A stretch of 64,000 nucleotides of DNA. Origin: Nemertoderma westbladi. Its lineage: Eukaryota; Animalia; Xenacoelomorpha. Below the pieces are notes generated by a model. That model had not been told where the DNA came from and made no database searches. It saw only the letters and a list, made by a program, of their open reading frames with translations. The DNA lies in contig JAUCBJ010008162.1 of the NCBI GenBank assembly GCA_032718475.1, positions 1 through 64,000 on the forward strand. The letters run 5' to 3'. Shown one piece after another: positions 1-64,000 of this stretch. Position numbers and translations under genes: made by a program. How positions within the stretch are numbered: the first letter of the stretch is position 1; every line of letters starts with the position of its first letter.

Positions 1-1
1 G

Positions 2-2062
2 TTCCTCCTGTTTGTACGCTTCCGCCGCTCCAGTACGGAATATTTCCCGTTCCGTCGACTCCGAGTCACTGGATGAATCGCTGTCGTCCGGATAAGGTGG
101 TTGGCGGGTTCGCGTCCGGCGTATTATTCTGGGTCTCGTCCGTTGTGGTCCGGAATCTACGGCTCTCCGTTGTTCGGTAGGCTCGCAAGCCTTCCACGAA
201 GTCGTAGGTCTCGCTATACGTTGTCCGATCCCGTGGGTACTACCCACATCCATCCTCCTCCGTAGTTCGGTAGGCTCGCAAGCCTTCCGCGAAGTCGTAG
301 GTTGCGTCGAACATTGTGTCAACGGTCGAGTGAAATAGTCGGGTTTCGTAGTCGGTCTGTAAATAACTGGATTTGCACAGCACGTCACAGGTTTAACTTG
401 TAATGGTTTACTCACCTGTTTAATGGTCATAAACGCAGGTTCCTCTCTTCCTACAAGTAGACTACGACTTACTGTAGGTGGACTAGTTATGTTACCTGCT
501 AAAATTGGCGATGAAGTCGCCCTAGGTTGCGGTAATTCCGTCACAACAAACCTGTTGCCTTGCGTCGAACGCACAGGCGTTATTTCCTTAGGTTTCGTAA
601 CGAAGACCGGTTTTATCGGAGTCGTGGGTTTGAGCATAGGAATAACTTGGGGAAAACGTTTACAGTAATCCTCGACGAACTCCTCTCCTCGATCTATCGC
701 TCCCACGCTTCCTTCCTCGATCCGCTTCTGTATTCCGCGATATCGAGCTTCCATACGATCCAGGGCAGACAAGTCGTGTCCAGTCCGCGATCTCATGGAT
801 CTATCTCTCGCGTCGAGTTCGAGGTCCGCTTGCGCGTTCGCTGTCTCGCGCGATCTACGATTTAATTCGAACTGTAGTTGCATCTCCCTTTCGCGTCGAT
901 CTGCGTCCTGTTGTTGTGCCGCTAATTCCGCTTCCTGTATAGCTAATCGAGCGTTTATTTGCCGCGCCTCCAACTTGGCACGAGCGTCTGATGCTGCTTT
1001 CTTCCGTGCTAACTCGTCCGCTGCTGCCGCCGCGGCCGCTTCTCGCGCTAAGTCCTCCTCCAGTCTGCGCATTTCTGATGCTTCGAATTCAGCTTGCGCC
1101 TTGAGTTGTGCAATTCTTGCCTCGTCTTCTCTACGTTGTTTCTCTCCTTCGATGGCGATCTGTGCCATCTGGTGTCGCGCTTCTTCCTCGGCGACTTGTT
1201 GTCGGCGTGCAACCTCCTGTTGTTGTCGAGTAATTCCAGACGCTGTTTTACTAACGTCGCCAACGTTGCCAACGTCGCTCCGTACGCTAACGAACGATCT
1301 ATCCAGTGGTGGATGTTGGTAGGCTCGCGAGCCTTCCGTAGTGAGAACTTCCGTCGTCCCTCGCGGTTCGACTTCCGGTTCGTCGATCGGTACGCCGCAT
1401 CTACGAAGAAAATTGGTCAGCGTTTCCAACCTTCCGTCCAGGCAGTAGAGTTCTTCTTCCTCTTCGGGTTGTAACAACGCGTCCGAAACTGACTCACCTA
1501 GCAGTTGGTCGAACTGCTCCTGTTGAGCCAAGCTTATTACCGACTTAAATTGGATAAGGCTTTCTCTCGCACTTACCAATTTATCTACTATCTTTACCTG
1601 AGTAAAGTTGTCGCCACGCAACTCTGCAAGTTCGTGCAAACCTTTAAGTTTATCTACGGAGGCATGTACCCTACTTTCTATCCTTACCTGTAAGGTGTAG
1701 AACTCGTATCTTGACATCGGGGCGGTTAACTCGCGTAAAACGCGAAAACCTTCTCCGAGGTTCCGAGTAATCTGGGCCATGTGTCCTCCTATACTTCTAA
1801 TAACGTTCTCCTGGCTTCCAGTCGAACTTACCATGTCCGGTTCCCGCGATCTAGTCTGCGGGACGGTAAGGAAATCTTCGATTCTGCCGTCGCCACGCGT
1901 TGCGGTTTCCGGTATTTCCGTTCGGGGTACCGGTGACGCAAGCGGTGTGACATCGGTGGAATCTCGGGTTCTCCTTCTCGGTTCGTCTACTGTCGATCTG
2001 TCCGGGTCGCACGAGTCATAGTCGGTAGGTGGGTATCTCGTCGAATAGGGTGTGTCACTCAT
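2..2062 (-). CDS. Gag-like N-terminal region of an LTR retrotransposon (element A, probably Bel-Pao); runs off the left window edge
   Basis: ATG at 2062 on minus (MSDTPYSTRYPPTDYDSCDPD...). The frame is in register with an E/Q/R/A-rich coiled coil at about 800-1250 (QQQEVARRQQVAEEEAR), followed by Pro/Ser/Thr-rich sequence and PPYPDDSDSSSDSES. Same layout as the gag N-termini at 13812 and 52769. Not in the ORF track, presumably because it has no stop inside the window; I did not check every codon. Confidence 0.65.
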   Translation of the reverse strand, partial: MSDTPYSTRYPPTDYDSCDPDRSTVDEPRRRTRDSTDVTPLASPVPRTEIPETATRGDGRIEDFLTVPQTRSREPDMVSSTGSQENVIRSIGGHMAQITRNLGEGFRVLRELTAPMSRYEFYTLQVRIESRVHASVDKLKGLHELAELRGDNFTQVKIVDKLVSARESLIQFKSVISLAQQEQFDQLLGESVSDALLQPEEEEELYCLDGRLETLTNFLRRCGVPIDEPEVEPRGTTEVLTTEGSRAYQHPPLDRSFVSVRSDVGNVGDVSKTASGITRQQQEVARRQQVAEEEARHQMAQIAIEGEKQRREDEARIAQLKAQAEFEASEMRRLEEDLAREAAAAAAADELARKKAASDARAKLEARQINARLAIQEAELAAQQQDADRREREMQLQFELNRRSRETANAQADLELDARDRSMRSRTGHDLSALDRMEARYRGIQKRIEEGSVGAIDRGEEFVEDYCKRFPQVIPMLKPTTPIKPVFVTKPKEITPVRSTQGNRFVVTELPQPRATSSPILAGNITSPPTVSRSLLVGREEPAFMTIKQVSKPLQVKPVTCCANPVIYRPTTKPDYFTRPLTQCSTQPTTSRKACEPTELRRRMDVGSTHGIGQRIARPTTSWKACEPTEQRRAVDSGPQRTRPRIIRRTRTRQPPYPDDSDSSSDSESTEREIFRTGAAEAYKQEE

Positions 2063-4694
2063 GTCTTATTATATACGTCAAGTACTGAAGTACGGGTAAT
2101 AAAATGTCAAGTGTCTGAATGTTGAAGTGTCAAACTTACCTAACCGGTACAAATAAATCAACAAGTCAGAATGTCGAAATGTCAAAATGTCGAAATGTAC
2201 AAATGTCAAACTTACCTTGATATATATATATATCATATATATATCCTAACCGGTACGAATAAAACTAACAAAGTATATAATAAAATAAGTAGTAATCTAG
2301 CCTACCGGCTAAATTTGTACGAATAAGTGAGATAACGGTATACGTTAACAAAATGTAGATCAACAAGTAAAACAATAGGCCAAACAGCAACGTCTAACGG
2401 GAAAATATGTACCAACAACACTACTAATAGACAGTGAAACCCACAAATTTTGAGTACTACTGTGCTTTCTTAAGTTTGAACGACGCGAGTCGTAAAACTT
2501 ACGTTCCTTTGATCTTCCAGTCGTACAAATTCCCAAATACAAACCGGACGTGGGTCTTTCCGTTTTTCGGCGGCGCGGACGAATTTATTGTCTCCCAAAC
2601 TTTGCGAAAAGCGGTCTAATCCTCGAAGCGGTCCAGAAATGAGTCCTTGAGTCCTGAAAAGGTCGAAGGTGAGAGTTTTACTTCTACGCTTACGAAAAAT
2701 CTTCCTAGGTACCGATACAAATTGGTCTTTAAACCCTATGTACCTTTTCAAGTACCGAAAAGTAACACCGCACACACACGGCGTAAAACAAAGTGCTACA
2801 AACTAACCGTTAGCTAGTCAAAGATTAAATACGAAAGTACTAGCTACCCTAAAAGCCTACTGAAGCAGGGGACGTTCTAAATTACTAAATTTACTAACCT
2901 TAATTTTTAAATATCTCCTACTTACAATAGCTAACAAATATTTATCTATATCTCACTTTAAATGCGCACGCACTTTCGGTCGAGATATTTAATAAATACT
3001 TCCTACTGTAAGGTAGGAATATTTACACTACGATAGAAGTACTATACACTAATTTCAGAATTTGTATAATATACTTCCTACTGTAAGGGTCCAGTAGTAT
3101 ACCGCTTACCAGATCCTAGTAACGATGTATCTTACTATGAGACTCTAGTAATGTATACGGGCTTGTACAGTATCTGACAACAAATCCCAGTCCAGGATAT
3201 CTAAACAAACAGATATAGTACACAAACGACTACTGGCGAGGAACAGAGCCTTGTATCTATTCTATGTACGTGAGCGGGTCGAATGCCTACGTACTAGACA
3301 GAAGGATACCTGTCCTCTAACCGGTGAGGCAGATGTACAGTTACCGTAACAGACCAAACTCACGGGAAAACAATCCCCGCGCAGCGAATCCTAACTATCA
3401 CTGACAGTCCTAAATACAGTAACTTGCCGCGGTGTGATTTATATGGTTTATATACGAGCTAGTGGGTTAACAGACCTAGCGTAACAACACTGACAGTCCT
3501 AAATCAGTCGACAAGGGGTCGTGCCTAAATGTAACAATAACTGATCCCCCTGTACGAAATCAGTCTAAAAGGTCAGGCCTAAATGTAACAATACCGTTGT
3601 CCAGACAAACAACAGTTTAATAACGAAAGTGAAATACTCCTTATTGTGCCGCAACTAAATCAGATCCTAATTTTACAAATACAGATAATTTCCACCTAAC
3701 GTAATGTATAGTACGCTATAGCTAGTAGAACTTTAAGGGCGATATGTTTTAGGGCGTGTGTGTGTGGGTGTGTTACAAATAAAACAATTTCGAGTAATTC
3801 CTTTTACTAGGTTTTAGTGATTTTCTGACTAAAATGATACCGTGCGCTAGCTACTAAAATAAACTAGTCGCGTTTGTAGAACTTTATACTCACGAATGAC
3901 GTCAAAGCTCTCTCCTTCCTATCCACAACCCAATGGGCAACCACAGTGTTAGTAACTACACCCATGATCGGCACTAATACCAGATTCTGGTTGTAAGATA
4001 AGAATAGGGGTTAATCGCTACCGTACGTTAGCTGATCTGGTATACTAATTTAATTCTAGAACTTTGTTGCTGCGGTAGTTAGCAGCAATACCTATCAGTA
4101 CGTGGCAAGGCGCGGTAGGATATTAATAAACCTCCCTAGGCCAAGCAGTGTGCCGGTAGCAGAAATACTCCTTGCCTGATCAAATAGCTAACTCCAGACA
4201 AGGGGGGGGGGGGGGGTACTAATGTACGTTCTACAAAGCGAACCGGTACCAAACAGTCAGTGCTATGAATCACTAAATTATGGAACGTATGCTGTCCGTG
4301 CCTAATGTGTACTCGCGTACTGACGAATGGCAATAGTTCGCACCTGTAGGAAGTACAGGTTAACCCAGGGGTTCGTAGGACTGACAAGAAGGGGGGGGGG
4401 TGTCTGGATATAATTATTTGATCCTAAATTTGCGGCGTCCAGTACGGTGTCACGCTTACCCTGATCTATAGGTCTTACGGCGGGCAAGGGCGTCGAACAA
4501 AGTCTTACCTTCTCACAAAGCGGGCGCTGCATAGCAAGTGGAGTATTTCGAAGGGGCAAAGGGGGTGCGCGGTCGATCCAATGTGGGCGCTAGCGTGTTG
4601 TGGACATCCCTTCCCTGCGTTGCTTACGGCCTAACGGTCTAGGCTGCCATCTCCCTGGTGTTCGGCTGTCCCGAAGTCGGACCAAAAGAAAACA

Positions 4695-5273
4695 TGTCAG
4701 GAAATTGCAGTATATTTACAGTTTTACAAAGGATTTATCAAAACGAAGTTTCAACAAGAAACCGAATAAACTAAATTTTACAAGAATAAGAGAGTGTAAC
4801 ACAAGGTATAAGGTTTGGTACTGAGGTGATAACAAGTGATAACCGAAGGCAAACCGGCCTTTTTATACTAGAAATTGCACATGGAAACTAAACAGAATTT
4901 TCCACAGCTTCACCATTGAGCAATGAAGTGCTTCGTGCCCTATGATTGGCCCAGCTCATCGTTCAACGCAGTCCGGCCCTGACACTAAATCTGGGACATG
5001 GAATCCTAACAGAATTTTCCACTGCCTCACATTTGAGCAATAAGATAATTTATGCCCTATGATTGGCCTGGCTCATTATTCGCTACGCTGTACGCTTCTC
5101 ATTGGCCTACCAATTAGCACCACACGAAAATAAATGGCCCCAAAATACAAATTTCCCGACTGGGATTCGAACTCGTAACCTACGTAATGTAACCAACGCC
5201 TTAACCATCTGACCACTACGCCACGAGAGTACCTAAGGGTTTTATGTGTACAAATATGAATAGGCATATTACA
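4695..5273 (-). repeat. Probable 5' LTR of element A
   Basis: Minus strand reads TGTAA...TGACA followed by tttTGGTCCGAC (PBS-like). It holds an internal ~65-bp duplication with ATTGG/CCAAT boxes (about 4892-4957 and 5010-5075). The partner LTR is outside the window, so boundaries are tentative. Confidence 0.45.
5153..5228 (-). other. tRNA-derived (Leu/Ser-like) sequence with Pol III A and B boxes
   Basis: Minus strand GTAGTGGTCAGATGGTTAAGGCGTTGG...GAGTTCGAATCCC. No complete cloverleaf or clear anticodon arm. Confidence 0.5.
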
Positions 5274-5367
5274 TTACTGTAACTTAATCAAAATACGTCG
5301 GATTTTCAAAAGTTTTTACGCTAAAGTTAAACTACAAATGCTACCTTATAGTGAAATAATTCATCAG

Positions 5368-7793
5368 TGTAATATTTACGTGTAAACTGTTTTTCCGTTA
5401 TGTTGTGTTGTCGGTGGGCAAGTATACATGTGACTTGTTTAATGTTTATATTACAAGTAGGACGTTATGTTGAATCTATTGCGTGGTAAGCGCATGGTTC
5501 ACTCGTACTTAACACATTATAGTATTACTAGATTATAGTTACAAGTTGGTGAATAATATTGCAGTATTGCGGACACATACACTCGCACTAAATGAACCGA
5601 ATCTATTACAGACAGGTTACAGTCAGCACTTACCGGGTATAAAGCAAAGTGGTGTGATCCTGGGTCTTGTATATTCATGAACAATATAATGCAATAATAA
5701 CTAGAGAGCCAGCAAGCTGGCTGGAAGGAGCCCGGGGGGAAGAATCCTAGCCAATACTAAACTAAACAATTGTCTAAATGGTGTGATGATACATAGCTGA
5801 CTTTGTGGCTTGCCCCACATAATAAAAAATGAAACTTTGCTGCCACTAACAACCGAATATTTATAAGAAAATGCCCATGATTCACAACCAGATAAATAAC
5901 AAGTTAGATTTACCAGTACAGGTACGGTTACCTTTCTTTTTGAAAACCATTAGATTTAACAATTAATAGAAGTCTAGGTCGCGGCGAAAAATAATAACGC
6001 AAATTAAACAACCATACAATCGGCCTACACACTTTTTTATTATTCGAAATAAATTCGCTAACAGAAAATATCTAAACTAATTTATTTATTTACTAATTAA
6101 TCTAAACGAGAAGGTGAACAATTGTTTCTACACAATTAATTATGACGACTTTTATGGGATATGTAATATTTACTGTTCAATAATAATTTACAATCTCCCA
6201 TTCCAACACATTCCCAGAGAGTAATAATATCATCAATATAACAAACTAAGTGGATTATAATTCGATTTCTTCAGCCAAGTCCGATAGCTATTTTTCTGAA
6301 ATTTATATTGCTAATTTAATTATTTGGCATATTCTGTTTGTGGCGCAGACTATAATAATAATAACATTGTTGACATACAGTCTTTGAACCTTTCAGTCTT
6401 TCTCAGCAGTACTTTGTGGCTCGTCCCACATAATAAAAACTGAAACTTTGCTATGACAACACACCCGGTTCTTTTAAATTTGCGTGATTTGATTTATGCT
6501 CGCACCACTATTTGTAAGAAATATTAAAACTTATCCAATGTAGTAATGGTATTAAAATATAATTAAATTAATTTACACTATTAATGCTTCAGCTAAAAAA
6601 TCGTTTCAGCTAAAAAATCGTATGTAATAAAAAAAATAAGAATATTTTTAATATGTGTATATGTAATATAGGTATTACTGCTAAGTTAGGCAGTAGGCCA
6701 GAGCGGGCTCCTTAAATACATGCAACTACTGTATTATAGTGTAGGTCAACTATAAAACATTTTGCAATCCACAGTGAGTATCGACTGCAATAGGACACAA
6801 CACACTGCTTTGTGTAACTAAAATTCATTCTCCTGATCCACCCCCTAACATAGCAGAGTGAGTAACCTTATTGTAGATATACCCTTAGGAAGCACTGGGA
6901 GAGCAATCAGCCTATGGGGTAATACATTAGAAACCAACAGCTTATGTGTGAGTAAACATTGACTTTCCTTATAGCCTACTAGTAAAACTTGGCAACCAAT
7001 ACGTTTTACTATGACTGTGTATAACATATTAAGCCATATTTCATCATGAACACCAGCTGTTATTTTACCATTGCTTTTAATTTCGCGACAAAACAATGTC
7101 AAAAAACTAAATATATCGAATACCACACATAGAATCGATCTGAAATTTTGTAACGCGATTATGAACCTCAAAAACAATGTACTTGCAAAATTTCATCAAA
7201 ATCGCCAGGCAGGAAGTGCCTTAACCTAGATAATTATCAGTCAGTCAGTGTCAGTCAATGTAATGTATCCTGAAGATTCTTACAGTAAGTATTCCGCTGT
7301 CAAGCGGGCTCCTAATAACTATAATATGATGATACAATATGGTGATAAGATTTAATGTGCACAGCAAGGTGAAATTTTATAGATTCATGCTGGCTACATG
7401 AACAATAACAGGCCTCAGATGGTAATGGATAAGCCTAGGTAATAGCAGAAGAAACATTGATTATTATACATACAGTGAAGATGGAAACAGTCAATAACGC
7501 GCAGAACACCAGAAAGTATGGCAACCAATAGGAGTTTTAGAACTATGGCAACCGATGCTGGGCAATGGATAAATAAGATCAACGGTGGCACATGGATTGG
7601 ACACAAAATATTATGCGCACAGAAGTTGAATAGTTCTCTGATAAAAATAGAAGATTTCAATATGCAGTTAGCGTGTGCATCAAAACCGTTCCCTAAAATT
7701 ACGTACAAGTTCAACAATCGTTCTATAAATGACACATTATTTAGTTTTGAGATTTGAGAGGTATATACAATCTTTCGGTGACTGTAGGTTACA
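5368..7793. mobile_element. LTR-like ~810-bp repeat (TGTAA...TTACA) split by a ~1.6-kb insertion
   Basis: 5368-5700 plus 7316-7793 are nearly identical to the uninterrupted copy at 37593-38403. 5-bp inverted termini TGTAA/TTACA. Confidence 0.75.
5701..7315 (-). mobile_element. Non-autonomous Helentron/Helitron2-type element (HINE/DINE-1-like)
   Basis: Boundaries are defined by the empty site at about 37925. Asymmetric subterminal IR GGAGCCCG (5727-5734) / CGGGCTCC (7305-7312). The minus-strand 3' end has hairpin AGCCAGC-TT-GCTGGCT then CTAG. Inserted in a T-rich site without a clear TSD. Confidence 0.7.
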
Positions 7794-9737
7794 TGGTCGA
7801 TTCTGGCCTCTTGTCCTCTATCGCCTTGATAAATTCTTCCGAACTGGATTGGAATTTGGTCAGGTTAAAGCCGGATCCTTTCAGGATGTCGCGAACCTCG
7901 TGTCCAGTATCTCCTTAACCGTATTTCCAGACTCCATTCCGTCGTCTACGTAGAAGCCGCGTCGAATCATATCGACGGCCCTAGTGCTGTATCTATCTTC
8001 CTTCCCCTTCACTGTATCTCTGACTGCCATAGTCGTCGTAAATGAAGACGACTTGGCTCCCATGTTTTGAACTACCATCTTATATGCCGGTATTATCGAC
8101 GGTTCTTCCTCGCCGTTATACCATAAGAAGCGCTGACTGTCGCTATCTTCCTCCGTTACACGGACTTGGTTGAACATGCCTTCTATGTCACACGTGAAGG
8201 CGTGTTTCCCATTCCTAAATCTAAGTAGCACCTCTATGCCCGAGTTGTATATGTTTGGGCCTTCTAACAGGTAGTCATTTAAGCATTTTCTGTCGGTCTT
8301 TGCCGATGCATCGACTACCATCCGTAGTTTACCTTTCTTTGGGTCTAAAGCCACGTGGAGTGGCAGGTAATATGTCCTGTCCGTGTTCGGCTCGTCGACC
8401 GGTAACTCCACGGCCCATCCTTTCTCGACGTACTTCTTAATCGTTCTGTGGATGTACTCATTCTTCTCGGGGCTCCGTTTTAGTGTTTGTTTCAGCTTGC
8501 GGAGTCTCGTGAGTACCATCCCTCTATTATCGGGCAGCGGTATCTTCGGTAGTTTCCATACCATTCCTATAGTATACCGCCCCTCATTGCATGTCATCGA
8601 TTCCTCCACGCTTTGTAAAGCCTGCTTGTCTTCTACCGAGGTCCCGACCCCAGTCTCCTTTAGTCCCTCGAAATCTTGTCTGAGCAGTCTTTTAAGCTGC
8701 TCCTCTGCTCCCTCATCACCCATTTCCTGCATTGTTCCCGCGAACATGCATCCTGATGTCTCCGACATCCTAAATGGTACCTTACTCTTGATTGGGCCAC
8801 TCAGCATCCACCCGAATGGTGTTAATATCGCCACCGGGTCACACTGCTTGTCTTCGCCGAAGACCGTTTGCATTCTTTCGTGGGCCGTTGGGCAATCCAT
8901 TCCTACTATGATGGATACTTTCCTAACAACCACGTCTGGGATTGAGAAGTCAATGTCGTCCAGGAATTTATATTGCTCGACCTCGATGTTTGTTGGCCGC
9001 CTGGCATTGATATTAATTGACTCTATCACTTGGATGGGGTCGATGGTTGCCCCATAGTCGCATCCCGGTGCCACTGCTGCAATTGCGCACCGTCCTGTTC
9101 TCATCTCCAGGATCTCATCTTTGCTAGAGATGGTTGTTACCGCCATTCTGCTTGGCCTCGTTCTCAATCCTATCTCTTCGGCCACCTATTCCTCGACTAA
9201 TGTGAAGGCAGCTCCACTATCAACCAGCATTAGTGTTGTTACTGATCGATTGCCTTCCCCAATCACTCGCACGGGTACTACTCCAAGTAACACCGTTCCT
9301 CTCTTCTTCGCCCCTACTGTGCTCGTCGCCATCGTCTGGCCTCTCCTCTGACCAAACTTTACCGGCTTCTCCTTGCACTCCCTTGCTCTATGTCCACTCA
9401 TTACACATCGCGAGCAGATTTTGTTGCTCAACGCATAATCTATCTGATCTTGCCTAGGTAGCGCCTGCCAGTACCTGCAGTTCATGGTTTGATGAAGCGC
9501 ATTTGCGTGAAGCTGGCATTTGCTCTTTGGGTCGTAGCCCTCTTTATACAGTGCATTGCGTATCGCAGCTGCGTTTGTACCAAAGTCCCTACTATTCTTA
9601 TTGTTTGGATTCGGCCTACTGGACGTACTGGGGTTGTATTTATTCGTGTTGTTATTGTTCCCCTGTCCGTTCCATGGTGTTGTCTTATCTTCGGCTAGCT
9701 GTGGACTTGCAGTCCTCTGCGTCGCTGCATATGGCAA
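7794..9737 (-). pseudogene. pol: Bel-Pao gag CCHC knuckles + aspartic protease + reverse transcriptase, broken by a stop and a frameshift
   Basis: CQLHANALHQTMNC, CSRCVMSGHRAREC, LVDSGA (protease), YYLPLH, LRMVVDAS, CDIEGMFNQV, FYVDD. After a frameshift near 7890 it continues RDILKGSGFNLTKFQS to 7794. Confidence 0.9.
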
Positions 9738-9766
9738 TGATTGCCTGAGCCTCGGTAATGCGTTTT

Positions 9767-12700
9767 TTATGTATTGTGCTCTGGTTTCGGTCTATGGTAA
9801 TCCGTCTTCGGTCCCTTTCCCAGGCTATCTTCGCTATAGACTGGGTCAGTTATTAGTTCAGCCTCGTAGTTTAAGAAGGTTGACATTTCTTCTAAACCCG
9901 GTTCCACACCCTTCTTGTCTCGAGTGGAGAAGGAGATCTTCCTCCACTTGTTGCGCAGCCAGTTTGGTAGTGCCTGTGCTATCGTGGTGATGTTATTGGA
10001 CGCGTTGAGCTCGTATGGCGCGTCTAGCGTCTTCAGCACGATTAGCGCCTTTTCGACTTTGTTAGCGAACGTCTTAATGCTAACGGGATTATCCTGTAGG
10101 CCACCCGATGTTATGCCTCTCAGTGTCTGTCTGATGATCTTGGCCGGGTGCCCGTATTCCCTATCCAGTGCCCGCCATGCTGTCGTGAAGCCGCCCTCTA
10201 TTCCTTGATATTGCCTCACGATGTCGTATGCTGGGCCTCCCGTGTATACTTGCAGATACTTTAGGCACTCCGCCTGCGTCAAGTTTTTCGTAAGTATTTC
10301 GTTACTATACATGCGCCGAAACTGTAGATATTCTTCAGGCCTACTCCTATCGAATTTGAATGGTTCCACGGGTGGTAACTCGATCCTCGTTTTCAACGCA
10401 TCGATCAACGTGGCCATCCCCATCGCCTGCACTTCCAATGGGTTCGATGGATGCTGTATAGTTTCTCCTGTCTGGTGTGGTTCGTCTGTCCTATTTCTTG
10501 ATCTTCTTTGACTTGGGTATGTCATCGGGGGTAGCGGCCCCCTCCATATCTCTGTGTCACACGACCTATTTTCATCCAAGGGTCTCGTTGTTCTCGCTCC
10601 TATCGGGGTATATTGTTGATATTGTGATGGGGGAATGTCACCCTGTCCCCCCCCCCACCGGTATGTTTGGTACTGGGGTTGATGTTAATATGTTGGGGCC
10701 CATACACCTATCCGCAATAATTCCCCCCTCCCCTGGGTATATGTTATGTCCCTGCATGCTGTAGTCATACTGCTGTACTGGTACCGGTATAGGCCTATCA
10801 ACTTCTGGCCTACTCGTCGGTATGTATTCCGCGACTTCCGGGTTTAATCCAGTTGTCCGCGCTATCCTATCCCCTACATTGCCTCTCTCAGTATGGCCTA
10901 TGGTATGTGCAGTAAGGCCTACAGTATGTCCTACAGTCTGCATGTGTTGCTCGGGATCGAAGTTTGTTCTTCTCGAATAATCCTCCCCGTGGCTACCGTA
11001 TTCTCGATCGGTAGGTATATTCCGTCGGAAAGTTTCTCTTCGACCTCCCTCTCTACTGTTCTCGTCTTCGTACCGGTACATCGTGTACCCTTCCATCGGC
11101 GCGTAATGCACCTCGCCAGGTCGCATCTCTCCGGGGCGACGGCAATCTCCCGGAGTCCGACCCCACTGACTCTCCGTTCTCATCTCGACTACCGACGGCT
11201 CGCTATCCGTCCTTGCTCTTCTATCGTTCGCGGCGATACTTTTACTACTGTCTTCTCTTCTTCTCCTCTCAGTGTAGTATTCCCGCTCGTGAGATCTCTC
11301 GTCGACCTCCCGGTTAAACCCCTCTGTTCTTCTTCTCTCTTCTGATCGGGCTCGACGCTTCGTCCGCCCTCTCACGACGTCAACCTGTCTCTCTCTGCTC
11401 GGTCGCACGCCGCTGGGGATACTCACAATCCCCCTATTACTCTCCGTCGCCGGGTGTTGCGGTTTACCTATTTCGGCCCGCGCATTATCCGCTGACGGCT
11501 GTGGAGCATTCCCTGCCCCCCCCCCTTTCGCCGCTAACTCGCTGTTGTGGGGCCCCTGTAGCCCCACCCCCCCACTCGCCACATCTAACTTCGCTATCCC
11601 TCACCCCGCTACTATATCCCTCTCTAGTCGACACATCAACCCTACCGCAGTCGGGTCTATTCACCCCCGTCTCTCCCTCTGCTATTGCGTGGCCTACCAG
11701 GCCCTCTACTCCCTGCCTACCAACTACGTGGCCTACCAGGCCCTCGCTGGGTCTGTCCAACCCAGCCACTCCCTGCCTATCAACTACGTGGCCTACCAGG
11801 CCCTCACCGGGTCTACCCAACCCAGCCGCTCCCTGCCTACCAACTACGTGGCCTACCAGGCCCTCTCTGGGTTGGCTCAATCCCGCCACCTCCGACCTAC
11901 CAATTGCACGGCCTACCAGGCCCCCGTCTGCCTGGCCATACACGCCCGACGTGTTCACGTTAATAGCACCCATATTGGAAACAGAATTAATTTGTTCGTT
12001 TGAAACAAAATCATTTGAATTATTTTGTAAATTCGGGCTTGGATCATTATTTAAATTATTTGAATTATTTTGCACGTTCAAATTGAAATTATTATTTGTA
12101 CTTAAATTTAAATTACTGCTACTAGGTAAAGCATTATTTGCTGCAATAAAGGTTTGGTTAGAGTTATCCCATACGGTACTATTAATATTAACGACGTCTA
12201 CTATAGCATTATTATTACCCCCCCCCCCCCCGCCCGTATGGTCACACCAGTCTTGGGTCTGTCGTGCGGTCCCTGTAAGTGGGGTATTAATAAATGTATC
12301 CACGGCCCCTGGCTCCTCGAAAATACTCGAGCTAGCCCCACTCTCAGACGCCCCTACTCGCGCCAATTCCCGTTCGCGCGTATGTACAGCTTTGTACCCT
12401 GCAAGCTCACCTTGACGTTTTTCTAGTTCCTTTTGCTCACCCTCCTTCCTTGCCATTCTCTCCTTACACTCCCGTGCGTTCCGTTCGGCCAATTCCAACT
12501 CTCTTCCAGCCCCCTCCCTTCGTCTTGCCTCACGCTCTCTGCGTTCGTTTTCCTTTCTCTCCTCGCGCTCTCTGCACTCGTTTTCCTCTTTCGCCTCACG
12601 TTCCCTACGTTCCGCCTCACGCTCTTCGCGCTCATTTTTCTCCCTCACCTCGCGTTCCCTACGTTCCGCCTCACGCTCTTTGCGCTCAATTTTCTCTCTC

Positions 12701-13812
12701 GCCTCGCGCTCTTCTTGTTCCTTCCTCCCTACTTCCTCACACTCCCTAAGGCTTCTCGCGGCCCTTTCGGCCCTCTCCCCGGTTTCCTTAATCAACGCCA
12801 TTTCCCTCTCTAGCAGCACTCTCCCCTCCTCTAACCGTCTACCTACTTCCCTTTGACCTTGCTCTATTAAATTGAGACGGTACGCGGCATTTATATCTCT
12901 CACCCGTCTTTCTTTCACGGAGGATGTAGCAGTCTTATCGGTTGTAACGGATTCCCTCCGCCTCCCCGTCCTACTAACCTTCCCCCGCCTCTCGGAACTT
13001 CCTCCGACCGACGAGGCTGAATCCTCGGGGTTAACCTCGGATTCGTCCTCCTCTGGTCTCTCCCAACCCACTAATTTTACTCCCCGGGCATCGACTAAGT
13101 ACTGCCCTACGTACACTACGCTAGGTTCTATACCCCCATACCGCCACAAGTCATACAGTTCCTCGGCAACCCCTCTCGCTCTCTCCTCGGCCAGTCCTCT
13201 TTGCCCGAAGCGCATTAGATAATAAAAGTGTCTATTCGACTTACCTAGTCTTCTCTTTAGTTTTACCTTGTCCATCTTCGCCCCTCCTCTGGCCTCCTCT
13301 AATAGTCTCCGGGTCGCGTTGTAGGCCCGTTGAAGTCGATCAGAAACCCCGACGTCCTCGTCGCCGACCTCTCGTCCGTCTCTCCGGGTCCGGCGTCGTA
13401 CCGTCGGCCCCCCCGTCGCCGTTTCGGTGGGCCGCTCGTCGCTCTCGGCCTGTGGCTGGCCGGCGACATCGGTACCGACATCTCCTCCGTCTCTTCGGGT
13501 CCGGCGTCGTACCGTCGGCCCCACCGTCGCCGTTTCGGTGGGCCGCTCGTCGCCCTCGGCCTGTGGCTGGCCGGCAACATCGGTACGTCGACCCACGTCT
13601 CGTGTCAACTTGTCTCCGTCTCCCTCCGTCTCGCTCTCTCCTTCTCTTGGCTCGATCTCGGGTTCCAGGCGGCCCCCCTCATCCTGGACTGCCGGATGAC
13701 CCGTTACTGATGGGTCCGGCGTTGTGGGCCTGTACCGCCTGGTTGCGGCCTCGCGGATCGTTGATTCTTCGTCCGGGGTCCGCGTCGGCGTTGTCTCTCC
13801 CGACTGGCTCAT
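9767..13812 (-). pseudogene. gag: Bel-Pao gag in frameshifted pieces (11485-13812, 10638-11582, 9767-10579)
   Basis: Coiled-coil E/R repeats. The DUF1759-like core LPPVEPFKFD...LKYLQVYTGG...AWRALDREYG...LPNWLRNKW is homologous to the gag core at about 54250-54800. Internal 60-bp (11680-11930) and ~120-bp (13375-13590) tandem duplications. Confidence 0.85.
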
Positions 13813-13977
13813 CTCGCTTGGTGATTGGTGGCTGGTGGTTTAGCTGGCTAGGGGAACAGTTCCGATTTAATTACTGAGTTTAGCGCGGGCGGCAGCACTG
13901 GTTTTAATTACTGTGACGGGATCCAGGAAGGATCCCGATTTATCCGTTGTTTAATTCACTCGTCCCCGCCGTGTGTA

Positions 13978-14500
13978 TGAAAGGTAAAAGGGAATCCGTG
14001 TCGTTCGTTGTATATAATAACTGATATAGATATAGGGTATATAGATATAGGTGTACGGATAATGTTGTCGTATACAGAAGGCGGGATACGGTAATTAAAG
14101 TCCCGGTCCTTCCCTAGCTAAACTAACTAACCTAAACTAGCACCAATATTACACTGAGATAACTGAATTGATATGATTACTGCCAAGTGGCTATATTGCA
14201 CGGTTGGCCTTGTTACTCTACCTAACCGATGCCTTTCCCCCCTCTGATTGGTTGATACCCTTGTTGGCGCCCTTTGGAGTGTTTCCGTTCACTCCACCTG
14301 TTCTCTCTGGGTTAGAGGTTTGGCCCCTGACCTTCATTGTGTGTTTCCTTCCCATTTTGTTGGGGTGGCACGAGTTGGTTGATTACCCAATCTCGTGGCT
14401 CCCAATATTGCTTATCGGCTTAACTTTATGGGGTGTTAGCGGGATTGAATAAGCTAACACATTTCACTTTGTCGTGCCGTGCCATGCCATGCGTATCTCA
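13978..14500 (-). repeat. Probable 5' LTR of element B
   Basis: Minus strand TGAGA...TTTCA. The outer edge coincides exactly with the switch to an unrelated plus-strand integrase fragment at 14501. Confidence 0.55.
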
Positions 14501-16499
14501 CTGACGAACTCCTGCGAATGCTGATGGATGAAATCGCCGCTTATGCCAGTCTCCTCGAATCATGATTCCTTAGAAGAATTAACACGCGCGCATTTTCTGC
14601 TCAAGAAGCCAGTGGCCATGCTTCCCATATCGGAGATTAATGTTGGGGAGAAATACTGTAAACAGATGTGGCAACTGATGCAGTTGTTATCCCGCCGTTT
14701 TGCGAAATACATTTTGAGAAATACTATCTTTCAACTCAGAACTAAATTGTTTGCACAGCAAGAAAATATCAGTGCAAGAGACATGGTTCTAATAGTCGAT
14801 TCGGATCTTCCCCGCAAGAGGTGGCAGATTGGTCATATCATCGAGACCCAGATATCCAACGACGGTTTCATGCGATCGGTAGAACTCATAGTTATGAGGC
14901 GTAACCATAGGAAGAAAGGAATAGTCTCCGAGACTCAACAACTCAATCGCCCAATTGGTCATCTGTGTCTGTTAGAGCAAGACCGAGAGTTATCCGGGAA
15001 CTACGGTAAACAGGGAACTCTACCAACGACCATCTCCCAGATCCAATATACATCTATAGACTCAATAACTCATTATTTACAGGAGCAGGTGTGTGAGAAC
15101 CCTTTATTTGTCTTTATTTTATATTTTATGTACGCCTTATTATGTAATTATATATTATTATAATAATTTTTATTTAATTTTATTTAGTAGAATAATTCTA
15201 TAAGCAATTATTCAGTAAATTAGTGCAATACCCTATGTATGCCATATTAATTAATATTATAATACATATTATATTTTAGTTAATGACTGGAAATAATTTA
15301 ATTTTTTCTCCTTTTCCTTACTGTCCGTATATTATTATAAATACGTGATTACAGAAAGATAGGTCACTTAATAAAGCAAATTCTACTTTGGTTCTACTGT
15401 ACTTTATGTATTATTGATAAAAGTAGAGTATTAGGAATGCAAAGTTCAGATCCTCGTGTCTCGGCTAAACCAAGCTCCGGGTAGCTCGGTAGACATTGGA
15501 AACGACTTGCCTCTTCTCACTGACATTGTTTATTGCAATATTGCTCTCATACCGTAGTCCTAAAATAATAGTATAGTAGGAGATGTACATTTAACAGTAA
15601 ATCTGTTAAACCATTTGACCATCTGAAATTCTAGTCGATTAAGATATTGTGGCACCCACTGATATACTTAAAAGACAAAATTTATAGAATCAGTGGTTAA
15701 CGTCCCCAGACATGTTCTGGAATAAATCGGTGCCCATCCTAATTAAAAATAATAAAATTCATGGGAATAAATTTTAAATTCATGTCCCCTCATGAATTAA
15801 ATGAAATTGTCAATTTAAGACAATTTATTAAAAAATTCCCTAAAATTACTCAATTAATAGATCGTGGGAGCGGAGATCACCCTATTACAACAGTGTGAGA
15901 GAATCTCCTAATGTGCATTTAAATAGCCGACAAAATTAATAAACATCATATAAAGTATAATAACCCGAGAGTCACTATTAAATATTACCCCAGATCTGTA
16001 TGCATGAGAAATACCCTAATTCTACTGCTAGTTGAGCATAATGTCACCTTAGCAACAACAGCGCTAGTATTAAATACAGAAAAAGAACATTAGAAAGCTT
16101 GCCTCATTGATTAGAACGCATAGTGTATAGTAGCCAGGGATACACAACAACATTGTGACATTCTGGAAGCACTGACTAACGGAAATGTGGCCATAAATGT
16201 ATGATTTGTTGTACGAATGTGGATTTGTGTGTTTATAGGTGAATGATACTACAAAAGTGTGTTTACAGTAGCGAGCCGCAATTGTGAAAGTCATCCTGTA
16301 CCTGCAATCATTACCTCAAATATATTGAGTTGAGCCCTTGAAACGGAAAGTTAGAGTGACTCACGCTGGTTGTTGTTGTCATTGTGTAGCTACAATGTTG
16401 GTGAAGATCATAGCGATAGCAGTACGCCATCGCTGAGGACCTCTGACTGTCCGGAGAGCAGTTGGGAGAAGAGGCAGTGACGCCTGCTGGCCTTCTTAG

Positions 16500-18461
16500 T
16501 ATAACTCTATATATTGACAAACTCTCACTTATATACAATGTTGGACTTCATAAAAGAGAATCTTGATATTATGGAGAGATATACTCAACCTCTACAAGCA
16601 TTCCTCGATAGTCTATCAAGCGGTGATATTGGTAAAGAACCTGCAGCGGATGATAAACGATACGTCGAGCCATTGATGACAGAAGAACAACTCCAGCGTG
16701 AATTAGATTATTGAAGGTTCACCTCGAGCTACAATCATTGAAATGATATGTATATGGATTTTCTAAATATGTGACACCCTATCGATCTACACGATACTGA
16801 CTATCTAGACACATAAACTGAGATGGTTTTATTTTGATCCCATGCGCAAAGACAATGTCGCAATAAACCAAGAATCGAGCATGATATCAGCCCCGAACGC
16901 GTGTAATCTCTGCCAGAGTTTTAGGGAAACACTCAAATGACCGGAAGAGAAGAATCAGTGAGAGTAGAAGCATATCGCGATTGGCGCAGTTTATAGTTTT
17001 ATGAGCATTCCCCTCTGTCCTTCCTTGGCCATCTAAGCCATATTCGAAAATACCGCACTTTCCAGGTGGTTAGCTGATGTGTTCAGTCAAACCATACGTT
17101 CCCATCCACTTACCCTGGGAACTAAGCTCGCTAAGTTAGATGAACATAACAAATTCATCCGATTTGAATGTTTCAGGCGCTTTCTGACTGAACTCACCTT
17201 CACACACTGCACTGACCAAACTCAGCCTGCAGGACTCTGCCTCTGAGAAACTAGATAGTGCTGGATTTGCAATCTTTAAAGATGTTTGCATTTAAAATAT
17301 ACATTCCTCTGTTCTACAGAGAATCCCTTGGGGATATTCCGTCATGGAAATCCAAACTGTAGATTCTTCAAAAAGAATGACCACATCTATTGAAGTGATG
17401 ACTTCTAGGAGCAATGATGATGATCACACTCTGGAGTGGTATTAAGGCCCTCAACATCTTACAGCCTATGACTATAGACATGCCAGCTATATTTCCCAGA
17501 AGCGGTGCCGATTATGCGCCTCTCGTGATCACACTACTCCATTAGACTCTGACGAACTTTGTTCTTATTTCAAAGAAAAACCCTTAATGGAGATTTATTG
17601 TGCTTATTGCCACATCAATAATAAGCATATCTTCGTTGTTTGTCCTTAGTTTATGACACAATGTCATTACTGTCAACTTAAAGGACACACTAGTTGTGAT
17701 TGCCCTTTTAGCGAAAGTCGACATCGAAAGTGTAGACAAGTTAATTGTACTTCGATACATACGAGCTTGGGAAGCTAGCGCAAATCTTGAGTCTGTGAGT
17801 CGCGCCATCATTATTATTCGGGACATGCGTAAGAGGGAGTGTATACATTTCACCCCTTCTCTTTCCCATAGTCAAGCAAAAAACTTGTATTTCCAGCTAC
17901 AAATTAATCAAAAACATTGGTTAGTGTATTTCCACCAAATATGTCTGGAAATATTTACGAAATATTAATCCGAGTAATATTGAATCTTATCATTTGATTA
18001 GCTTTATTAGTAGAGACCCCGAGTACATTGAGACGTTTGTAAATGCACACCCTGAGTTACAAGAAGTCCACCGACGTCCTTTATGAGTACAAAGAGAACG
18101 GGAATTAGAAAGAACCATTAAAGCCCGAAAATTTCTGACTACTCACAGTCCACCTACGGTGGTCGTACAGATGACTAAGACGGGACCAGTACAGGCTGCT
18201 GTCCTGAGACGGGCCTTAAAGGTTGTGCGCCCTCAATCCCTTGGGTCCTCTAATAAATGTGTTGATATCACAGGCCAATCAAAGGAGAGGAGAGAACCTC
18301 ATATCGACATTGCTCAACCGAGTACCTCGACCGGCGGATACAACGACCGAAATTCAAATCATTCATATGCAATTGTATTGGACCCATCCCCCAGGCGCTA
18401 TAGCTATCTTATTAAAGTGGCTCGTGCAGAGGAGAAAAAGACTGACTACTCAAAAGTTTAA
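16500..18461 (+). pseudogene. Decayed homolog of the exonuclease/zinc-knuckle ORF
   Basis: SFMSIPLCPSLAI*AIFENTALSRWLADVFSQTIRSHPLTLGTKLAKLDE (about 17000-17190) matches 38600-38863. CRLCASRDH...YCAYCHINNKHIFVVCP*FMTQCHYCQLKGHTSCDC (about 17505-17705) matches the knuckles of 60772-63372. Many stops and frameshifts; ends approximate. Confidence 0.7.
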
Positions 18462-18577
18462 GAAATTCCGTAAACGTTGTTCTAGAAAGAGGGATTGATT
18501 ATTTAGAGTAGTAAACTTATTAGAAACTGTGACTCTAGGTATATGTTATAGACTTAAGTCCCATTTTCTGGGAGCGG

Positions 18578-19087
18578 TGTTAAAGGTTTTGTAGCAAAAA
18601 TGTGTCGTTTTTGTGCAATACGCAAACTACTCTAAAACTGGTAGTATCTCAAGGGATTTGAGAACTTAGAAAACTAAGGCCCTTTAGCGTTTATTTTGGT
18701 ATAGAGCTATTGTGACGAAATTAGCGTTTATTTTGGTATAGAGCTATAGTAACGTAATCACCAGCCATTGGCCAGTATTTTCTTTGTCCCATAGCATCTA
18801 TGTTATTTTCCCGGCCAATCTATTTTCCCGAACAATTTTCACTTTACGGTTTCTTGAGGCCTTGTTTACATATGAATATGCCGCAGTGCGACAAAATCAT
18901 TGATTCTGACTTCTGCCCAAGACCATCAGCGGTCAGAGGGCTATCAAGCACAGTCAATTATCTCTCCACTTACTGCAGTCAGTCTCTGCACTCTCTTCAC
19001 TTATGGCAAATATCTAACTGCTGATTAACTGCTGGCACCGCATATTTTATACTGTTTTATACTGTTATTCATTGTTGTTTGGTAACA
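18578..19087 (+). repeat. Probable 3' LTR of element C
   Basis: Preceded by purine tract GGGAGCGG; TGTTA...TAACA termini. Confidence 0.55.
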
Positions 19088-20057
19088 TATTTAATGGATG
19101 CTTATATTTGGAGAATACATAAGAATAATCGATAATTTCCCCTAACTTTCTTTATTATTGAGGTAAGCAGAATGGAACATAAGTAACAATTGCTTGGCTC
19201 AAATTACAGTGGTCTGTATGAATTTTATGCTATTCCATAACCCAAACGTAAGTGAGCTAAATTTCTCCTTATATATGAGTAAAATTGGTAACAGTCGGCA
19301 AATTAACGTGTTTCAGTACTATTGTCGGTAAAGTGAGTGCGAGCGAATAATTATACATTCCTAAAGCATGTAAAAACGGTGACGTTTCATAACCCTCCGT
19401 TGTTATTAGTATAAGTCATAACTCTGTCTGATATTTAAAGCGCAGCATCTAAAGGAACTGTTGATATTGCCCTGAAAGTAAACATAGTTTTTGGAGATCA
19501 TATAGTAGAGATCAATCGAATAATACAAAGTAGCCTACCACACTCTCGGCTATAGAATTCAGTCTCCCACACACAGTGGGTCATACGCCGTGCTAGAATG
19601 GCTTCTACTGTGGTCATATTTTGTACGGGCTGTCAGACATCATAAGACACATAAATTAGCAGGTTAAACTGTTAAAGGTCTAAAAGCGTGGACATACACC
19701 AACCGTAAATTCAACATTTATTAGAAGCTATTGATGATAAAAATTTGAATATTGACAGCGTAGCAGCAGCATTGTGTATTCAAAATTTCAAAAATTTTAC
19801 ATTTGGCCTACAGAATTATGTGAGTCCGTATCAAAATATTTATTGGGTGATAGTGTAAAACATTGAACCCAATATACTCTATGATGCAATGGGAAAATCC
19901 GCTCAGGGAAGAAAATTAATAAATAAAGAAACTGCAAGGTGGTGTCCTGAAAATGAAGTCTCATCTCACTGCTTACTGTATACAGATAAAGTCAATCAAC
20001 AAAGCAGTTAAACAATCTATTCGGCTTCTAGACAGCCGATAACTTATAACCCTTCGG

Positions 20058-20951
20058 CCGCTCAGCCTTCGGCGGTGGACCACACCGACCTGGACCCCAA
20101 AGTGTTCCGGGACAACCTTGCCTTGCGGTATGGGTTGACGCTACCCGGCCTCCCGGCTAAGTGCGAGGGGTGTGGGGAGTCTTTTTCGACGTCCCACGCC
20201 CTTAATTGCAAGTCGGGGGGTTTGATTATCAAGCGGCACAACGAGGTGCGGGAGGTCTTCGGGGACTTAATCGCGTCCGCGTTCGGGGGCTCGTGCGTCC
20301 AGCGTGAGGTTACGCTGGCGTCCGGCTACCTGGACAGACAGGGCCGCGAGGTGGGTGGAGTAAGGGTGGACCTTCTGGCGAGGGGAGTCTGGGCCGAACA
20401 GAGGGTGGCGTCATTTGACATTGCGGTTGTAAACGCTGACGCCCCCTCTTATGTTAACCGGTCCCTAGACTCCGTTCTCCAGCAGAGGGTCCGCACGAAG
20501 AAGGTACACTATGCCGCAGTGTGCGAGGACCGTCGGATCTCCTTCACCCCCCTAGTCGGAACCACCGACGGGGTGTGGTGCAAGGAGGCCGATATCCTAA
20601 TCCGCCACCTCGCGGAGACCCTGGTGGCCCGGCAGCGTGGAATGCGCGAGCGAGGCCTAGCCTGTGTGCTGGGCGGAGTGCAGAGGCGCCTATTGTTTGC
20701 GTTGCTGCGCTCAAACTCCCTGTGCCTGCGTGGCGGTAGGCGGCCATGGAGGGCGCTCGGGTTTGGGGACGGTGCCGGTCTGCGGGGGTTTGACCTCCAA
20801 GACCGGTACTGAATCCAAGTTTTAGACTTGTGTTTGGTGGAGGGATGTAAAAATTCTTACTAAATTTAATTTTGGTGGTGGTGGAAATTAAAATTAAAAA
20901 TTGTATTTGACTTTTTATTAATTATAATTAATATTATTAAATAACATTAAA
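20058..20951 (+). mobile_element. 5'-truncated CRE-like non-LTR retrotransposon (CCHC + restriction-like endonuclease)
   Basis: ORF 20075-20812 contains FRDNLALRYG, CEGCG...HALNC...RHNEVR, RVDL...GVW...FDIAV, KKVHY and FTPLV. 13-bp TSD TATAACCCTTCGG at 20045-20057 and 20952-20964. GC-rich insert in AT-rich DNA. Confidence 0.85.
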
Positions 20952-21989
20952 TATAACCCTTCGGATGAATTCATTAATTTTAATCAATTAAATTAATTTA
21001 TATTAATTGATTAATTACTTATTTAATTAACTTTATCATTTATTATCTACATATAAGTATGTAGGTAGGCTATGCTTGCTTCACAATAATTAATTAATAT
21101 TTCCAATACAATATACATTTCGCAAATAATTGATAATACATTCTATTGCGAGCACTATTGCGTGAGTATACACTTGCCGCACAATTATTTAATTATACAT
21201 TCTGTGCTGCACAATTAATTAATAATACATCGTCACCTTCAAGGCAGAACCCCCTAAGTCGATTTTTTTCGATTTTCATGTTTTTGACTTTTTGCATAAT
21301 TCGATATCGGCTTTTAGGTCTGGCAGAACCCCGAAGCTTTTCTACCAGCCATTTTTGAGTTACAGTATAAGCCAAAGACAGATCCCCGTAACTTATGCCC
21401 ACTTCGAGGCAGAACCCCACAAGTCAATAATTGGCTTGCAAAACACCGTAAATTCAAGTATATGAAATTCAGTCCACCTGGCAAAACCCCTTAAATTAGA
21501 AATAACAACCTGTAAAACCCCTTAAATCAGAAACAATAGCCTGGCAAAACCCCGTAATTTATCATTTATATACTGGTTTGTATTGCGGCCAGGATACAAA
21601 TATTAATGAGAGACACAAACATTATTGAGGGACGCAAACATTAATGAGGGACACAAAACATTAATAGGGGTCCATGGTTGCCAATGGATATTAATATGAG
21701 CGATGGTGATGCTTGCCATCAGACGATCAGATATTAAGTGATTAACTGGAATTAATACTACCATGGGAACGTGAGCTTCGATCAAAGTACCGCCGTTTTG
21801 TATACATTCCATCTTCCTAATTAGATGGAAATTAATTGAAAGCGATGTTCGGTTCTGTTGTTCAGTAAAATATGTTAATATTTATTGTTGTTATTGTATT
21901 GCTTGACAGTAATGATAATTGTAATACTGTAATATATTGTATGTGTATGGGTGGTAACATGAATCATACTAAGCGCGAAGGGCGATAGT

Positions 21990-23635
21990 GCCCATGATTA
22001 ATGTTTGTGCCCTTGATTGATATCTGTCCCTCGTTTAGTGTTTGTGTCCCTCATTAATGTTTGTGTATCTCATTAATGTTTGTGTCCCTCATTAATGTTT
22101 GTGTATCTCATTAATGTTTGTGTCCCTCATTAATGTTTGTGTCCCTCATTAATGTTTGTGTCCCTCATTAATGTTTGTGTACCTCATTAATGTTTGTGTC
22201 CCTCATTAATGTTTGCGTCCCTCATTAATGTTTGTGTCCCTCATTAATGTTTGTGGACCTCATTAATGTTTGTGTCCCTCATTAATGTTTGCTTCCCTCA
22301 TTAATGTTTGTGTACCTCATTAATGTTAGTGCCCTTGATTGATATCTGTCCCTCGTTTATTGTTTGTGTTCCTCATTAATGTTTGTGTCCCTTATTAATG
22401 TTTGTGTCCCTAATTAATGTTTGTGTACCTCATTAATGTTTGTGTCCCTTATTAATGTTTGTGTCCCTCATTAATGTTTGTGTCCCTCATTAATGTTAGT
22501 GCCCTTGATTGATATCTGTCCATCGTTTATTGTTTGTGTTCCTCATTAATGTTTGTGTCCCTTATTAATGTTTGTGTCCCTAATTAATGTTTGTGTACCT
22601 CATTAATGTTTGTGTCCCTCATTAATGTTTGTGTCCCTCATTAATGTTTGTGTCCCTCATTAATGTTTGTGTATCTCATTAATGTTTGTGTCCCTCATTA
22701 ATGTTTGTGTCCCTCATTAATGTTTGTGTCCCTCATTAATGTTTGTGTACCTCATTAATGTTTGTGTCCCTCATTAATGTTTGCGTCCCTCATTAATGTT
22801 TGTGTCCCTCATTAATGTTTGTGGACCTCATTAATGTTTGTGTCCCTCATTAATGTTTGCTTCCCTCATTAATGTTTGTGTACCTCATTAATGTTAGTGC
22901 CCTTGATTGATATCTGTCCCTCGTTTATTGTTTGTGTTCCTCATTAATGTTTGTGTCCCTTATTAATGTTTGTGTCCCTAATTAATGTTTGTGTACCTCA
23001 TTAATGTTTGTGTCCCTCATTAATGTTAGTGTACATCATTAATGTTTGTGTCCCTCATTAATGTTTGTGTACCTCATTAATGTTTGTGTCCCTCATTAAT
23101 GTTTGTGTCCCTCATTAATGTTAGTGCCCTTGATTGATATCTGTCCCTCGTTTATTGTTTGTGTTCCTCATTAATGTTTGTGTCCCTTATTAATGTTTGT
23201 TTCCCTAATTAATGTTTGTGTACCTCATTAATGTTTGTGTCCCTCATTAATGTTTGTGTCCCTCATTAATGTTTGTGTCCCTCATTAATGTTAGTGCCCT
23301 TGATTAATATCTGTCCCTCGTTTATTGTTTGTGTCCCTCATTAATGTTTGTGTACCTCATTAATGTTTGTGTCCCTCATTAATGTTTGTGTACCCCATTA
23401 ATGTTTGTGTCCCTCATTAATGTTTGTGTACCTCATTAATGTTTGCGTCCCTCATTAATGTTTGTGTCCCTCATTAATGTTCGTGTCCCTCATTAATGTT
23501 TGTGTCCCTCATTAATGTTAGTGCCCTTGATTGATATCTGTCCCTCGTTTATTGTTTGTCCCCCTGATTAATGTTTGTCCCACATTAATGTTTGTGGCGC
23601 TGATAAATATCTGTCCCTCATTTAATGTTTGTGTT
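21990..23635. repeat. 19-bp minisatellite (CATTAATGTTTGTGTCCCT)n with higher-order variants
   Basis: About 1.6-kb tandem array punctuated by the variant GTTAGTGCCCTTGATTGATATCTGTCCCTCGTTTATT. Inverted copies of the unit at about 21600-21670. Confidence 0.95.
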
Positions 23636-24189
23636 CAAGTTGCTATAAGTTACTCTAGGTTGCCGGACGTTTTGGACAATTTGGTCAGCAACTAGCAACG
23701 TAATTTGAGTAACATTAACTTTTAGTCTCCGTTATATGAGGCATCTTTTACAGCAACAAACTTTGCGTTTACATAGAGCAACTTGATCGGCAACCTGACA
23801 TGCTCAATAAGTTGCTGATAGAGTTGCTCACAATGTTGCCACGTACTGTAGAAAAAACAGGTCTTTAATTATTCGTCATGACGTACTGTAAGTGAACTTT
23901 ACTTTAACTTTAACGTAGCTGTATCCCTGTAGCTAGACTTTGTTCTTACTGTAGAGTACCACCCATGGCTATATTTTGTACTTAGAGTTCCGCTTTCATG
24001 AATCTAAATTTTGTTCTTATAGTTCTGCATTTGGCTACGTTTTGTTCAATTTGTATTGATACATGATTCTAACTACAGTCCCGTACTTATTTTAGAAGCA
24101 ATTAATACCAAAATATCAAAAACTTATGGAGCCCTTTAGAATTTTGAATTCAACAATTTCCAACATGTGCGCAAGTGTGTTAGCTATAT

Positions 24190-25786
24190 ACTACTACTAC
24201 TACTAGGTCGAGCGAACTCGGACAGTGGAAATGAGATCCTTCCAGGCTTCCCGATTCTCCATAGTTGTCGCAATTTCGTTTCTCCCAAGTTCAGTATCCC
24301 TTTCAAGTTGATCTATATATGTTATGGCAGGTCGTCCACGACTACGCTTTCCATGAGTTGGTTGCCAGAGAAGTAGATCTGGTATGACCTCGTCTTTACT
24401 TCGCCAGCAGTGCCCACTGAATCTTAATCTGCGTTCACGGAGGGTGGTTGATACAGGTGGTATTGTACCATAAAGCTCGGCGTTTGTCATGTGTTGTCTC
24501 CAGCTGATGTTTAGGGCTTCCCTTAGTAGTCTTGTGTAGCAACCATCAATTCGTTGTTCAAGTGATTTAGTCAGCGTCCAGGTCTCACCCCCGTATAAAA
24601 ATACACTTTCCAATGTGGCTCGAAAGAACTTAGTCTTCAGGTGCCTGGAGAGATCTGATTTCCAGATGGTATCCATTTTTGATAGAGCTACCCAAGCCTT
24701 TGCTTTCCTAACTTCTATGTCCTTTTTGCTACTCTCTATCCATGATCCAAGGTACTGGAAGTCATCGACCTTCCTTAGTTGATTATTATCAATGGTTGTC
24801 AAGTTTCCATCAACATTAAAGGTCATGAATTCGGTCTTGGTAGCATTTATATGCAATCCAACCTCCTTAGCAGCCCTCTCCACTTTATTTAGTAGAAGCT
24901 GTGCATCTGCTAGCGTATTAGAGAGCAGGGCGATGTCATCCGCAAAGTCGGTGTCTGTGACTGTAGTTGCCGGATATCTACTACTTCTGCGTTCTTGAAG
25001 TGTGAATCCCAGATCTTCACCCTTTGTGGCCGTCCTCATTGCGTAATCCAGCACAATTACAAATAGTAATGGTGCTAATGTGTCACCTTGCAGTACGCCA
25101 GCCAGGATTGAGAAAAACTCAGTTTCACCGTCAGGTGAGAGTACCTGCGCTTCTGTGTCACAATATAACAATCCAATGCCAGCAACAATTACTTCTGGTA
25201 TTCCATAAGCTCTTAGGATTTCAAGCATTTTACCTCTATGGATGGAGTCGAATGCCTTCTTGAAGTCCACAAAAGTCATGACTGCGGGGAGATTCTTTGA
25301 CTTAATTCCTTCAATCAGTCTCCGTAGTGCAAGTATCTGAGCTATTGTTGATCTACTTGGTCGAAATCCGTTTTGGCTCTTACGCAGTAGTTTCTCTATG
25401 TGAGGCCTAATCCTATATAGAATTATTTTATTGTATATTTTGGCAGCTACCACAAGCAGACAGATCCCACGATAGTTTGTTGGTATGCCGAGGTCTCCTT
25501 TCTTGGGGAGAGGCTTTAGTTGACCTTTAGTCCAAATTGGTGGTGGCTTTTCCCCTTTTAACATCCGGTTGCAAACATTCAATAATGGTCTATTTAGCAC
25601 TCCGGTTTTCCATACCTCCGCTGGGATTTCATCTAATCCACTCGCTTTATTATTGGACACGCTTTTAATGCTTCTTTGGAGTTCGGCAGGTGTGAAGTCC
25701 CCTGTTTCTATAGGTAGTGTCTTGTCATATATTTTCCTTGTAGGGCTGACCTCGATGTTTGGTGGCTGCCCAAGCAAGTTGCTGAA
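24190..25786 (-). mobile_element. 5'-truncated RTE-clade LINE with uninterrupted RT ORF (24203-25777)
   Basis: NYRGICLL, SQNGFR, FVDFKKAFDS, GVLQGDTLAP, DFADD, YLGS and RRLRFSGHC motifs. (TAG)n tail. 11-bp TSD GTTAGCTATAT at 24179-24189 and 25787-25797. Confidence 0.92.
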
Positions 25787-25971
25787 GTTAGCTATATTGT
25801 ATGTGATTATTTGTTATTATTGCGTTTACAGGTAATACTAACACCTGATCATGTGCTAGTTAACATGTTAGATAGCACGTATTACCTAATAACAAATGCG
25901 CACATGTATTACGTTGGCACTACGCACTAAATAATTAAGGACGTACGATACGCCTTGGCTACTATTTGATA

Positions 25972-26155
25972 TATTTTGCTTTTTTTTTGTAAAAATTCGG
26001 ACTTGTGGTGTTTTGCCAAATTGAGGATACCTTGTTTTCTAGGCAATACCCCGCAACTATCGTATAGTTACGGGATAATACCAGAAAACGGTGTCCCCCT
26101 TGTTTTGGCAAAACACCATAAGTCAGAATTTTTTCAAAAAAACCGCAATATATTT
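25972..26155. repeat. Imperfect palindrome / MITE-like foldback
   Basis: AAAAATTCGGACTTGTGGTGTTTTGCCAAA (about 25991) is the inverse of TTTGGCAAAACACCATAAGTCAGAATTTTT (about 26104). Confidence 0.55.
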
Positions 26156-26340
26156 CAAAGGTAATTCTAAATCAAATTGAAAGTTTAGTTATATGAATTC
26201 TATATATATTTAGTTATCAAAAAACACAATAACAAGTAAACTGGGACATCTCTCTAAAAAATAAACAGTTTTTATCGATTATCTCAGAACTACAAAAATC
26301 GACTTAGGGGGTTCTTTTGTTGCGACATTATGTTGCGACC

Positions 26341-26420
26341 CTAGCCCCCATGATGGGATCGAACCCACGATCCAAGGAGAGATGGGACTTCAATGCCACC
26401 GATTTAACCAACTATACCTG
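26341..26420 (-). other. tRNA-derived SINE-like head
   Basis: Minus strand TAGTTGGTTAAATCGG (A-box-like) ... GGGTTCGATCCC (B box). No intact cloverleaf. Confidence 0.4.
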
Positions 26421-26789
26421 AAATACTACGTGGAAAAACTTAAGTATAGTGATAGTAGTGATCGTAAATCACATATACAACGAAATACTGTTCAAAATTT
26501 ATTTTCCAGTATAAAAACTTTTCTGTAAACATGGTATTTATGTTGTTAAAGAACTAGAAATTGGTCATTTTAACAAATTATGGTCATATGAACTTATAGG
26601 ATATTAAATATACACTAGGCCTACTATACACACACCAAATTTTGCCTACTCAATCTCATAGATATGATGTACAGAAAACTTCATGAACACTACTAAAGAT
26701 ATATCTAATAGTGATACTTAAGGTACATTGTGAAAGCGAAAGGTATATAAGTAATAAAGATATTTATTGAATAAACACCGGCATAAACA

Positions 26790-27496
26790 TTCATTGGTCG
26801 TTGCTCTCAAAACAATATAACGAGTGCATAACGATTTCAAGTGTGAGTCCGTAACATTTTTTTCTGTGAGTCCGTAACGAACAATTTCTCTATAAATGAG
26901 GTTTATCAGTATATGTTTGTGCTATTAATTAACAAATTTATAAAATTTGATGTATCTACCTCGCATTGTGAATGTTATAATAATATATATATATAATGTT
27001 ATAACGTATGACGTTGAACATTTCAAGAGAATTTGTCAAAATAAAATTGGGTAATTTTTCTTTGTCCATTTACATGGGAGTGCGTAACGGGTACTATAAT
27101 TACAATATCCTATGAATCTAATGAGATACAACTCTTTTTTATAAGTCAAAGTAAAGATGTACCATTAATCCATCAGCCGCCATAGGTAAATGTTATTTAT
27201 ATTGTAAAGTTATTAATTAAATATGCCAATTAATTTCGAAAATTGCGTATGAATGTGAGTCCGTAACGATGGAATTGCCCATCTACTTGTAATTTTGGTG
27301 CTGCAAAATATCCACTCCAGTACTTTTTTTGAAATATTTTTTTTCGGTCGGATTCAGACTAGTGAAATCTACGTACTAACAAAAAATCAGACGTTTTCAT
27401 TAAAATTTGTAGATTTTAGAAAGGGGGGGGTCAATATGACCCCCCCCCCCTCCCCGTATTTGTACAACATTTTATAGCCCGGTAATAATAGGGTTA
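26790..27496. mobile_element. DNA transposon end fragments
   Basis: Repeated subterminal motif GTGAGTCCGTAAC (about 26843, 26866, 27255) ending in ATGGAATTGCCC at about 27280. It is followed by a piggyBac-like right end ...AGGG-TTAA at about 27490. Confidence 0.35.
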
Positions 27497-29159
27497 AATA
27501 TACATGGCAGTAATATATTCGTAGGCCTACGCATTGAATATTATATGGTGGTGTGATGATATTACCCAAACAACCCTTGCCAGCTATTGCATTCTAAAAC
27601 CTCAAGGAACATTATTGAATATTATGGCCTTGAATCCTAACATAAGACCTACCGTAGTAACATTGTCGTACTAATGCTTATAATATACTAGAAGGTGAAT
27701 TTACGATTCGGATTAAATAGATTTTGTTCGTGGCATATCCATGTTTACAGACAGGCTAAATAAGTAACATTGTTGGAATAATAATTAAATTAATAAATAA
27801 TTAAACGAATTAGAATAAATTTATAATGCTATTAAATTCTTACATTATTATTTTTATATCTATGTTAATAATATATAAATATCTTATTTTTCAATCAAGT
27901 TTGAACATACTGTACAGTATAGTACAAATATGTTTGTTGGCACATAGAGAATAAATAAAACAATAGGAATCCGTAGAACAATGTACAGTATAAAAGTAAA
28001 TAATTAAGAGCGAGCATGTCCCTCCCTAGCTACACTGAATCCAAACAGTTGTCTCACCGATTTTCTTAAAGGCGAATTTGAGACTGTTAAAAATAAATAT
28101 GCGTTGAAGGTAAAGATATCGGCCCAAAGTGCATTGCAATATTACAGCAATAACTATTAAAAAGTATAAGTTTAACTAGATTACTCTACCTATTTAATTT
28201 GTTATATTAGCACGGGAATACATTAATCTAGTTTGGTCTTTAATATCTTCGACATCAGAAAAATCTGAGGTGATGTGAAATCCTAAATATATAAATTTGT
28301 TTACCTACATTTGTTCCTAATTTATTACCATCCAATGTAAAATCCGTATGCTAGAATATGTAGCCGAAGGCAGGACCTTATCGCCCCTATAAATTGCATT
28401 TTTGTTGGGAACTTATCGCCCCCAGTTCATAGTTTTTAGGAACTTATCGCCCCTGGGTCTTTATCGCCCCCGAGTCTCTCCCCCCTTTCTCATACTTCCT
28501 CTAAGTCACATATTTTACTGTAGTTTATACTCAAGTAGTTTCAGTTAGAGGAGGCCAACAATTAGAAATTATATTATTCATATTTTCATATTCAATTCAT
28601 AGACTAAGCAGCAGCTTGATTTAGTGTTAACCATTTGTTGCACTTGTTGCTTTTAAGCAACAGTTATATTATTAAGTATTAAGTAAGTAAGTCAAGTCAG
28701 GTCCCCAGATACTGCTACCACTCGCACTATGGCAGTAATGTTGTAATACCTGTAGCTGTCAGCTTATTAGGGCAGGCCCGATAAGCAAAGCACCAGTAGC
28801 CTATTAATTCATTATTTATAATAAGTGAATTGTTGTGGGGCGAGTGACGCGGTGTATTAAATATACAATGTAAATAGGACAATATGATAATGCTCTCCAT
28901 AGCGAAAAATATCAACCGGCCCTATTGGGGCTCGAATACACCGCGTCACTCGCCCCACAACAATTCACTTATTATTATTAATTAACAGCCTGGGCCAGGT
29001 ATACGGGGTTGCAGTGGTTTCTACAACACTGTATAATAGTTATTCTTTGAGGCATGGTTGCCATTTCTGGCAGAGCACGGGAATAACGAACTTGTACTTT
29101 CCATTGAGTGATTAGTTGGCCTAAATATGATCTCCCACTCTACAGCGAAATATTCATCC

Positions 29160-29315
29160 GGTCTGGTAGCTCAGTACACTCACCCGGCTGATGATAACCA
29201 GAAGTTTGAAACCTAGGTACCGGGTTCGAGCCCCAATAGGGCCGGTTGATATTTTTCGCTATGGAGAGCATTATCATATTGTCCTATTTACATTGTATAT
29301 TTAATTCATTATTTA
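29160..29315 (+). mobile_element. tRNA-derived SINE-like element
   Basis: GGTAGCTCAGT (A box start) ... GGGTTCGAGCCCC (B box). An inverted partial copy lies at 28857-28936. Confidence 0.45.
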
Positions 29316-30169
29316 GTTGATCAAGAGTGGGTTGGTTTTAGTCCCATCAACTAAATAAGTCGTTGAGGGCTATAGCGTCTAGGGCACCATTGAAGGCAAA
29401 GGCTTGAGTACGCGTTATGCGATTTCCTCATCGGTTTAAAGCAGTTGGTTTAAGATGTTTAATGAGATTTATACATTAGATGTATAAGCCCATATCTAAT
29501 GTACAAACTAACTCAGAATTAAGTAGCTCCCTGCTTAATCTACCAATAATCACTACTTATTGTACTATAAATATAATATGCTTTATTTAACGTACGTCCC
29601 AAGATCTTTTATTTACCAAACGATCGCAGCGAGGGAGGTAAATAATTCAGATCGAGGGGCGGAAAGGTAAATAATGTGTTATAACTATCGCTCAATATGT
29701 AATTTTATTGTTAAAATCATTCTTATAATTATAATTATTAAAATATATTGTTGTTTTAAAAATAAGAAATTAAACATTGCACCAGTCGCACCGCAGTAAT
29801 TCATCGTCCTTATTGTTGATACCAATTGAAAGGTGTCGTTACAAGGATTTCAAATTTGTAAATAACTATTAATGATATTGAGAAATTGCTGAGATATGGT
29901 CGTTCAAAAAGTGCAGGTCTTAACTTTTCAATTTCGTAGAAGATAGACTTTATGATTCTCTACAAGCAACCAAAATTTCAGCTCTGGAAAATGAGGCGTT
30001 CACGAGAAATTTAACATTTTCTAAAAAACACATAATCTGTCGTAACTGACGTCAGACTGCATGATTTTTCACCAAACTTTACAAATTTTCTAAACTTTCC
30101 CTCTACTACTTACCTACTAAGTTTGGTTCAATTTCAAATCAGCGATGCCAAGAAATTCGCGTTCAAAGA

Positions 30170-30295
30170 TTTACCAGACAAAAAGACGGACAGACGGACA
30201 GACAGACAGACGGACAGACAGACGGACATGCCCCATTTGCCCTATATGAACCGTATGCCAAGGCTCGCCGACTACGTGTCTCGCCCCACAAAATT
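30170..30295 (+). repeat. (GACA/GACG)n microsatellite and hairpin end of a Helitron/DINE-like element
   Basis: GACGGACAGACAGAC array followed by a GC-rich imperfect hairpin. Confidence 0.4.
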
Positions 30296-31639
30296 ACTCC
30301 TCTTGAAAACACTAACTTTACCATACCATAATTACTGTAATCAACTATTAATCTCATTACATACTACTGTAATAAACACGGATACAAGGATAATTATAGA
30401 AATTTGTAAAGGTACTAGTATTCTATGCATTAATAACTATTTTTGGAAAACGGATATAAGACTCTACAGGAACAGAACTACGGGAAAAGGGTAAAATACC
30501 AATATTAAAAGGGGTAAGAGAGTATTTTGGTTTAATATATTTATTTAAATACATATACAATCTTTCTGAACCATTTAAAGTAATAGATCAATCGTTTTTA
30601 CCAAAGAATAAAATAAATTTAAATACACGCTCTAAAAACGTAAATATACCGAAAACCTAAAACAGATACGGATACGAAAGCATAATAGTAAGCCTAATAA
30701 AAACATGGAATGCACTGCCAATCAAAATAAAGAAAATTACAAATCGTAACATTTTTAAATCAAAATTAAAAAATAATTCCTACCAAAATATAGCCATGAT
30801 GGCGGACTTGCACCCATTACTGTCGGGAGCTGCCCTGCTGGGTGGGGTGGTGTTTTCTTTTTGTTTTAATTTACTTAAGTAAGGCTTTAAAGTAATTTAA
30901 CAAATTATGGACCGTATATAGTATAGTGACTTGCATTGCAATTCTAATCTTTTATAGTTATTTGTAGGTATTGTACAGTACGGTACACGGTGCAGCCAAG
31001 CTGCCCCCTGGAACCCTGTGACGCTTCTTATTTGCTTACATTTATCAGTACATTGTGTATTAAATGCCTCATGCAAATTTCATTTAATTGAGTTTTTAGC
31101 AAATAAAATAATTAATTATTTATTATTTAGTTATGAATTTCTTTATATGTTTTCTCATTCATGTTTCGATGAAGGTTCCATTGTTATATTCATATTATTT
31201 TCAGTGAGCATCATTACTCTAGTATCAAGCTTAGTTAAATAATCATTTACATTGCTATAAAATGTAGATACAATCGAAACTTCCTCATCGTCGTCAATCA
31301 CTTCTTCAATAAGGTGAAATATTTTTTAAATTTTAAATTTTCATATTCCTTTAAATTTGTATAATATCTATTTATTTTACCGTATATAATTCTTAAATCT
31401 TCTATATTTACCTGAGAGCCAGCATCTAATAAAATACCTGCTTAGTGACCAACTTAAAACAAAAAAATTTCAATATGTCACCTTTTTCCGCTTCGCGCTG
31501 CACGAAACATATTCATTGATTTTTGCTTTTTTCGGAATTTTACTTTTTTTCAAATGTCTAATGCAAAGTATTTTACTCTATTTTCCTCCAACTAGAAAGG
31601 TATATATACCTTACCTGTTGTTTTAATCATTAATGGTTA

Positions 31640-31900
31640 AATATCGTTTATTGTTTTGTTTAGAAAAGCCTGCCTCTGTAACCTGTCAATATAGTTTATT
31701 GTTTTGGTTAGAAAAGCCTGCCTCTGTAACCTGTTACTTTCCCTCTATTGATAAGAATATCGTTTATTGTTTTGGTTAGATAAGACTGCCTCTGTAACCT
31801 GTTCCTTTCCCTCAATTGGTAACAATATCGTTTATTGTTTTGGTTAGAAAAGCCTGCCTCTGTATCCTGTCAATATTGTTTATTGTTTTGCTTAGAAAAG
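31640..31900. repeat. Tandem repeat with 50-80 bp units
   Basis: Five copies of AATATCGTTTATTGTTTTGGTTAGAAAAGCCTGCCTCTGTAACCTG variants. Confidence 0.8.
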
Positions 31901-33165
31901 GCCCCCAATGCACCCAATGGGATCCCATTGAGAGACTGCTCTGTGGAAATCAGAATGGGTTCCGTAAAGGTCGTGGGACCATGGAGCCCATTTTGGAACT
32001 TAGAAGGATAATTTAAGAATTATCAAAAAAGAAAGACAGACATCTGGCTGTTATCTTTGTTGACTTCTTCAAGGCCTTTGATTCAGTATCACGTATGTTC
32101 AGCATACTCTCATTATATGGGATTCCTGATGAAATTATTGCAGCAATCAGATCAGTATACGATGGTTCGACAACATTTGTGTCTACTGTTGACGGTGACA
32201 CAGAACTATTTGAAGTGTTATGGGGCGTCCTCCAGGGAGACACACTTGCACCATTCTTGTTCATAATTGTTGTTGACTACGTTCTACGCATGTCCTTAGA
32301 TCATCATAATGGTGATGGGGTGATGATAACTCCACCTACTGGCTCCAGAAGTCGAGGAAATCCTGCCAAGTACCTAACTGATCTAGACTTTGCTGATGAC
32401 TTAGGAGTACTCTCAGAATCACTAGAAGGAGCCCAACGGCTCCTCAGCTCATTAGAACATGCTGCTTCTAGTGTTGGTCAATTAACACCAAAATGACCAA
32501 AATTTTGACATTTAACGTTGAAAGTCTTCAGCAAGTCTCTGACCGGATGAGCATAAGCTCAAAGGATGGTATGCTTGAGCATGTGGACGACTTCTGTTAC
32601 CTCGGATTATGGATACGGAAGTCAGTTGAGGACCTTCGAATACATAAGGGAAAGGCATGGGCAGCCTTTGGAAGTCACAGAGAATTAATCGGAAACTTAA
32701 GGTCCGATTATTTAGAGCAGCAGTATAGTTCCAGTTCTCCTCTATGGGAGTCCATGCTGGGCTCTAACTGCCGAGGACACCAAATCTCTGGATGGCACAT
32801 TCACAAGAATGCTACGCCGGGTTCATTGTGTCAAGTACAATGCACACATTTCCAACCAGACACTATATAACATTGGAGGTGTCTCATTGGTTCTACCAAG
32901 CTTGACACTAGAACAAAGTCGCCTCCGCTTTGCAGGACATTGCTTTCGCCGTGAGGACCAGCCAATGCATAATCTTGTGCTTTGGCGGCCTCATGGAGTG
33001 AATAAGCATGGTGGACATCACATGACTTTCTTTAGACGCATCTTAAAGGACACTGGCCTTGAAGATGCGGATGATCTAGCAAATGTCATGCAATGGCGGC
33101 GCAATTTTGTCGACAAGCCTGCACAGCATTCTTAAAAATGCAGCTGCAATGCAGCATGCCGATCC
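31901..33165 (+). mobile_element. Degenerate 5'-truncated RTE LINE (family 2)
   Basis: NQNGFRKGR, FVDFFKAFDS, GVLQGDTLAP, LDFADD and RLRFAGHC in frameshifted pieces. Closely similar to 49341-50709. Confidence 0.9.
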
Positions 33166-33333
33166 CCCACACCGAATATATAGGGATTTTAAACTATAGC
33201 TGAATTTTCTAAGATCATTAAGGTTAAAAGATAAGAGGACATTGTGAATATTACAATTGTAGTTTATTATTTTTCAAACTGTAATAATTATTGCCTTCTA
33301 AGTAACTTTATCAATAATTAATTTCTTTACATT

Positions 33334-35007
33334 ATGGCCAATGAAGGGTTGTACAGGGATACTGAAATCGACTTGGATGAAATTCCAGGGCCAACAGATG
33401 GTGTTTATGAAGTCATACCAGATAATTTGCCAACAAATTCGTCACCAGATATTGTGAACTCTGGAACATCAGAGGATAACGTGGTTAGGAATGAAGAAGT
33501 AATAGGGAGGGGCAGTGTGTCAATGAGAAGATGGTGGGCTGGTGTTTTAAGTGGAGTTACAATGGTGTTCATATTGGTTGCAGTGGCAACAACGTGTATT
33601 TTGCTATCTAATTACAAAGAAGATATCGAAAACGCGATTGAAAATCAAAATAAAATTATTGAGAAACTGACTGAAAAGATTGAAAATCAAAATGGAATTC
33701 TTGAAAAACTGACCGATAAGATTGTTGAGCACATGGATATGGAAGCTGAGCCATTAAAGTGTCCTACTGTATCCTGCTGCTTTTCGGATGACATTTTTGA
33801 AGAAACATTCACTGTAGTAGAAAACAGTGCCAGTTCTGAAGTTGGAATTATAAACGTTGAAGGTGTAATTGAAATTGAAATAGTTAAAGGGGACGTACAA
33901 GGTTTATTTGCTGTACAAAAACCAAATAAAATTGTAACAGTATATGGACTTGACTACGATGCAGGTTCTATTCAATACGTTCTCAGAGTTAAAGTCCTGT
34001 TGCAACATTGTGCGCATTTCGCTACAGTGACCATCAATGTAGAAAACATAAATGATGAATTTCCACGGTTCACCGAAAGTACAGTTTATGGTGTTGCCGA
34101 TGAATGCGATAAATTGGGAACTGAACTCGTTCAACTTGTTGCCAAAGATTTGGATCCTGCTGATACTCTCACTTACAGTTTAGAAAATTGTTCGCCATTC
34201 TCTGTTAATGATCAGACGGGAATAGTTCGTCTAGAGAATGAGTTTGACCCAACTCTAATTGGAACATGCAGATTATGCTTTCCCAAGGTAATAGATGAAG
34301 CTGGACACGGAGCAAGCACTACTGCTAACCTTTGTATTCATTCTACTTCTAATTTAGCTGCCATCCACTTTCAAAATACTTTGAATGAGATTGAAAAATC
34401 GATTCTCCAAGTAAGTCAAATACTTTCAAACACATTAAGTTTAAGATCACGCCATATTATGATCACAAATGTTGCGATAAGTTATGATGAAAATTGTATT
34501 CGGAAACATCATGAAACCACACTAGAATTTACTGCAGTCCGTTTGAGTGACATTTCTGTTATTGATGAATATTTACTCTTAAGCACCAACCAGATCTACA
34601 CACGATTAAGCAGTGATCTTTCTGATTTAATTTTAGAACTGAGTTATAATGGTTTGATATACATTGACCACTATGATGCACCAAAATGTGACCAACAGTG
34701 TTCCTCTTCACTACCAGACTGGTGCTTTGGGTTATATTCTACTGTTGATGTAACTGAAAATACACAATTTGTTGAAGTGTATGATTATTCTAACTTGGCT
34801 TCTTTGCAAAGCATTACAATTGGAAATGTAAATGGGGGACTAGATGATTTTGATAATTTCGTAGTTCGCAATAAAGCTATTGATATTAAAGGTTCTGATT
34901 ATGAAATTAACAATAGGTTTACACTAAAGGTAAATTTGATTGGTAAATTATGTACATCAACAGCTGTTATTGATGTTAGTATACTAGATGCGGACACAAC
35001 GCGATAA
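33334..35007 (+). CDS. Intronless 557-aa type II membrane protein with cadherin-like repeats
   Basis: Acidic N-terminus with YEVI, one hydrophobic segment (WWAGVLSGVTMVFILVAVATTCILL) and a coiled-coil neck (duplicated IENQN...EKLT.KI). Cadherin motifs follow: FTVVEN, LDYD, ENINDEFPRF, AKDLD...LTYSL, FSVNDQTGIV, DVTEN, DYE...VSILD. Confidence 0.7.
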   Translation: MANEGLYRDTEIDLDEIPGPTDGVYEVIPDNLPTNSSPDIVNSGTSEDNVVRNEEVIGRGSVSMRRWWAGVLSGVTMVFILVAVATTCILLSNYKEDIENAIENQNKIIEKLTEKIENQNGILEKLTDKIVEHMDMEAEPLKCPTVSCCFSDDIFEETFTVVENSASSEVGIINVEGVIEIEIVKGDVQGLFAVQKPNKIVTVYGLDYDAGSIQYVLRVKVLLQHCAHFATVTINVENINDEFPRFTESTVYGVADECDKLGTELVQLVAKDLDPADTLTYSLENCSPFSVNDQTGIVRLENEFDPTLIGTCRLCFPKVIDEAGHGASTTANLCIHSTSNLAAIHFQNTLNEIEKSILQVSQILSNTLSLRSRHIMITNVAISYDENCIRKHHETTLEFTAVRLSDISVIDEYLLLSTNQIYTRLSSDLSDLILELSYNGLIYIDHYDAPKCDQQCSSSLPDWCFGLYSTVDVTENTQFVEVYDYSNLASLQSITIGNVNGGLDDFDNFVVRNKAIDIKGSDYEINNRFTLKVNLIGKLCTSTAVIDVSILDADTTR

Positions 35008-36569
35008 TGAAAGCTCATGTGAATATGGATTGAAGTGAAAGCTTGAAGAAACATTAATATTAGTTGATTATTTAATTAATTGTCAAGTAAGAAACCTTAC
35101 CGGTAGGTGTGCATGGACGAAATATTGCAAAAAATAAGTATGAACTAAGACACAACTGGACAAGCATAAACTGCAAAAGCTTGGAATTGTATTATATTCG
35201 CAAGCCCTGTCCCAATATCAACAAGCATAAACGTGATTTGCGCAAGTTTGTGGTTCTGCTTCCCTGTGGATAGTTACTGGTATCTCTTCATTTCATTGAC
35301 CGTTCCTTATTCCTTTCGGACTTCACGCTCAAAATGTCATATCTTGGCTTGGCCTCCTGAGAATGCCTTTGTGAGGCGAACCTACACTAATTGCATGCAA
35401 CTGTCAGGTCCAGTTGCTTTTTAGTTCATCGTTTTTTACATACTTTTAGTCCATGCATACATACCGGTAAGTATTTTTACTTAACTTTCTTCATATGAAT
35501 ATATTTATGATGGAACTTTATCTCTACAGTGTTATTGCTACATTGTCAGCAAGCGATATCTAAACATTGGCCTATGACAACATAATTCAGTCTTCAGAGT
35601 TCAACAAAATGGCTAAACTGGTTTACTGAGTGCGATAGGCATATTGGTTACATTACAGCACTACTAGTTCAATGGAACTATTTATTGTTGGGGGGGGGGG
35701 GGGGGGGGGACTTATCATTAATATGTTTTCAAATTTTATTTGTTATATATAAATTAAATTTTTCCTCCCCTCCATAGTTCGCCATGGTAGGAAGTTTCAT
35801 TGTTGCTTTCATTATATATTTGGTAGAGTCCATAAAGATGACAACATATATAAGGTTCTGTGAATAATAATTTATAAAAATAATTTAAAAGAAAAATTAC
35901 AAAATTAACTCGCCTTAATTCTACTCAACTTAATTTTATAATTTATTCATTTCAGTCATTAAAAACTCTGAATTCATTTATTTTAACTGGATTAACAAAC
36001 ATTAGGATAGTTAATTAGCGTAGTACTGAATATATGGTCTAGTGTATGCTGTATATGTGATGGGTGATTTACCTATTTCAAACAATAATATAATATTATA
36101 ATAATTTACTATAGAACGTACTGATATAAATTGAAGTAGTACATAAAAACTTACTTAATATCACATAACTTATAGCGCCAGTCAGAGTCGGACACACTAT
36201 TTCTACTATAAGTTTATAGCTATTCGTGTTCGACCTCCGATTATTATATTAAATTTAGTTCATTTTCTATAATTAATAATATTATGGTAAATATACATTC
36301 TATTCAATTCAAAAGTGTTTGATACATTTATTAGCTCTTGTTTTTTTTGCTTTACAAGCCTAATTTATTTTTAAAAAATGCTAAAATTATTAGCTAAAAC
36401 TTATTAGATCTTATTAGTACCATATTGTTAAGTACGGTTTACAATCAATCAAAGAAAGGGGGACAGCCCTTTCAATCTGCACTTCGCCCAACCCCCCCCC
36501 CCACCACCCTTCCCACCCACCAATACATAACCGCGACATCTACCACCCACGGAAGGGTAGCACGAACTT

Positions 36570-37020
36570 ATTTCCAATCGCACGTTCAATATTCAAAGGC
36601 AGGTGGTTTATAGGAATATAATAAACGCAGTACTCGTCTTCATTATAAGCCTCGTTGCGTTCGTCGTATTTTGTATTTCAATTTATTTCTTAAACGCAGG
36701 TTGACGATCTTTATAATAATAATAACTAGGGATGCGTTCAATATGTGAAGCCAGGTGGTTTATATAATAATATAGTCAACGCAGTACTCGTCTTCATTAT
36801 AAGCCTCGTTATGCTCGTCCTGTTTTGTTTTCAAATATATTTCCTAAACGCAGACTGACGATCTTTATAACTACCGATGCGTTCAAAGGCGAAGCCAGGT
36901 ATGGTTTATAGGAATATAGTCTACGCAGTACTGGTCTTCATTATATGCCTCGTTGCGTTCGTCGCTCGTCCTGTTTTGTCATAAAATATTTTTCCTAAAC
37001 GCAGACTGACGAACTTTATA
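36570..37020. repeat. Three ~150-bp tandem repeats
   Basis: Recurrent AGGTGGTTTATA...ACGCAGTACTCGTCTTCATTATAAGCCTCGTT...TAAACGCAG...GACGATCTTTATA. Confidence 0.8.
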
Positions 37021-37034
37021 CAGTTATAAATATG

Positions 37035-37172
37035 ACACTGGCCTTGAAGATGCGGATGATCTAGCAAATGTCATGGGTGATAGGGAGTTGTGGCGGTGCA
37101 ATTTTGTCGATAAGCCGGCACAGCATTCTTAAAAATGCAGCTGCAATGCATCATGCCGATCCTAGTAGTAGT
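37035..37172 (+). mobile_element. RTE family 2 3' fragment with (TAG)n tail
   Basis: Matches 33050-33165 and 49341-49485; ends GCCGATCCTAGTAGTAGT. Confidence 0.85.
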
Positions 37173-37198
37173 ATGCCATGGATATTGGATAGTATTAT

Positions 37199-37440
37199 TT
37201 GGAGCCCGCTCGACAGCGGGATACTTACTGTAAAAATCTCAGGTTATTATAACACTGACTGATAATAATCCAAGTTCAGGCACTTCCTGCCTGGCGATTT
37301 TGAAGAAATTTTGCAAGTACATTGCTTTGGTGGTTCATAATCGCGTTACAAAATTTCAGATCGATTCTATGTGTGGTATTCGATATATTTAGTTTTTTGA
37401 CATTATTTTGTCGCGAAATTAAAAGCAATGGTGAAATAAC
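37199..37440 (+). mobile_element. 5' fragment of the same Helentron-type element as 5701-7315
   Basis: GGAGCCCGCTCGACAGCGG... is the reverse complement of about 7060-7312. Confidence 0.75.
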
Positions 37441-37592
37441 AACTCCTGCCTGAGCTGCAGCAGCTAGCTGTGGAGTAGGAACGGTTGAGTGCAGGGCTGT
37501 CTGAGGTAGAATTCCATCCAGGCGGATTCTGGTCTGAGTGTACAATCAATTACTTCAAGTGTATAGCACTATAAACTGCTTCAAGGGAATAG

Positions 37593-38403
37593 TGTAATAT
37601 TTACGTGTAAACTGTTGTTCCGTTATGTTGTGTTGTCGGTGGGCAAGTATACATGTGACTTGTTTAATGTTTATATTACAAGTAGGACGTTATGTTGAAT
37701 CTATTGCATGGTAAGCGCATGGTTCACTCGTACTTAACACATTATAGTATTACTAGATTATAGTTACAAGTTGGTGAATAATATTGCAGTATTGCGGACA
37801 CATACACTCGCACTAAATGAACCGAATCTATTACAGACAGGTTACAGTCAGCACTTACCGGGTATAAAGCAAAGTGGTGTGATCCTGGGTCTTGTATATT
37901 CATGAACAATATAATGCAATAATAATAACTATAATATGATGATACAATATGGTGATAAGATTTAATGTGCACAGCAAGGTGAAATTTTATAGATTCATGC
38001 TGGCTACATGAACAATAACAGGCCTCAGATGGTAATGGATAAGCCTAGGTAATAGCAGAAGAAACATTGATTATTATACATACAGTGAAGATGGAAACAG
38101 TCAATAACGCGCAGAACACCAGAAAGTATGGCAACCAATAGGAGTTTTAGAACTATGGCAACCGATGCTGGGCAATGGATAAATAAGATCAACGGTGGCA
38201 CATGGATTGGACACAAAATATTATGCGCACAGAAGTTGAATAGTTCTCTGATAAAAATAGAAGATTTCAATATGCAGTTAGCGTGTGCATCAAAACCGTT
38301 CCCTAAAATTACGTACAAGTTCAACAATCGTTCTATAAATGACACATTATTTAGTTTTGAGATTTGAGAGGTATATACAATGTTTCGGTGACTGTAGGTT
38401 ACA
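37593..38403. repeat. Uninterrupted LTR-like repeat (TGTAA...TTACA)
   Basis: Near-identical to 5368-7793 without its insert. Preceded by purine-rich AAGGGAATAG (PPT-like). No TSD seen. Confidence 0.75.
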
Positions 38404-38649
38404 TCGCTGTTGGATACTTACTACATACGATTAATGATTTAACTAAATAGATAAATGAAATTAATTAGGGGCCGATCAACCTCCACATATAAATAATAAA
38501 GTTTGTTGAATCACTTCCGGTAGGACTAAATAAGTATTAAACGACCTTTCACACAAACATTAGAGTTTGATATATTTACAAATATGGTAGGTCGGTAAAT
38601 TAATCGGCGTAAGTAGGTAAGTATTGGGTCATATAATCCTTCAAATATG

Positions 38650-39786
38650 AAAATACATAAATTTGACTAATAGGGGTTAGGAAACGCCAAAAGCATTCAA
38701 AGTTCAGGAATTTACCGAGTTCGTCGAGTTTGGCGAGTTGTGTTCCCAACAACAACGGGTGTGCTCTCAACGTGTGGCTACAGACATCTGCAAGCCATCC
38801 TGATAACGCTTGGTTCTCAAATATGAGGTACATCACTAACGATGGGCACAAAGGGACGCTCATAAAGCTATATATAGCGCCAGGGGTGGTGAGTGGTCAA
38901 TGAAAGTAATAAGGCGAATATGAGTCACCATAAACTTAGGAATATGTCTCGAAGATCGGTGTCTTTAAAGTTCCAACCATACTCTTGAAACGCAATATGG
39001 CCAGAGGACGTACAGTCAACTCTACTATACGTATCGTTGGTGTTGCGTCGATACATAACCCGGAAGAAGCCACGGGATTGTGCCCAAGGAAGGATGACTT
39101 GGGTGTCGACAAAGGTACCGGTATATGGTATGTCATGGACAATAGGAAAATCGTCAGTTAAATCCAGATATATGGCTGAACCGAGTTTATAAACTGATTT
39201 GTCCAGGAGAATGTCCAGTGCGGGTTGCGGCTATAATGCTGCATCTATTCCCATGGCCAGGTGTTGGTTCGTGTCATTGACATAAGCCTCTGCTTTGACA
39301 AACTGTTGATGTCTCGCACGGCGTTGATAGGCTGTCAAGGGTGGGAAAACGCTGTTGGTGCCGCGACAAGTACACATGAAAACGTACGTGGCTCCAGTGA
39401 GGCCGCGAATATGAATCAACTGAGTTGAACCAAACTCATGATCCGGCACTGAGCCTTCGTTATCATAGATCATAACGTCGTAACTGTGGATAGCATTAAC
39501 CATTCAGCATTAGCCACTTTGGTGGTCAGTTTTACTGGTTTCCATAACGTATCCAACAAACCGGATTCTCCATGCGTTATTCTTATAGATTCATAGCTAG
39601 GCATTTCACGTATATTCGCGTTTGGTTCGACATATCACAAATCATCTTCAAGGAAGTCTACATCCAAGTTCCAGTGAACGAGGCGATGGTAATCCATAAA
39701 TGTTTCTCATATTCCGGTTATATTCCTCCGAGTCGTTGTCGCTGTGTATCGAGATTATCTATTGAGTCGTCATTAGAAGTATCCAT
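38650..39786 (-). pseudogene. Decayed homolog of the DEDD-type exonuclease ORF (element D)
   Basis: My translation through the stop at 39231 gives VMIYDNEG...AL*PQPALDILLDKSVYKLGSAIYLDLTDDF...FVDTQVILPW...SGHIAFQEYGWNFK, then MYLIFENQALSGWLADV. This is colinear with CLIYDNEG...LLPTDIQKILFDFDVIKIGSDIKADVRNDY...CIDTQTLLAW...GIGYLAVLNGGIDFK...IYVVMECY in 60772-63372. Confidence 0.85.
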
Positions 39787-42700
39787 AATTGTTATCAGCA
39801 ATGTGTAAATATATATTAATAATTCAACAGAAGTAAACCAATGAGTCCATATAATTGTTATAATAACTTGAGTTTGTATAAGGCCGGCAATGCTGGGCCA
39901 CCCGTCCCTATCCCCACCCTGACACGGATCCAAGCTTCCCCTTGCCGCGTTTTATTGCTGCTGTGTCTATTCCCTATCCAACAGATGTGGAAGAACGGGT
40001 GGAAGACAATCAGCTAACACGCAGGAGAAGCTCAAGACCGGTCTCTCCAAGGGCTGTCCGTAAGGGGGTTATATAGACTGTTGCTGTGCAACTGAGATTA
40101 GTCTGCAATAGGGTTTCGGTTTGCTACAGTATACATACAGAGAATAGCTGTTATTTGTACTATCACGCAAACTAACACACCGAATGCCACAACACGCACA
40201 AATGTCCGTTACAAAACCTACTATTTCCCGAATATTAATATTTTAAATTTCCATGGATACTTATTAAATAAATTCAAATGCATCAACTCTAGGGAAAAAT
40301 GTACGATAAAACTCTAGAAATTTAATAAAAGGGTTGCACAAGTGACACACCAGCATCCCAATATTTTAATTAGCTATTAATTATAACAAGGATCAACATT
40401 CGGTAAATATAGCGGTGGAATAGGGTATTGCTCATTCACACAGATCTGGGCCAACTGTGATATTATTACATCTTTGTTGGTTGTATTATTTAAATTATTT
40501 ACTTGGCTGTGGCAAACACCACAACCAAGTAAATAATTTAAATAGTATCGGTGTTTATACTATTGTTGTATTAATGTCGCAATTAAAGGGTTGATGGTAT
40601 TAAGCTATTAATGAATAATATAAATATAAATTTACGCGATCTAGTGACATAAACTAAGTTTACTCATCCTTGGGAGAGAGCCACTAAGCAGACCACAACC
40701 GTTCCCGTAATGCTTATTATTACAGTGACTTGAACGGATTTATGTGAATGTGATATTGTATTAACAATATCAAGCTAGCTTGGTTCTTGAAGTTTCAAGC
40801 CAACTAATAATTGACATATCTTACTGTACTCTGGCGATTGACAAGAAGCGGGAGTAGTAATTAAGACTCTGCATTCAAGTATTATTAGGCCATCATAATA
40901 CAGCAAGACCAAGGTTTGTTATTGTCATGCGTCATGTTTAATAATGACTTATCATAACTAGTGTAGTTTATTATAATTTTATTTGTAACGCCCTTATCTA
41001 CTCGGGTTACACATGAAGTGGCGGGCCGTCTCCAGAATTTACCCAGAGTTTGGTTTAACCGAAATAAAGGATATGGATTCCGCATTCAATTGTATTATCA
41101 CCATCATCATACAAGTATTAAGGGTTTTGGTTGGTTGCGCGTCATGTTTAATAATGACTTATCGCAACATGTTGTCAAGAATTGAGCTCAGGTTTCATGC
41201 GTCGTGTGTATAACGGCTTATCATGAAACATCCCACTATTCATAATAATGTTCTAGAATGTTCTAGAACTGAGATCAAGTTTCATGCACTGTGTATAAAT
41301 CAGTTTATCATGAAACATCCCGCAGTCCTATTGTTTATGTCATTTTATTCGTAATTCTTCTAGAACTAAGCTCAAGTTTCATGCACTGTGTATAAAACGA
41401 TTTATTATGAAACATCCCATAGTCCTATTGTTATTTGGGACAGAAGCAATGTAAGAATTAATTACGTTAGCCTGTCAAGCTAAATGTATGGCATATTTTT
41501 AAAAACGTATGGGGTCAGTGGTTGACGATGCAACATAACCCGTTCCCACGCTTGAGTGTGATACACAGCACACTCAAACGTTCCAAGGGAGTTAACTAGA
41601 CCAATAAAAATTATGTCAAGTCTGTGGGCTTGACTTCTTGCTTGCCGTAGTTGCCAGATTCTTCGCGTGCCATTTCTAGCAGGCAGGGTTGGCCTATAGG
41701 ACAGTTGAGTTTTTGGGGGACAAAGCTTAGTTTGCCCTTTTCCCTCAGCACTATGGGATCTACTGATCTTACCAGGCCATCCACTATCATTCTACTATCA
41801 TTCTCCTTCCACATATACGTCGAACGAGGTCTCGAGCTCGCAATATAACTGGGCTGCTGAATCCTAGGGGGTCGAAATAAGCACTGAGTATGCCTAGGCG
41901 AATACGTTTGGTTCGGGTATCGCCCTTTCTCAACTTCACTTTAAATACCATAGTGTCACGTTCTGTAGGCCAACAAAGACTTAATGGCTTAGTCTCCGGT
42001 AGGCCGTCCTTATTTAAGTCTAGTTCGGTATCGCTACGCTCGGCGGGGGTATGGCCTTTAAAAACTCACGGGAATTGCTCATGAGTTTTGTTAGGCAAAA
42101 TCCTCCAAGTTTCAGGCAGTTTACTGTCCTTGACTTCTGTTACGATCGGGGCTGGTTTCGGGTTGTTGTCTATGTAAATATCCCATTTGAAATTGTTTAT
42201 GACCAGAGGTGGAAATTCATCCCTATGGTCATCAGCCACACGATGCAGTCGTAAGTCGGATGGTGTATCTAATAGGATAGTCATTGGAGACACAATGTCG
42301 GGTTCACTGTACCTAGTAAGGAAACAGTCTTGGTCTGAGGACAGGGGTGCGTCACTATCACTGTCAGTTTGGTCAGGGGTAGTCAAGACATCCTCTTCTG
42401 TCTCTATGGTCTCATTGCAACGGTGGGTCACTAAGTTGCAAGTGTTGGTGTCTGTATTTGTCAGTCCTTTTTGCTCAAACAGTGTCTTCCGAGAAGGCCC
42501 GGTACAGAACCATCCCACTCTGGTCTGACAGGCATAGGCTGACATTGGCTCTCCAGAATCTCTAAGGCCTCTGGTACATTTTGGCCTATCAACATCTGTA
42601 CACCTGGGTAGTCTGGGGTGAAATGGGGAATATTGTACTTTCTTAGGAGAGCGTCATCATCCCAGTTATAAGCGTTTGCCTGACTTTTGGCAAAATCCCG

Positions 42701-43997
42701 GATGATAACCATCTTTATGTTAGACACCATATCCCAGCCACTGAGATCTTGCAGAGTGGACAGGGATGCCTTATAGTACTTTGATTCAATCGTGGATTGC
42801 CAACGTTTCATTATCCCAGATAATGTTAGCTTCATGTCATCCCCGTTCCCTAGCGAACAAGGATTCGGCTAACTCTGCGTCTATGAAGGTGCCCGTACTT
42901 CTGGTGTCCATTAAGGCATTTACCACAATGCTACTACTTCCCGCGTTGAGCTGGACTTGGAGCACAGGAAACTCTCTGACTCCTGCATCCTGAAATGACC
43001 GGGTGTTGGGATTGCTCTCATTTTTGAGACAATCTTCCAATGCGGGTTCCTCAGAGGTAAAGGCCTCATATACACTAACATGGTTACAGCATTCGTCGTC
43101 ATTTGTAAACTCTCCAGGGTAGAATTCATTCACTTCTTCATCGGATGAATCTGTCTCAAAATCAGTGAAGTGTACACGTGGGTCCACCTCTCCCTTCTGG
43201 ACCTGGTCTAGCTGTAGCAAGGGGTGATGAGAGCCTTGACATACCAGACACGATTTCGTGCCTATTAGGTGGCAGTCACGTCTCACATGTCCCAGTCTAA
43301 GACACAAGAAGCATGTCGACAAATCTTTAGCTGTCCATCGTCTCTCTTTAAGTGTCTTTTTTTATGAAGGTGTTATATTTCACGAGGGGGTGTGTGTCTA
43401 TTTTACAAAGAGGGCACTTGGCGTTTGTATTGTCGGTGGTAATTATAGGATGTTGTGTTCATCTTAGGTGCTATTAGCCTTGGGAGGAGGTATCATCCTA
43501 TTCGGCTTGCCCTGACCACCATGCTTCCTCTCACCTCTGGAGTTCACATCATCAGAATATATGTTTTTGCATCCCTCCGTGTCTGAACCAGAGTGATCAG
43601 AGGGACACTCTTCATAGTTGGTGACATAAGCGTATCATTTCTTGGTCGCTGTCTTATCAGTGGTTTTAGTGTCTGAACGGGTGCTTCTTTCCTGGTTTAC
43701 CATAATAAGATATATGGACGCTTCTGCCTTTAAGAAACCTCTAAACGAGTCCATATCGGGGAAGCATCTGTGTTTAAGTTTGTAATTATAAGTGTATCGG
43801 TCCCATCTGGTTCCAATGGAGCCCTTTGGGAGTGCACTGGAAACGAATTGTACTGTCATGGATGTATCATACACTTGTTTTTGTCCTAGCCAATCAAGTT
43901 GGTGGCAAATTTCCTCTTCCTCATCTCTAAACTCTACTATCTCACTTTGAGCAAATCTATTTTTAGAGATTAATCGATCCTACATATTGCGTGCTAG

Positions 43998-44106
43998 ATG
44001 TCATGGGTGATGGGGAGTTGTGGTGGTGCAATTTTGTCGATAAGCCGGTACAGCATTCTTAAAAATGCAGCTGCAATGCAGCATGCCGATCCTAGTAGTA
44101 GTAGTA
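43998..44106 (+). mobile_element. Short RTE family 2 3' fragment inserted in the gag of element D
   Basis: (TAG)n tail; TSD GTGCTAG at 43991-43997 and 44107-44113. Confidence 0.85.
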
Positions 44107-44258
44107 GTGCTAGGCTTTCTTCATCGCCATACCGCTCCTTTAGAGTATCCCAAACAGTATTTATGCCGTCCACATGGCCCACATATTTCGTGGCCATCTG
44201 TTTAGGGGGTTCTTCCAGACAACTAATCAAATATCTAAGCTTCTCACGAAATTCTCTC

Positions 44259-47200
44259 AAAAAAAAGAATATCAAAAGAATATCAACATATACTCCTTTC
44301 TTAAACATGTTTGATTTTTCCAATTTAAGTTTTCCAGTGGACAGAGTAACTGGTATTCCCCAGTTTCTGAAAGCAAACCCTTTATACTGTATAAACATTT
44401 TATATTGGAGTAATACAGAAGAACTGTCCATTCTAAGTCAACCAGATAGCGCACACTGTTCCGGTAAAACTGTACTAAATTTATTATTCATAGAAGCCAC
44501 AACCAAAAACCCCACCCACTACGTAGCTATTACTAACATAGATAGATTAATAAATACAAAAGATTCTCCTGGCAACAAGAAGCACTGTGAACGCTGTCTC
44601 CGAGCCTTTAACACTTACAAATCCTTGGAAGAGCATCGAGAACGCTGCTATACGGGTAAACGGCAACTCGAGTATATGCCCGAAAATCTCCTGGTTAAAT
44701 TTGATCGTTACGATAAGACTCTATCCCCACCTTTCTGTATATACGCCGACATTGAAACTATTCTAGAACCTACAGACAATATTAAACTCCCACAGAAACA
44801 GAAACATATAGCTAGCGCGGCAGCCTTTTATGCAGTACCAAATCAGAAATTAATTAACCCCCCTAAAACAGATGTTCAAATTTTCAGTGATGTAATGCGC
44901 GACTTTCCAACCACTCTGGAAAGTCGGGGTAGGGAGTTATACGATTGATCCATTTCTAGTACAAACACACTATGCAACTCACTAGTACCCAACAAAATGA
45001 CTTTAATAACACTACGCAATACTACGTCTGCAACTGTAATTTAACCCCTGATTCACATAAGTTAAACCTCAATGAAAATCTCACCACCAAAGTCCGCGAT
45101 CATGACCATTATAGTGGGGAGTATCGAGGGGCTTCTTGCGTTAGCTGCCACAGGAAACTATCACTATGACGAAATAATTTTTATATTTTTTTTAGCAAGT
45201 CGTTAGACTTGATTACTGTAAGAAAAAAGGCTACTTGCTACTGGCTACTGGCTACTGACTACTGAACTAGAGCAAAAACAGCTCTAACGATTTTGATGAA
45301 ATTTTGCATGGACCATGAAAATAGATTTCTATGGGTACTTGTGAAATCGCGGTTTAAATTGAAACATCTCAACTTGTTATAATAATAATATAATTGTTGC
45401 ATTTAATTAATATCGTGGCTTACATTGAACAGTGTAAATTGTTAATCGCGGTTTACATTGAAACTTCTATTACAAAAATAAGAACGAATTTGTCTTATCA
45501 CTTCTTGTGAGCGATTGTATTGAATTCATGACAACTGCTGTTATTATTATATTAATCAATTGGCACCTCGACTCCTCTCTGACTACTCTATCCCATAGAA
45601 CAAAATAATCATTTCGCTAACTGCTCTCTCTATCTTCAGTAATCACAACAGCTTTTATAATTCATTAGATGATTACAACATAATAATTATAGTTTGAAGT
45701 TGTCTATAAAATTTTTCGTACACCACCGGGACTACGCTCATGCTAATTTATTATCAGACTGAACAAAAAGCTTTTACTTGACTCGTACTGTCTCCTACGA
45801 CTTGCTTCACGGGGCGCTAGGCCCGTCTCTAGTTTATAACTTGAGAAAATTCTATATACATTTACTGTTAAAAGAAGGAATGACCAATAGTTCTAGAACA
45901 CACTGGAAAATGACTGTAATCCCGAAAAACAGTGAAACCTATATTCACCTTAAAGTTAGCTTTCCAATTGATCCAAGTACACCAACAGCCAACGCTAAAG
46001 AAAGTATCTCCATTAATTTTCTATATTCTTATCAATTTATGACTGCCAGCCTATATAATCTCAGTAGTTATCTCACTAAAAATAATAGTAACCTAGCAAC
46101 AGCCATACCCCATACACTAGCTCAAATGACCCAACTCTATCCGAACATTAGGGATAACACAATAAAAAATAAAGGCGTATTCCCATATTCTTACATTCAA
46201 AATATTTCAAACCTACACGAAACTACACTACCCTCAATAGAAAGCTTCTATAAGGATCTCAAATTGGAGCAATGCAGCACAAACAACTATCAGCGCATGC
46301 TTACTATTTGGGATGAATTAAGCTGCACAACAATCTTCGACTATATGATTGGCTATTTCATTCTAGATATTACCCTATTAGCTGGCTGATACTTTCGAGC
46401 AGTTCCGTTCCCTTTGTCTAACTAATTATGGACTCGAGCCCGTAATGTACTTCACCGAACCGGCGAGGTGCGACGTTAATTTACAACGCGGCGCTGAAAT
46501 TCACGGAATCAGAAATTCATTTATTATCAGATGCTTCCATCTACTCGGACTTTGAAACAAATATTAGGGCTGGTCTAGTGTTCTTCAATACACATTCCGT
46601 AGACGCAAATATTCCCGATAGACCCGACTACGATTCAGTCACCCTGAGAAATATCTAATACCTATCGATGCGAACAAACTTTACGGCTGTGCGCTGAGCC
46701 AGAAACTTCCCTACGCTAATATTAAACTCGTAACTAACTACCCCCATAGACCTAGCTACAGTAGATGCGAGTGGGGACACTGGTTATTATTGCATAGTTG
46801 ATCTACATTACCTGGAAGAAATTCATGAATGGACCACCGATCTGCCTCTAAGAGTGGAGAAGATGTCAGTCCCTAAATCCTTTCTTAGCAAATACATGGA
46901 ATATCTTTGGGAGCGCTACAATCTCACCGATACGGCTACCTGTAAACCATACAACGACACATGTACTAAGGTACTACTACATCAGTTTAATAAGGTTGAA
47001 TACGGTATCCATATTAAGCTACTTCAGCTCTATTTGAACCTCGGTCTTAATCTTACACAATTATATAGGGTCTACTCTTTCTCACAAAAATATATTTTCA
47101 AGGACTACATTAGTTTTAACACAAATAAAAGGCAAATGGCAAATAACCCATTCGAGGTTCTATTTTATAAGTTAATGAACAATTATGTGGGACAATTATA

Positions 47201-48026
47201 TGGGAAATGCCTTCAGAAGGTTAGAGATCGCGTTTCTTTCAGGTTATGCAATAGTGACGATCAATGTGATTTGCTCCTAGCTAAGCCCAATCATGAATCT
47301 TTTGTTGTCTTTACCCCCAACTTGAGCGGGCAAACATTCACTAAAGAGGCTGTTTGCCTAAATCAGGGCGTGTTCATCGGTTGCACTATACTAGATCTAT
47401 CTAAGCTACAGATGTACGACCTATTTTACAACAAATTGAAGCCTCTAGAACAAAAACTGGGTTGCCAGATTCGCTGTCTAGCTGGTGACACCGATTCTCT
47501 AAAGCTAAGCGTCACTAATACACCACAGCTAACCTTTCTACAGGCAATTTTTGAGGGTGGTTTCTTAGATACTTCCAACTATAGTACAACACATCCACTC
47601 TATACAATTAAAAATGAAGCGGCTCTCAGGTTCGTAAAAGATGAGAGCTGCGGTTTGTAGTATAAACAGTGGGTTTTCCTTAAACCAAAGGTTTACAGTT
47701 TTCAATCCTACGATGCCCCAATCAAGAAAACCGCCAAAGATGTATCTAGATCGGTTGTTGCTAAGCAACTATCATACGAGGATTATGAAGACTGTTTTGA
47801 AAACGAGGCAATGCTCTTCCGCTATATCTCTACCTTCACTTCTAGAAAGCATCAAATTTTTACTGGTCATGTCTATAAGAAAGCCCTAACACTGTGGGAC
47901 ATGAAATCATACTGGGGTAGTAAATATAGCAGCAAACCATACGGGCACTATAGCACTAAGCTCGTTAGACCGGCGAAACGAGTAGTATTCCCCCTATCAG
48001 AATTTAATTTAATTTTTCTAGAATAA
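44259..48026 (+). pseudogene. polB: Polinton/Maverick (adintovirus-like) protein-primed DNA polymerase B, degenerate
   Basis: FDFSNLSFPV, HYVAITNIDRL, HCERCL, PFCIYADIET (ExoI), VRDHDHYSGEYRGASC, FFYNLRKF.IH (ExoII), KGVFPYSY, DANKLYGCALSQKLP, FYKLMNN...LYGK, GDTDSL. Stops, frameshifts and one insertion. Confidence 0.9.
45193..45832 (+). mobile_element. Non-autonomous Helentron-type element inserted in polB
   Basis: Subterminal IR AGCAAGTCGT (45194) / ACGACTTGCT (45797), hairpin ACGGG...CCCGT, terminal CTAG, T-run target. Removing it rejoins FYIFF and YNLRKF. Confidence 0.75.
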
Positions 48027-48030
48027 AAAT

Positions 48031-48279
48031 TTGAGCAACAAAATAGAATTAACCAATAAACAGTTTACCAGAAAAAACATTGACAAATTTGAACTAGAGA
48101 AAATTTCACAGCAAATTACAGGTCGGAGTTGCTTAAAACCAAACATGTTTATCTACAAAGGTAACGATTCAATTATAATGTTATTTCCCAGCGGCGCAGT
48201 AACAATTGTAGGCCTGTGCAATAATTTAGCTTGTGAATTGCTTTATTTAACCCGCCGAGGACAGTTTGGGTCAAATTGA
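48031..48279 (+). pseudogene. TBP-like fragment directly downstream of polB
   Basis: IELTN...FELEKIS...PNMFIYK...IIMLFPSGAVTIVG resembles one TBP repeat (I.N...L.LE.IA...GLIYR...LLIF.SGK.V.TG). Cut at about 48248 by a TTAA-CCC transposon-like end. Confidence 0.45.
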
Positions 48280-49340
48280 CCCAAAATGAAGTTTACATGT
48301 ACTGTACACATTCAATATAATTATTGGGTTCACAATATCTCATGAATTCTCCTACTTTTTTATACTCTATCCAAATGTAACCGGGTCACAACATTTACTT
48401 TAACACTTTTTTTTAAATTTGACTTTTATTATTTAGGCAACGCCAAGGGCCGTTTGAACAAAATGACCCATTATAGTTTTACTCATAAATAACAGTTTTG
48501 CAAAGTCGAATTCTGTAAACACATCAATTTTCCAAGTCAGGGCGATGTTAAACAACATTGAAAAGTCAATTCGTCTGTTTGTAGAGTATGTCTGTTTGTA
48601 TGTCGGTGCGTGTGTGTGTGTGTGTAATATGGAAACCTAGTATCGTCCATGAACCATATTTCCTGTATGGAACGTCTTCTAATTAGGCCTAGTCAGTGGT
48701 AATGTAGCGTTAGGTTCAAACCGGTATACTTTAGTTCCTGTAACACATTACATTAAATTATTCCTAACTCTCGTTTATTGTTTTGGTTCCTTTCAACTCT
48801 CCTCTATAACCTGCTCCTTTACTAACCTGCCTGGTTATGGAGGCAGACTGACCAAATGGCTCGGCCCTATCGCTAACAGGCTGCCAGGACCTAATGCCAT
48901 GGACTTAATGCTCCGGACCTAAGCTACCAGGTTGCCAGAACTGGTGTCTAGCTATATTGCCATAAATATATAATCTAGCTGTCTAGGCCTACACCTACCG
49001 GCAACCAGTAGTCTTTCTGTCATTAGCCTATAGGCCTATAAATTAATAAATTGCGCTAATATATAACAGTTGTGTGCAAAATGGAAACATTTTTGAGAAT
49101 CTCTTTTGTGGGTAATGTACAAAACAGCCTGGTAGCATTAGGTCCAAATCGGAAGTTGAGTTTGAACACAACCCAGCCACCATGCCAGTAATTTATGAGA
49201 ATATGCACTCGAAGAGACAGCATCGAAACGCAGTAGTAGCAGACAATCAGACAGAGCCCAGGCACTATATTATTATAATATCAGTACAGTGTTATGTACC
49301 TATATAGTGTCAACCGGCATATATAACAGCCACATACAGA

Positions 49341-50709
49341 CTACTACTACTACTAGGATCGGCATGCTGCATTGCAGCTGCATTTTTAAGAATGCTGTGC
49401 CGGCTTATTGACAAAATTGCACCGCCACAACTCCCTATCACCCATGACATTTGCTAGATCATCCGCATCGTCAAGGCCAGTGTCCTTTAAGATGCGTCTC
49501 AAGAAAGTCATGGGCTGTCCACCATGCTTATTCACTCCATGAGGCTGCCAAAGTACAAGATTATGCACTGGCGAAAGCAATGTCCTGCAAAGCGGAGGCG
49601 ATTTTGTTCTCGTGTTAAGCTTGGGGGAACCAATGAGACACCTCCAATATTATATAGTGTCTGGTTGGAGATGTGTGCATTATACTTGACACAATGAACC
49701 CGGCGTAGCTTTCTTGTGAATGTGCCATCCAGAGATTTGGTGTCCTCAGCAGTTAGAGCCCAGCATGGACTCCCAAAGAGGAGTACTGGAACTACTGCTG
49801 CTCTAAATAATCGGACCTTAAGTTTCCGATTAATTCTCGGTGACTTCCAAATCCTGGAAAGCCTATTCAAGGCTGCCCATGCCTTTCCCTTACGTATTCA
49901 AAGGTCCTCACCTGACTTCCGGATCCATGATCCCAGGTAACAGAAGTCATCCACATGCTCAAGTATACCATCTTTTGAGCTTATGCTCATCCGATCAAAG
50001 ACTTGCTGAGGACTTTCAAAGTTAACTGTCAAAATTTTGGTCTTTCTGGAGGTAATAAAAAGACCAACACTAGAAGCAGCATGTTCTAATGAGCTGAGGA
50101 GTCGTTGGGCTCCCTCTAGTGATTCTGAGAGTACTCCTAAGTCATCAGCAAAATCTAGATCAGTTAGGTACTTGGCAGAATTTCCTCGACTTCTGGAGCC
50201 AGTAGGTGAAGTTATCATCACCCCATCATCATTATGATGATCTAAGGACATGCGTAGAACATAGTCAACAACAATTATGAACAAGAATGGTGCAAGTGTG
50301 TCTCCCTGGAGGACGCCCCATAACACTTCAAATGGTTCTGTGTCACCGTCGACAGTAGACACAAATTTTGTAGAACCATCGTATACTGATCTGATTGCTG
50401 CAATAATTTCATCAGGAATCCCATATAATGAAAGTATGCTGAACATACGTGAGCGAGAGACTGAATCAAAGGCCTTGAAGAAGTCAACAAAGATAACAGC
50501 CAGATGCCTGTTAGGATGCCTTTCTTGGGAACTTGCACCAATTTATTTGTTTTCATTTCTTGTAGGACTCTTGTTGTTCGGTACATGTCTACTATGATGG
50601 GATAGATGAGCTTTAAACACTCAGGTATTTTAAAGACCTCAGGGGGAACACCATCTACTCCACTGGCACGATTGGTCTTAATGCTCTTTGCAGCAGCCTT
50701 CACTTCTGC
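49341..50709 (-). mobile_element. Degenerate RTE family 2 LINE, interrupted at 50709 by element E
   Basis: ASGVDGVPPEV, VDFFKAFDS, LQGD, FADD and LRFAGHC motifs; (TAG)n tail at 49341. Confidence 0.9.
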
Positions 50710-52000
50710 TGTTCGCGGTATTTCAACTTTCCATAACGCGAGTTGAATATTTTTGTATTTTTATTAAAATTGATTATTCCGATATTACTACTGGGTGCGG
50801 GACCATGGGTTTTGGGCACATTCAATAAACTGGGGGCGATTTATGGGCGAACTTTGGGGCAACTTACAGGGTACGGGAATAATTTCATAGTTATAAGGGC
50901 CAGGGGGGATGGAAAATGCAAGCAGTATTCAGGTTAGCCTGAGTACTATTAGGCCCTGGCCAACTTCCTGCTGCCTGTAGGGGTGGATTTGGTAATGTGC
51001 CAGGCCTAAAGGACAAGGACTGCCCTTAGCGGTCCCTGGCCAACGGCAGCTACTACGAGCCTGAAAAGGACTCGGAACGCTGACTGCTTGTGTCAGGGAT
51101 TTGCGACGGGCACCGACGGCCCCTTAGTAGCCAAGCCGTTCTGGTTCTCGATGATCGAACCCCGGGGTTCGTGAGGGGTGGAGCGGACACGCGAACAGGT
51201 GGCCAACTTAAGACTGCCCCCTGACCTAAGCCGTACTGGTTCTCGATGACCGATCCCTTCGGGGTTCGTGAGGGGTGGGACGGACATGCGAAAGGGCTGG
51301 CCACAGGACTGGTTTGACAAGGACTGCCCTTAGCGGTCTCGGGTCAACTGCAGCTACTACGAGCCTGAAAAGGACTCGGAACGCTGACTGCTTGACTGTG
51401 ATTCGCGACGGGAGCCGACGACAGACCCCTTAGCCAAGCCGTTCTGGTTCTCGATGATCGTTCCCTTCGGGGTTCGTGAGGGGTGGAACGGACACGCGAT
51501 GGGGTCGAAAGACAAAGGACTAGACTCGACTAGACTCTACTGGCCTACCGACTGTTCGGAGCAGTTTCTCGGCTGCCGAAGCGACTACGAGCCTGAAAAG
51601 GACTCGGAAAGCCTAGGTGGTTGGGTTTCTGTGATGAACTGACGGACCCCTAGCCAAGCCGTTCTGGTTCTCGATGATCGAACCCTTCGGGGTTCGTGAG
51701 GGGTGGAACGGACACGCGAACGGGTCCACCGACACGACAGACTCCTAGCCAAGCCGTACTGGTTCTCGATGACCGAACCCTTCGGGGTTCGAGAGGGGTG
51801 GTACGGATACGCGACAGAGTCTACCGACTGGACCGACCCTTAGCCAAGCCGTGCTGGTTCTCGATGATCGTTCCCTTCCGGGTTCGTGAGGGGTGGAACG
51901 GACACGCGACAGGGTCGACCGACACCGACACTACGGCACTAAGACTGGGACTGAGGGAAAATCTGGGGAACATTAGGTAGGCTAAAATTCTGAGCGAACA
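50710..52000 (+). repeat. 5' LTR of element E (right end uncertain, about 52000-52240)
   Basis: Starts TGTTCGC; the exact inverse GCGAACA ends at 52000, but no clear PBS follows. Contains internal repeat arrays. Confidence 0.75.
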
Positions 52001-52580
52001 GCGGGTTATTAAATAATATACCGTAGGGATTTATATTATCGTGTATACTTATTGTGAATATTTGGTGTATATTGATTTGGGGAAGCCCAAAATTATTCTT
52101 AATCAGGTTTGAACAGGTTTGAACAGGTTTCAACAGGTTTTCAACTATAGGAAGTTACATTAAAGAGTATATCCAACTAATGCAGCTTTTCTCAACCGCA
52201 AACTTGCATCTTAGAAATATTCCCTCCCCACAATCAATATCCGGTGACTGGCCGGGGCTCGGTGGTCTGTTAAGTCACGTCTCCAGCATCGGCGTTTTTC
52301 CCCCTGGTGTAGGAATAACGGCAACAAAATTAAGAATAATTCACGTGGTTAATTTTGACAGGGTGTCAAAATTAAGAATAATTATCGCGGTCAACTTCAA
52401 CTGGTGGAAGTTGAGAATCCTTCAATACTCTTCAAAAACTCTCTACGTGCTTGCCAGCACCCACTACGAGGAAACTCTGGTATTTGAGTTGAGACAAAGT
52501 CGTGGTTTAATTAATCAGCAAACTCGATCTAACCAACTCGTAGTCGGCAGATCACAATTCGGGAGAGTTGTTAACAGGGA

Positions 52581-52772
52581 ATGGAAGTATCGATCACACC
52601 CATTGATATAATTCAAGTTGAGCCAGGAATCTGGCACGTCGAAGTTGAGGTACAAGGAACGAACGTTGGACGATTCAGGATTACTGTTCGGGTGGTCCAA
52701 GCTGAGTACAATACCTACGAGGAACTGTTTTACGACATCGCGTATCTCGCCATCGACGAGGCGTTACAATGA
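52581..52772 (+). CDS. 63-aa upstream ORF overlapping the gag start (ATGA)
   Basis: Its TGA stop overlaps the gag ATG at 52769-52772; protein-like composition. Confidence 0.35.
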   Translation: MEVSITPIDIIQVEPGIWHVEVEVQGTNVGRFRITVRVVQAEYNTYEELFYDIAYLAIDEALQ

Positions 52773-55700
52773 CCACAAATAACATATCCGATACCGACGA
52801 GATGGATCACCACACAGACTCGGAAGCCGACGAGGTCCCAAACGTCAAGAACATGACCCGTCGGTTAGGGGCTCTTAAAGGCGGAGTAACCCGAGCGTAT
52901 CAACGGATGGAGAAACAACTCAAGGGAGTCAAAACCCCCCTCAACGAGGTACAAACTCAGCTTCAAAGTATCCGAAATATCCTACAGCGGTACGAAAGAA
53001 TGATACAGGCGTACCAAGAGCTCGTTCCTCCCACCGATCAGGAAAACTACCCCAAGCTGGAAGAACACGTTGTACATCTAGATGGGTTCCGCAAACAACA
53101 CCGAAGGACCCTCAGCCTGGTGAGAGGCTATGAGGAACAGTATTACAAGAGGGCTGAAAGAACAGACGCGGAATCAGTACGATCCTCCAGCATCAGGACA
53201 GGAGTACATCACAAGAGAATGGGGTCCACCAGAAATCAGCACTCCAGCGCTAGGAGCGAGATATCCGGCTCAGCGCGCAGTTCTCAAGGGGCGCCGCCAC
53301 TCCGAGACCAACTGAGAGAACGGAAGGCATTAGCCCTCAAAGCTCGGATGGAAGATGAGTATATTCAACTGCAAGCCGAGCAAGATGTACTAGCCGCCGA
53401 AACACAAAGGCGAGAAGCCGAACAAGCGGCCGAACGACAGGCGGAACAACGCGAACAGGAGGCCGAACAACATAGACGAGAGGCCGAACGACAGGCGGAA
53501 CAACGCAAACAGGAGGCCGAACAACGCGAACAGGAGGCCGAACAACATAGACGAGAGGCCGAACGGCAGGCCGAACAACGCAAACGGCAGGCCGAACAAC
53601 ATAGAAGAGAGGACGAACGACAGGCCGAACAACGCAAACAGGAGGCCGAACAACGCGGACGAGAGGCAGAACGAGAGATCGAACAACGTAAATGGGAAGC
53701 GGAAATGCGTAAACAACACGCCGAGGCCCAAGCAATTCTCATCCACAAAAAGAATGCGGATATTGCAAAACTCGCAGAATACGAAGCCGCACTTATCGAA
53801 CGAGATATTCAACTCTACGAGGACTGGGAAAGGGATATAGATCAGGAATATGAACCAATTCCGGTACCGGAGTTAGAAAAGTCATTTACACCAACAGCGG
53901 CGAAACCTCCGAAACCCGAGATCCCGCCTACCAAACAGTCTACGCTATCGGCACAAGCCCCGGTGTTCCATCCCCCACCAGCTACGCTAAAGAATGAGGA
54001 ACCTTATTTCCCATCCAACACCACGACAGCGAGTGTACCCAAGTACGAGCCTGAAAAGGACTCGGAACGGGACGCCACTCCCCGATCAAATAACCCGTTT
54101 ACATCGACACCACAAACTCGTAGCCGCGTCATTATTAAAACTCCACCTATTATTGATCCATCAAGTATGGGAGTGAGTGCCAATAACTATAACCCTCCGA
54201 GTCACTCCAGTTCAGATGACGTCAGCATCATCCGGGCGTTGGAGAACCGCCTTGCCATGCCTAAGATGGAGATTCGCACCTTCGAAGGAGATCCCGTCGA
54301 TTACCTCAGATTCAAGAAACGGTTCTTCGCGCAGATTGGATCAACGGACATAGCCGACGCACAGAAATTGGTATATTTATCGCAATACCTGGGTGACAAA
54401 CCACGCAGAATTGTTGCATGTTTTGAAGGAGGTTCTCATGAGGCATACTATGATGCATGGAAAACTCTGGATAAAAGATACGGAAATACCGGAACTATAA
54501 TTAATAAAACTCTAGAGAGACTGATACAGGACGCGGGATCACTAGGAGACCCACAGAACATACAGGAATTCTCCGACTCTATGAAGGATGCCTACTATAC
54601 TCTGAAACCCTTGAATAAGGAGGACCAGGTGAACAACATTCTAAACCTCCGACAGATCGCCCGGAAGTTCCCCGGATGGCTACAAAGTAAGTGGGCTTAT
54701 AAATGTGTAGACCTCCGGCGCAGACATCCAGATCGAGATCCTAGCTTCCTTGAGATGTCGGCATTCCTGGACGATATCTCCGAAGCCATGAATGACTCGA
54801 TGTTTTCCAAACAAAGTCTCGCAAAGTTGGACGGAATAGAGAGCAACTCCAGGAGTAAGATAACCCCTCCGAAACCAAGATTCCGACCCCCACCGGTGAG
54901 TACGATGGCCATCACCATGGCTGAGGATTCCGACGACGAAGACTACGAGGAACCGACATCCGCCGAGGAATGGGCATGTTATCTCGCGAATTGGGCACCC
55001 GAAAGGGAAGGCATCACAAATTCCCTGCTCTGTCTCTTCTGTGGGGAGAAACATAAAGTGGAATTCTGCAGAAAGTTTCAGTTCGCCGACCTCGTCCCAC
55101 GCTTCGAGGCGATAATGAAACACCGAGGATGCTTCCGGTGTCTTGGAACAGGTCACTACGTTCGGGATTGCGACCAAAGGTCGTGCTGTGCTGTCTGTAA
55201 CGACCAACGCCATCACACGCTCCTCCACATCCCCGCGAACTTCGATTTTACTACCCTCCCCTTTCGGATCGAAGCCAAGCGAAGAGGAGAAACAAACCAC
55301 GTCTTCAAAGGAACCCGGACAACCCAACGGAGAGAAACCAACCCGTTTAAAATCTCCACCAATACACCACAAGTAACAAATATTTCGGCCACGATTAATC
55401 TTATAAATCGCCGCTACATGGTTTTCGCAAAGGTAATCCCAGTAAGGATCCAAGGAGTCGGCAAATCTTTGACGACACTCGCGTTCCTCGATAACGGGTC
55501 CGACGGAACCATCATCGACCGGGATTTTCTCGAGCAACTCGGACTAGAATATGAACCTTGTAAACGGCCCATACAAACCATCACCGATAACAGAGAGGTA
55601 GAGTCCGGGGAGGTGCAACTCCAGATGGAAGGAGTGATGAAGGGCTACGAAACGGCTAAGTTAACCATAAAGAACGCCTTGGTACACACAGACCTCCGGG

Positions 55701-58700
55701 TGCGGTTCCGACAATCAGCCGAGTATGCCCCCCTCATACAATTGGACCGGGACGATGTAGACCTGAGGTGCCCGCAGTTGGACGTAAACCGTATCACCCT
55801 ACTGATCGGACTCGATACACCGGAACTACACATCCCAACCGGAGATATCGCCCGATCTATAAACCAGGATGACGGATTTTATGCTGAACGAACAATAATG
55901 GGATGGACACTCTGCGGCATTAAGGAGGAAACTACGGACACCTATACCTACCTTCCCAAATGTCAGATTAAAGAGAATGTAATCTCCGTGGGTTATTGCT
56001 CAGCTTCGGATCTTGACGAGGATTTGTTTCTGGAATCCGAGAAAACTCAACGAGAGATGACGAAATATTTTAATTTGGAGACCCAGGAGTTCGCGGAAAA
56101 GGACGAAAACCCATCCGAAGAGGACCAATATTGCATGGACGTTCTCGACCAGGCCACGTTTAAAGACGGACATTGGTGTTCACCTATGTTATGGAAGGAT
56201 CCAAACAAACCAATGGCAAACAACGCCAGCATGGCACTTAAACGACTTAAAGGGATTCTACGCCGGCTGAATGACCAACCTGAAATAAAGGAGAAATATA
56301 ATACCGTAATCCAAGGATATCTCGATGATGGATTAGCAGAAATGGTACCACGGAATGAACTGCAAGGTGGTAAAAGAACATATTATCTCCCAACCCACTA
56401 TGTAGTAGAAGCCCGCAAAGGGGGGAAAATCCGAGTGGTAAATGATGCTGCCGCTATGTACCAGGGCGAATCCCTAAACAGTCAACTTTACACGGGACCC
56501 AACATATATAGCACACTCATCGGCGTATTGATCAGGTTCAGGGAAAACCGGGTAGCATTTACCTGTGACATCAAGGCCATGTTTCATCAAGTTCGTACGT
56601 TACCAAAAGACTCGGACTGTCTACGTATCCTATGGACGGATAAAACGCTTACTCAACAGGAGATTAGCCAACTCACGATACGGGACGTAGACGTAATGCG
56701 TATGGTCGTCAGGATCTTCGGCGCTAAGGACTCGCCGGTAGCATGCAGTGACATGCTAAAGAGGACGGCAACTATGTGCGAAAACGAGTTCCCTCCAACC
56801 GTCATAGAAACCATTCGACGATGTTTCTACGTGGACGACGGATGCGCCGGCGCGGATAACGTGGATGAGGCATATCGGCTAGCAATGGGGATGGTGGAAT
56901 GTCTAAAGAAAGGAGGGTTTCCGCTCGTAAAGTTCAGATCCCATGACAAAACACTTATGGAAAAGTTTCCGGAGGACATCCGGCTGGAAGATAACAAAAT
57001 GTATTCGGAGGATGTAGAACATCGTGTACTTGGGATTGAATGGGACATAGAATCAGACGAATTCATCTTCAAGTATAAACCCCTAACCAAGCCTATGACA
57101 AAAAGGGGATGTCTGTCGATAAAAAGTGCAATCTTCGACCCACTGAATTTCATATCTCCAGTAACCTTGGCCGGAATGAACCTGATTAAGGAAATGTGGA
57201 TAGAAGGACTGGGATGGGACGAAGAGCTCCCCCCATACCTTAGCGTCAAATGGAGAAAATGGACGGAGCAGCTCGAACACCTACATCTTATGCGAATACC
57301 TAGACCGTTCTTCCTCGATAAACTGCCCACCGATATCTTCCAGCTCCACACCTTTTCGGATGCTTCAAATACCGGAATCGGCGTAGTAACCTTCTTACGG
57401 AGACTAAGTAGCGATGGAAACGGCGATACAAGTTTCTTATTCTCCAAAGCAAAGACAGTATCCGGGGAATTCGTAGCAACGATTCCGAGACTCGAGCTAC
57501 AAGCTGCAGTTTGGGCAGTAAGACAGAATCGCATGGCCATGCGGAACCTACGGATCCCCATAGAATCTCAACACTTCTGGGTAGATTCGAGTATAGTTCT
57601 TTATTATCTCCACTCTCCATCACGGCGTCACACCACGTTTGTTGCAAACCGAGCCACGGAGATTAAACAATGTACCGGCCGAGAACAGTGGCATCACGTG
57701 AACGGGAAGGAAAATCCAGCGGACTTATCAAGCCGAGGCGCCACCCCAAAACAACTCGGTAAGAGTAAACTCTGGCTTACAGGCCCGGAATTCCTACGGC
57801 AGCCACAATTAACATGGAGTACCCGATTCGACCCCGAGCTCGATAGCGGAAAATACTCCGAGGACGACAAAGAAATCCGTAAAATCCATCGAAGCAACGC
57901 GGTGGAAATTTATAGTTGTCTGACTGAGCCTGCAAAGGACTCGGGCAGGCACTATAACGTCGCGACGATCACTCAACTAGCGACGTCTTTACATCGGTTG
58001 ATCGAGCGAACTTCATCCATGAGACGGCTCGTCCACCACGTTATAACCCTTCGCAACTTCCTACGGTGGAAAAACAACAAACCGATAGTTCAACGGAATA
58101 TACAAGAACTCATCATTGCGGAGAAGTGTATTGTTAGATATGTCCAGAAAGAAAGTTTCCCCGATGAATGGGAACAACTTAGTGCGGGCAAAACGTTGAA
58201 ACCGGACAGCCCAGTCTACCAACTGAGACCAATGATGGGAGAGGACGGACTGATCCGACTGAATACCCGGATGGCAAACGCCCCGGTCGACTATGAGATT
58301 AAATACCCGGCGCTTCTGCCCGGAACGTCGACACTAGCTAAGCTATTAATTCTACAATGTCACGAGGACAACCACCACGCAGGACAGAATTGGATTATAG
58401 CCAATATAAGACAAAGATATTGGATCACCCACATCCAGCCACTGATCCGGAAAGTGTTGAAACGTTGCTTCACCTGCAGACGTTACCTAGCGCCACCAAT
58501 CACCCAAAAGATGGCCGACTTACCAGCCACCCATCTACAAGCGGACTCCCCACCATTCTACGTCACCGGAGTGGACTGTTTCGGACCGTTCACGGTTATT
58601 GAACGACGATCCAACATCAAATGCTGGGGAGCCATCTTCACCTGCCTAAGATCTAGGGCAATTTACCTAGATATCGTGGTAAATCTGACACAACACGCAT

Positions 58701-59530
58701 TCATCAACGCTCTGCGTCGGTTCGTGGCGAACAACGGGACATGTCGCCACATGTATTCCGATAATGGTACAAACTTTGTGGGAGGAGAAAGAGAACTTAG
58801 AGAGGCGATCGAGGGATGGTTTACCGATAACACCGCATCCCAAGTCTGGAAGGAACACCAGATACAGTGGCACTTCCAGACCCCCCTAGCACCCCATACA
58901 AGCGGGGTATGGGAGAAACTGATCGACCTAGTGAAACGGTCCATGCGCGTCGCTCTAGGCGATACCCGGGTAACCCATGACACCCTCCGCACAACATTCT
59001 GCGAGATCACGGCTACCCTGAACAACCGACCCATTGTTCCTATCCGCGACGACCCCACAGACCTGGAACCCCTCACTCCTAACCACTTACTGGGGAGACC
59101 CAAAACCCACCTCCTCCCGGAAACCATGTTCCCGGATCCCAACGAGATCGCAAAACATACAAACTGGAAAAAGGCCCAAGCGTTGGCAGCGCATTGGTGG
59201 AGGATTTGGGCCCAGGAATATCTCATAACCCTCCGGACCAGGAGGAAATGGAACAACACCCACCGGAACGTCGCAGTTGGCGACATGGTACTAGTTAGAG
59301 AAGATCTCAAAGACCGCGTTCACTGGCCTGTGGCGCGGGTCGTGACCATACACCCAAGCAAAGACGGACTTGCGAGGACTGTGACGATACGAACGAAAGC
59401 GGGCCACTACCAACGCCCCATCCAGAAGCTGTGCCTTCTTGAAGGCAATGACAGTGGTGATTCTACAAGAGGTGATAAGTTCCCTACGGATCCTACTGTG
59501 GACATTGGTGACAATGACAAATGCGTTTAA
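52769..59530 (+). CDS. gag-pol: Bel-Pao Gag-Pol polyprotein, 2253 aa, single ORF
   Basis: Coiled coil, DUF1759-like core (FEGDPVDYLRF), three knuckles (CLFCGEKHKVEFC, CFRCLGTGHYVRDC, CAVCNDQRHHTLLH), protease LDNGS, RT YVDD, Pao-type RNase H (FSDAS, IPRLEL, WVDS, NPADLSSRG), integrase (HHAG...CFTC, GVDCFGP, SDNGTNF, GVWE) and a DUF5641-like tail. Confidence 0.97.
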   Translation: MTTNNISDTDEMDHHTDSEADEVPNVKNMTRRLGALKGGVTRAYQRMEKQLKGVKTPLNEVQTQLQSIRNILQRYERMIQAYQELVPPTDQENYPKLEEHVVHLDGFRKQHRRTLSLVRGYEEQYYKRAERTDAESVRSSSIRTGVHHKRMGSTRNQHSSARSEISGSARSSQGAPPLRDQLRERKALALKARMEDEYIQLQAEQDVLAAETQRREAEQAAERQAEQREQEAEQHRREAERQAEQRKQEAEQREQEAEQHRREAERQAEQRKRQAEQHRREDERQAEQRKQEAEQRGREAEREIEQRKWEAEMRKQHAEAQAILIHKKNADIAKLAEYEAALIERDIQLYEDWERDIDQEYEPIPVPELEKSFTPTAAKPPKPEIPPTKQSTLSAQAPVFHPPPATLKNEEPYFPSNTTTASVPKYEPEKDSERDATPRSNNPFTSTPQTRSRVIIKTPPIIDPSSMGVSANNYNPPSHSSSDDVSIIRALENRLAMPKMEIRTFEGDPVDYLRFKKRFFAQIGSTDIADAQKLVYLSQYLGDKPRRIVACFEGGSHEAYYDAWKTLDKRYGNTGTIINKTLERLIQDAGSLGDPQNIQEFSDSMKDAYYTLKPLNKEDQVNNILNLRQIARKFPGWLQSKWAYKCVDLRRRHPDRDPSFLEMSAFLDDISEAMNDSMFSKQSLAKLDGIESNSRSKITPPKPRFRPPPVSTMAITMAEDSDDEDYEEPTSAEEWACYLANWAPEREGITNSLLCLFCGEKHKVEFCRKFQFADLVPRFEAIMKHRGCFRCLGTGHYVRDCDQRSCCAVCNDQRHHTLLHIPANFDFTTLPFRIEAKRRGETNHVFKGTRTTQRRETNPFKISTNTPQVTNISATINLINRRYMVFAKVIPVRIQGVGKSLTTLAFLDNGSDGTIIDRDFLEQLGLEYEPCKRPIQTITDNREVESGEVQLQMEGVMKGYETAKLTIKNALVHTDLRVRFRQSAEYAPLIQLDRDDVDLRCPQLDVNRITLLIGLDTPELHIPTGDIARSINQDDGFYAERTIMGWTLCGIKEETTDTYTYLPKCQIKENVISVGYCSASDLDEDLFLESEKTQREMTKYFNLETQEFAEKDENPSEEDQYCMDVLDQATFKDGHWCSPMLWKDPNKPMANNASMALKRLKGILRRLNDQPEIKEKYNTVIQGYLDDGLAEMVPRNELQGGKRTYYLPTHYVVEARKGGKIRVVNDAAAMYQGESLNSQLYTGPNIYSTLIGVLIRFRENRVAFTCDIKAMFHQVRTLPKDSDCLRILWTDKTLTQQEISQLTIRDVDVMRMVVRIFGAKDSPVACSDMLKRTATMCENEFPPTVIETIRRCFYVDDGCAGADNVDEAYRLAMGMVECLKKGGFPLVKFRSHDKTLMEKFPEDIRLEDNKMYSEDVEHRVLGIEWDIESDEFIFKYKPLTKPMTKRGCLSIKSAIFDPLNFISPVTLAGMNLIKEMWIEGLGWDEELPPYLSVKWRKWTEQLEHLHLMRIPRPFFLDKLPTDIFQLHTFSDASNTGIGVVTFLRRLSSDGNGDTSFLFSKAKTVSGEFVATIPRLELQAAVWAVRQNRMAMRNLRIPIESQHFWVDSSIVLYYLHSPSRRHTTFVANRATEIKQCTGREQWHHVNGKENPADLSSRGATPKQLGKSKLWLTGPEFLRQPQLTWSTRFDPELDSGKYSEDDKEIRKIHRSNAVEIYSCLTEPAKDSGRHYNVATITQLATSLHRLIERTSSMRRLVHHVITLRNFLRWKNNKPIVQRNIQELIIAEKCIVRYVQKESFPDEWEQLSAGKTLKPDSPVYQLRPMMGEDGLIRLNTRMANAPVDYEIKYPALLPGTSTLAKLLILQCHEDNHHAGQNWIIANIRQRYWITHIQPLIRKVLKRCFTCRRYLAPPITQKMADLPATHLQADSPPFYVTGVDCFGPFTVIERRSNIKCWGAIFTCLRSRAIYLDIVVNLTQHAFINALRRFVANNGTCRHMYSDNGTNFVGGERELREAIEGWFTDNTASQVWKEHQIQWHFQTPLAPHTSGVWEKLIDLVKRSMRVALGDTRVTHDTLRTTFCEITATLNNRPIVPIRDDPTDLEPLTPNHLLGRPKTHLLPETMFPDPNEIAKHTNWKKAQALAAHWWRIWAQEYLITLRTRRKWNNTHRNVAVGDMVLVREDLKDRVHWPVARVVTIHPSKDGLARTVTIRTKAGHYQRPIQKLCLLEGNDSGDSTRGDKFPTDPTVDIGDNDKCV

Positions 59531-59799
59531 ACCCTTCTCATCATGTTGACAAACTCTTTTTAACTGTGATTTATCGACAACGAGTTATGGACCCCCCTTA
59601 AACCAACTGTAACCACGCAATGGTATTTGTGTTTCCTCGTGTGTTATGTGGAGTCCAGCATCACCCTGCAGATGTTTCGACTGACGCAGGGTCGTTTATG
59701 CATTGTTTACCCTGATTTTGGTCATCAGGACCTACGATATTGGATTATTGGAAATGGAAAAGATTTGAAGTGGAATTCATTGTATTCATTGCAGTATGT

Positions 59800-60230
59800 T
59801 ATGTTGTCCGTTGCGTGCGCAGTTCGGGGCGTAGGCGGTGTAACGAGTCCAGCTGTAGATCCCGGATTGCCGCGCAACACCCCCTCTATCCCGTTATTCT
59901 GGTGGGTCCATGGTGCATCCACGTGACTTCGACGATAGAGGGTTTTATGTTTCTCAGTCGCGTTATTCTGGTGGGACCGTTGCGTGGATTTTGGGGCGTA
60001 GGCGGTGTAACGAGTCCAGCTGTAGATCCCAGAATGTTGCGTAACCCCATCCCACATGACTTCGTCGACTGAGCTTTATGTTGTTGGGAGTGTTATTCTG
60101 GTGGGTCCCTGGTGCACCCACGTGACTTCACTCCTAGCGTCTTCATTGTCCGTTACGTGCGCAGTTTGGGGCGTAGGCGGTGTAACGAGTCCAGCTGTAG
60201 ATCCCAGATTGCCGCGTAACACCCCTTCCA
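59800..60230 (+). repeat. Three ~170-bp repeats in the pol-ORF2 spacer
   Basis: Identical core GGGGCGTAGGCGGTGTAACGAGTCCAGCTGTAGATCCC at 59826, 59993 and 60168. Confidence 0.9.
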
Positions 60231-60771
60231 CGACAAAGATTAACCAAAGAAAATGATTCAATATAGTTGGAAATGATGAAAAGGATCAGACAACTCTGCT
60301 ATAAACCCGAATGATGACGCGTATACTGATGAAAATGTAATGATGCGCACCCTGGTGCTGCGCTTATAACAATGATGATAGCCGGGGGGCTATAAACCCA
60401 ATGATGATGTGGAAATAAATAAATGTGAAATAAATGGTGGAACTAAATGTTGAAATATATGTGGAAATAAATGAGATGAGATGAAATAATAATGAAATGA
60501 AAAAAGACAAAAAAAAGGTATAAAAGAGGTCAAAGAAAAGAATTGGAAAAAAAGGACAAAAAAGTCATAAAAAACTGGTTGGATATTATGTATAGCTATA
60601 GTAACTGTAAATGCTGAATGTATTAGCAATAAGATGATAGATGCCTATATAGCAATGTTATTGAATAAACTGAATTAAATAAAAAACTGAATTATTCTGC
60701 TATCGCTATAGTTTCAGACTTTCTGGACTTATAATTAACTGAACTAATTTGTAACGGATATAATCGTAAAT

Positions 60772-63372
60772 ATGGACCCAAATCGCCAAATTATCGGCGA
60801 ATTACGTAACACGGTAGATCTACTGGAATATTCGCAACCCGGATCCCCTGACTTTGATACAAATTGGAACATTCTGCTAAATGAGAACGTACGAGAAATT
60901 AAATTCACCGGGCGAGAGGGACCGGATTCTAAGAATCTACGAGCCCTCCAGTTAGCCGATGCTACTACGAGCCTGAAAAGGACTCGGAACGCAAAGGCAA
61001 CCGGAGGGGACGATTCGTCGTTTTGGGAAACGTTCCGGCAGAGCGTCTACAGATCCCGATGTTTGATCTACGACAACGAGGGAAACGCGACGCCCACCTC
61101 GAAGGCGATTACGTTGGCGAGATGTCAGAGCTTCGTCGACGACAAGAGTACGTACCTCGCCCACTGGGGAAACTTGTCGGAGTGTACGGCGACGCTTCGA
61201 GAGGAACGCGTATCGATTATCCAAAACCGCGACGACTACCAGGAAAAGTACGGGGCGAAAGAATACGGTCGATCCTTAGTCGTCGTCCTCGGAACCCTGG
61301 ACGGTTTGGTACTGGTGTGCCGAATATTCCCGACACCCAGACATGAAGTGCAGGCAGCCGGAGCGATCTGGTTGCTGCCTACGGATATCCAAAAGATCCT
61401 CTTCGACTTCGACGTCATTAAAATCGGGTCGGATATCAAGGCGGACGTCCGGAACGATTACGCGAACGCTCCCGCAGGAAGAAACCGACGAAACGACCTC
61501 AACGCACTTAGCCATTGCATCGATACTCAAACGCTGCTAGCCTGGTTACGATTCGCCGAGTTCATGCGAGGATTCCAAGAAGTGAGACCGACGAAATCCG
61601 GAATCGGCTACCTCGCTGTGCTCAACGGCGGTATCGACTTCAAACCCCAGAAATTCCGGGACTATAATAAAATATACGGCGGATACCCGGGATTAGAGAT
61701 AAAGAGCGAGCGAGAGGGTCGATGGAAGGACGTCGATCGGAAGTGGACGATACACCAAAGGTGGGAGAATCCCGATCGACGGAGCTATATCTACGTCGTT
61801 ATGGAATGCTACACCGTCGCTAAGTTTATCTGCAAGACTCTAGATAACCTCATCAAGGCGGTCCCCCTTTCCTTCGTCGACTACGACTGGAACGAGGTTA
61901 TAAACCACGCGTTTAAAGCGGTCGAGAACATTACACCGGGAGAATCGAAAACGCCCGCCGTTATCGAATCCTGGGACGAGAGCGGACCTTACGATATCCC
62001 TACGATTACCGAACTTCTCGGTGCGGAGGAGCCTCTGATCTCCTCGGAAGGGGAAGAGATATGGCTAAACGAGGGTGTTCTACTCTCCACCCCGAAGCGA
62101 CAACTCGAACCGGAGGCCGCGTACGGACCGGCCGCCAAACGGGTTGCCTCGGCCGAACCGATAAAGAGAGCAGGCGTCTACACCCCACGCGGCTCCGGTA
62201 GCCCCGCGAGAGAGGTAGCCACTACGGCTGCATTGAGCGACTTCGGCGACATATGCCAACGGTTATCCCCGTATCCTTTCCCGGGTGGCGAAGATTGGTC
62301 GTCGGAGATCCCGAGTACCAGCCACCTACGGACCCGCTCAGCGATACTGGTCGAGGAGGGACCCAGCGATGCGCCGACACCCGATGATCTCCTCGGTATC
62401 CCTCCGTCGAAAACCCCGGCACCTCTTCGCCGACCAGCGGTAGCTACTACACCCGCCGTTCCTCAGGACCCTATGCGACTAACCCGTTGGTACGCCGAGC
62501 AAACTGAATGGATCCACCGCCAGAAACGGTCGTCCGAGTTGAGACCATCGGGACATAACGAGGGTTATCGGAGCGAAAACATACTACGCAAGAGCCCAGC
62601 ATTCCGCGGGCTACCGACCACCGAGAATATTCCGAAGAGCGACCGACGACTCGAATACTACGCCGGCGTTCCGATTCCGATATTCCCCGGTCGGGAGATG
62701 CAGTTGGAGGTATGCGACGACTGCGGTTCGGAGCAGTGCCCACGCAGCAGAAGGAATCGGGTTACCGATTCTTGCCTCCAGCTCCTTGGGATACTCTATT
62801 GCCCATACTGCGCGATATCGGGCCACGACGTTTCGGTCTGTCCGATCCTTTATAACCTCTGCACCACGTGCGGTTTCCGTGGACATTCCGCTAGCCCCCG
62901 CTGCTATATTAAATGTCCAACCAAAGACGTTACCGCTATGGGCAATATGGTCATGTTTGAGACATACGCAAACAGCCATTTAAAGACCAAGTTTCGGAGA
63001 AACGCTCGGAATATTGCGCAGGAGATGGCGTGCGGATATTTCTCCTTCCCGGAACGCCTCCACACGTCGGCCTCGCTACCCTTCCATTACGTGGATCTGC
63101 TACTGAGCGCCGGATTATTCGGTCCATTCGAAGTTATTAGACGATTATATTCGTATAAAGAGGAGTTCGGTGACGGAGAATGGTTCCTAGAGGCACGCAA
63201 CTCCGAGTTGGAAAGACGAACCGACATGATCCCGATGCCTTCGAAAGGAAGAGCCGCCAGGAGACAAGCCGAAGCGTTACTCACGATGGATGTTGACGCT
63301 CCTCTACCAGCCATAGCGATCGATGAGAGTCGACGGGCGAAGAGACGGAAGGCGTACCAGAAAAAGAAATAA
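60772..63372 (+). CDS. 866-aa ORF2: WRN/EXD/Mut-7-like DEDD 3'-5' exonuclease domain, disordered linker, CCHC zinc-knuckle cluster
   Basis: ExoI IYDNEG (D101/E103). LPTDIQKILFDFDVIKIGSDIKAD (ExoII D225) fits the WRN-type LP..L..LL.D..I.KVG..I..D pattern, followed by CIDTQ. ExoIII IYVVME (Y341/E345). Knuckles CDDC...CPYCAISGHDVSVCP...CTTCGFRGH...C. Confidence 0.8.
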   Translation: MDPNRQIIGELRNTVDLLEYSQPGSPDFDTNWNILLNENVREIKFTGREGPDSKNLRALQLADATTSLKRTRNAKATGGDDSSFWETFRQSVYRSRCLIYDNEGNATPTSKAITLARCQSFVDDKSTYLAHWGNLSECTATLREERVSIIQNRDDYQEKYGAKEYGRSLVVVLGTLDGLVLVCRIFPTPRHEVQAAGAIWLLPTDIQKILFDFDVIKIGSDIKADVRNDYANAPAGRNRRNDLNALSHCIDTQTLLAWLRFAEFMRGFQEVRPTKSGIGYLAVLNGGIDFKPQKFRDYNKIYGGYPGLEIKSEREGRWKDVDRKWTIHQRWENPDRRSYIYVVMECYTVAKFICKTLDNLIKAVPLSFVDYDWNEVINHAFKAVENITPGESKTPAVIESWDESGPYDIPTITELLGAEEPLISSEGEEIWLNEGVLLSTPKRQLEPEAAYGPAAKRVASAEPIKRAGVYTPRGSGSPAREVATTAALSDFGDICQRLSPYPFPGGEDWSSEIPSTSHLRTRSAILVEEGPSDAPTPDDLLGIPPSKTPAPLRRPAVATTPAVPQDPMRLTRWYAEQTEWIHRQKRSSELRPSGHNEGYRSENILRKSPAFRGLPTTENIPKSDRRLEYYAGVPIPIFPGREMQLEVCDDCGSEQCPRSRRNRVTDSCLQLLGILYCPYCAISGHDVSVCPILYNLCTTCGFRGHSASPRCYIKCPTKDVTAMGNMVMFETYANSHLKTKFRRNARNIAQEMACGYFSFPERLHTSASLPFHYVDLLLSAGLFGPFEVIRRLYSYKEEFGDGEWFLEARNSELERRTDMIPMPSKGRAARRQAEALLTMDVDAPLPAIAIDESRRAKRRKAYQKKK

Positions 63373-63528
63373 TGGATTGGGATATTCCAGGAACATTTAT
63401 CGAACATTTATTTTTATACAAACTCTAGGCCATATTAATTAAAACTATGCAATATTAAATTTGGGATTTTTTATATTGGGAATGACCTACGCAAACTCAA
63501 TCGACCGACAGACTTCACGAAGGTCATT

Positions 63529-63536
63529 GGGGGGGA
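63529..63536 (+). other. Polypurine tract
   Basis: GGGGGGGA, one base before the 3' LTR TGT. Confidence 0.8.
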
Positions 63537-63537
63537 C

Positions 63538-64000
63538 TGTTCGCGGTATTTCAACTTTCCATAACGCGAGTTGAATATTTTTGTATTTTATTAAAATTGA
63601 TTATTCCGATATTACTACTGGGTGCGGGACCATGGGTTTTGGGCACATTCAATAAACTGGGGGCGATTTATGGGCGAACTTTGGGGCAACTTACAGGGTA
63701 CGGGAATAATTTCATAGTTATAAGGGCCAGGGGGGATGGAAAATGCAAGCAGTATTCAGGTTAGCCTGAGTACTATTAGGCCCTGGCCAACTTCCTGCTG
63801 CCTGTAGGGGTGGATTTGGTAATGTGCCAGGCCTAAAGGACAAGGACTGCCCTTAGCGGTCCCTGGCCAACGGCAGCTACTACGAGCCTGAAAAGGACTC
63901 GGAACGCTGACTGCTTGTGTCAGGGATTTGCGACGGGCACCGACGGCCCCTTAGTAGCCAAGCCGTTCTGGGTCTCGATGATCGAACCCCGGGGTTCGTG
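63538..64000 (+). repeat. 3' LTR of element E (partial)
   Basis: Matches 50710-51173. Confidence 0.97.

Follow-up and report, generated by a model that had tools for sequence, protein, structure and literature searches.

The LTR retrotransposons of animals are generally taken to encode gag and pol, in some cases env, and little else, and to our knowledge hardly any means of resisting piRNA silencing has been described among their genes. Among cellular proteins, EXD2 and mut-7/Nibbler are DEDDy exonucleases of the PF01612 family. The closest described retroelement systems are Juno, Vesta and Athena/Terminon of bdelloid rotifers, in which an additional ORF3 with a DEED motif encodes a putative DEDDy exonuclease (Rodriguez, Kenefick, and Arkhipova, 2017, PMC5408684), and the accessible portions of two further papers describe these ORFs again (PMC6431247; PMC6338049). 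According to the accessible text of the 2017 study, DEDDy extra ORFs occur in rotifer Ty3/gypsy elements, within-genome variation was tested for the env-like and GDSL ORFs and found to be neutral, and the small-RNA roles of DEDD proteins are treated with reference to mut-7, EXD1 and Maelstrom (PMC5408684). The locus described here bears on the question of whether such DEDDy ORFs are useful cargo or passengers. For the Bel/Pao superfamily, the ICTV account of Belpaoviridae names only env-like third genes and gives a size of 4.2-10 kb (PMC8742986), and the accessible part of a survey by de la Chaux and Wagner (2011, PMC3118150) likewise presents env-like extra genes only and makes no mention of an exonuclease. 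Our search of the literature, which covered sources other than Repbase and subscription journals, where such families may be held, found no Bel/Pao exonuclease ORF.

The window, a repeat-rich stretch of 64,000 nt from a contig of Nemertoderma westbladi (JAUCBJ010008162.1), contains an intact Bel/Pao retrotransposon, element E, on its plus strand, with a 5' LTR at 50710..51173 (a minimum length) and a 3' LTR at 63538..64000 (cut by the window end) that are 99.57% identical across 465 nt, with one mismatch and one gap, and with a polypurine tract at 63529..63536 ahead of the 3' LTR. Its gag-pol is a single open frame of 2274 aa (52706..59530) in which Pfam finds DUF1759, a knuckle, a protease, Peptidase_A17, an integrase zinc finger and DUF5641, that is, the PR-RT-RNH-IN order together with Pao-specific families. 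Element E thus resembles Belpaoviridae in its LTRs, polypurine tract, one-frame gag-PR-RT-RNH-IN and Pao-specific Pfam families, and differs from the published descriptions in its length, at least 13.3 kb versus 4.2-10 kb, and in carrying an exonuclease-like ORF. This second gene, ORF2 (60772..63372, plus strand), begins 1242 nt downstream of the gag-pol frame, is intact and encodes 866 aa counted from its first ATG, arranged as an exonuclease-like domain with putative site residues D109, E111, D233, Y349 and E353 (P0001 numbering), a low-complexity linker, a Cys cluster, two zinc knuckles (685-698 and 705-719) and a basic C-terminus in which 9 of the final 15 residues are K or R. An env-like identity for this third gene was considered and rejected, as the protein has neither a signal peptide nor a C-terminal membrane anchor; its sole hydrophobic stretch (173-196, 19-residue mean 2.08) lies inside the domain and forms two strands in low-confidence structure models. 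A scan of 36000-64000 against Rfam returned 0 matches.

Element D, a decayed copy on the minus strand, retains a gag zinc knuckle and protease remnant (42858..43313), an RT/RNase H connection remnant (41814..42248, 32% identical to E pol 1351-1497) and, from the C-terminal region of the integrase (DUF5641), the final part (41614..41781). Because this integrase tail directly follows the connection remnant, most of the RNase H and integrase must have been deleted. Behind a spacer of about 2.1 kb (39504..41613), the final 300 nt or so of which may be a decayed start of ORF2, lies the broken ORF itself, so that the order of integrase tail, spacer of roughly 2 kb and pseudogenised ORF proposed in the initial annotation holds, with the qualification that the tail comprises only the last 55 or so codons. 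The first part of the ORF2 remnant (38928..39503, ExoI-like to post-ExoII) carries IYDNEG at 39470, the ILLD..VYKLGSAIYLD block at 39212, VDTQ at 39110, GHIAF at 39002 and NFK at 38972 in one shared frame, interrupted once by an in-frame stop at 39233; the second, ExoIII-like part (38606..38890) is in a different frame and carries YLIFE at 38830. All of the motifs that had been named for this copy, the Y-xxx-E included, were therefore located, on the minus strand. The remnant extends to about 38606 without the Cys-rich C-terminal part, and no zinc knuckles were found downstream of it. A second Y-xxx-E at 38876, in the string YI-stop-LYE, was rejected as the ExoIII motif, since it contains an internal stop and is non-homologous.

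The homology of this remnant to ORF2 of element E, which the initial annotation had tied to a significant alignment of the two peptides, is borne out by several comparisons. Frameshift-aware alignment of ORF2 residues 91-400 to element D scored 78, with maxima of 47 among 158 other tiles and 48 among 200 shuffles; a semi-global alignment gave z=12.3, a score reached by 0 of 2000 shuffles; and pairwise BLASTP returned E=3e-6, while tblastn against the entire window reached only E=0.007. The IYDNEG hexamer alone is weak, as a shared 6-mer arises in 48 of 5000 shuffles; a merely coincidental sharing of motifs by the two elements is nevertheless rejected, since the alignment scores exceed all shuffles and other tiles. 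Between the motifs the residues have diverged as had been noted, E and D being about 30% identical over ORF2.

A further copy of ORF2, in element C (14.5-17.8 kb, plus strand), makes the finding stronger than the initial annotation had seen. It again shows the order of integrase tail, spacer and ORF2, with an integrase C-terminal region at 14537..15037 (DUF5641, E=4e-10), an ExoIII-like block at 16983..17198 in which 50 of 72 residues are identical to D and a stop codon occupies the first position of the motif (stop-x3-E), and a Cys-rich part at 17500..17720 with zinc knuckles at 17599 and 17662 that are homologous to those of E (score 73, a value that none of 2000 shuffles reached; the highest score elsewhere among 1254 tiles was 52), the pattern in both elements being C-x2-C-x4/5-H-x4/5-C. 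Two short motifs of the D spacer (41040-41087 and 40410-40450) occur in C in the same order, as do the landmarks in general, and the distance from the second of these motifs to the ExoIII-like block is 953 nt in C versus 1529 nt in D. No ExoI/ExoII part was found in element C, which, with the shortfall of about 580 nt, fits a deletion in that copy. As D is without knuckles and C without ExoI/II, the two retain different parts of an architecture that is whole in E. Assignment of C to the Pao lineage comes from its DUF5641 match, and that of D from homology to E and C; no LTRs of either were found in the window. Over ORF2, C and D are not alignable as DNA, no alignable N-terminus was found among C, D and E (scores 27-37), and the window holds no further ORF2 remnants besides these three. 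Protein searches outside the window yielded no passing homologue (1577, 981 and 384 candidates), and none appeared in the viral, metagenome and genome contigs or phages that were scanned, a result that says little on the range of the family.

Selection on the gene was assessed at two depths. In a shared block of 71 codons, C and D differ at 22, 10 and 53 first, second and third codon positions, giving pS 1.01, pN 0.22 and pN/pS 0.22 (0.14-0.31), with pN biased low by the choice of the block on protein similarity; the integrase tails of the same pair give similar values (pS 0.89, pN 0.26, pN/pS 0.29). Saturation of silent sites beside 69% protein identity would be hard to obtain without selection. 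At the shallower depth, contigs from public runs cover 30 of 30 bins of 56500-63950 in runs X1 and X2, 27 of 30 in X4 and 11 of 30 in X6, with 8142 X1 records across all likeness classes on the E region, and such broad coverage implies that ORF2 is present in numerous copies of the E family, although among the contig pieces listed no single one spans pol to ORF2. Run X1 may come from the same sample as the window. Among 40 of 509 variant records, 38 of them in coding DNA, 9 of 14 ORF2 variants are silent versus about 29% expected (p=0.007; for expectations of 26-31%, p 0.003-0.009), as are 17 of 24 pol variants versus 26-31% expected (p<1e-4), and pN/pS is about 0.2 in both genes. None of the 12 indels considered, from 23, falls within either ORF, and 15 of the 20 joints listed include deletions inside both ORFs in some copies. 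The purifying selection postulated in the initial annotation is thus upheld by both comparisons, and from the coding pattern we infer that the gene may well have a function useful to the element.

Divergence of ORF2 tracks that of pol. Between C and D, ORF2 identity is 69% and that of the integrase tail 62%; between D and E, the values are about 30% for ORF2 and 26-32% for pol, a level of pol identity between E and either D or C that agrees with the earlier assignment of the copies to distinct Bel/Pao families. Such parallel divergence, here among three copies and without a root, is as expected from one old capture followed by joint descent, although it does not prove it. It speaks against the view that ORF2 moved between families by recombination, as from a shared pool, rather than being inherited with pol; this we regard as quite unlikely, even though an exchange of DEDDy ORFs among retroelement types has been proposed for rotifers in the accessible text of PMC5408684. 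ORF2 is accordingly an old, selected accessory gene common to three Bel/Pao families, whose distribution one ancient capture would explain. The earlier statement that the ORF is a lineage trait rather than a one-off capture stands insofar as a recent capture in E is excluded; a single ancient capture, in turn, is still compatible with the data.

That the ORF encodes an exonuclease was assumed at the outset, and support for this is moderate, coming from atlas features and ordered motifs as against blank or weak library and profile searches. The ORF2 domain matched nothing in Pfam (PF01612 by hmmscan included), PHROG, NCBIfam or the PDB sequences. In a language-model atlas 24 of 30 matches fell within the PF01612 set (score 0.92), with 162 of 256 features in common, which is below the 170 typical of same-family matches on a measure uncalibrated for parts of proteins; we take this match as a lead, not proof. 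The DEDDy references used for comparison were 55 of 60 bacterial PF01612 domains, five having been excluded for a wrong frame. Against our own DEDDy profiles, E fell inside the shuffle range and D exceeded 500 shuffles for the pooled profile only, at 3.2 bits, and hhalign aligned the ExoII stretch alone, at a probability of <=2% and above 60 column shuffles for the pooled set only. When seven DEDDy blocks from the 55 references were placed in order with long spacers allowed, D reached z=4.3 and E, barely, z=2.3, both above every one of 150 shuffles and of 20 tiles taken from the other proteins of the window, with scores (3 and 19) far under the 105-176 of the references, which were scored with themselves included. 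In this test ExoII and the next strand fell at homologous places in D and E, and ExoI was placed at D-x-E in D but not in E, while the ExoIII block was missed. The structure models of ORF2 are too poor to be of use (pLDDT 37 and 35), and the fold search, which found no match at E<=0.001, carries no weight.

Residue by residue, a D-x-E ends the first strand, as in ExoI, at D109/E111 in E and in the identical hexamer of D, the stretch being absent from C, and the ExoII Asp follows the L..D..V.K.G block at D233 in E and at the aligned Asp in D, a placement given by PSSM, hmmsearch and hhalign. The third motif departs from the references: where 55 of 55 have Y-x3-D, E and D have Y-x3-E and C has stop-x3-E, and the two small residues that follow the ExoIII Tyr are replaced by bulky ones. 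As ExoIII carries Glu, ORF2 is not classed as a strict DEDDy member. The inter-motif spacings, 100-124 and 115-120 aa versus 57-79 and 69-85 in the references, both exceed every reference by 20-50 aa. Compared by eye, the last block of D shares its spacing, and its L and Y, with ExoIII of the references, and D and E each show, as the references do, a two-strand-like stretch directly after ExoI. The D-x-E, ExoII Asp and ExoIII acid are retained in each copy that still holds the stretch, and positions at which E and D agree are over-represented within the motif blocks (21 of 44 versus 31 of 129, p=0.004, the blocks being partly chosen by eye). From ExoI through two strands, ExoII and the following strand to ExoIII, the arrangement and appearance are those of cellular PF01612 enzymes (WRN-like, RNase D, PolA proofreading), from which ORF2, compared here with bacterial references only, differs in falling under every library cut-off, in Glu as its last acid and in its long insertions.

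The blank or weak results of the library, profile-profile and fold searches would be explained if ORF2 were a conserved accessory protein of some other fold with exonuclease motifs arising by chance; as the atlas features and the ordered-motif test agree independently, and as the kept residues concentrate in the motif blocks, we hold this to be very improbable, and the domain very probably has a DEDDy fold of the WRN/RNase D-like kind. Given that fold, it is likely to be catalytic. The change of the ExoIII Asp to Glu, the bulky residues after the Tyr and the long insertions could instead indicate a DEDDy fold devoid of catalysis, with ORF2 as an RNA-binding adaptor that moves or shields element RNA in the manner of EXD1, Maelstrom or Egalitarian. 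Inactive DEDD derivatives are described from the piRNA pathway in the accessible text of PMC5408684, yet the four positions stay acidic between proteins that share about 30% of their residues, a constraint for which a dead enzyme would have no use, and we see little likelihood in the adaptor. The label of exonuclease is thus likely, short of proof.

Taken together, the data show where this extra gene of three families lies, that its copies are homologous and have been under purifying selection, and how its domains are arranged; we place somewhat more than even confidence in a model by which it would encode a likely metal-dependent 3'-to-5' DEDDy exonuclease with zinc knuckles. This model proposes that the gene, which sits between the integrase and the 3' LTR, goes back to a host gene, probably captured a single time ahead of the divergence of C, D and E, and that it was then passed down together with pol. 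As ORF2 is separate and lies 1.2 kb behind pol, it would probably be expressed from its own or a spliced transcript and not within Gag-Pol. The zinc knuckles are predicted to have an affinity for single-stranded nucleic acid and may hold RNA, the 3' ends of which the nuclease domain could trim, possibly in the nucleus, as the basic C-terminus would allow. In this way ORF2 may serve as an accessory factor that counters silencing, trimming or degrading the precursors of host small RNAs, or antisense RNA, directed against the element; among the roles considered we rank this one highest, if tentatively, favouring host silencing RNA as the target because ORF2 stands apart from Gag-Pol and enzymes related to it help to shape small RNAs. 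With the same fold and selection, the enzyme might instead proofread or polish the element's own nucleic acid, removing 3' ends that are mismatched or non-templated from cDNA or RNA as reverse transcription and strand transfer proceed, after entering the particle by way of nucleocapsid-like knuckles. The knuckles of E and C do look like nucleocapsid fingers, the accessible text of PMC5408684 gives DNA as a substrate of DEDDy enzymes of the WRN type, and element E, at 13.3 kb or more, is longer than the family range (4.2-10 kb, PMC8742986); however, packaging is not assured for a protein outside Gag-Pol, and most Bel/Pao elements replicate without such an ORF, and we consider such polishing rather unlikely.

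By analogy, the exonuclease proposed here would work like the rotifer DEDDy ORF3 class, in another superfamily and with another active-site variant. As far as the accessible text on ORF3 goes, the two share a separate exonuclease-like ORF at the env position of an LTR retrotransposon, apparently kept catalytic residues with one Asp-to-Glu change, and Cys/His zinc motifs, the latter in some rotifer copies. They differ in that the host element here is Bel/Pao, in that the fourth residue has changed (DEDE) and not the third (DEED), and, compared by description and not by sequence, in the 866-aa protein with its two C-terminal knuckles; selection on the ORF is demonstrated across families here, unlike in the accessible account of the rotifer ORFs. 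That an old Bel/Pao clade uses an active nuclease with an unusual DEDE site and nucleocapsid-like knuckles to resist small-RNA silencing, and acquired it separately from the rotifer case, is doubtful as a complete proposition; if true, exonuclease accessory genes would have arisen convergently as a counter-defence in LTR retrotransposons of animals, and this would be the first such case with selection demonstrated across families. Being conserved across families saturated at silent sites and intact in a young family of many copies, ORF2 is a ready candidate for biochemical test.

Two further features of the D region may be added. The D spacer contains 97-nt tandem repeats at 41174-41432, and the ORF2 remnant of element D is bounded by a young interspersed repeat (37591..38404, strand unassigned) that is 99% identical to a copy at 5366-7794.

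A motif of roughly 30-47 nt from the LTR of element E, the intact plus-strand Bel/Pao retrotransposon, recurs in the 5' leader, within gag and within the start of ORF2, the exonuclease-like second frame 3' of pol, with copies at 51034-51080, 51338, 51566, 54024, 60946-60992 and 63861 (repeat family D11). The frame of the motif differs between its copies, and in some contigs of public runs covering E-family copies the ORF2 copy is joined to the 3' LTR copy. Conceivably this motif acts as a cis-acting RNA signal or as a template switching site; a search of Rfam across 36000-64000 returned no match (0) for it. Repeats also occupy the leader of E, where 95-nt units with a hairpin-like core span 51118-51925, as well as its spacer between pol and ORF2 (three 83-nt repeats, 59804-60228) and the spacer of the decayed minus-strand element D (97-nt tandem repeats, 41174-41432).

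A fourth Bel/Pao element, on the minus strand at 7881-13839, comprises gag, protease and RT, is 27-31% identical to E and has a repetitive N-terminal frame of 784 aa. It is interrupted within RT, and its 3' part, where an ORF2 would lie, is absent. The breakpoint is the same young repeat found at the border of D, a sequence of ~810 nt whose two copies (5366-5700 plus 7313-7794, split by a ~1.6-kb insertion, and 37591-38404) are 99% identical. A 688-aa frame at 2-2065, extending beyond the window edge, has a skewed composition akin to that of the 784-aa frame.

An intronless plus-strand frame of 561 aa with a coiled-coil region (33322-35007) may be another element-borne ORF. It adjoins a repeat at 32036-33165, of which an inverted second copy lies at 49356-50511, and its cadherin-domain match is weak (E=3e-5, below cut-off). 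Elsewhere, a satellite with a 19-nt unit repeated about 87 times adjoins a non-LTR reverse transcriptase frame (21997-23634 and 24203-25813).

Follow-up and report, generated by a model that had tools for sequence, protein, structure and literature searches.

Outside a small number of model elements, little is known of the way LTR retrotransposons select, export and protect the RNA they make, and what the additional DEDDy-like open reading frames (ORFs) do has been a standing question since their description (PMC5408684). ORF3 of the bdelloid elements Juno and Vesta follows pol and encodes a DEDDy-type domain, and inactive DEDDy derivatives that bind RNA include Maelstrom and EXD1 (PMC5408684). 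In Cer1, an LTR element, the accessory Cys-rich protein CERV is proposed to act on the element's own full-length RNA (PMC10309623). Here, we describe a retrotransposon of Nemertoderma westbladi that carries both an extra ORF and seven copies of a predicted hairpin, found in a window of 64 kb (the whole stretch of DNA analysed; contig JAUCBJ010008162.1, assembly GCA_032718475.1), where it begins at 50710 and runs off the window end. A literature search (mostly open-access, main texts) returned no report of such a motif, nor of a DEDDy ORF in BEL/Pao elements.

A BEL/Pao element with an extra ORF

The element, a young and intact LTR retrotransposon of the BEL/Pao type, carries an additional ORF2 (Table 1), and its 3' end lies outside the window. 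Paired LTRs and a polypurine tract, hallmarks of BEL/Pao, are present, and the 5' and 3' LTRs are identical at 462 of 463 aligned bases, with one 1-base offset change. Flank contigs depart from the window sequence at 50709, which supports the start of the 5' LTR; candidates for its end are 51197, 51972 (where a 9-bp self-complement lies) and 52000. TGG, the tRNA primer site, does not directly follow the likely LTR end at 51972, itself only probable. Gag-pol matches the Pfam families DUF1759, Asp_protease_2 (below cut-off), Peptidase_A17, Integrase_H2C2 and DUF5641, and the domain order (DUF1759, protease, RT, Pao RNase H (Peptidase_A17), integrase, DUF5641) fits BEL/Pao. PF05380 is present in at least 120 gag-pol relatives, at 33-38% identity among the matches listed. 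Gag has three zinc knuckles at aa 755-820 (CX2CX3HX4C, CX2CX4HX4C and CX2CX4HX4H), a pattern that we take to be of BEL/Pao type.

Table 1. Features of the element and coordinates in the window.
Feature	Coordinates	Strand	Remarks
5' LTR	50710..51972	+	Start firm, end probable; first letters TGTT
Hairpin copy 1	51047..51082	+	Closing stem, 5x4 loop, 7-bp core at 51056-51074, bulged A, GAAA loop (predicted)
Second structured repeat, about 70 nt	51126..51915	+	Six copies interleaved with hairpins; a seventh starts at 63955
Hairpin copy 2	51351..51386	+	Sequence and structure scans
Hairpin copy 3	51581..51612	+	Loop GACUA/GAAA, closing stem 2 bp
Gag-pol ORF, BEL/Pao	52769..59530	+	Intact, 2253 aa; Pfam domains and zinc knuckles
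Hairpin copy in gag linker	54038..54071	+	Loop AAGUA/GAAC, closing stem CCC/GGG
Variant hairpin, RNase H-integrase linker (pol)	57910..57957	+	GCAA loop, long stem, without 5x4 loop
Third hairpin repeat, pol-ORF2 spacer	59804..60228	+	Three copies; repeat comparison
ORF2	60772..63372	+	866 aa; exonuclease-like domain, linker, knuckles, basic C-terminus
Hairpin copy in ORF2	60960..60993	+	Read in another frame; part of a longer stem (predicted, about 60944-61008)
Polypurine tract	63529..63536	+	Adjoins 3' LTR start
3' LTR	63538..64000	+	Cut by window end; contains hairpin copy 7
Hairpin copy 7, 3' LTR	63874..63909	+	Twin of the copy at 51056

The exonuclease-like domain of ORF2 (about aa 130-350) is followed by a linker of low complexity, zinc knuckles at aa 677 and 697, and the C-terminus; basic stretches at aa 453 and aa 854-866 are presumably NLS-like. 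The domain has no match in Pfam, NCBIfam or PHROG, and structure models are poor (AlphaFold pLDDT 34); by language-model features ORF2 resembles exonucleases, with 24 of 30 matches in the PF01612 set (0.93). Searches by word index and in viral contigs, phage records and PDB yielded no relatives. Relative P0123 shares the exonuclease, knuckle and C-terminal layout (pairwise E 9e-16 and 5e-11), and its knuckles resemble HIV-1 NC; P0124 was a spurious 34-residue match and was removed from the alignment. ORF2 lacks the first exonuclease motif, D-x-E in all three relatives, at the corresponding position under both plausible registers of an ambiguous alignment, and the acids of the second and third motifs appear retained. 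Because D-x-E is missing there, ORF2 is likely not an active nuclease, and its sequence makes an RNA-binding adaptor more likely than a nuclease. This weakens the suggestion of an initial annotation of this DNA that the hairpin might mark self RNA, either to keep the element's nuclease away from it or to recruit that nuclease.

Seven hairpin copies and their predicted fold

The initial annotation had reported seven copies of a 19-nt hairpin, all on the sense strand. A sequence scan recovered them, six exact and one with 2 mismatches at 57925, all seven on the plus strand; no further match at up to 3 mismatches occurs in the 64 kb, and none in 100 shuffles. A structure-only scan returned the same seven plus one unrelated match at 14957 on the minus strand, and the window matches of a covariance model of six copies are the seven known sites only, the next best scoring 14 bits. 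Copies are spaced 304, 228, 2458, 3879, 3043 and 2915 nt apart, and the exact copies have 24-45 nt in common. Assignment to the LTRs is secure for the copy at 51056, with its twin at 63883; for those at 51360 and 51588 it hinges on the LTR end, probably 51972, because the 3' LTR runs past the window.

The described fold of a 7-bp stem with a bulged A and a GNRA loop agrees with predictions in 139-nt context, where core pair probability is 0.98-1.0 in six of the seven copies and the outermost core pair of the gag copy has 0.59. The 19 nt proved to be the core of a larger unit that spans about 32-36 nt and in 6/7 copies also comprises a predicted 5x4 internal loop and closing stem; the earlier reading had overlooked this loop-E-type half, whose predicted register is that of the sarcin-ricin/loop E motif. 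Loop E letters (A.A, U.A and sheared A.G around a bulged base, between two helices) occur in six copies of seven and are absent from the pol copy. Loop UACUA/GAAC matches PSTVd loop E letters U257, C259, A261, G98 and A99, and differences among copies in this part are confined to the bulged base and to the end pair, positions at which PSTVd is reported to tolerate changes (PMC5823408). No Rfam family, 5S rRNA included, gave a gathering-score match in searches extended to E 10 (best 11-17 bits, E 1.9-9.1), and a ribozyme reading was dropped on this result. Pairing of the hairpin with the spacer repeat was also considered, as this repeat is the best antisense partner for LTR copies 1-2 (rank 1 of 6331 windows); it was dropped because the other four copies tested rank 6-174 and co-folding leaves both hairpins intact.

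Closing-stem letters vary between copies yet keep pairing: across the 6 distinct copies 95% of cells pair, and two of the three closing pairs are changed on both sides. Covariation is 0.187, equalled or exceeded in 6 of 500 shuffles, a comparison in which the structure derives from the same sequences and related rows may beat shuffles. The core stem itself shows little covariation, since 6/7 core pairs are invariant.

Translation confirms the peptides YEPEKDS (gag) and TSLKRTR (ORF2) given initially; the claim of differing frames holds for ORF2, while gag and pol use one frame (EPEKDS, EPAKDS). The chance of the observed codons is 3.6e-4 in gag and 9e-6 in ORF2. Judged by alignment to the best 40 of 120 relatives, where the sites have 3-5% identity and 67-69% of cells gapped, the gag and pol copies occupy unconserved linkers, and an EP-x-KDS-type peptide is absent from the 120 listed relatives. 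Protein coding cannot account for the letters, because one DNA is read in two frames, the sites lie in unconserved linkers and the codon chance is low.

Variants were taken from the element's family copies in public sequencing runs, with sites listed from 1% upward. The pol region has 24 variable sites: the 19-nt core contains none of them, against 3.3 expected (P 0.02), and the 48-nt stem contains two, against 8.3 expected (P 0.002). The first 39 and last 53 bases of the stretch compared, also variant-free, were left out as edge effects. Sequencing depth is 2-3 times higher at the pol hairpin, so that the 1% threshold for listing a variant is higher there; when the test is corrected by retaining just the 12 sites whose depth exceeds 800, P becomes 0.16 for the core and 0.15 for the stem. 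Of the pol stem variants, 57910 T>C disrupts a terminal pair and 57919 T>C keeps its pair (U.G to C-G). In the gag copy 54057 A>G keeps its pair (U-A to U.G), and in the ORF2 copy 60965 C>G turns the bulged C into the standard bulged G and 60950 A>G closes an A.C gap in the stem; these gag and ORF2 variants come from 40 of 1131 variant rows, and the statistical test covers the pol copy only. The alignment of diverged contigs (311, 191 and 144 nt) is limited to 57902-57966, with 7 differences in 65; the hairpin is kept and the flanks fall below 80% identity. Joints show that the LTR array grows and shrinks among family copies.

Beyond the element, the hairpin covariance model has no match in any of 10 distant BEL/Pao loci, two of which have scant space for ORF2 because their terminal repeats are just 7.0 kb apart. 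The exact 24-nt pattern is absent from the viral and the metagenome contigs searched.

Proposed function and alternatives

A dispersed RNA recognition tag under selection, as first suggested, finds partial support in paired but divergent closing stems, pair-keeping variants, the variant-free pol core and the hairpin-only contig alignments. We tentatively propose a selected, family-specific RNA tag that is read by ORF2 for export or protection of full-length RNA, a reading we hold to be possible and somewhat short of probable. The repeated unit on the sense RNA would fold as a loop-E-type internal loop plus bulged GNRA hairpin, and a protein would recognise it sequence-specifically, as suggested by core letters that hardly change beside a closing stem that changes freely. 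The weakest steps are that ORF2, a putative catalytically degenerate nuclease-fold adaptor with zinc knuckles, might be the reader, and that bound ORF2 might accompany the full-length RNA out of the nucleus or protect it against surveillance by the host. Tags come every 2.5-3.9 kb, so any long piece of the RNA would bear one. The link between ORF2 and the hairpin is co-occurrence in one lineage only. The fuller form, an RNA barcode about every 3 kb and in two frames, with an element-encoded nuclease-dead DEDDy reader that licenses export or piRNA-type surveillance exemption, is doubtful.

It is rather unlikely that the hairpins are dispersed packaging signals for the Gag zinc knuckles, of a kind known in RNA viruses (PMC6281560), with the 5' cluster nucleating the particle and internal copies helping to fold in the 13-kb RNA. 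Three copies are indeed clustered at the 5' end and Gag has three knuckles, but the 10 distant loci encode the same kind of Gag-Pol and lack the motif. GNRA-type loops also occur in retroviral packaging regions; known dispersed packaging signals, however, are degenerate where the copies here are letter-perfect, retroviral psi is located in the leader, and the ORF2-internal copy would tag an ORF2 message too, if such a message exists. Recruitment of a host protein is in our view unlikely, be it TFIIIA or L5 through mimicry of the loop E arm in 5S rRNA, or a partner in transport or export through a signal of the type that Egalitarian reads in the I-factor stem-loop. Near-invariance suits a partner unable to co-evolve, the loop E register agrees with that of motifs which bring host factors to viroids and 5S (PMC6633198, PMC12382478), and Egl-bound signals have a 3'-strand bulge, one of them lying in I-factor coding sequence (PMC13186709). 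Those signals, though, require two helices of at least 6 bp (PMC13186709), against 3 and 4 bp around the bulge here; Rfam, 5S included, gives no match even at E up to 10, and a conserved host partner predicts a broader spread than that observed in the viral and metagenome contigs and the 10 distant loci.

Display of an m6A site, the bulged A being the A of GGACU, is very improbable. GGACU, the m6A writer consensus, is kept with its A unpaired in 7/7 copies, and GGACT is in excess in the LTR (8 against 4.1 expected, a count that takes in 3 motif copies) and in gag-pol (14 against 7.8), each in 3 of 100 shuffles; yet the broader DRACH class shows no enrichment, with a low count in ORF2, and the loop E and GNRA letters are left unexplained. 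L1, for its part, relies on an m6A cluster in its 5' UTR (PMC7873242). Still more remote is a DNA site for a dimeric factor, with the core's inverted half-sites CGAG-N11-CTCG read like VANC target motifs. Transposable-element proteins that bind dispersed, family-specific DNA motifs do exist (PMC5735166), but all seven copies lie on one strand, DNA hairpins would be weak (-5.4 to -7.8 kcal/mol), and G.U-tolerant changes and divergent yet paired flanks are RNA signatures. We give equally little credence to neutral copying, by which RT template switches or gene conversion placed an LTR snippet in tolerant linkers. Copies do sit where insertions are tolerated, the LTR array does expand and contract, and constraint on the core by itself loses significance after the depth correction; against this, the same snippet would have landed three times, each time with its own paired closing stem, three double changes retain Watson-Crick pairs (about 0.25 cubed), and the hairpin outlasts its flanks in the diverged contigs.

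Comparison with known systems

The proposed tag resembles sarcin-ricin/loop E of 5S rRNA and PSTVd in its 5x4 loop, its A.A, U.A and sheared A.G letters and its bulged C or G (PMC6633198, PMC5823408), and differs in being a repeated retrotransposon module of predicted geometry that has a bulged GNRA hairpin as its cap and no Rfam match. As in Cer1 and in Rev/RRE-type export, an LTR element encodes an accessory Cys-rich protein with a proposed action on the full-length RNA of the element; Cer1, however, is Ty3/gypsy, and in the part of PMC10309623 consulted CERV has no described exonuclease-like domain and the terms 'stem-loop' and 'RRE' are absent. ORF2 lies after pol like ORF3 of Juno and Vesta, with added knuckles and without the first motif. 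Rev acts through one response element, compared with seven dispersed copies here. Juno and Vesta are not BEL/Pao, their ORF3 keeps the catalytic residues, and no RNA tag is described for them in that part of the source (0 matches to 'hairpin' or 'stem-loop'; PMC5408684).

Dispersed packaging signals of RNA viruses are likewise several similar stem-loops along a genome (PMC6281560), whereas none was found reported for LTR retrotransposons in the literature search, and the copies here are few and nearly identical. Egalitarian-bound signals, including the I-factor ILS, are 3'-strand-bulged stem-loops, in retrotransposon coding sequence for the ILS, contacted by an exonuclease-homology domain; they have a host reader, diverse sequences and helices of at least 6 bp (PMC13186709), in contrast to the short helices, fixed letters and element-encoded candidate reader of this element. 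In VANDAL anti-silencing, the proposed reader is the element-encoded VANC, and its targets are motifs specific to a family and amplified as tandem arrays; these motifs are DNA and lie outside the coding parts of plant DNA transposons (PMC5735166), unlike a predicted RNA structure in coding linkers. A synthesisable 36-nt unit and two candidate readers make both questions, self-RNA handling and the job of DEDDy-like ORFs, testable with short RNAs and isolated domains, and if ORF2 is the reader, the two would form a compact orthogonal RNA tag-binder pair. A barcode read by ORF2 would, if true, parallel VANC anti-silencing at the level of RNA, and would parallel Egalitarian with a reader that the element itself encodes.

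Hairpin copies and their host element

The 19-nt bulged GNRA hairpin (the core: 7-bp stem, bulged A, tetraloop) is carried by a BEL/Pao LTR retrotransposon with a polypurine tract and a second ORF, ORF2, downstream of gag-pol. A motif scan of the window recovered six exact copies and one variant, in pol, all on the + strand as the initial annotation had listed them, with no further match at up to 3 mismatches in the window and none in 100 shuffles. A covariance model trained on six copies retrieved the seven known sites alone, the runner-up scoring 14 bits. Predicted core pairing probability in sequence context is 0.98-1.0 for six copies, and 0.59 for the outer core pair of the gag copy. The two LTRs are identical at 462 of 463 aligned bases, and the insertion is therefore young. 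Thousands of contigs from two sequencing runs align to the element, pointing to a large family; the element's flank is itself repeated, its contigs continuing elsewhere at 50709. The closest pol relatives among the matches listed share only 33-38% identity. Within gag, a tandem array of 21/33-nt units (53368-53726) codes for a charged coiled-coil segment of the protein.

Features of the window and their coordinates
Feature	Position	Remarks
Hairpin, LTR copies 1-3 (2 and 3 probably in the LTR)	51056, 51360, 51588	exact
Hairpin, gag copy	54046	exact
Hairpin, pol copy	57925	variant, two mismatches
Hairpin, ORF2 copy	60968	exact
Hairpin, 3' LTR copy	63883	exact
LTR starts	50710 and 63538	
5' LTR end	51972	best candidate
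gag-pol ORF	52769-59530	2253 aa, intact
ORF2	60772-63372	866 aa
Second structured repeat	51126-51915, another at 63955	six copies of ~70 nt
Long hairpins, pol-ORF2 spacer	59804-60228	three
Tandem satellite	21592-23636	period ~19 nt; inverted piece 21592-21674
Near-identical repeat copies	5366-5700 + 7313-7794 (split here); 37591-38404	99%
Other BEL/Pao or gag-like remnants	7881-13839 (-), 2-2065 (-), 14537-15028 (+), 41814-42248 (-)	frameshifted or truncated, without the motif

No tRNA-type primer site follows the likely LTR end (51973-51985); this stretch can pair over 9 bp with 51541-51549 inside the LTR, a weak lead to possible self-priming. The sole AATAAA of the LTR lies 115 bases from its start (50824 and 63651) and an ATTAAA lies at 52008; whether the RNA includes the 3' LTR hairpin depends on which of the two signals operates. 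Contig depth in one run (X4) is 82-133 over the leader and ORF2 (52008-52304, 60374-62531) and 22-38 over gag-pol (52325-56007), perhaps a sign of a derivative that lost internal sequence but retained ORF2, although contig depth cannot rank parts. A UUCG loop caps a hairpin in most copies of the second repeat. The predicted fold has a 5-nt bulge; inspection by eye also allows a kink-turn register with a GAU bulge, followed by tandem G.A and U.U. Both sides of one pair have changed, and the array contracts and expands within the family, judging from joints in its contigs. The spacer hairpins have 3 compensated pairs of 25. Of 6331 windows ranked for antisense pairing with LTR copies 1-2, the conserved centre of these spacer hairpins comes first (-28 kcal/mol); co-folding leaves both hairpins intact, and antisense pairing was rejected.

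A larger unit, its predicted structure and its coding context

The initial annotation took the 19-nt hairpin as the unit; the core holds, but in six of seven copies the actual unit is larger, with a 5-nt strand before the core, a 4-nt strand after it and then a closing stem. The internal-loop strands are UACUA/GAAC (four copies), GACUA/GAAA (one) and AAGUA/GAAC (one), and the closing stems include CAGC/GCUG (LTR copies 1 and 2), CCC/GGG (gag) and UGC/GCA (ORF2); the pol copy has a long stem in place of the internal loop. Aligned on the proposed structure, six distinct copies pair in 95% of cells, two of three closing pairs are changed on both sides, and the covariation score was reached in 6 of 500 shuffles, which is support and not proof because the structure was picked from the same sequences. 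Six of the seven core pairs show no variation at all. The internal-loop letters fit the sarcin-ricin/loop E motif, in which a U.A handle with its bulged base stacks on an A.A pair beneath a sheared pair (PMC6633198). Loop E of PSTVd has a bulged C, with C259 and U257 changes reported as isosteric (PMC5823408), and the copies here vary at the corresponding positions. No Rfam family matches the unit.

Protein coding does not explain the hairpin letters, because the copies use two frames, the codons are improbable and the linkers are unconserved. The ORF2 copy is read in a different frame from gag-pol, as first proposed, while a single frame serves both the gag and the pol copy. Given the codon usage of the ORF concerned, the observed codons have chance probabilities of 3.6e-4 (gag) and 9e-6 (ORF2). 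Among the best 40 of 120 relatives, the linkers holding the gag and pol copies show 3-5% identity and 67-69% gaps, against 33-42% identity for RT, RNase H and integrase.

Variation among family copies

Among 40 of the 1131 variant rows over the element, three variants are located within a hairpin or close to one, and each is compatible with the fold. In the gag copy, 54057 A>G replaces U-A with U.G (and Lys with Arg); in the ORF2 copy, 60965 C>G exchanges the bulged C for the standard G; near it, 60950 A>G turns an A.C gap into G-C. Around the pol copy, all 25 variant rows from four runs (three samples) over 231 bases give 24 variable sites (57859-57997), with none in the core (expected 3.3, P 0.02) and two in the 48-nt stem (expected 8.3, P 0.002): 57919 T>C (U.G to C-G) and 57910 T>C, which breaks the terminal pair. 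Within the variant-free gap 57920-57958, chosen after the data were seen, none of 13 third codon positions is variable, compared with 15 of 34 beyond it (P 0.002). These counts rest on contigs, depth is 2-3x higher over the hairpin, which raises the 1% threshold, and the 12 deepest sites alone give P 0.16 (core) and 0.15 (stem); the stretch edges (first 39, last 53 bases), also variant-free, were excluded as edge effects. The pol copy is kept in related sequence: alignment of diverged contigs (311, 191 and 144 nt) is confined to 57902-57966 (7 differences in 65), their flanks dropping out at the 80% setting, and these contigs lend independent support to constraint on this hairpin. By eye, roughly six in ten letters of their loose ends agree with the window, which gives them the look of sister families.

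ORF2 and candidate readers of the hairpin

The only Pfam match in ORF2 is a weak knuckle; by language-model features, aa 80-390 fall near exonuclease clusters of PF01612 (0.93, 24/30 matches). Of four matches to aa 74-393 in a full HMMER scan, three look real. One relative, P0123, on a 9.4-kb contig, matches ORF2 in its N-terminal domain as well as over the knuckles and C-terminal region, and its three knuckles resemble HIV-1 NC; with P0125 and P0126, likewise unnamed singletons, it forms a small exonuclease-like family together with ORF2. The first motif, D-x-E, is present in all three relatives and absent at the aligned place in ORF2, where later acidic positions appear kept. ORF2 is thus likely an inactive nuclease fold with putative RNA-binding knuckles and basic, NLS-like stretches.

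The hairpin is very probably a selected RNA structure. That the core letters stay fixed while the closing stem varies freely suggests a sequence-specific protein reader, which would recognize the loop E, bulge and tetraloop. As the tag and ORF2 are the lineage's two unusual features, the most economical connection is ORF2 as reader of the tag. Past the 5' cluster the copies lie 2.5-3.9 kb apart, which would suit coating or licensing of the whole RNA; we hold the ORF2 reading tentatively. That the hairpins are a Gag packaging signal we consider doubtful, and a host-factor site a little more so. Display of m6A (compare PMC7873242) is improbable, and a DNA site or neutral copying slightly more improbable still.

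Exact motifs number 0 in the viral and 0 in the metagenome contigs searched, the covariance model has no match in 10 distant BEL/Pao loci, and the 120 relatives listed hold no matching peptide. No comparable dispersed repeats beyond LTRs occur in those 10 loci or in two other gag-bearing remnants of the window; the tag is apparently lineage-specific, as far as present data reach. A literature search covering main texts and few subscription papers listed neither a near-identical loop E/GNRA hairpin spread through LTR-element ORFs nor a BEL/Pao element with a DEDDy ORF. DEDDy ORFs downstream of pol in rotifer Juno and Vesta keep their catalytic residues (PMC5408684, PMC6338049), unlike ORF2, which lacks the first motif at the aligned place. 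Precedents for ORF2 reading the tag are CERV of Cer1 for export (PMC10309623), Egalitarian for an exonuclease-homology domain on bulged stem-loops (PMC13186709) and VANC for an element protein reading family-specific motifs (PMC5735166). The hairpin is a real feature, and probably belongs with the cis-acting RNA signals of retroelements, an already known class.

Follow-up and report, generated by a model that had tools for sequence, protein, structure and literature searches.

What could a row of kink-turn (k-turn) hairpins be doing in the long terminal repeat (LTR) of a retrotransposon? The question arises from a contig of Nemertoderma westbladi (JAUCBJ010008162.1), of which positions 1-64,000 of the forward strand were analysed; this 64-kb stretch is referred to as the window, and all coordinates are based on it. 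An earlier note on this DNA had read six stem-loops as k-turns of the kind bound by L7Ae/Snu13-family proteins, placed them in an LTR and proposed that they may assemble a snoRNP-like or protective RNP. Here, these hairpins are termed A units and a second, interspersed hairpin is termed B.

The host of the array is an intact BEL/Pao LTR retrotransposon. Between its LTRs, a single intact ORF (52706..59530, + strand; 2274 codons, first ATG at 52769) encodes the domains on which the BEL/Pao assignment is based, namely Gag (DUF1759), an aspartyl protease, Peptidase_A17, the Pao RT/RNase H region, integrase and DUF5641. The best relatives of this gag-pol product are 38-41% identical over residues 1100-1700, and the named ones come from corals, molluscs, fish and other animals. 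The 5' LTR (50710..52535, + strand) starts with certainty at the TG at 50710. It probably ends near 52535: the summed contig depth falls from 43-88k (bin 52076-52519) to 20-28k (bin 52520-52963) in runs X1 and X3, and a CA at 52534-5, just before a primer binding site (PBS)-like 12-mer (52539..52550, + strand), is consistent with an LTR end. We take this 12-mer to be complementary to the 3' end of tRNA-Ser. An LTR end at 52000, suggested by a 7-bp inverted repeat, was rejected, as the depth continues there without a break. A polypurine tract (63529..63537, + strand) precedes the 3' LTR (63538..64000, + strand), which is cut by the window end; a B hairpin (63881-63904) and the greater part of A unit 1 are still included. 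The LTR placement of the array is confirmed by the terminal repeat and the BEL/Pao domains. The insertion is young, since only 2 differences in 464 nt separate the two LTRs. All 30 bins of the element were covered by a total of 28,298 contigs in run X1 and 10,070 in run X3 (organism A; summed depth does not equal copy number), and 1137 sequence variants were found across the element over four runs. This coverage and these variants indicate a multi-copy family.

Other repeats surround the element. It sits within a very abundant LINE-type RT fragment (49356-50709, - strand), another copy of which is found at 32036-33165. A second, broken BEL/Pao element (7881-13839, - strand), with a frameshifted gag and a truncated pol, carries neither A nor B hairpins, and no A or B unit was detected in any BEL fragment of the window outside the array-bearing element (7911-10444, 14537-15028 and 41814-42248). 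A long 19-bp minisatellite occupies 21978-23636.

All six A units proposed previously were recovered on the + strand, within 3-5 nt of the starts given for them. They occupy 51118..51204 (unit 1), 51216..51297 (unit 2), 51424..51506 (unit 3), 51644..51727 (unit 4), 51739..51822 (unit 5) and 51834..51917 (unit 6). From its base upward, each unit is predicted to have an outer helix (P0), then a small loop followed by 2 bp, and a 4x4 loop below helix P1, which has 8 bp. A 2-nt bulge separates P1 from the C helix of 4 bp. Above this come the GAU bulge, the tandem GA/GA pairs and a 3b:3n pair of non-Watson-Crick type; the upper helix has 7 bp and ends in a tetraloop. The GAU bulge, the tandem GA/GA pairs and C:G at both -1b:-1n and 4b:4n are present in all six units, as are the features of the standard k-turn test (a 3-nt bulge, tandem G.A and A.G pairs, and flanking C and NC helices), so that, at the level of sequence, the k-turn consensus is confirmed. 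The finer claims were right for most units only. The U.U pair at 3b:3n is found in four of the six and is replaced by C.U in unit 2 and by C.A in unit 5. Likewise, the C(UUCG)G loop occurs in four, with two loop bases missing in unit 1 and one base different in this copy of unit 6. The C helix exists, but next to the bulge it has only 4 bp, including two U.G wobbles, before the 2-nt bulge interrupts it.

How specific is this pattern? A strict k-turn-hairpin descriptor matched six times on the + strand, always in the array, and nowhere else on either strand of the 64 kb. Among 300 dinucleotide shuffles of the array, four yielded one match and none yielded two; because the six units are duplicates of one ancestor, chance is fairly judged by the single-unit figure (~1.3%). 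Searching with a covariance model built from the six units recovered all of them plus the cut-off seventh piece in the 3' LTR (63976-64000, E 0.51), along with five other weak matches in the window (E 0.52-4.7). Covariation across copies, on which the earlier note made its reading depend, was found in the outer helices of the six window units. In a MAFFT alignment, 5 of 27 pairs changed on both sides (four in P0, one in P1), a level reached in 2 of 500 shuffles, while slid controls gave at most 1. The compensatory outer pair reported for unit 5 proved real in this pair-change analysis, and that unit carries compensatory pairs in both P0 and P1. These statistics rest on only six related sequences and are supportive, not proof. 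None of the 15 k-turn consensus columns varies, against 13 of 51 others (one-sided p 0.023, with columns chosen post hoc). All six units fold better on the + strand than on the - strand. The best formed is unit 4 (fold z -2.9), with 5 G.U among its 29 pairs; z-scores of single units range from -3.0 to +1.3, and those of the array halves on the + strand are -2.7 and -1.3.

Population data were available for unit 6, covered by 1503, 339, 32 and 1 contigs in the four runs. No variant at ≥3% depth falls in its k-turn core, and the four at ≥3% depth elsewhere affect the upper helix (two), the loop (one) and the linker (one), in a table in which mapping is biased to the reference and under-counts diverged units. 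Contig joints in X1, X3 and X4 skip one to several A units (window 51110-51854), and one X5 contig (organism B) joins the upstream flank of unit 1 to unit 6, giving a one-unit LTR; these joints suggest either real copy-number variation or assembly collapse. The hexamer ACCGAC occurs seven times in the linkers of the array (51112-51929) and 24 times in the whole window, and may be a binding site in single-stranded form. Collections of viral contigs and metagenomes yielded no independent lineage that carries the array. Unit flanks were present in none of the listed stable-hairpin matches to the k-turn core pattern (viral contigs) or the tandem pattern (metagenomes); these scans gave at least 257 core matches in at least 240 loci, and the collections are mostly prokaryotic, hence this is no evidence of absence.

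The kinked form is not the only fold open to the A units. A 2-nt slip along the G4 tract produces an alternative with a 5-nt AUGAU bulge that is predicted to be 4.0-6.0 kcal/mol lower in all six units, by a nearest-neighbour model that has no k-turn term and cannot score sheared GA pairs. Covariation cannot separate the two registers, because the C-helix pairs are invariant across units. The preference of the model for the slipped register implies that the kinked form probably needs Mg2+ or a protein, and we are fairly confident that the kinked form, reached in either way, would be the functional one. According to the published folding rules, C:G at -1b:-1n and at 4b:4n favours ion-induced folding, U.U at 3b:3n is intermediate and a C at 3b folds well (PMC8191799, PMC5689011, PMC4382518). 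Units 2 and 5 have C at 3b, which by these rules favours protein-free folding. By these rules the A k-turns are predisposed to fold with Mg2+ only, which leaves an architectural role as open as protein loading. As for the protein, selection experiments with Snu13 are reported to have yielded U.U at 3b:3n, and Snu13 itself to require little beyond the GA pairs and U.U (PMC1874613).

Binding by this family would not make the units snoRNAs. Box C is given as RUGAUGA and box D as CUGA (PMC5499572), and a G:C pair at 4b:4n is described as conserved in box C/D (PMC5689011). In all six A units the corresponding sequences are GAUGA(U/C)C and G(U/A)GA, with C:G at 4b:4n, so boxes C and D are both absent and the snoRNP-like assembly proposed earlier is not supported. 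Rfam returned nothing on the array at E values up to 10, with two weak matches elsewhere in the window. SECIS elements were considered and rejected: SBP2 is stated to need a purine-pyrimidine pair at position 4 (PMC1874613), where the A units have C-G, and both ORFs of the element end in TAA without an in-frame UGA. Hammerhead, hairpin and twister ribozymes, judged by eye against their consensus sequences, gave no fit. By sequence, then, the A units are compatible with Snu13/L7Ae yet are neither snoRNAs nor SECIS elements. The idea that they are captured or hosted box C/D snoRNAs or SECIS elements, prompted by the resemblance of GAUGA..UGA to the cores of both, is on these grounds very improbable.

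The B hairpin, absent from the earlier note, is a 24-nt core that recurs identically six times in the window: three times in the 5' LTR (51054..51077, 51358..51381 and 51586..51609), once in the 3' LTR, once in gag (54044..54067) and once in a downstream ORF, ORF2 (60966..60989), all on the + strand. In the LTR, the modules follow the order B A A B A B A A A. The predicted fold begins with a sarcin/ricin-type 5x4 loop, followed by 4 bp and a bulged A; the 3 bp above these carry the GAAA loop. A longer stem underlies every copy, and those of the third LTR copy, the gag copy and the ORF2 copy are unrelated in sequence yet paired. A sarcin/ricin (loop E) descriptor (A.A, a bulged base, U.A, a sheared A.G and a 5x4 loop) matched all six copies, with two weak, unrelated matches elsewhere in the 64 kb. 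As bulged base the gag copy has G, whereas the other copies have C; a bulged C occurs in loop E of PSTVd. G is described as the standard base of the motif (PMC6633198).

The gag copy is translated as YEPEKDSE and the ORF2 copy is read in a different frame. Two B variants are among the 40 listed of the 1137 variants: a C/G swap at 60965, the bulged base of the ORF2-copy loop (30, 72 and 100% depth in X1, X3 and X4, respectively), and a U-A to U.G change at 54057 in the gag copy. Both are compatible with the predicted fold. That one hairpin has been preserved in two coding frames is our strongest indication of selection on the RNA of this element, and copies so placed look like multi-site protein handles. 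No match to the B 24-mer was found in viral contigs, which likewise is no evidence of absence.

Whether the array is carried by the RNA, and at which end, can be judged from putative transcription signals. A candidate poly(A) signal, ATTAAA, followed by a U/GU-rich tract, lies at 52008..52013 (+ strand), and further candidates are AATAAA at 50824 and ATTAAA at 50763 and 52159 (+ strand). Because the candidates at 52008 and 52159 are downstream of the array, the array would be at the 3' end of the RNA, as U3 or R, a placement complicated by the AATAAA that precedes the array at 50824. If a TATA-like box at 50892..50896 (+ strand) is used, transcription would start at about 50920, the array would lie within R and it would also be present at the 5' end. 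Two further stable hairpins, one with two internal loops, directly follow the TATA-like box (50920-51010).

ORF2 (60772..63372, + strand; 866 aa), which the earlier note lacked, is a candidate partner of these RNA structures. A splice-acceptor-like TTTCAG lies upstream of it (60712..60717, + strand). The layout of the protein is a degenerate 3'-5' exonuclease-like domain, a low-complexity linker, CCHC knuckles and a basic C-terminus. Pfam assigned no family at E 0.001, and zf-CCHC_4 gave E 0.063, while language-model features (Atlas) of residues 80-400 matched DNA_pol_A_exo1 clusters (score 0.92, with a modest 163 of 256 shared). A search of residues 1-409 against 1.84 billion representatives retrieved two relatives (E 2.6e-6 and 9.3e-4). 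One, an unnamed 648-aa protein (P0123) on a 9.4-kb contig, shares the exonuclease-like and knuckle layout: it matches DNA_pol_A_exo1 weakly (E 0.2), has a zinc knuckle at E 0.046 and resembles ORF2 in its C-terminal block. The first acidic motif of both relatives is unmatched in ORF2, in a part of the alignment that is gappy. The unmatched motif suggests that ORF2 is an RNA-binding pseudo-nuclease. Word-based protein searches returned no ORF2 relative and, for the P0123 query, only P0123; sequence searches of the PDB gave one weak match each; and Pol and P0123 queries against mostly prokaryotic collections gave 0 confirmed loci. Structure predictions for ORF2 had pLDDT values of 37 and 34.

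Between pol and ORF2 (59804-60228), a hairpin with a 36-nt core (C) occurs three times (59828, 59995 and 60170) and alternates with a stem containing internal loops (D), likewise present three times (59894, 59963 and 60093), one C being nested in a D. The region has a fold z of -4.3, C folds 16-17 kcal/mol better on the + strand, and no Rfam match was found in it. Run X4 depth peaks on this region and on the LTR, hinting at internally deleted derivatives that retain both.

We propose that the A units and B hairpins constitute a cis-acting RNP platform that stabilises or exports the unspliced RNA, in the manner of Rex/RxRE or of Cer1 CERV, and we give this reading a probability of about 45%. 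The array would be transcribed and, from the signals described above, lie near the 3' end of the RNA, in U3 or R, or at both ends if the TATA-like box at 50892 is used. The A units would rest in the slipped, unkinked register until Mg2+ or a host protein of the L7Ae family, most likely Snu13/15.5K, captures the k-turn. The B hairpins would add a further handle with several sites, for which ORF2, with its exonuclease-like domain and zinc knuckles, is a plausible partner; this protein would be made from a spliced mRNA, as is CERV in Cer1. RNA coated in this way would resist decay and exit the nucleus unspliced.

Four other readings were weighed against this one. The one that fares best, though we think it unlikely, needs no protein: Mg2+-folded k-turn elbows would bring the GAAA loops of B to dock into the base loops of A. 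Either the coding regions or two genomes would in this way be tied to the LTR, to compact or dimerise the RNA or to bring its 5' and 3' parts into contact. The k-turn pairs that favour ion folding fit this architecture, and so do the loops of B, which are GAAA in the three LTR copies and in those of gag and ORF2. So does a loop at the base of the A units that the earlier note had passed over, (G/C)C(C/U)AAG opposite (C/U)A(C/U)G(C/G), which in all six is near the 11-nt GAAA receptor; its sequence provides the C2-G10 pair and the AA platform of that receptor in every unit, and the changes in unit 2 shift it toward the receptor sequence. However, the U3.A8 core pair is lacking, with C at position 3 in five of the six units, and substitutions at 8A-3U mostly abolish binding in the data available from bioRxiv 2022.12.15.518780. 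The G6.U7 wobble is G-C in five of six, a change that costs 4.33 kcal/mol in PMC2275092, although effects at this step range from none to >2 kcal/mol in bioRxiv 2022.12.15.518780. Moreover, position 1:11 of unit 2 is a C.C mismatch, the element holds no exact 11-nt receptor, and the relaxed pattern also matches five places in pol. A broader version, to which we give similarly little credence, combines the two ideas: genome ends built from three-dimensional motifs of ribosome and ribozyme type (k-turns, sarcin/ricin, GAAA and receptor-like loops), with identical docking hairpins in the genes, might form a self-assembling tertiary scaffold, a natural tectoRNA, read by a host L7Ae-family protein and by the element's own pseudo-nuclease.

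It is less probable still that no k-turn forms in vivo and that the slipped register, with its AUGAU bulge, serves as a set of repeated sites for an element protein such as Gag, in packaging or dimerisation. This register is the predicted minimum-energy fold of all six units and has three invariant Watson-Crick pairs, but that prediction comes from a model blind to sheared GA pairs. Every letter of the bulge agrees with the k-turn consensus when read in register with the upper helix, and the change at 3n in unit 5 breaks a pair of the slipped register while being tolerated in a k-turn.

A switch between translation and packaging appears improbable as well. Here, the array would lie in a 1.1-kb R, and its 5' copy, once occupied by a protein of the L7Ae family, would prevent scanning and direct the RNA into packaging. 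The TATA-like box at 50892 and the ATTAAA at 52008 do bracket the array, and archaeal L7Ae is reported to repress translation through a k-turn in a 5' leader (PMC6298567). Nevertheless, AT-rich start candidates also follow the array, which would place it in U3, at the 3' end only.

The array could also consist of enhancer repeats acting at the DNA level, or have arisen in U3 by neutral tandem duplication, the hairpins being incidental. LTRs commonly contain tandem repeats, and the contig joints may reflect a unit number that varies among copies, or assembly collapse, but the compensatory changes, G.U pairs, strand bias, UUCG and GAAA loops, and B hairpins maintained on unrelated stems in two coding frames make such readings very improbable.

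The combined array of A and B is a real and probably functional RNA element of a new design, seen here in one element family. Neither Rfam nor the literature covered (titles and the starts of abstracts, with subscription journals largely outside the coverage) contained a k-turn array in an LTR. To our knowledge, no cis element has been described for the protection or export of BEL/Pao unspliced RNA. None of the motifs is new in itself, and retroelements are already known to carry structured elements for stability or export (PMC12501189). With six k-turns in an array, either a mobile element would have borrowed the entry protein of the host snoRNP and spliceosome, or k-turns would serve as building blocks outside ribosomes, riboswitches and snoRNAs. 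Because the A units are short and repeated, with natural variation at the position on which k-turn folding depends, their binding and folding are testable in days with standard reagents. The B hairpin is also a candidate target of the accessory exonuclease-like ORFs found in retroelements, a group whose role was left open in PMC5408684.

How does this arrangement compare with known systems? With the standard k-turns of the L7Ae family (Kt-7, U4 and box C/D), as described in PMC8191799, PMC5689011 and PMC4382518, the A units share a 3-nt bulge of purine-purine-U, tandem sheared G.A/A.G pairs, C:G at -1 and a non-Watson-Crick 3b:3n pair. They differ in standing six in tandem in an LTR, in having a weak, wobble-rich C helix with a competing register and, compared with box C/D, in having C:G rather than G:C at 4b:4n. 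Their core (a GAU bulge, U.U and then C-G) is presumably the same as that of the B/C motif of U3 snoRNA. That motif is described as a high-affinity Snu13 site, on which Snu13 is followed by Rrp9/U3-55K, and yeast Rrp9 needs neighbouring U3 helices in vitro (PMC5499572). In contrast to U3 B/C, the A units are closed by a UUCG hairpin and have no multi-way junction, and no U3 match was found in Rfam.

Among export systems, the likeness to Rev/RRE and Rex/RxRE (PMC3390767 and general knowledge) is one of layout only. In Cer1 of Caenorhabditis elegans, CERV, made from a spliced mRNA, is reported to export the unspliced genomic RNA (PMC10309623). Cer1 is a Ty3/gypsy element and the accessible text of that paper mentions neither a stem-loop nor an exonuclease, whereas here ORF2 is exonuclease-like and the RNA carries repeated three-dimensional motifs. 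The Juno and Vesta LTR elements of bdelloids encode, after pol, a DEDDy exonuclease, ORF3, whose role was left open (PMC5408684); it resembles ORF2 as an accessory ORF of 3'-5' exonuclease type, in some cases with a Cys-His-Cys motif. ORF3 keeps its catalytic residues, whereas the first acidic motif is not aligned in ORF2, in a gappy alignment, and the host here is BEL/Pao. Finally, the ENE triple helix of Arabidopsis Evade, according to PMC12501189, stabilises the retrotransposon RNA; as is proposed for the array, it is a structured element near the 3' end of the RNA of an LTR retrotransposon, with stability as its role. The ENE clamps the poly(A) tail through a U-rich loop; the A and B units, without such a loop, would instead rely on k-turns, sarcin/ricin-like loops and tetraloops.

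Follow-up and report, generated by a model that had tools for sequence, protein, structure and literature searches.

The 64-kb window, the whole stretch of DNA analysed here, ends inside an LTR retrotransposon of the Bel-Pao type, which is young and intact. Relics of other Bel-Pao elements are also present in the window. The element comprises the following parts:

50710..52125, + strand: 5' LTR; start from comparison of the two LTRs, end inferred, with GAACA at 52115 or 52125
51118..51925, + strand: six stem-loop units of ~95 nt in the LTR, from repeat and folding analysis
52769..59530, + strand: gag-pol ORF of 2253 aa, Bel-Pao type, from ORF and Pfam analysis
59804..60228, + strand: three structured repeats of ~83 nt in the spacer between pol and the third ORF (59804, 59971, 60146), from folding; first copy z -2.6
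60772..63372, + strand: third ORF (ORF3), 866 aa, with exonuclease-like domain, long linker, zinc-knuckle domain and basic tail, from the ORF and the alignment of relatives
63529..63536, + strand: polypurine tract G7A, directly before the 3' LTR
63538..64000, + strand: 3' LTR, beginning with TG and cut by the window end

Four domains of gag-pol score above the Pfam cut-offs: the Pao-type Peptidase_A17 of pol, DUF1759 in gag and DUF5641 in the integrase tail, which together place the element in Bel-Pao, and Integrase_H2C2. Both LTRs start with TG, and the polypurine tract lies where it is expected in an LTR retrotransposon. The 3' LTR runs past the window edge; over the 463 nt that fall within it, 462 of 464 visible alignment columns match (one mismatch and one gap), in line with the near-identical flanking LTRs of the initial annotation. 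We placed the end of the 5' LTR at GAACA because this is the inverse of the TGTTC at its start, and there are several candidates for this motif. A search of Rfam over 50600-64000 returned no match at E ≤ 1, the ~83-nt spacer repeats included, and a tRNA search found none. A kink-turn reading of the LTR stem-loop units was rejected (93.9% paired, one compensatory change, 243 of 500 shuffles as good).

ORF3 occupies the position of an envelope gene, and its predicted product is an enzyme that trims RNA and carries zinc fingers. Its frame contains no internal stop, and with the Bel-Pao gag-pol upstream it is the intact sense ORF between pol and the polypurine tract that had been proposed. Within ORF3 we distinguish:

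60965..60989, + strand: 25-nt GAAA hairpin, from sequence match
61012..61083, + strand: candidate relocated ExoI, aa 81-104, with a predicted helix followed by a strand that has D101-x-E103 at its end; best PSSM site in the ORF, missed by a short HMM
61180..61245, + strand: aa 137-158, matching the first strand of the domain, which in relatives lies just before ExoI; 13 bits, 16 of 2000 shuffles
61261..61857, + strand: DEDDy exonuclease core, aa 164-362, with D225 (ExoII) and Y341 and E345 (ExoIII, Y-x3-E), from family profiles
61858..62691, + strand: Pro/Ser/Glu-rich linker, aa 363-640, likely disordered, unalignable among relatives
62713..63141, + strand: family-specific domain, aa 648-790, with three zinc-knuckle-type sites (aa 648-715) and a conserved F-E-x2-A...T...G-Y/F-F segment, from the alignment of relatives
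63331..63369, + strand: basic C-terminal tail, a possible nuclear localisation signal, from sequence

The protein is not an envelope protein, as the initial annotation had argued: Pfam, NCBIfam and hydropathy analysis reveal neither a signal peptide (hydropathy at the N-terminus peaks at 0.43) nor a membrane anchor or any similarity to viral fusion proteins. The claim that transmembrane segments are absent stands with one caveat, a hydrophobic stretch at aa 168-186 (19-residue Kyte-Doolittle mean 2.08). We assign it to a β hairpin of the exonuclease domain rather than to the membrane, since it aligns with the two strands that follow ExoI in relatives and in EXD2. The C-terminal CCHC knuckles could be located as described, with a strict CX2CX4HX4C knuckle at aa 677-690, a near-canonical one at aa 697-711 and a first site (aa 648-668) that has Cys and lacks His. 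An atlas search with the zinc domain gave leads that were all under 0.9. Three relatives (P0002, P0004 and P0006) also end in basic tails.

ORF3-type genes are a stable accessory of Bel-Pao pol across distant lineages. Bel-Pao pol lies directly upstream of such a gene in 6 of 10 related loci, in agreement with the linkage suggested earlier; three of the other four begin <80 nt from the ORF, and the fourth (L001) has 8.5 kb of upstream sequence with no pol in it. Together with the window element, the full-length related elements form three lineages whose pol proteins share 28-30% identity. Word-indexed protein searches, a first metagenome scan and a viral scan returned no new relatives. Trees of the two domains contain one supported branch each, and we therefore claim no origin or donor. 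ORF3 is under purifying selection with its frame kept among copies of the element in public runs: 18 of 32 listed changes are synonymous against 23.5% expected (P = 7e-5), and none of the 12 small indels listed among copies falls in ORF3. The segment aa 81-163 carries seven synonymous changes and one replacement. ORF3 is present in sister copies, as had been required of a genuine gene of the element, though four low-depth contigs, which we count against our preferred reading below, carry internal deletions or replacements within it.

Family profiles assign aa 164-362 to the DEDDy 3'-5' exonucleases. This membership is established for the window protein through its relatives and not by direct search: queried alone against Pfam, NCBIfam and PDB, ORF3 matched no exonuclease model and nothing significant. 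A profile of nine relatives, from which the window protein had been excluded, matches aa 158-362 with 57.7 bits (E = 6.5e-20). The ORF3 of one relative (L009) passes PF01612 by itself (26.1 bits, cut-off 23.6), and three of the nine members of family profile A9 match this model at E ≤ 1. PF01612 (DNA_pol_A_exo1) is a family that we take to include EXD2, WRN, Mut-7, EXD1 and Egalitarian. The best PDB match of profile A9 is EXD2 (6k17, E = 8e-6), over the first strand, ExoI and ExoII; the check by profile that had been called for reaches a solved exonuclease domain. WRN, Mut-7/Nibbler and EXD1 are absent among the six PDB matches of this profile at E ≤ 1, and Pfam finds in ORF3 none of the accompanying domains of WRN or Mut-7 (helicase; Mut-7 N- and C-terminal domains). 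The exonuclease of the initial annotation is therefore borne out as a DEDDy domain, and its WRN/Mut-7 affinity gives way to EXD2 as the nearest solved relative. Egalitarian is the second PDB match of the family profiles and not significant (E = 0.16 and 0.039), as are weak matches of the profiles of both domains to TbRND (E = 0.28-0.54). In an atlas feature search, 24 of 30 matches were PF01612 clusters (best 0.93). Two AlphaFold models of ORF3 are of low confidence (pLDDT 31.8 and 43.8), and a Foldseek search returned no match at E ≤ 0.001, EXD2 being found at ranks 10 and 14 (E = 2.5-3.2).

All five acidic and tyrosine residues named in the initial annotation (D101, E103, D225, Y341 and E345) are present, but only three of them align with the motifs of the family. 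D225 is the ExoII Asp, and Y341-x3-E345 is ExoIII, with Glu replacing Asp as in relatives P0002 and P0004. Among the nine relatives, the ExoI D-x-E is found in seven, an Asp at the D225 column in six and Y/H-x3-D/E in seven. At the family position, the ExoI strand is missing from the window protein: in the alignment to relatives, ~20 residues including ExoI are absent there, and from the first strand to a conserved LP motif the protein counts 57 residues versus 77-90 in five relatives. We rejected a deletion specific to this copy: no insertion is listed there in other copies, and a contig (X4) spans 60400-61472. D101-x-E103 instead precedes the domain's first strand by about 45 residues, an order that differs from that of the nine relatives. 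It is the sole D-x-E before aa 801 in ORF3, and an ExoI-block PSSM ranks D101 top in the ORF with three of three block sizes, at weak scores that 191, 981 and 1036 of 2000 whole-ORF shuffles also reach. An HMM built from 24 columns of this block misses D101, whereas it finds ExoI in eight of nine left-out relatives. D101/E103 is thus a weakly supported candidate for ExoI. The exonuclease domain would be either permuted or catalytically dead, and we lean slightly towards the former.

We propose, with a probability of roughly 0.55, that ORF3 is a conserved Bel-Pao accessory gene for a DEDDy exonuclease of the EXD2/RNase D type with zinc knuckles, likely an RNA 3'-end trimmer and likely with a permuted active site. 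The D101/E103 segment would, somewhat more probably than otherwise, fold back into the vacant slot of the central strand and complete the set D101-E103-D225-Y341-E345. The knuckles may hold single-stranded RNA, by analogy with the RNA binding of TbRND. Since the element carries the gene as an optional extra, encoded apart from pol, we infer that it acts on the 3' ends of RNA, those of host silencing small RNAs or of the element's tailed transcripts being the most likely. Taken singly, host small RNAs are a tentative choice of target, and the element's own RNA or primers a more doubtful one. A bolder form of the proposal, which we regard as unlikely, is that an old, so far undescribed Bel-Pao group encodes a TbRND-like anti-silencing nuclease: the knuckles would grip host piRNA/siRNA or tailed RNA, the DEDDy domain would trim it, in the lineage of the window element as a natural permutation with the ExoI strand supplied from upstream, and the hairpins in the LTR, gag and ORF3 might be its own binding sites.

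These hairpins also bear on a different reading, rather unlikely in our view, in which ExoI is lost, D101/E103 is coincidental and the protein is an RNA binder that does not cut, like Egalitarian, EXD1 or Maelstrom; it would, for instance, recognise the element's repeated hairpins for transport, protection or packaging. The 25-nt GAAA hairpin of ORF3 recurs identically at 51053, 51357 and 51585 in the 5' LTR and at 63880 in the 3' LTR, and with one mismatch at 54043 in gag, where it lies in another reading frame than in ORF3 (six matches, 0 expected). A search of the 10 related loci did not reveal it, and nothing ties it to ORF3 rather than to Gag. A non-cutting protein would also account for the ~20 residues missing with ExoI and for the failure of the short HMM at D101; Egalitarian, though not significant, is the second structural match, and Maelstrom and EXD1 are named as inactive DEDD derivatives in the available text of a study of rotifer elements (PMC5408684). 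Two of the nine exonuclease relatives lack the catalytic set, and only the zinc domain is present in P0005/P0009 and P0008/P0010/P0011; since such incomplete and knuckle-only relatives exist, cutting is not universal in the family. Against loss of catalysis, D225, Y341 and E345 are retained and aa 81-163 is constrained. Since the DnaQ/RNase H fold has the missing strand at its centre, something must replace it.

The same incomplete and knuckle-only relatives, and an ORF3 that is separate from pol and not fused to it, speak against a role for the exonuclease within the particle in proofreading, in trimming the 3' ends of cDNA or in primer processing; in addition, a search with the exonuclease profile reveals no further copy next to the remaining Bel-Pao relics in the window. 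Such a replication helper, which we consider improbable, would fit with knuckles that resemble those of retroviral nucleocapsid (P0002 versus HIV NC, E = 1e-4), with EXD2/WRN-type domains that can act on DNA according to the accessible part of PMC5408684, and with the 3'-end processing proposed, in the portion available, for the DEDDy domain of Dada DNA transposons (PMC3706591). Highly unlikely is a recently captured host gene of no use to the element. The gene at L001 stands without upstream pol and its function is only predicted, as would suit a passenger, but the same two-domain gene lies behind pol in lineages just 28-30% identical, copies are under purifying selection, and the exact domain pair occurs in no cellular family among Pfam and PDB matches, the TbRND analogy aside. 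We retain the accessory exonuclease as our preferred reading.

Its closest solved relative, EXD2 (PDB 6K17), has its motifs in register with the family profile. ORF3 is not an EXD2 orthologue: it lacks the other parts of EXD2, its ExoI is displaced and its ExoIII is Y-x3-E. Bel-Pao (Belpaoviridae) elements with an env-like third ORF are known. The window element shares their gag-pol domain set and the position of the extra ORF, and ORF3 differs in lacking a signal peptide, a membrane anchor and any similarity to fusion proteins; env captures are summarised in PMC5718144. In Dada, a transposon-borne DEDDy exonuclease is likewise described, there inserted in a DDE transposase (PMC3706591). In Trypanosoma brucei RNase D (TbRND, PDB 7C42/7C45), a DEDD 3'-5' exonuclease is followed by C-terminal CCHC fingers, and the zinc-finger domain is reported to be required both to bind RNA and to trim it efficiently (PMC7797062). 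TbRND, a cellular enzyme, has four fingers and a linker of 28 aa, whereas ORF3 has three sites, a linker of ~280 aa and the extra conserved segment; with no significant sequence similarity, we treat the resemblance as one of architecture, by analogy. The two-domain design nonetheless gives a testable biochemical model.

Rotifer elements of the Juno/Vesta type are Ty3/gypsy-like. For Juno and Vesta, LTR retrotransposons of bdelloid rotifers, and for Terminons, a DEDDy ORF3 at the place of env has been published (Rodriguez, Kenefick, Arkhipova 2017, PMC5408684), a precedent of which the initial annotation was unaware. As described in the available text, to which our comparison is confined, these are separate third ORFs past pol, free of env features, of DEDDy type and with an altered acid set; their function is untested too, and the same roles (RNA 3'-end processing, silencing) are proposed. 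The elements belong to the Juno, Vesta, TelKA and Mag clades and not to Bel-Pao, their motif is DEED as opposed to D-E-D-E or DEDD here, and for Vesta2/5 that text mentions only a Cys-His-Cys motif and no triple-knuckle domain. Rotifer elements are the only ones for which we found this layout described; no Bel-Pao element with an exonuclease ORF was found in the literature searched, which lies outside Repbase, Dfam and subscription journals. If D101/E103 is catalytic, ORF3 would represent a DEDDy fold rewired in nature, and if its target is small RNA, a retrotransposon-encoded suppressor of animal genome defence. The family supplies natural active, dead and knuckle-only versions for comparison. 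Taken together, our results add a second LTR superfamily to the rotifer elements as carriers of a nuclease gene in place of env. They also show that this gene is of old age and has been maintained by selection, which was beyond the reach of the rotifer study.

The end of the window holds a complete-looking LTR retrotransposon on the plus strand, with the following parts:

50710, plus strand: start of the 5' LTR (TG), from the sequence
52769–59530, plus strand: gag-pol, a single ORF of 2253 aa, from Pfam domains
60772–63372, plus strand: ORF3, an intact ORF of 866 aa
63529–63536, plus strand: polypurine tract (G7A), directly before the 3' LTR
63538, plus strand: start of the 3' LTR (TG), from the sequence, cut by the window end

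The gag-pol ORF contains Peptidase_A17, DUF1759, DUF5641 and Integrase_H2C2, all above Pfam cut-offs, which is the Bel-Pao set. Across the 463 visible bases of the 3' LTR, a single mismatch and a single gap separate it from the 5' LTR, which makes the insertion young. ORF, Pfam and LTR comparisons confirm the initial annotation of an intact 866-aa ORF inside near-identical LTRs of a Bel-Pao element. The element sits inside a minus-strand LINE relic (49898–50709, RT-like motifs by eye), and a similar relic lies at 32017–32496. Other broken Bel-Pao-type elements occupy the minus strand at 2–2065, 7881–15163 and 42066–43361 (DUF1759, DUF5641); searched with the exonuclease profile, they contain no ORF3. 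A 561-codon frame at 33322–35007 carries cadherin-like repeats (Pfam Cadherin, E 2.9e-5, under the cut-off) and, N-terminally, a hydrophobic stretch; this cadherin-like frame marks the host as an animal. Broken frames at 43998–47660 resemble, by eye, a protein-primed DNA polymerase relic, which we take to be Polinton-like; they have no Pfam match at E ≤ 0.01.

A search of 1.84 billion representative proteins returned seven relatives of ORF3, all unnamed or 'hypothetical'. All seven share its Cys/His-rich domain, and five also its N-terminal domain. Taken alone, ORF3 matches no exonuclease model, whereas the ORF3 of metagenome locus L009 by itself passes PF01612 (26.1 bits, cut-off 23.6). A profile built from nine relatives, with the window protein left out, matches ORF3 at residues 158–362 (57.7 bits), and 24 of 30 ESM Atlas matches fall in PF01612 clusters (best 0.93). 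When the window domain was combined with eight relatives, the best structure match was human EXD2 (E 8e-6), followed by the weaker Egalitarian (0.16), 7C45 (0.28) and 7C42 (0.37). The protein had been described as WRN/Mut-7-like; its membership of the exonuclease family stands, but the nearest solved structure is EXD2, and WRN, Mut-7/Nibbler and EXD1 are absent from the six matches of this profile. The ExoI motif D-x-E is present in seven of nine relatives, six have an Asp in the column of D225, and seven show Y/H-x3-D/E when counted in the nine-relative profile alignment (a second alignment misplaces ExoIII in three rows). By this alignment D225 is ExoII and Tyr-341 and Glu-345 form ExoIII, as had been proposed; the final Asp of ExoIII is replaced by Glu in ORF3, and likewise in the relatives P0002 and P0004.

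The C-terminal CCHC knuckles noted earlier are also present. Residues 648–715 contain three sites: a Cys-only first, a strict CX2CX4HX4C second and a near-canonical third. The knuckles of P0002 match retroviral nucleocapsid (E 1e-4), P0003 has two copies of the zinc domain and a decayed exonuclease, and P0009 and P0011 consist of the zinc domain only. The zinc pattern and the F-E-x2-A...T...G-F-F segment that follows it are the best-conserved part of the family, partly by choice, as loci were found with zinc-domain patterns. ORF3 has neither a signal peptide nor a match to fusion proteins, and its sole hydrophobic stretch (residues 168–186, mean 2.08) aligns with the strand pair after ExoI in the relatives and in EXD2, bearing out the view that it is not an envelope gene.

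Scanning metagenome contigs with zinc-domain patterns yielded ten loci from 245 matched stretches. A full Bel-Pao gag-pol lies directly upstream of the ORF3 relative in L004, L005, L007 and L009, and the end of pol in L003 and L010; the anticipated linkage to pol in other genomes is thus seen in six of ten loci. Three loci begin less than 80 nt from the ORF3 relative, and in L001 the upstream 8.5 kb contain no pol. Three pol lineages can be told apart at 27.5–30.4% identity, namely the window, L004/L005 and L007/L009; the ORF3 sequences place L001, L003 and L010 in a fourth. As the same gene follows pol in divergent lineages, these sequences identify ORF3 as a long-standing partner of Bel-Pao pol, passed on by descent or by exchange. 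In L001 (8165–11145) and L003 (6118–10615) decayed direct repeats (76% and 87%) flank the ORF3 relatives, and pol is largely or wholly absent; these may be non-autonomous elements that keep ORF3. In L006 (3–3485) the exonuclease and zinc domains end a 1161-aa frame, behind ∼650 residues without Pfam match. A single stop codon separates gag and pol in the same frame in L007 (3131–3135) and L009 (1576–1580), suggesting read-through.

Six public sequencing runs from four studies contain the stretch wholly or partly, and contigs from four runs were compared with 60400–63530. The copies comprise many variants, with 274 differences in all. Among the 40 listed, 32 fall in ORF3, 21 of them at third codon positions; 18 are synonymous and 14 replacements, against an expected synonymous share of 23.5% (P 7e-5; a tally of sites taken singly, not a dN/dS). 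The synonymous to replacement counts among those listed are 2:6 for residues 1–80, 7:1 for 81–163, 4:3 for 164–362, 7:3 for the linker, 0:1 for the zinc domain and 3:1 for the tail. All 12 small indels listed (19 in all) lie outside ORF3; larger internal deletions or replacements occur in four low-depth contigs. ORF3 is a real accessory gene under selection.

The initial annotation counted D101-x-E103, the only D-x-E before residue 801, among the DEDD-type motifs. The relatives and EXD2 run from the first strand through a helix and the ExoI strand to the hairpin. In ORF3 the first strand, best matched at 145 (13 bits; 16 of 2000 shuffles), passes almost directly into the hairpin, and the distance to the conserved LP motif is 57 residues, compared with 77–90 in five relatives; the nine-relative profile match starts after ExoI. 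A lesion of this copy is ruled out, the missing ExoI being common to the family of copies. The remaining readings are a dead exonuclease domain and a segment swap in which an upstream segment supplies ExoI to an intact active site. D101-x-E103 lies ∼45 residues upstream of the first strand and is preceded by a predicted helix in both AlphaFold models, which are of low confidence (pLDDT 31.8 and 43.8); a Foldseek search returned nothing decisive for the fold. A PSSM of the relatives' helix and ExoI block ranks this site top of the whole ORF in three of three block sizes, with a score that falls among those of true members left out of the matrix. However, 191, 981 and 1036 of 2000 ORF shuffles reach its scores, and an HMM of the block, which recovers ExoI in eight of the nine relatives when they are left out, misses it here. 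By PSSM the site is the best candidate, though a weak one; it is out of order and negative by HMM. All six differences listed for 61021–61140 are at third positions, five of them synonymous, and none changes the D101 or E103 codons. We favor the swap (probability about 0.55) on three grounds: the strand that is missing has a central place in the fold, ORF3 retains the other three catalytic residues, and residues 81–163 are constrained; a dead domain is a serious contender, at somewhat under even odds.

The element also contains repeated RNA signals. A 25-nt GAAA-loop hairpin occurs six times (51053, 51357, 51585, 54043, 60965 and 63880; 0 expected), in the LTR and also within gag and ORF3. Its differing reading frames there point to selection on RNA, making it a candidate protein-binding or packaging signal. 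Six ∼95-nt stem-loop units in the LTR (51118–51925 and 63945–64000) fold better than shuffles on the plus strand. They hold a GAU-GA-U / U-GA pattern, readable as a box C/D-like kink-turn; in the minimum-energy fold the register differs, and covariation does not reach significance. None of the hairpins was found in the ten related loci. In the pol–ORF3 spacer (59804–60228), three structured repeats of ∼83 nt are followed by an AT-rich stretch in which TATAAA occurs several times, possibly an internal promoter, splice or translation signal. A 10-nt tandem repeat marks the presumed LTR end (52104–52145), where we recognized no clear primer-binding site.

The weak match 7C42 is TbRND, the Trypanosoma brucei RNase D, which likewise joins a DEDD exonuclease to C-terminal CCHC fingers, an analogy of architecture rather than demonstrated kinship. 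In that enzyme both the binding of RNA and the efficient trimming of guide RNAs at the 3' end depend on the fingers, and its authors call the domain pairing very unusual (PMC7797062, accessible text). By analogy, the ORF3 knuckles would likely grip single-stranded RNA while the exonuclease domain trims 3' ends. ORF3 is optional, has a reading frame of its own and varies in activity, which suggests an accessory role in conflict with the host over a part in the core of reverse transcription; we infer host small or tailed RNAs as the first-ranked substrate and the element's own RNA as the second. In the literature we found no Bel-Pao case of an exonuclease ORF; Repbase and Dfam, not covered, may contain one. 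The accessible part of PMC7998251 holds nothing relevant. Rotifer Juno and Vesta LTR elements and Terminons carry DEDDy ORF3s (Rodriguez, Kenefick and Arkhipova 2017, PMC5408684); that study, in its accessible part, proposes the same roles without selection or activity data, and reviews, as far as accessible, repeat the account. Dada DNA transposons are also described, in the text available, as bearing a DEDDy domain. Juno and Vesta thus share with our element a DEDDy ORF3 in an LTR retrotransposon, and what is new here is the superfamily, Bel-Pao, together with the domain pair and the unusual order of the catalytic motif.
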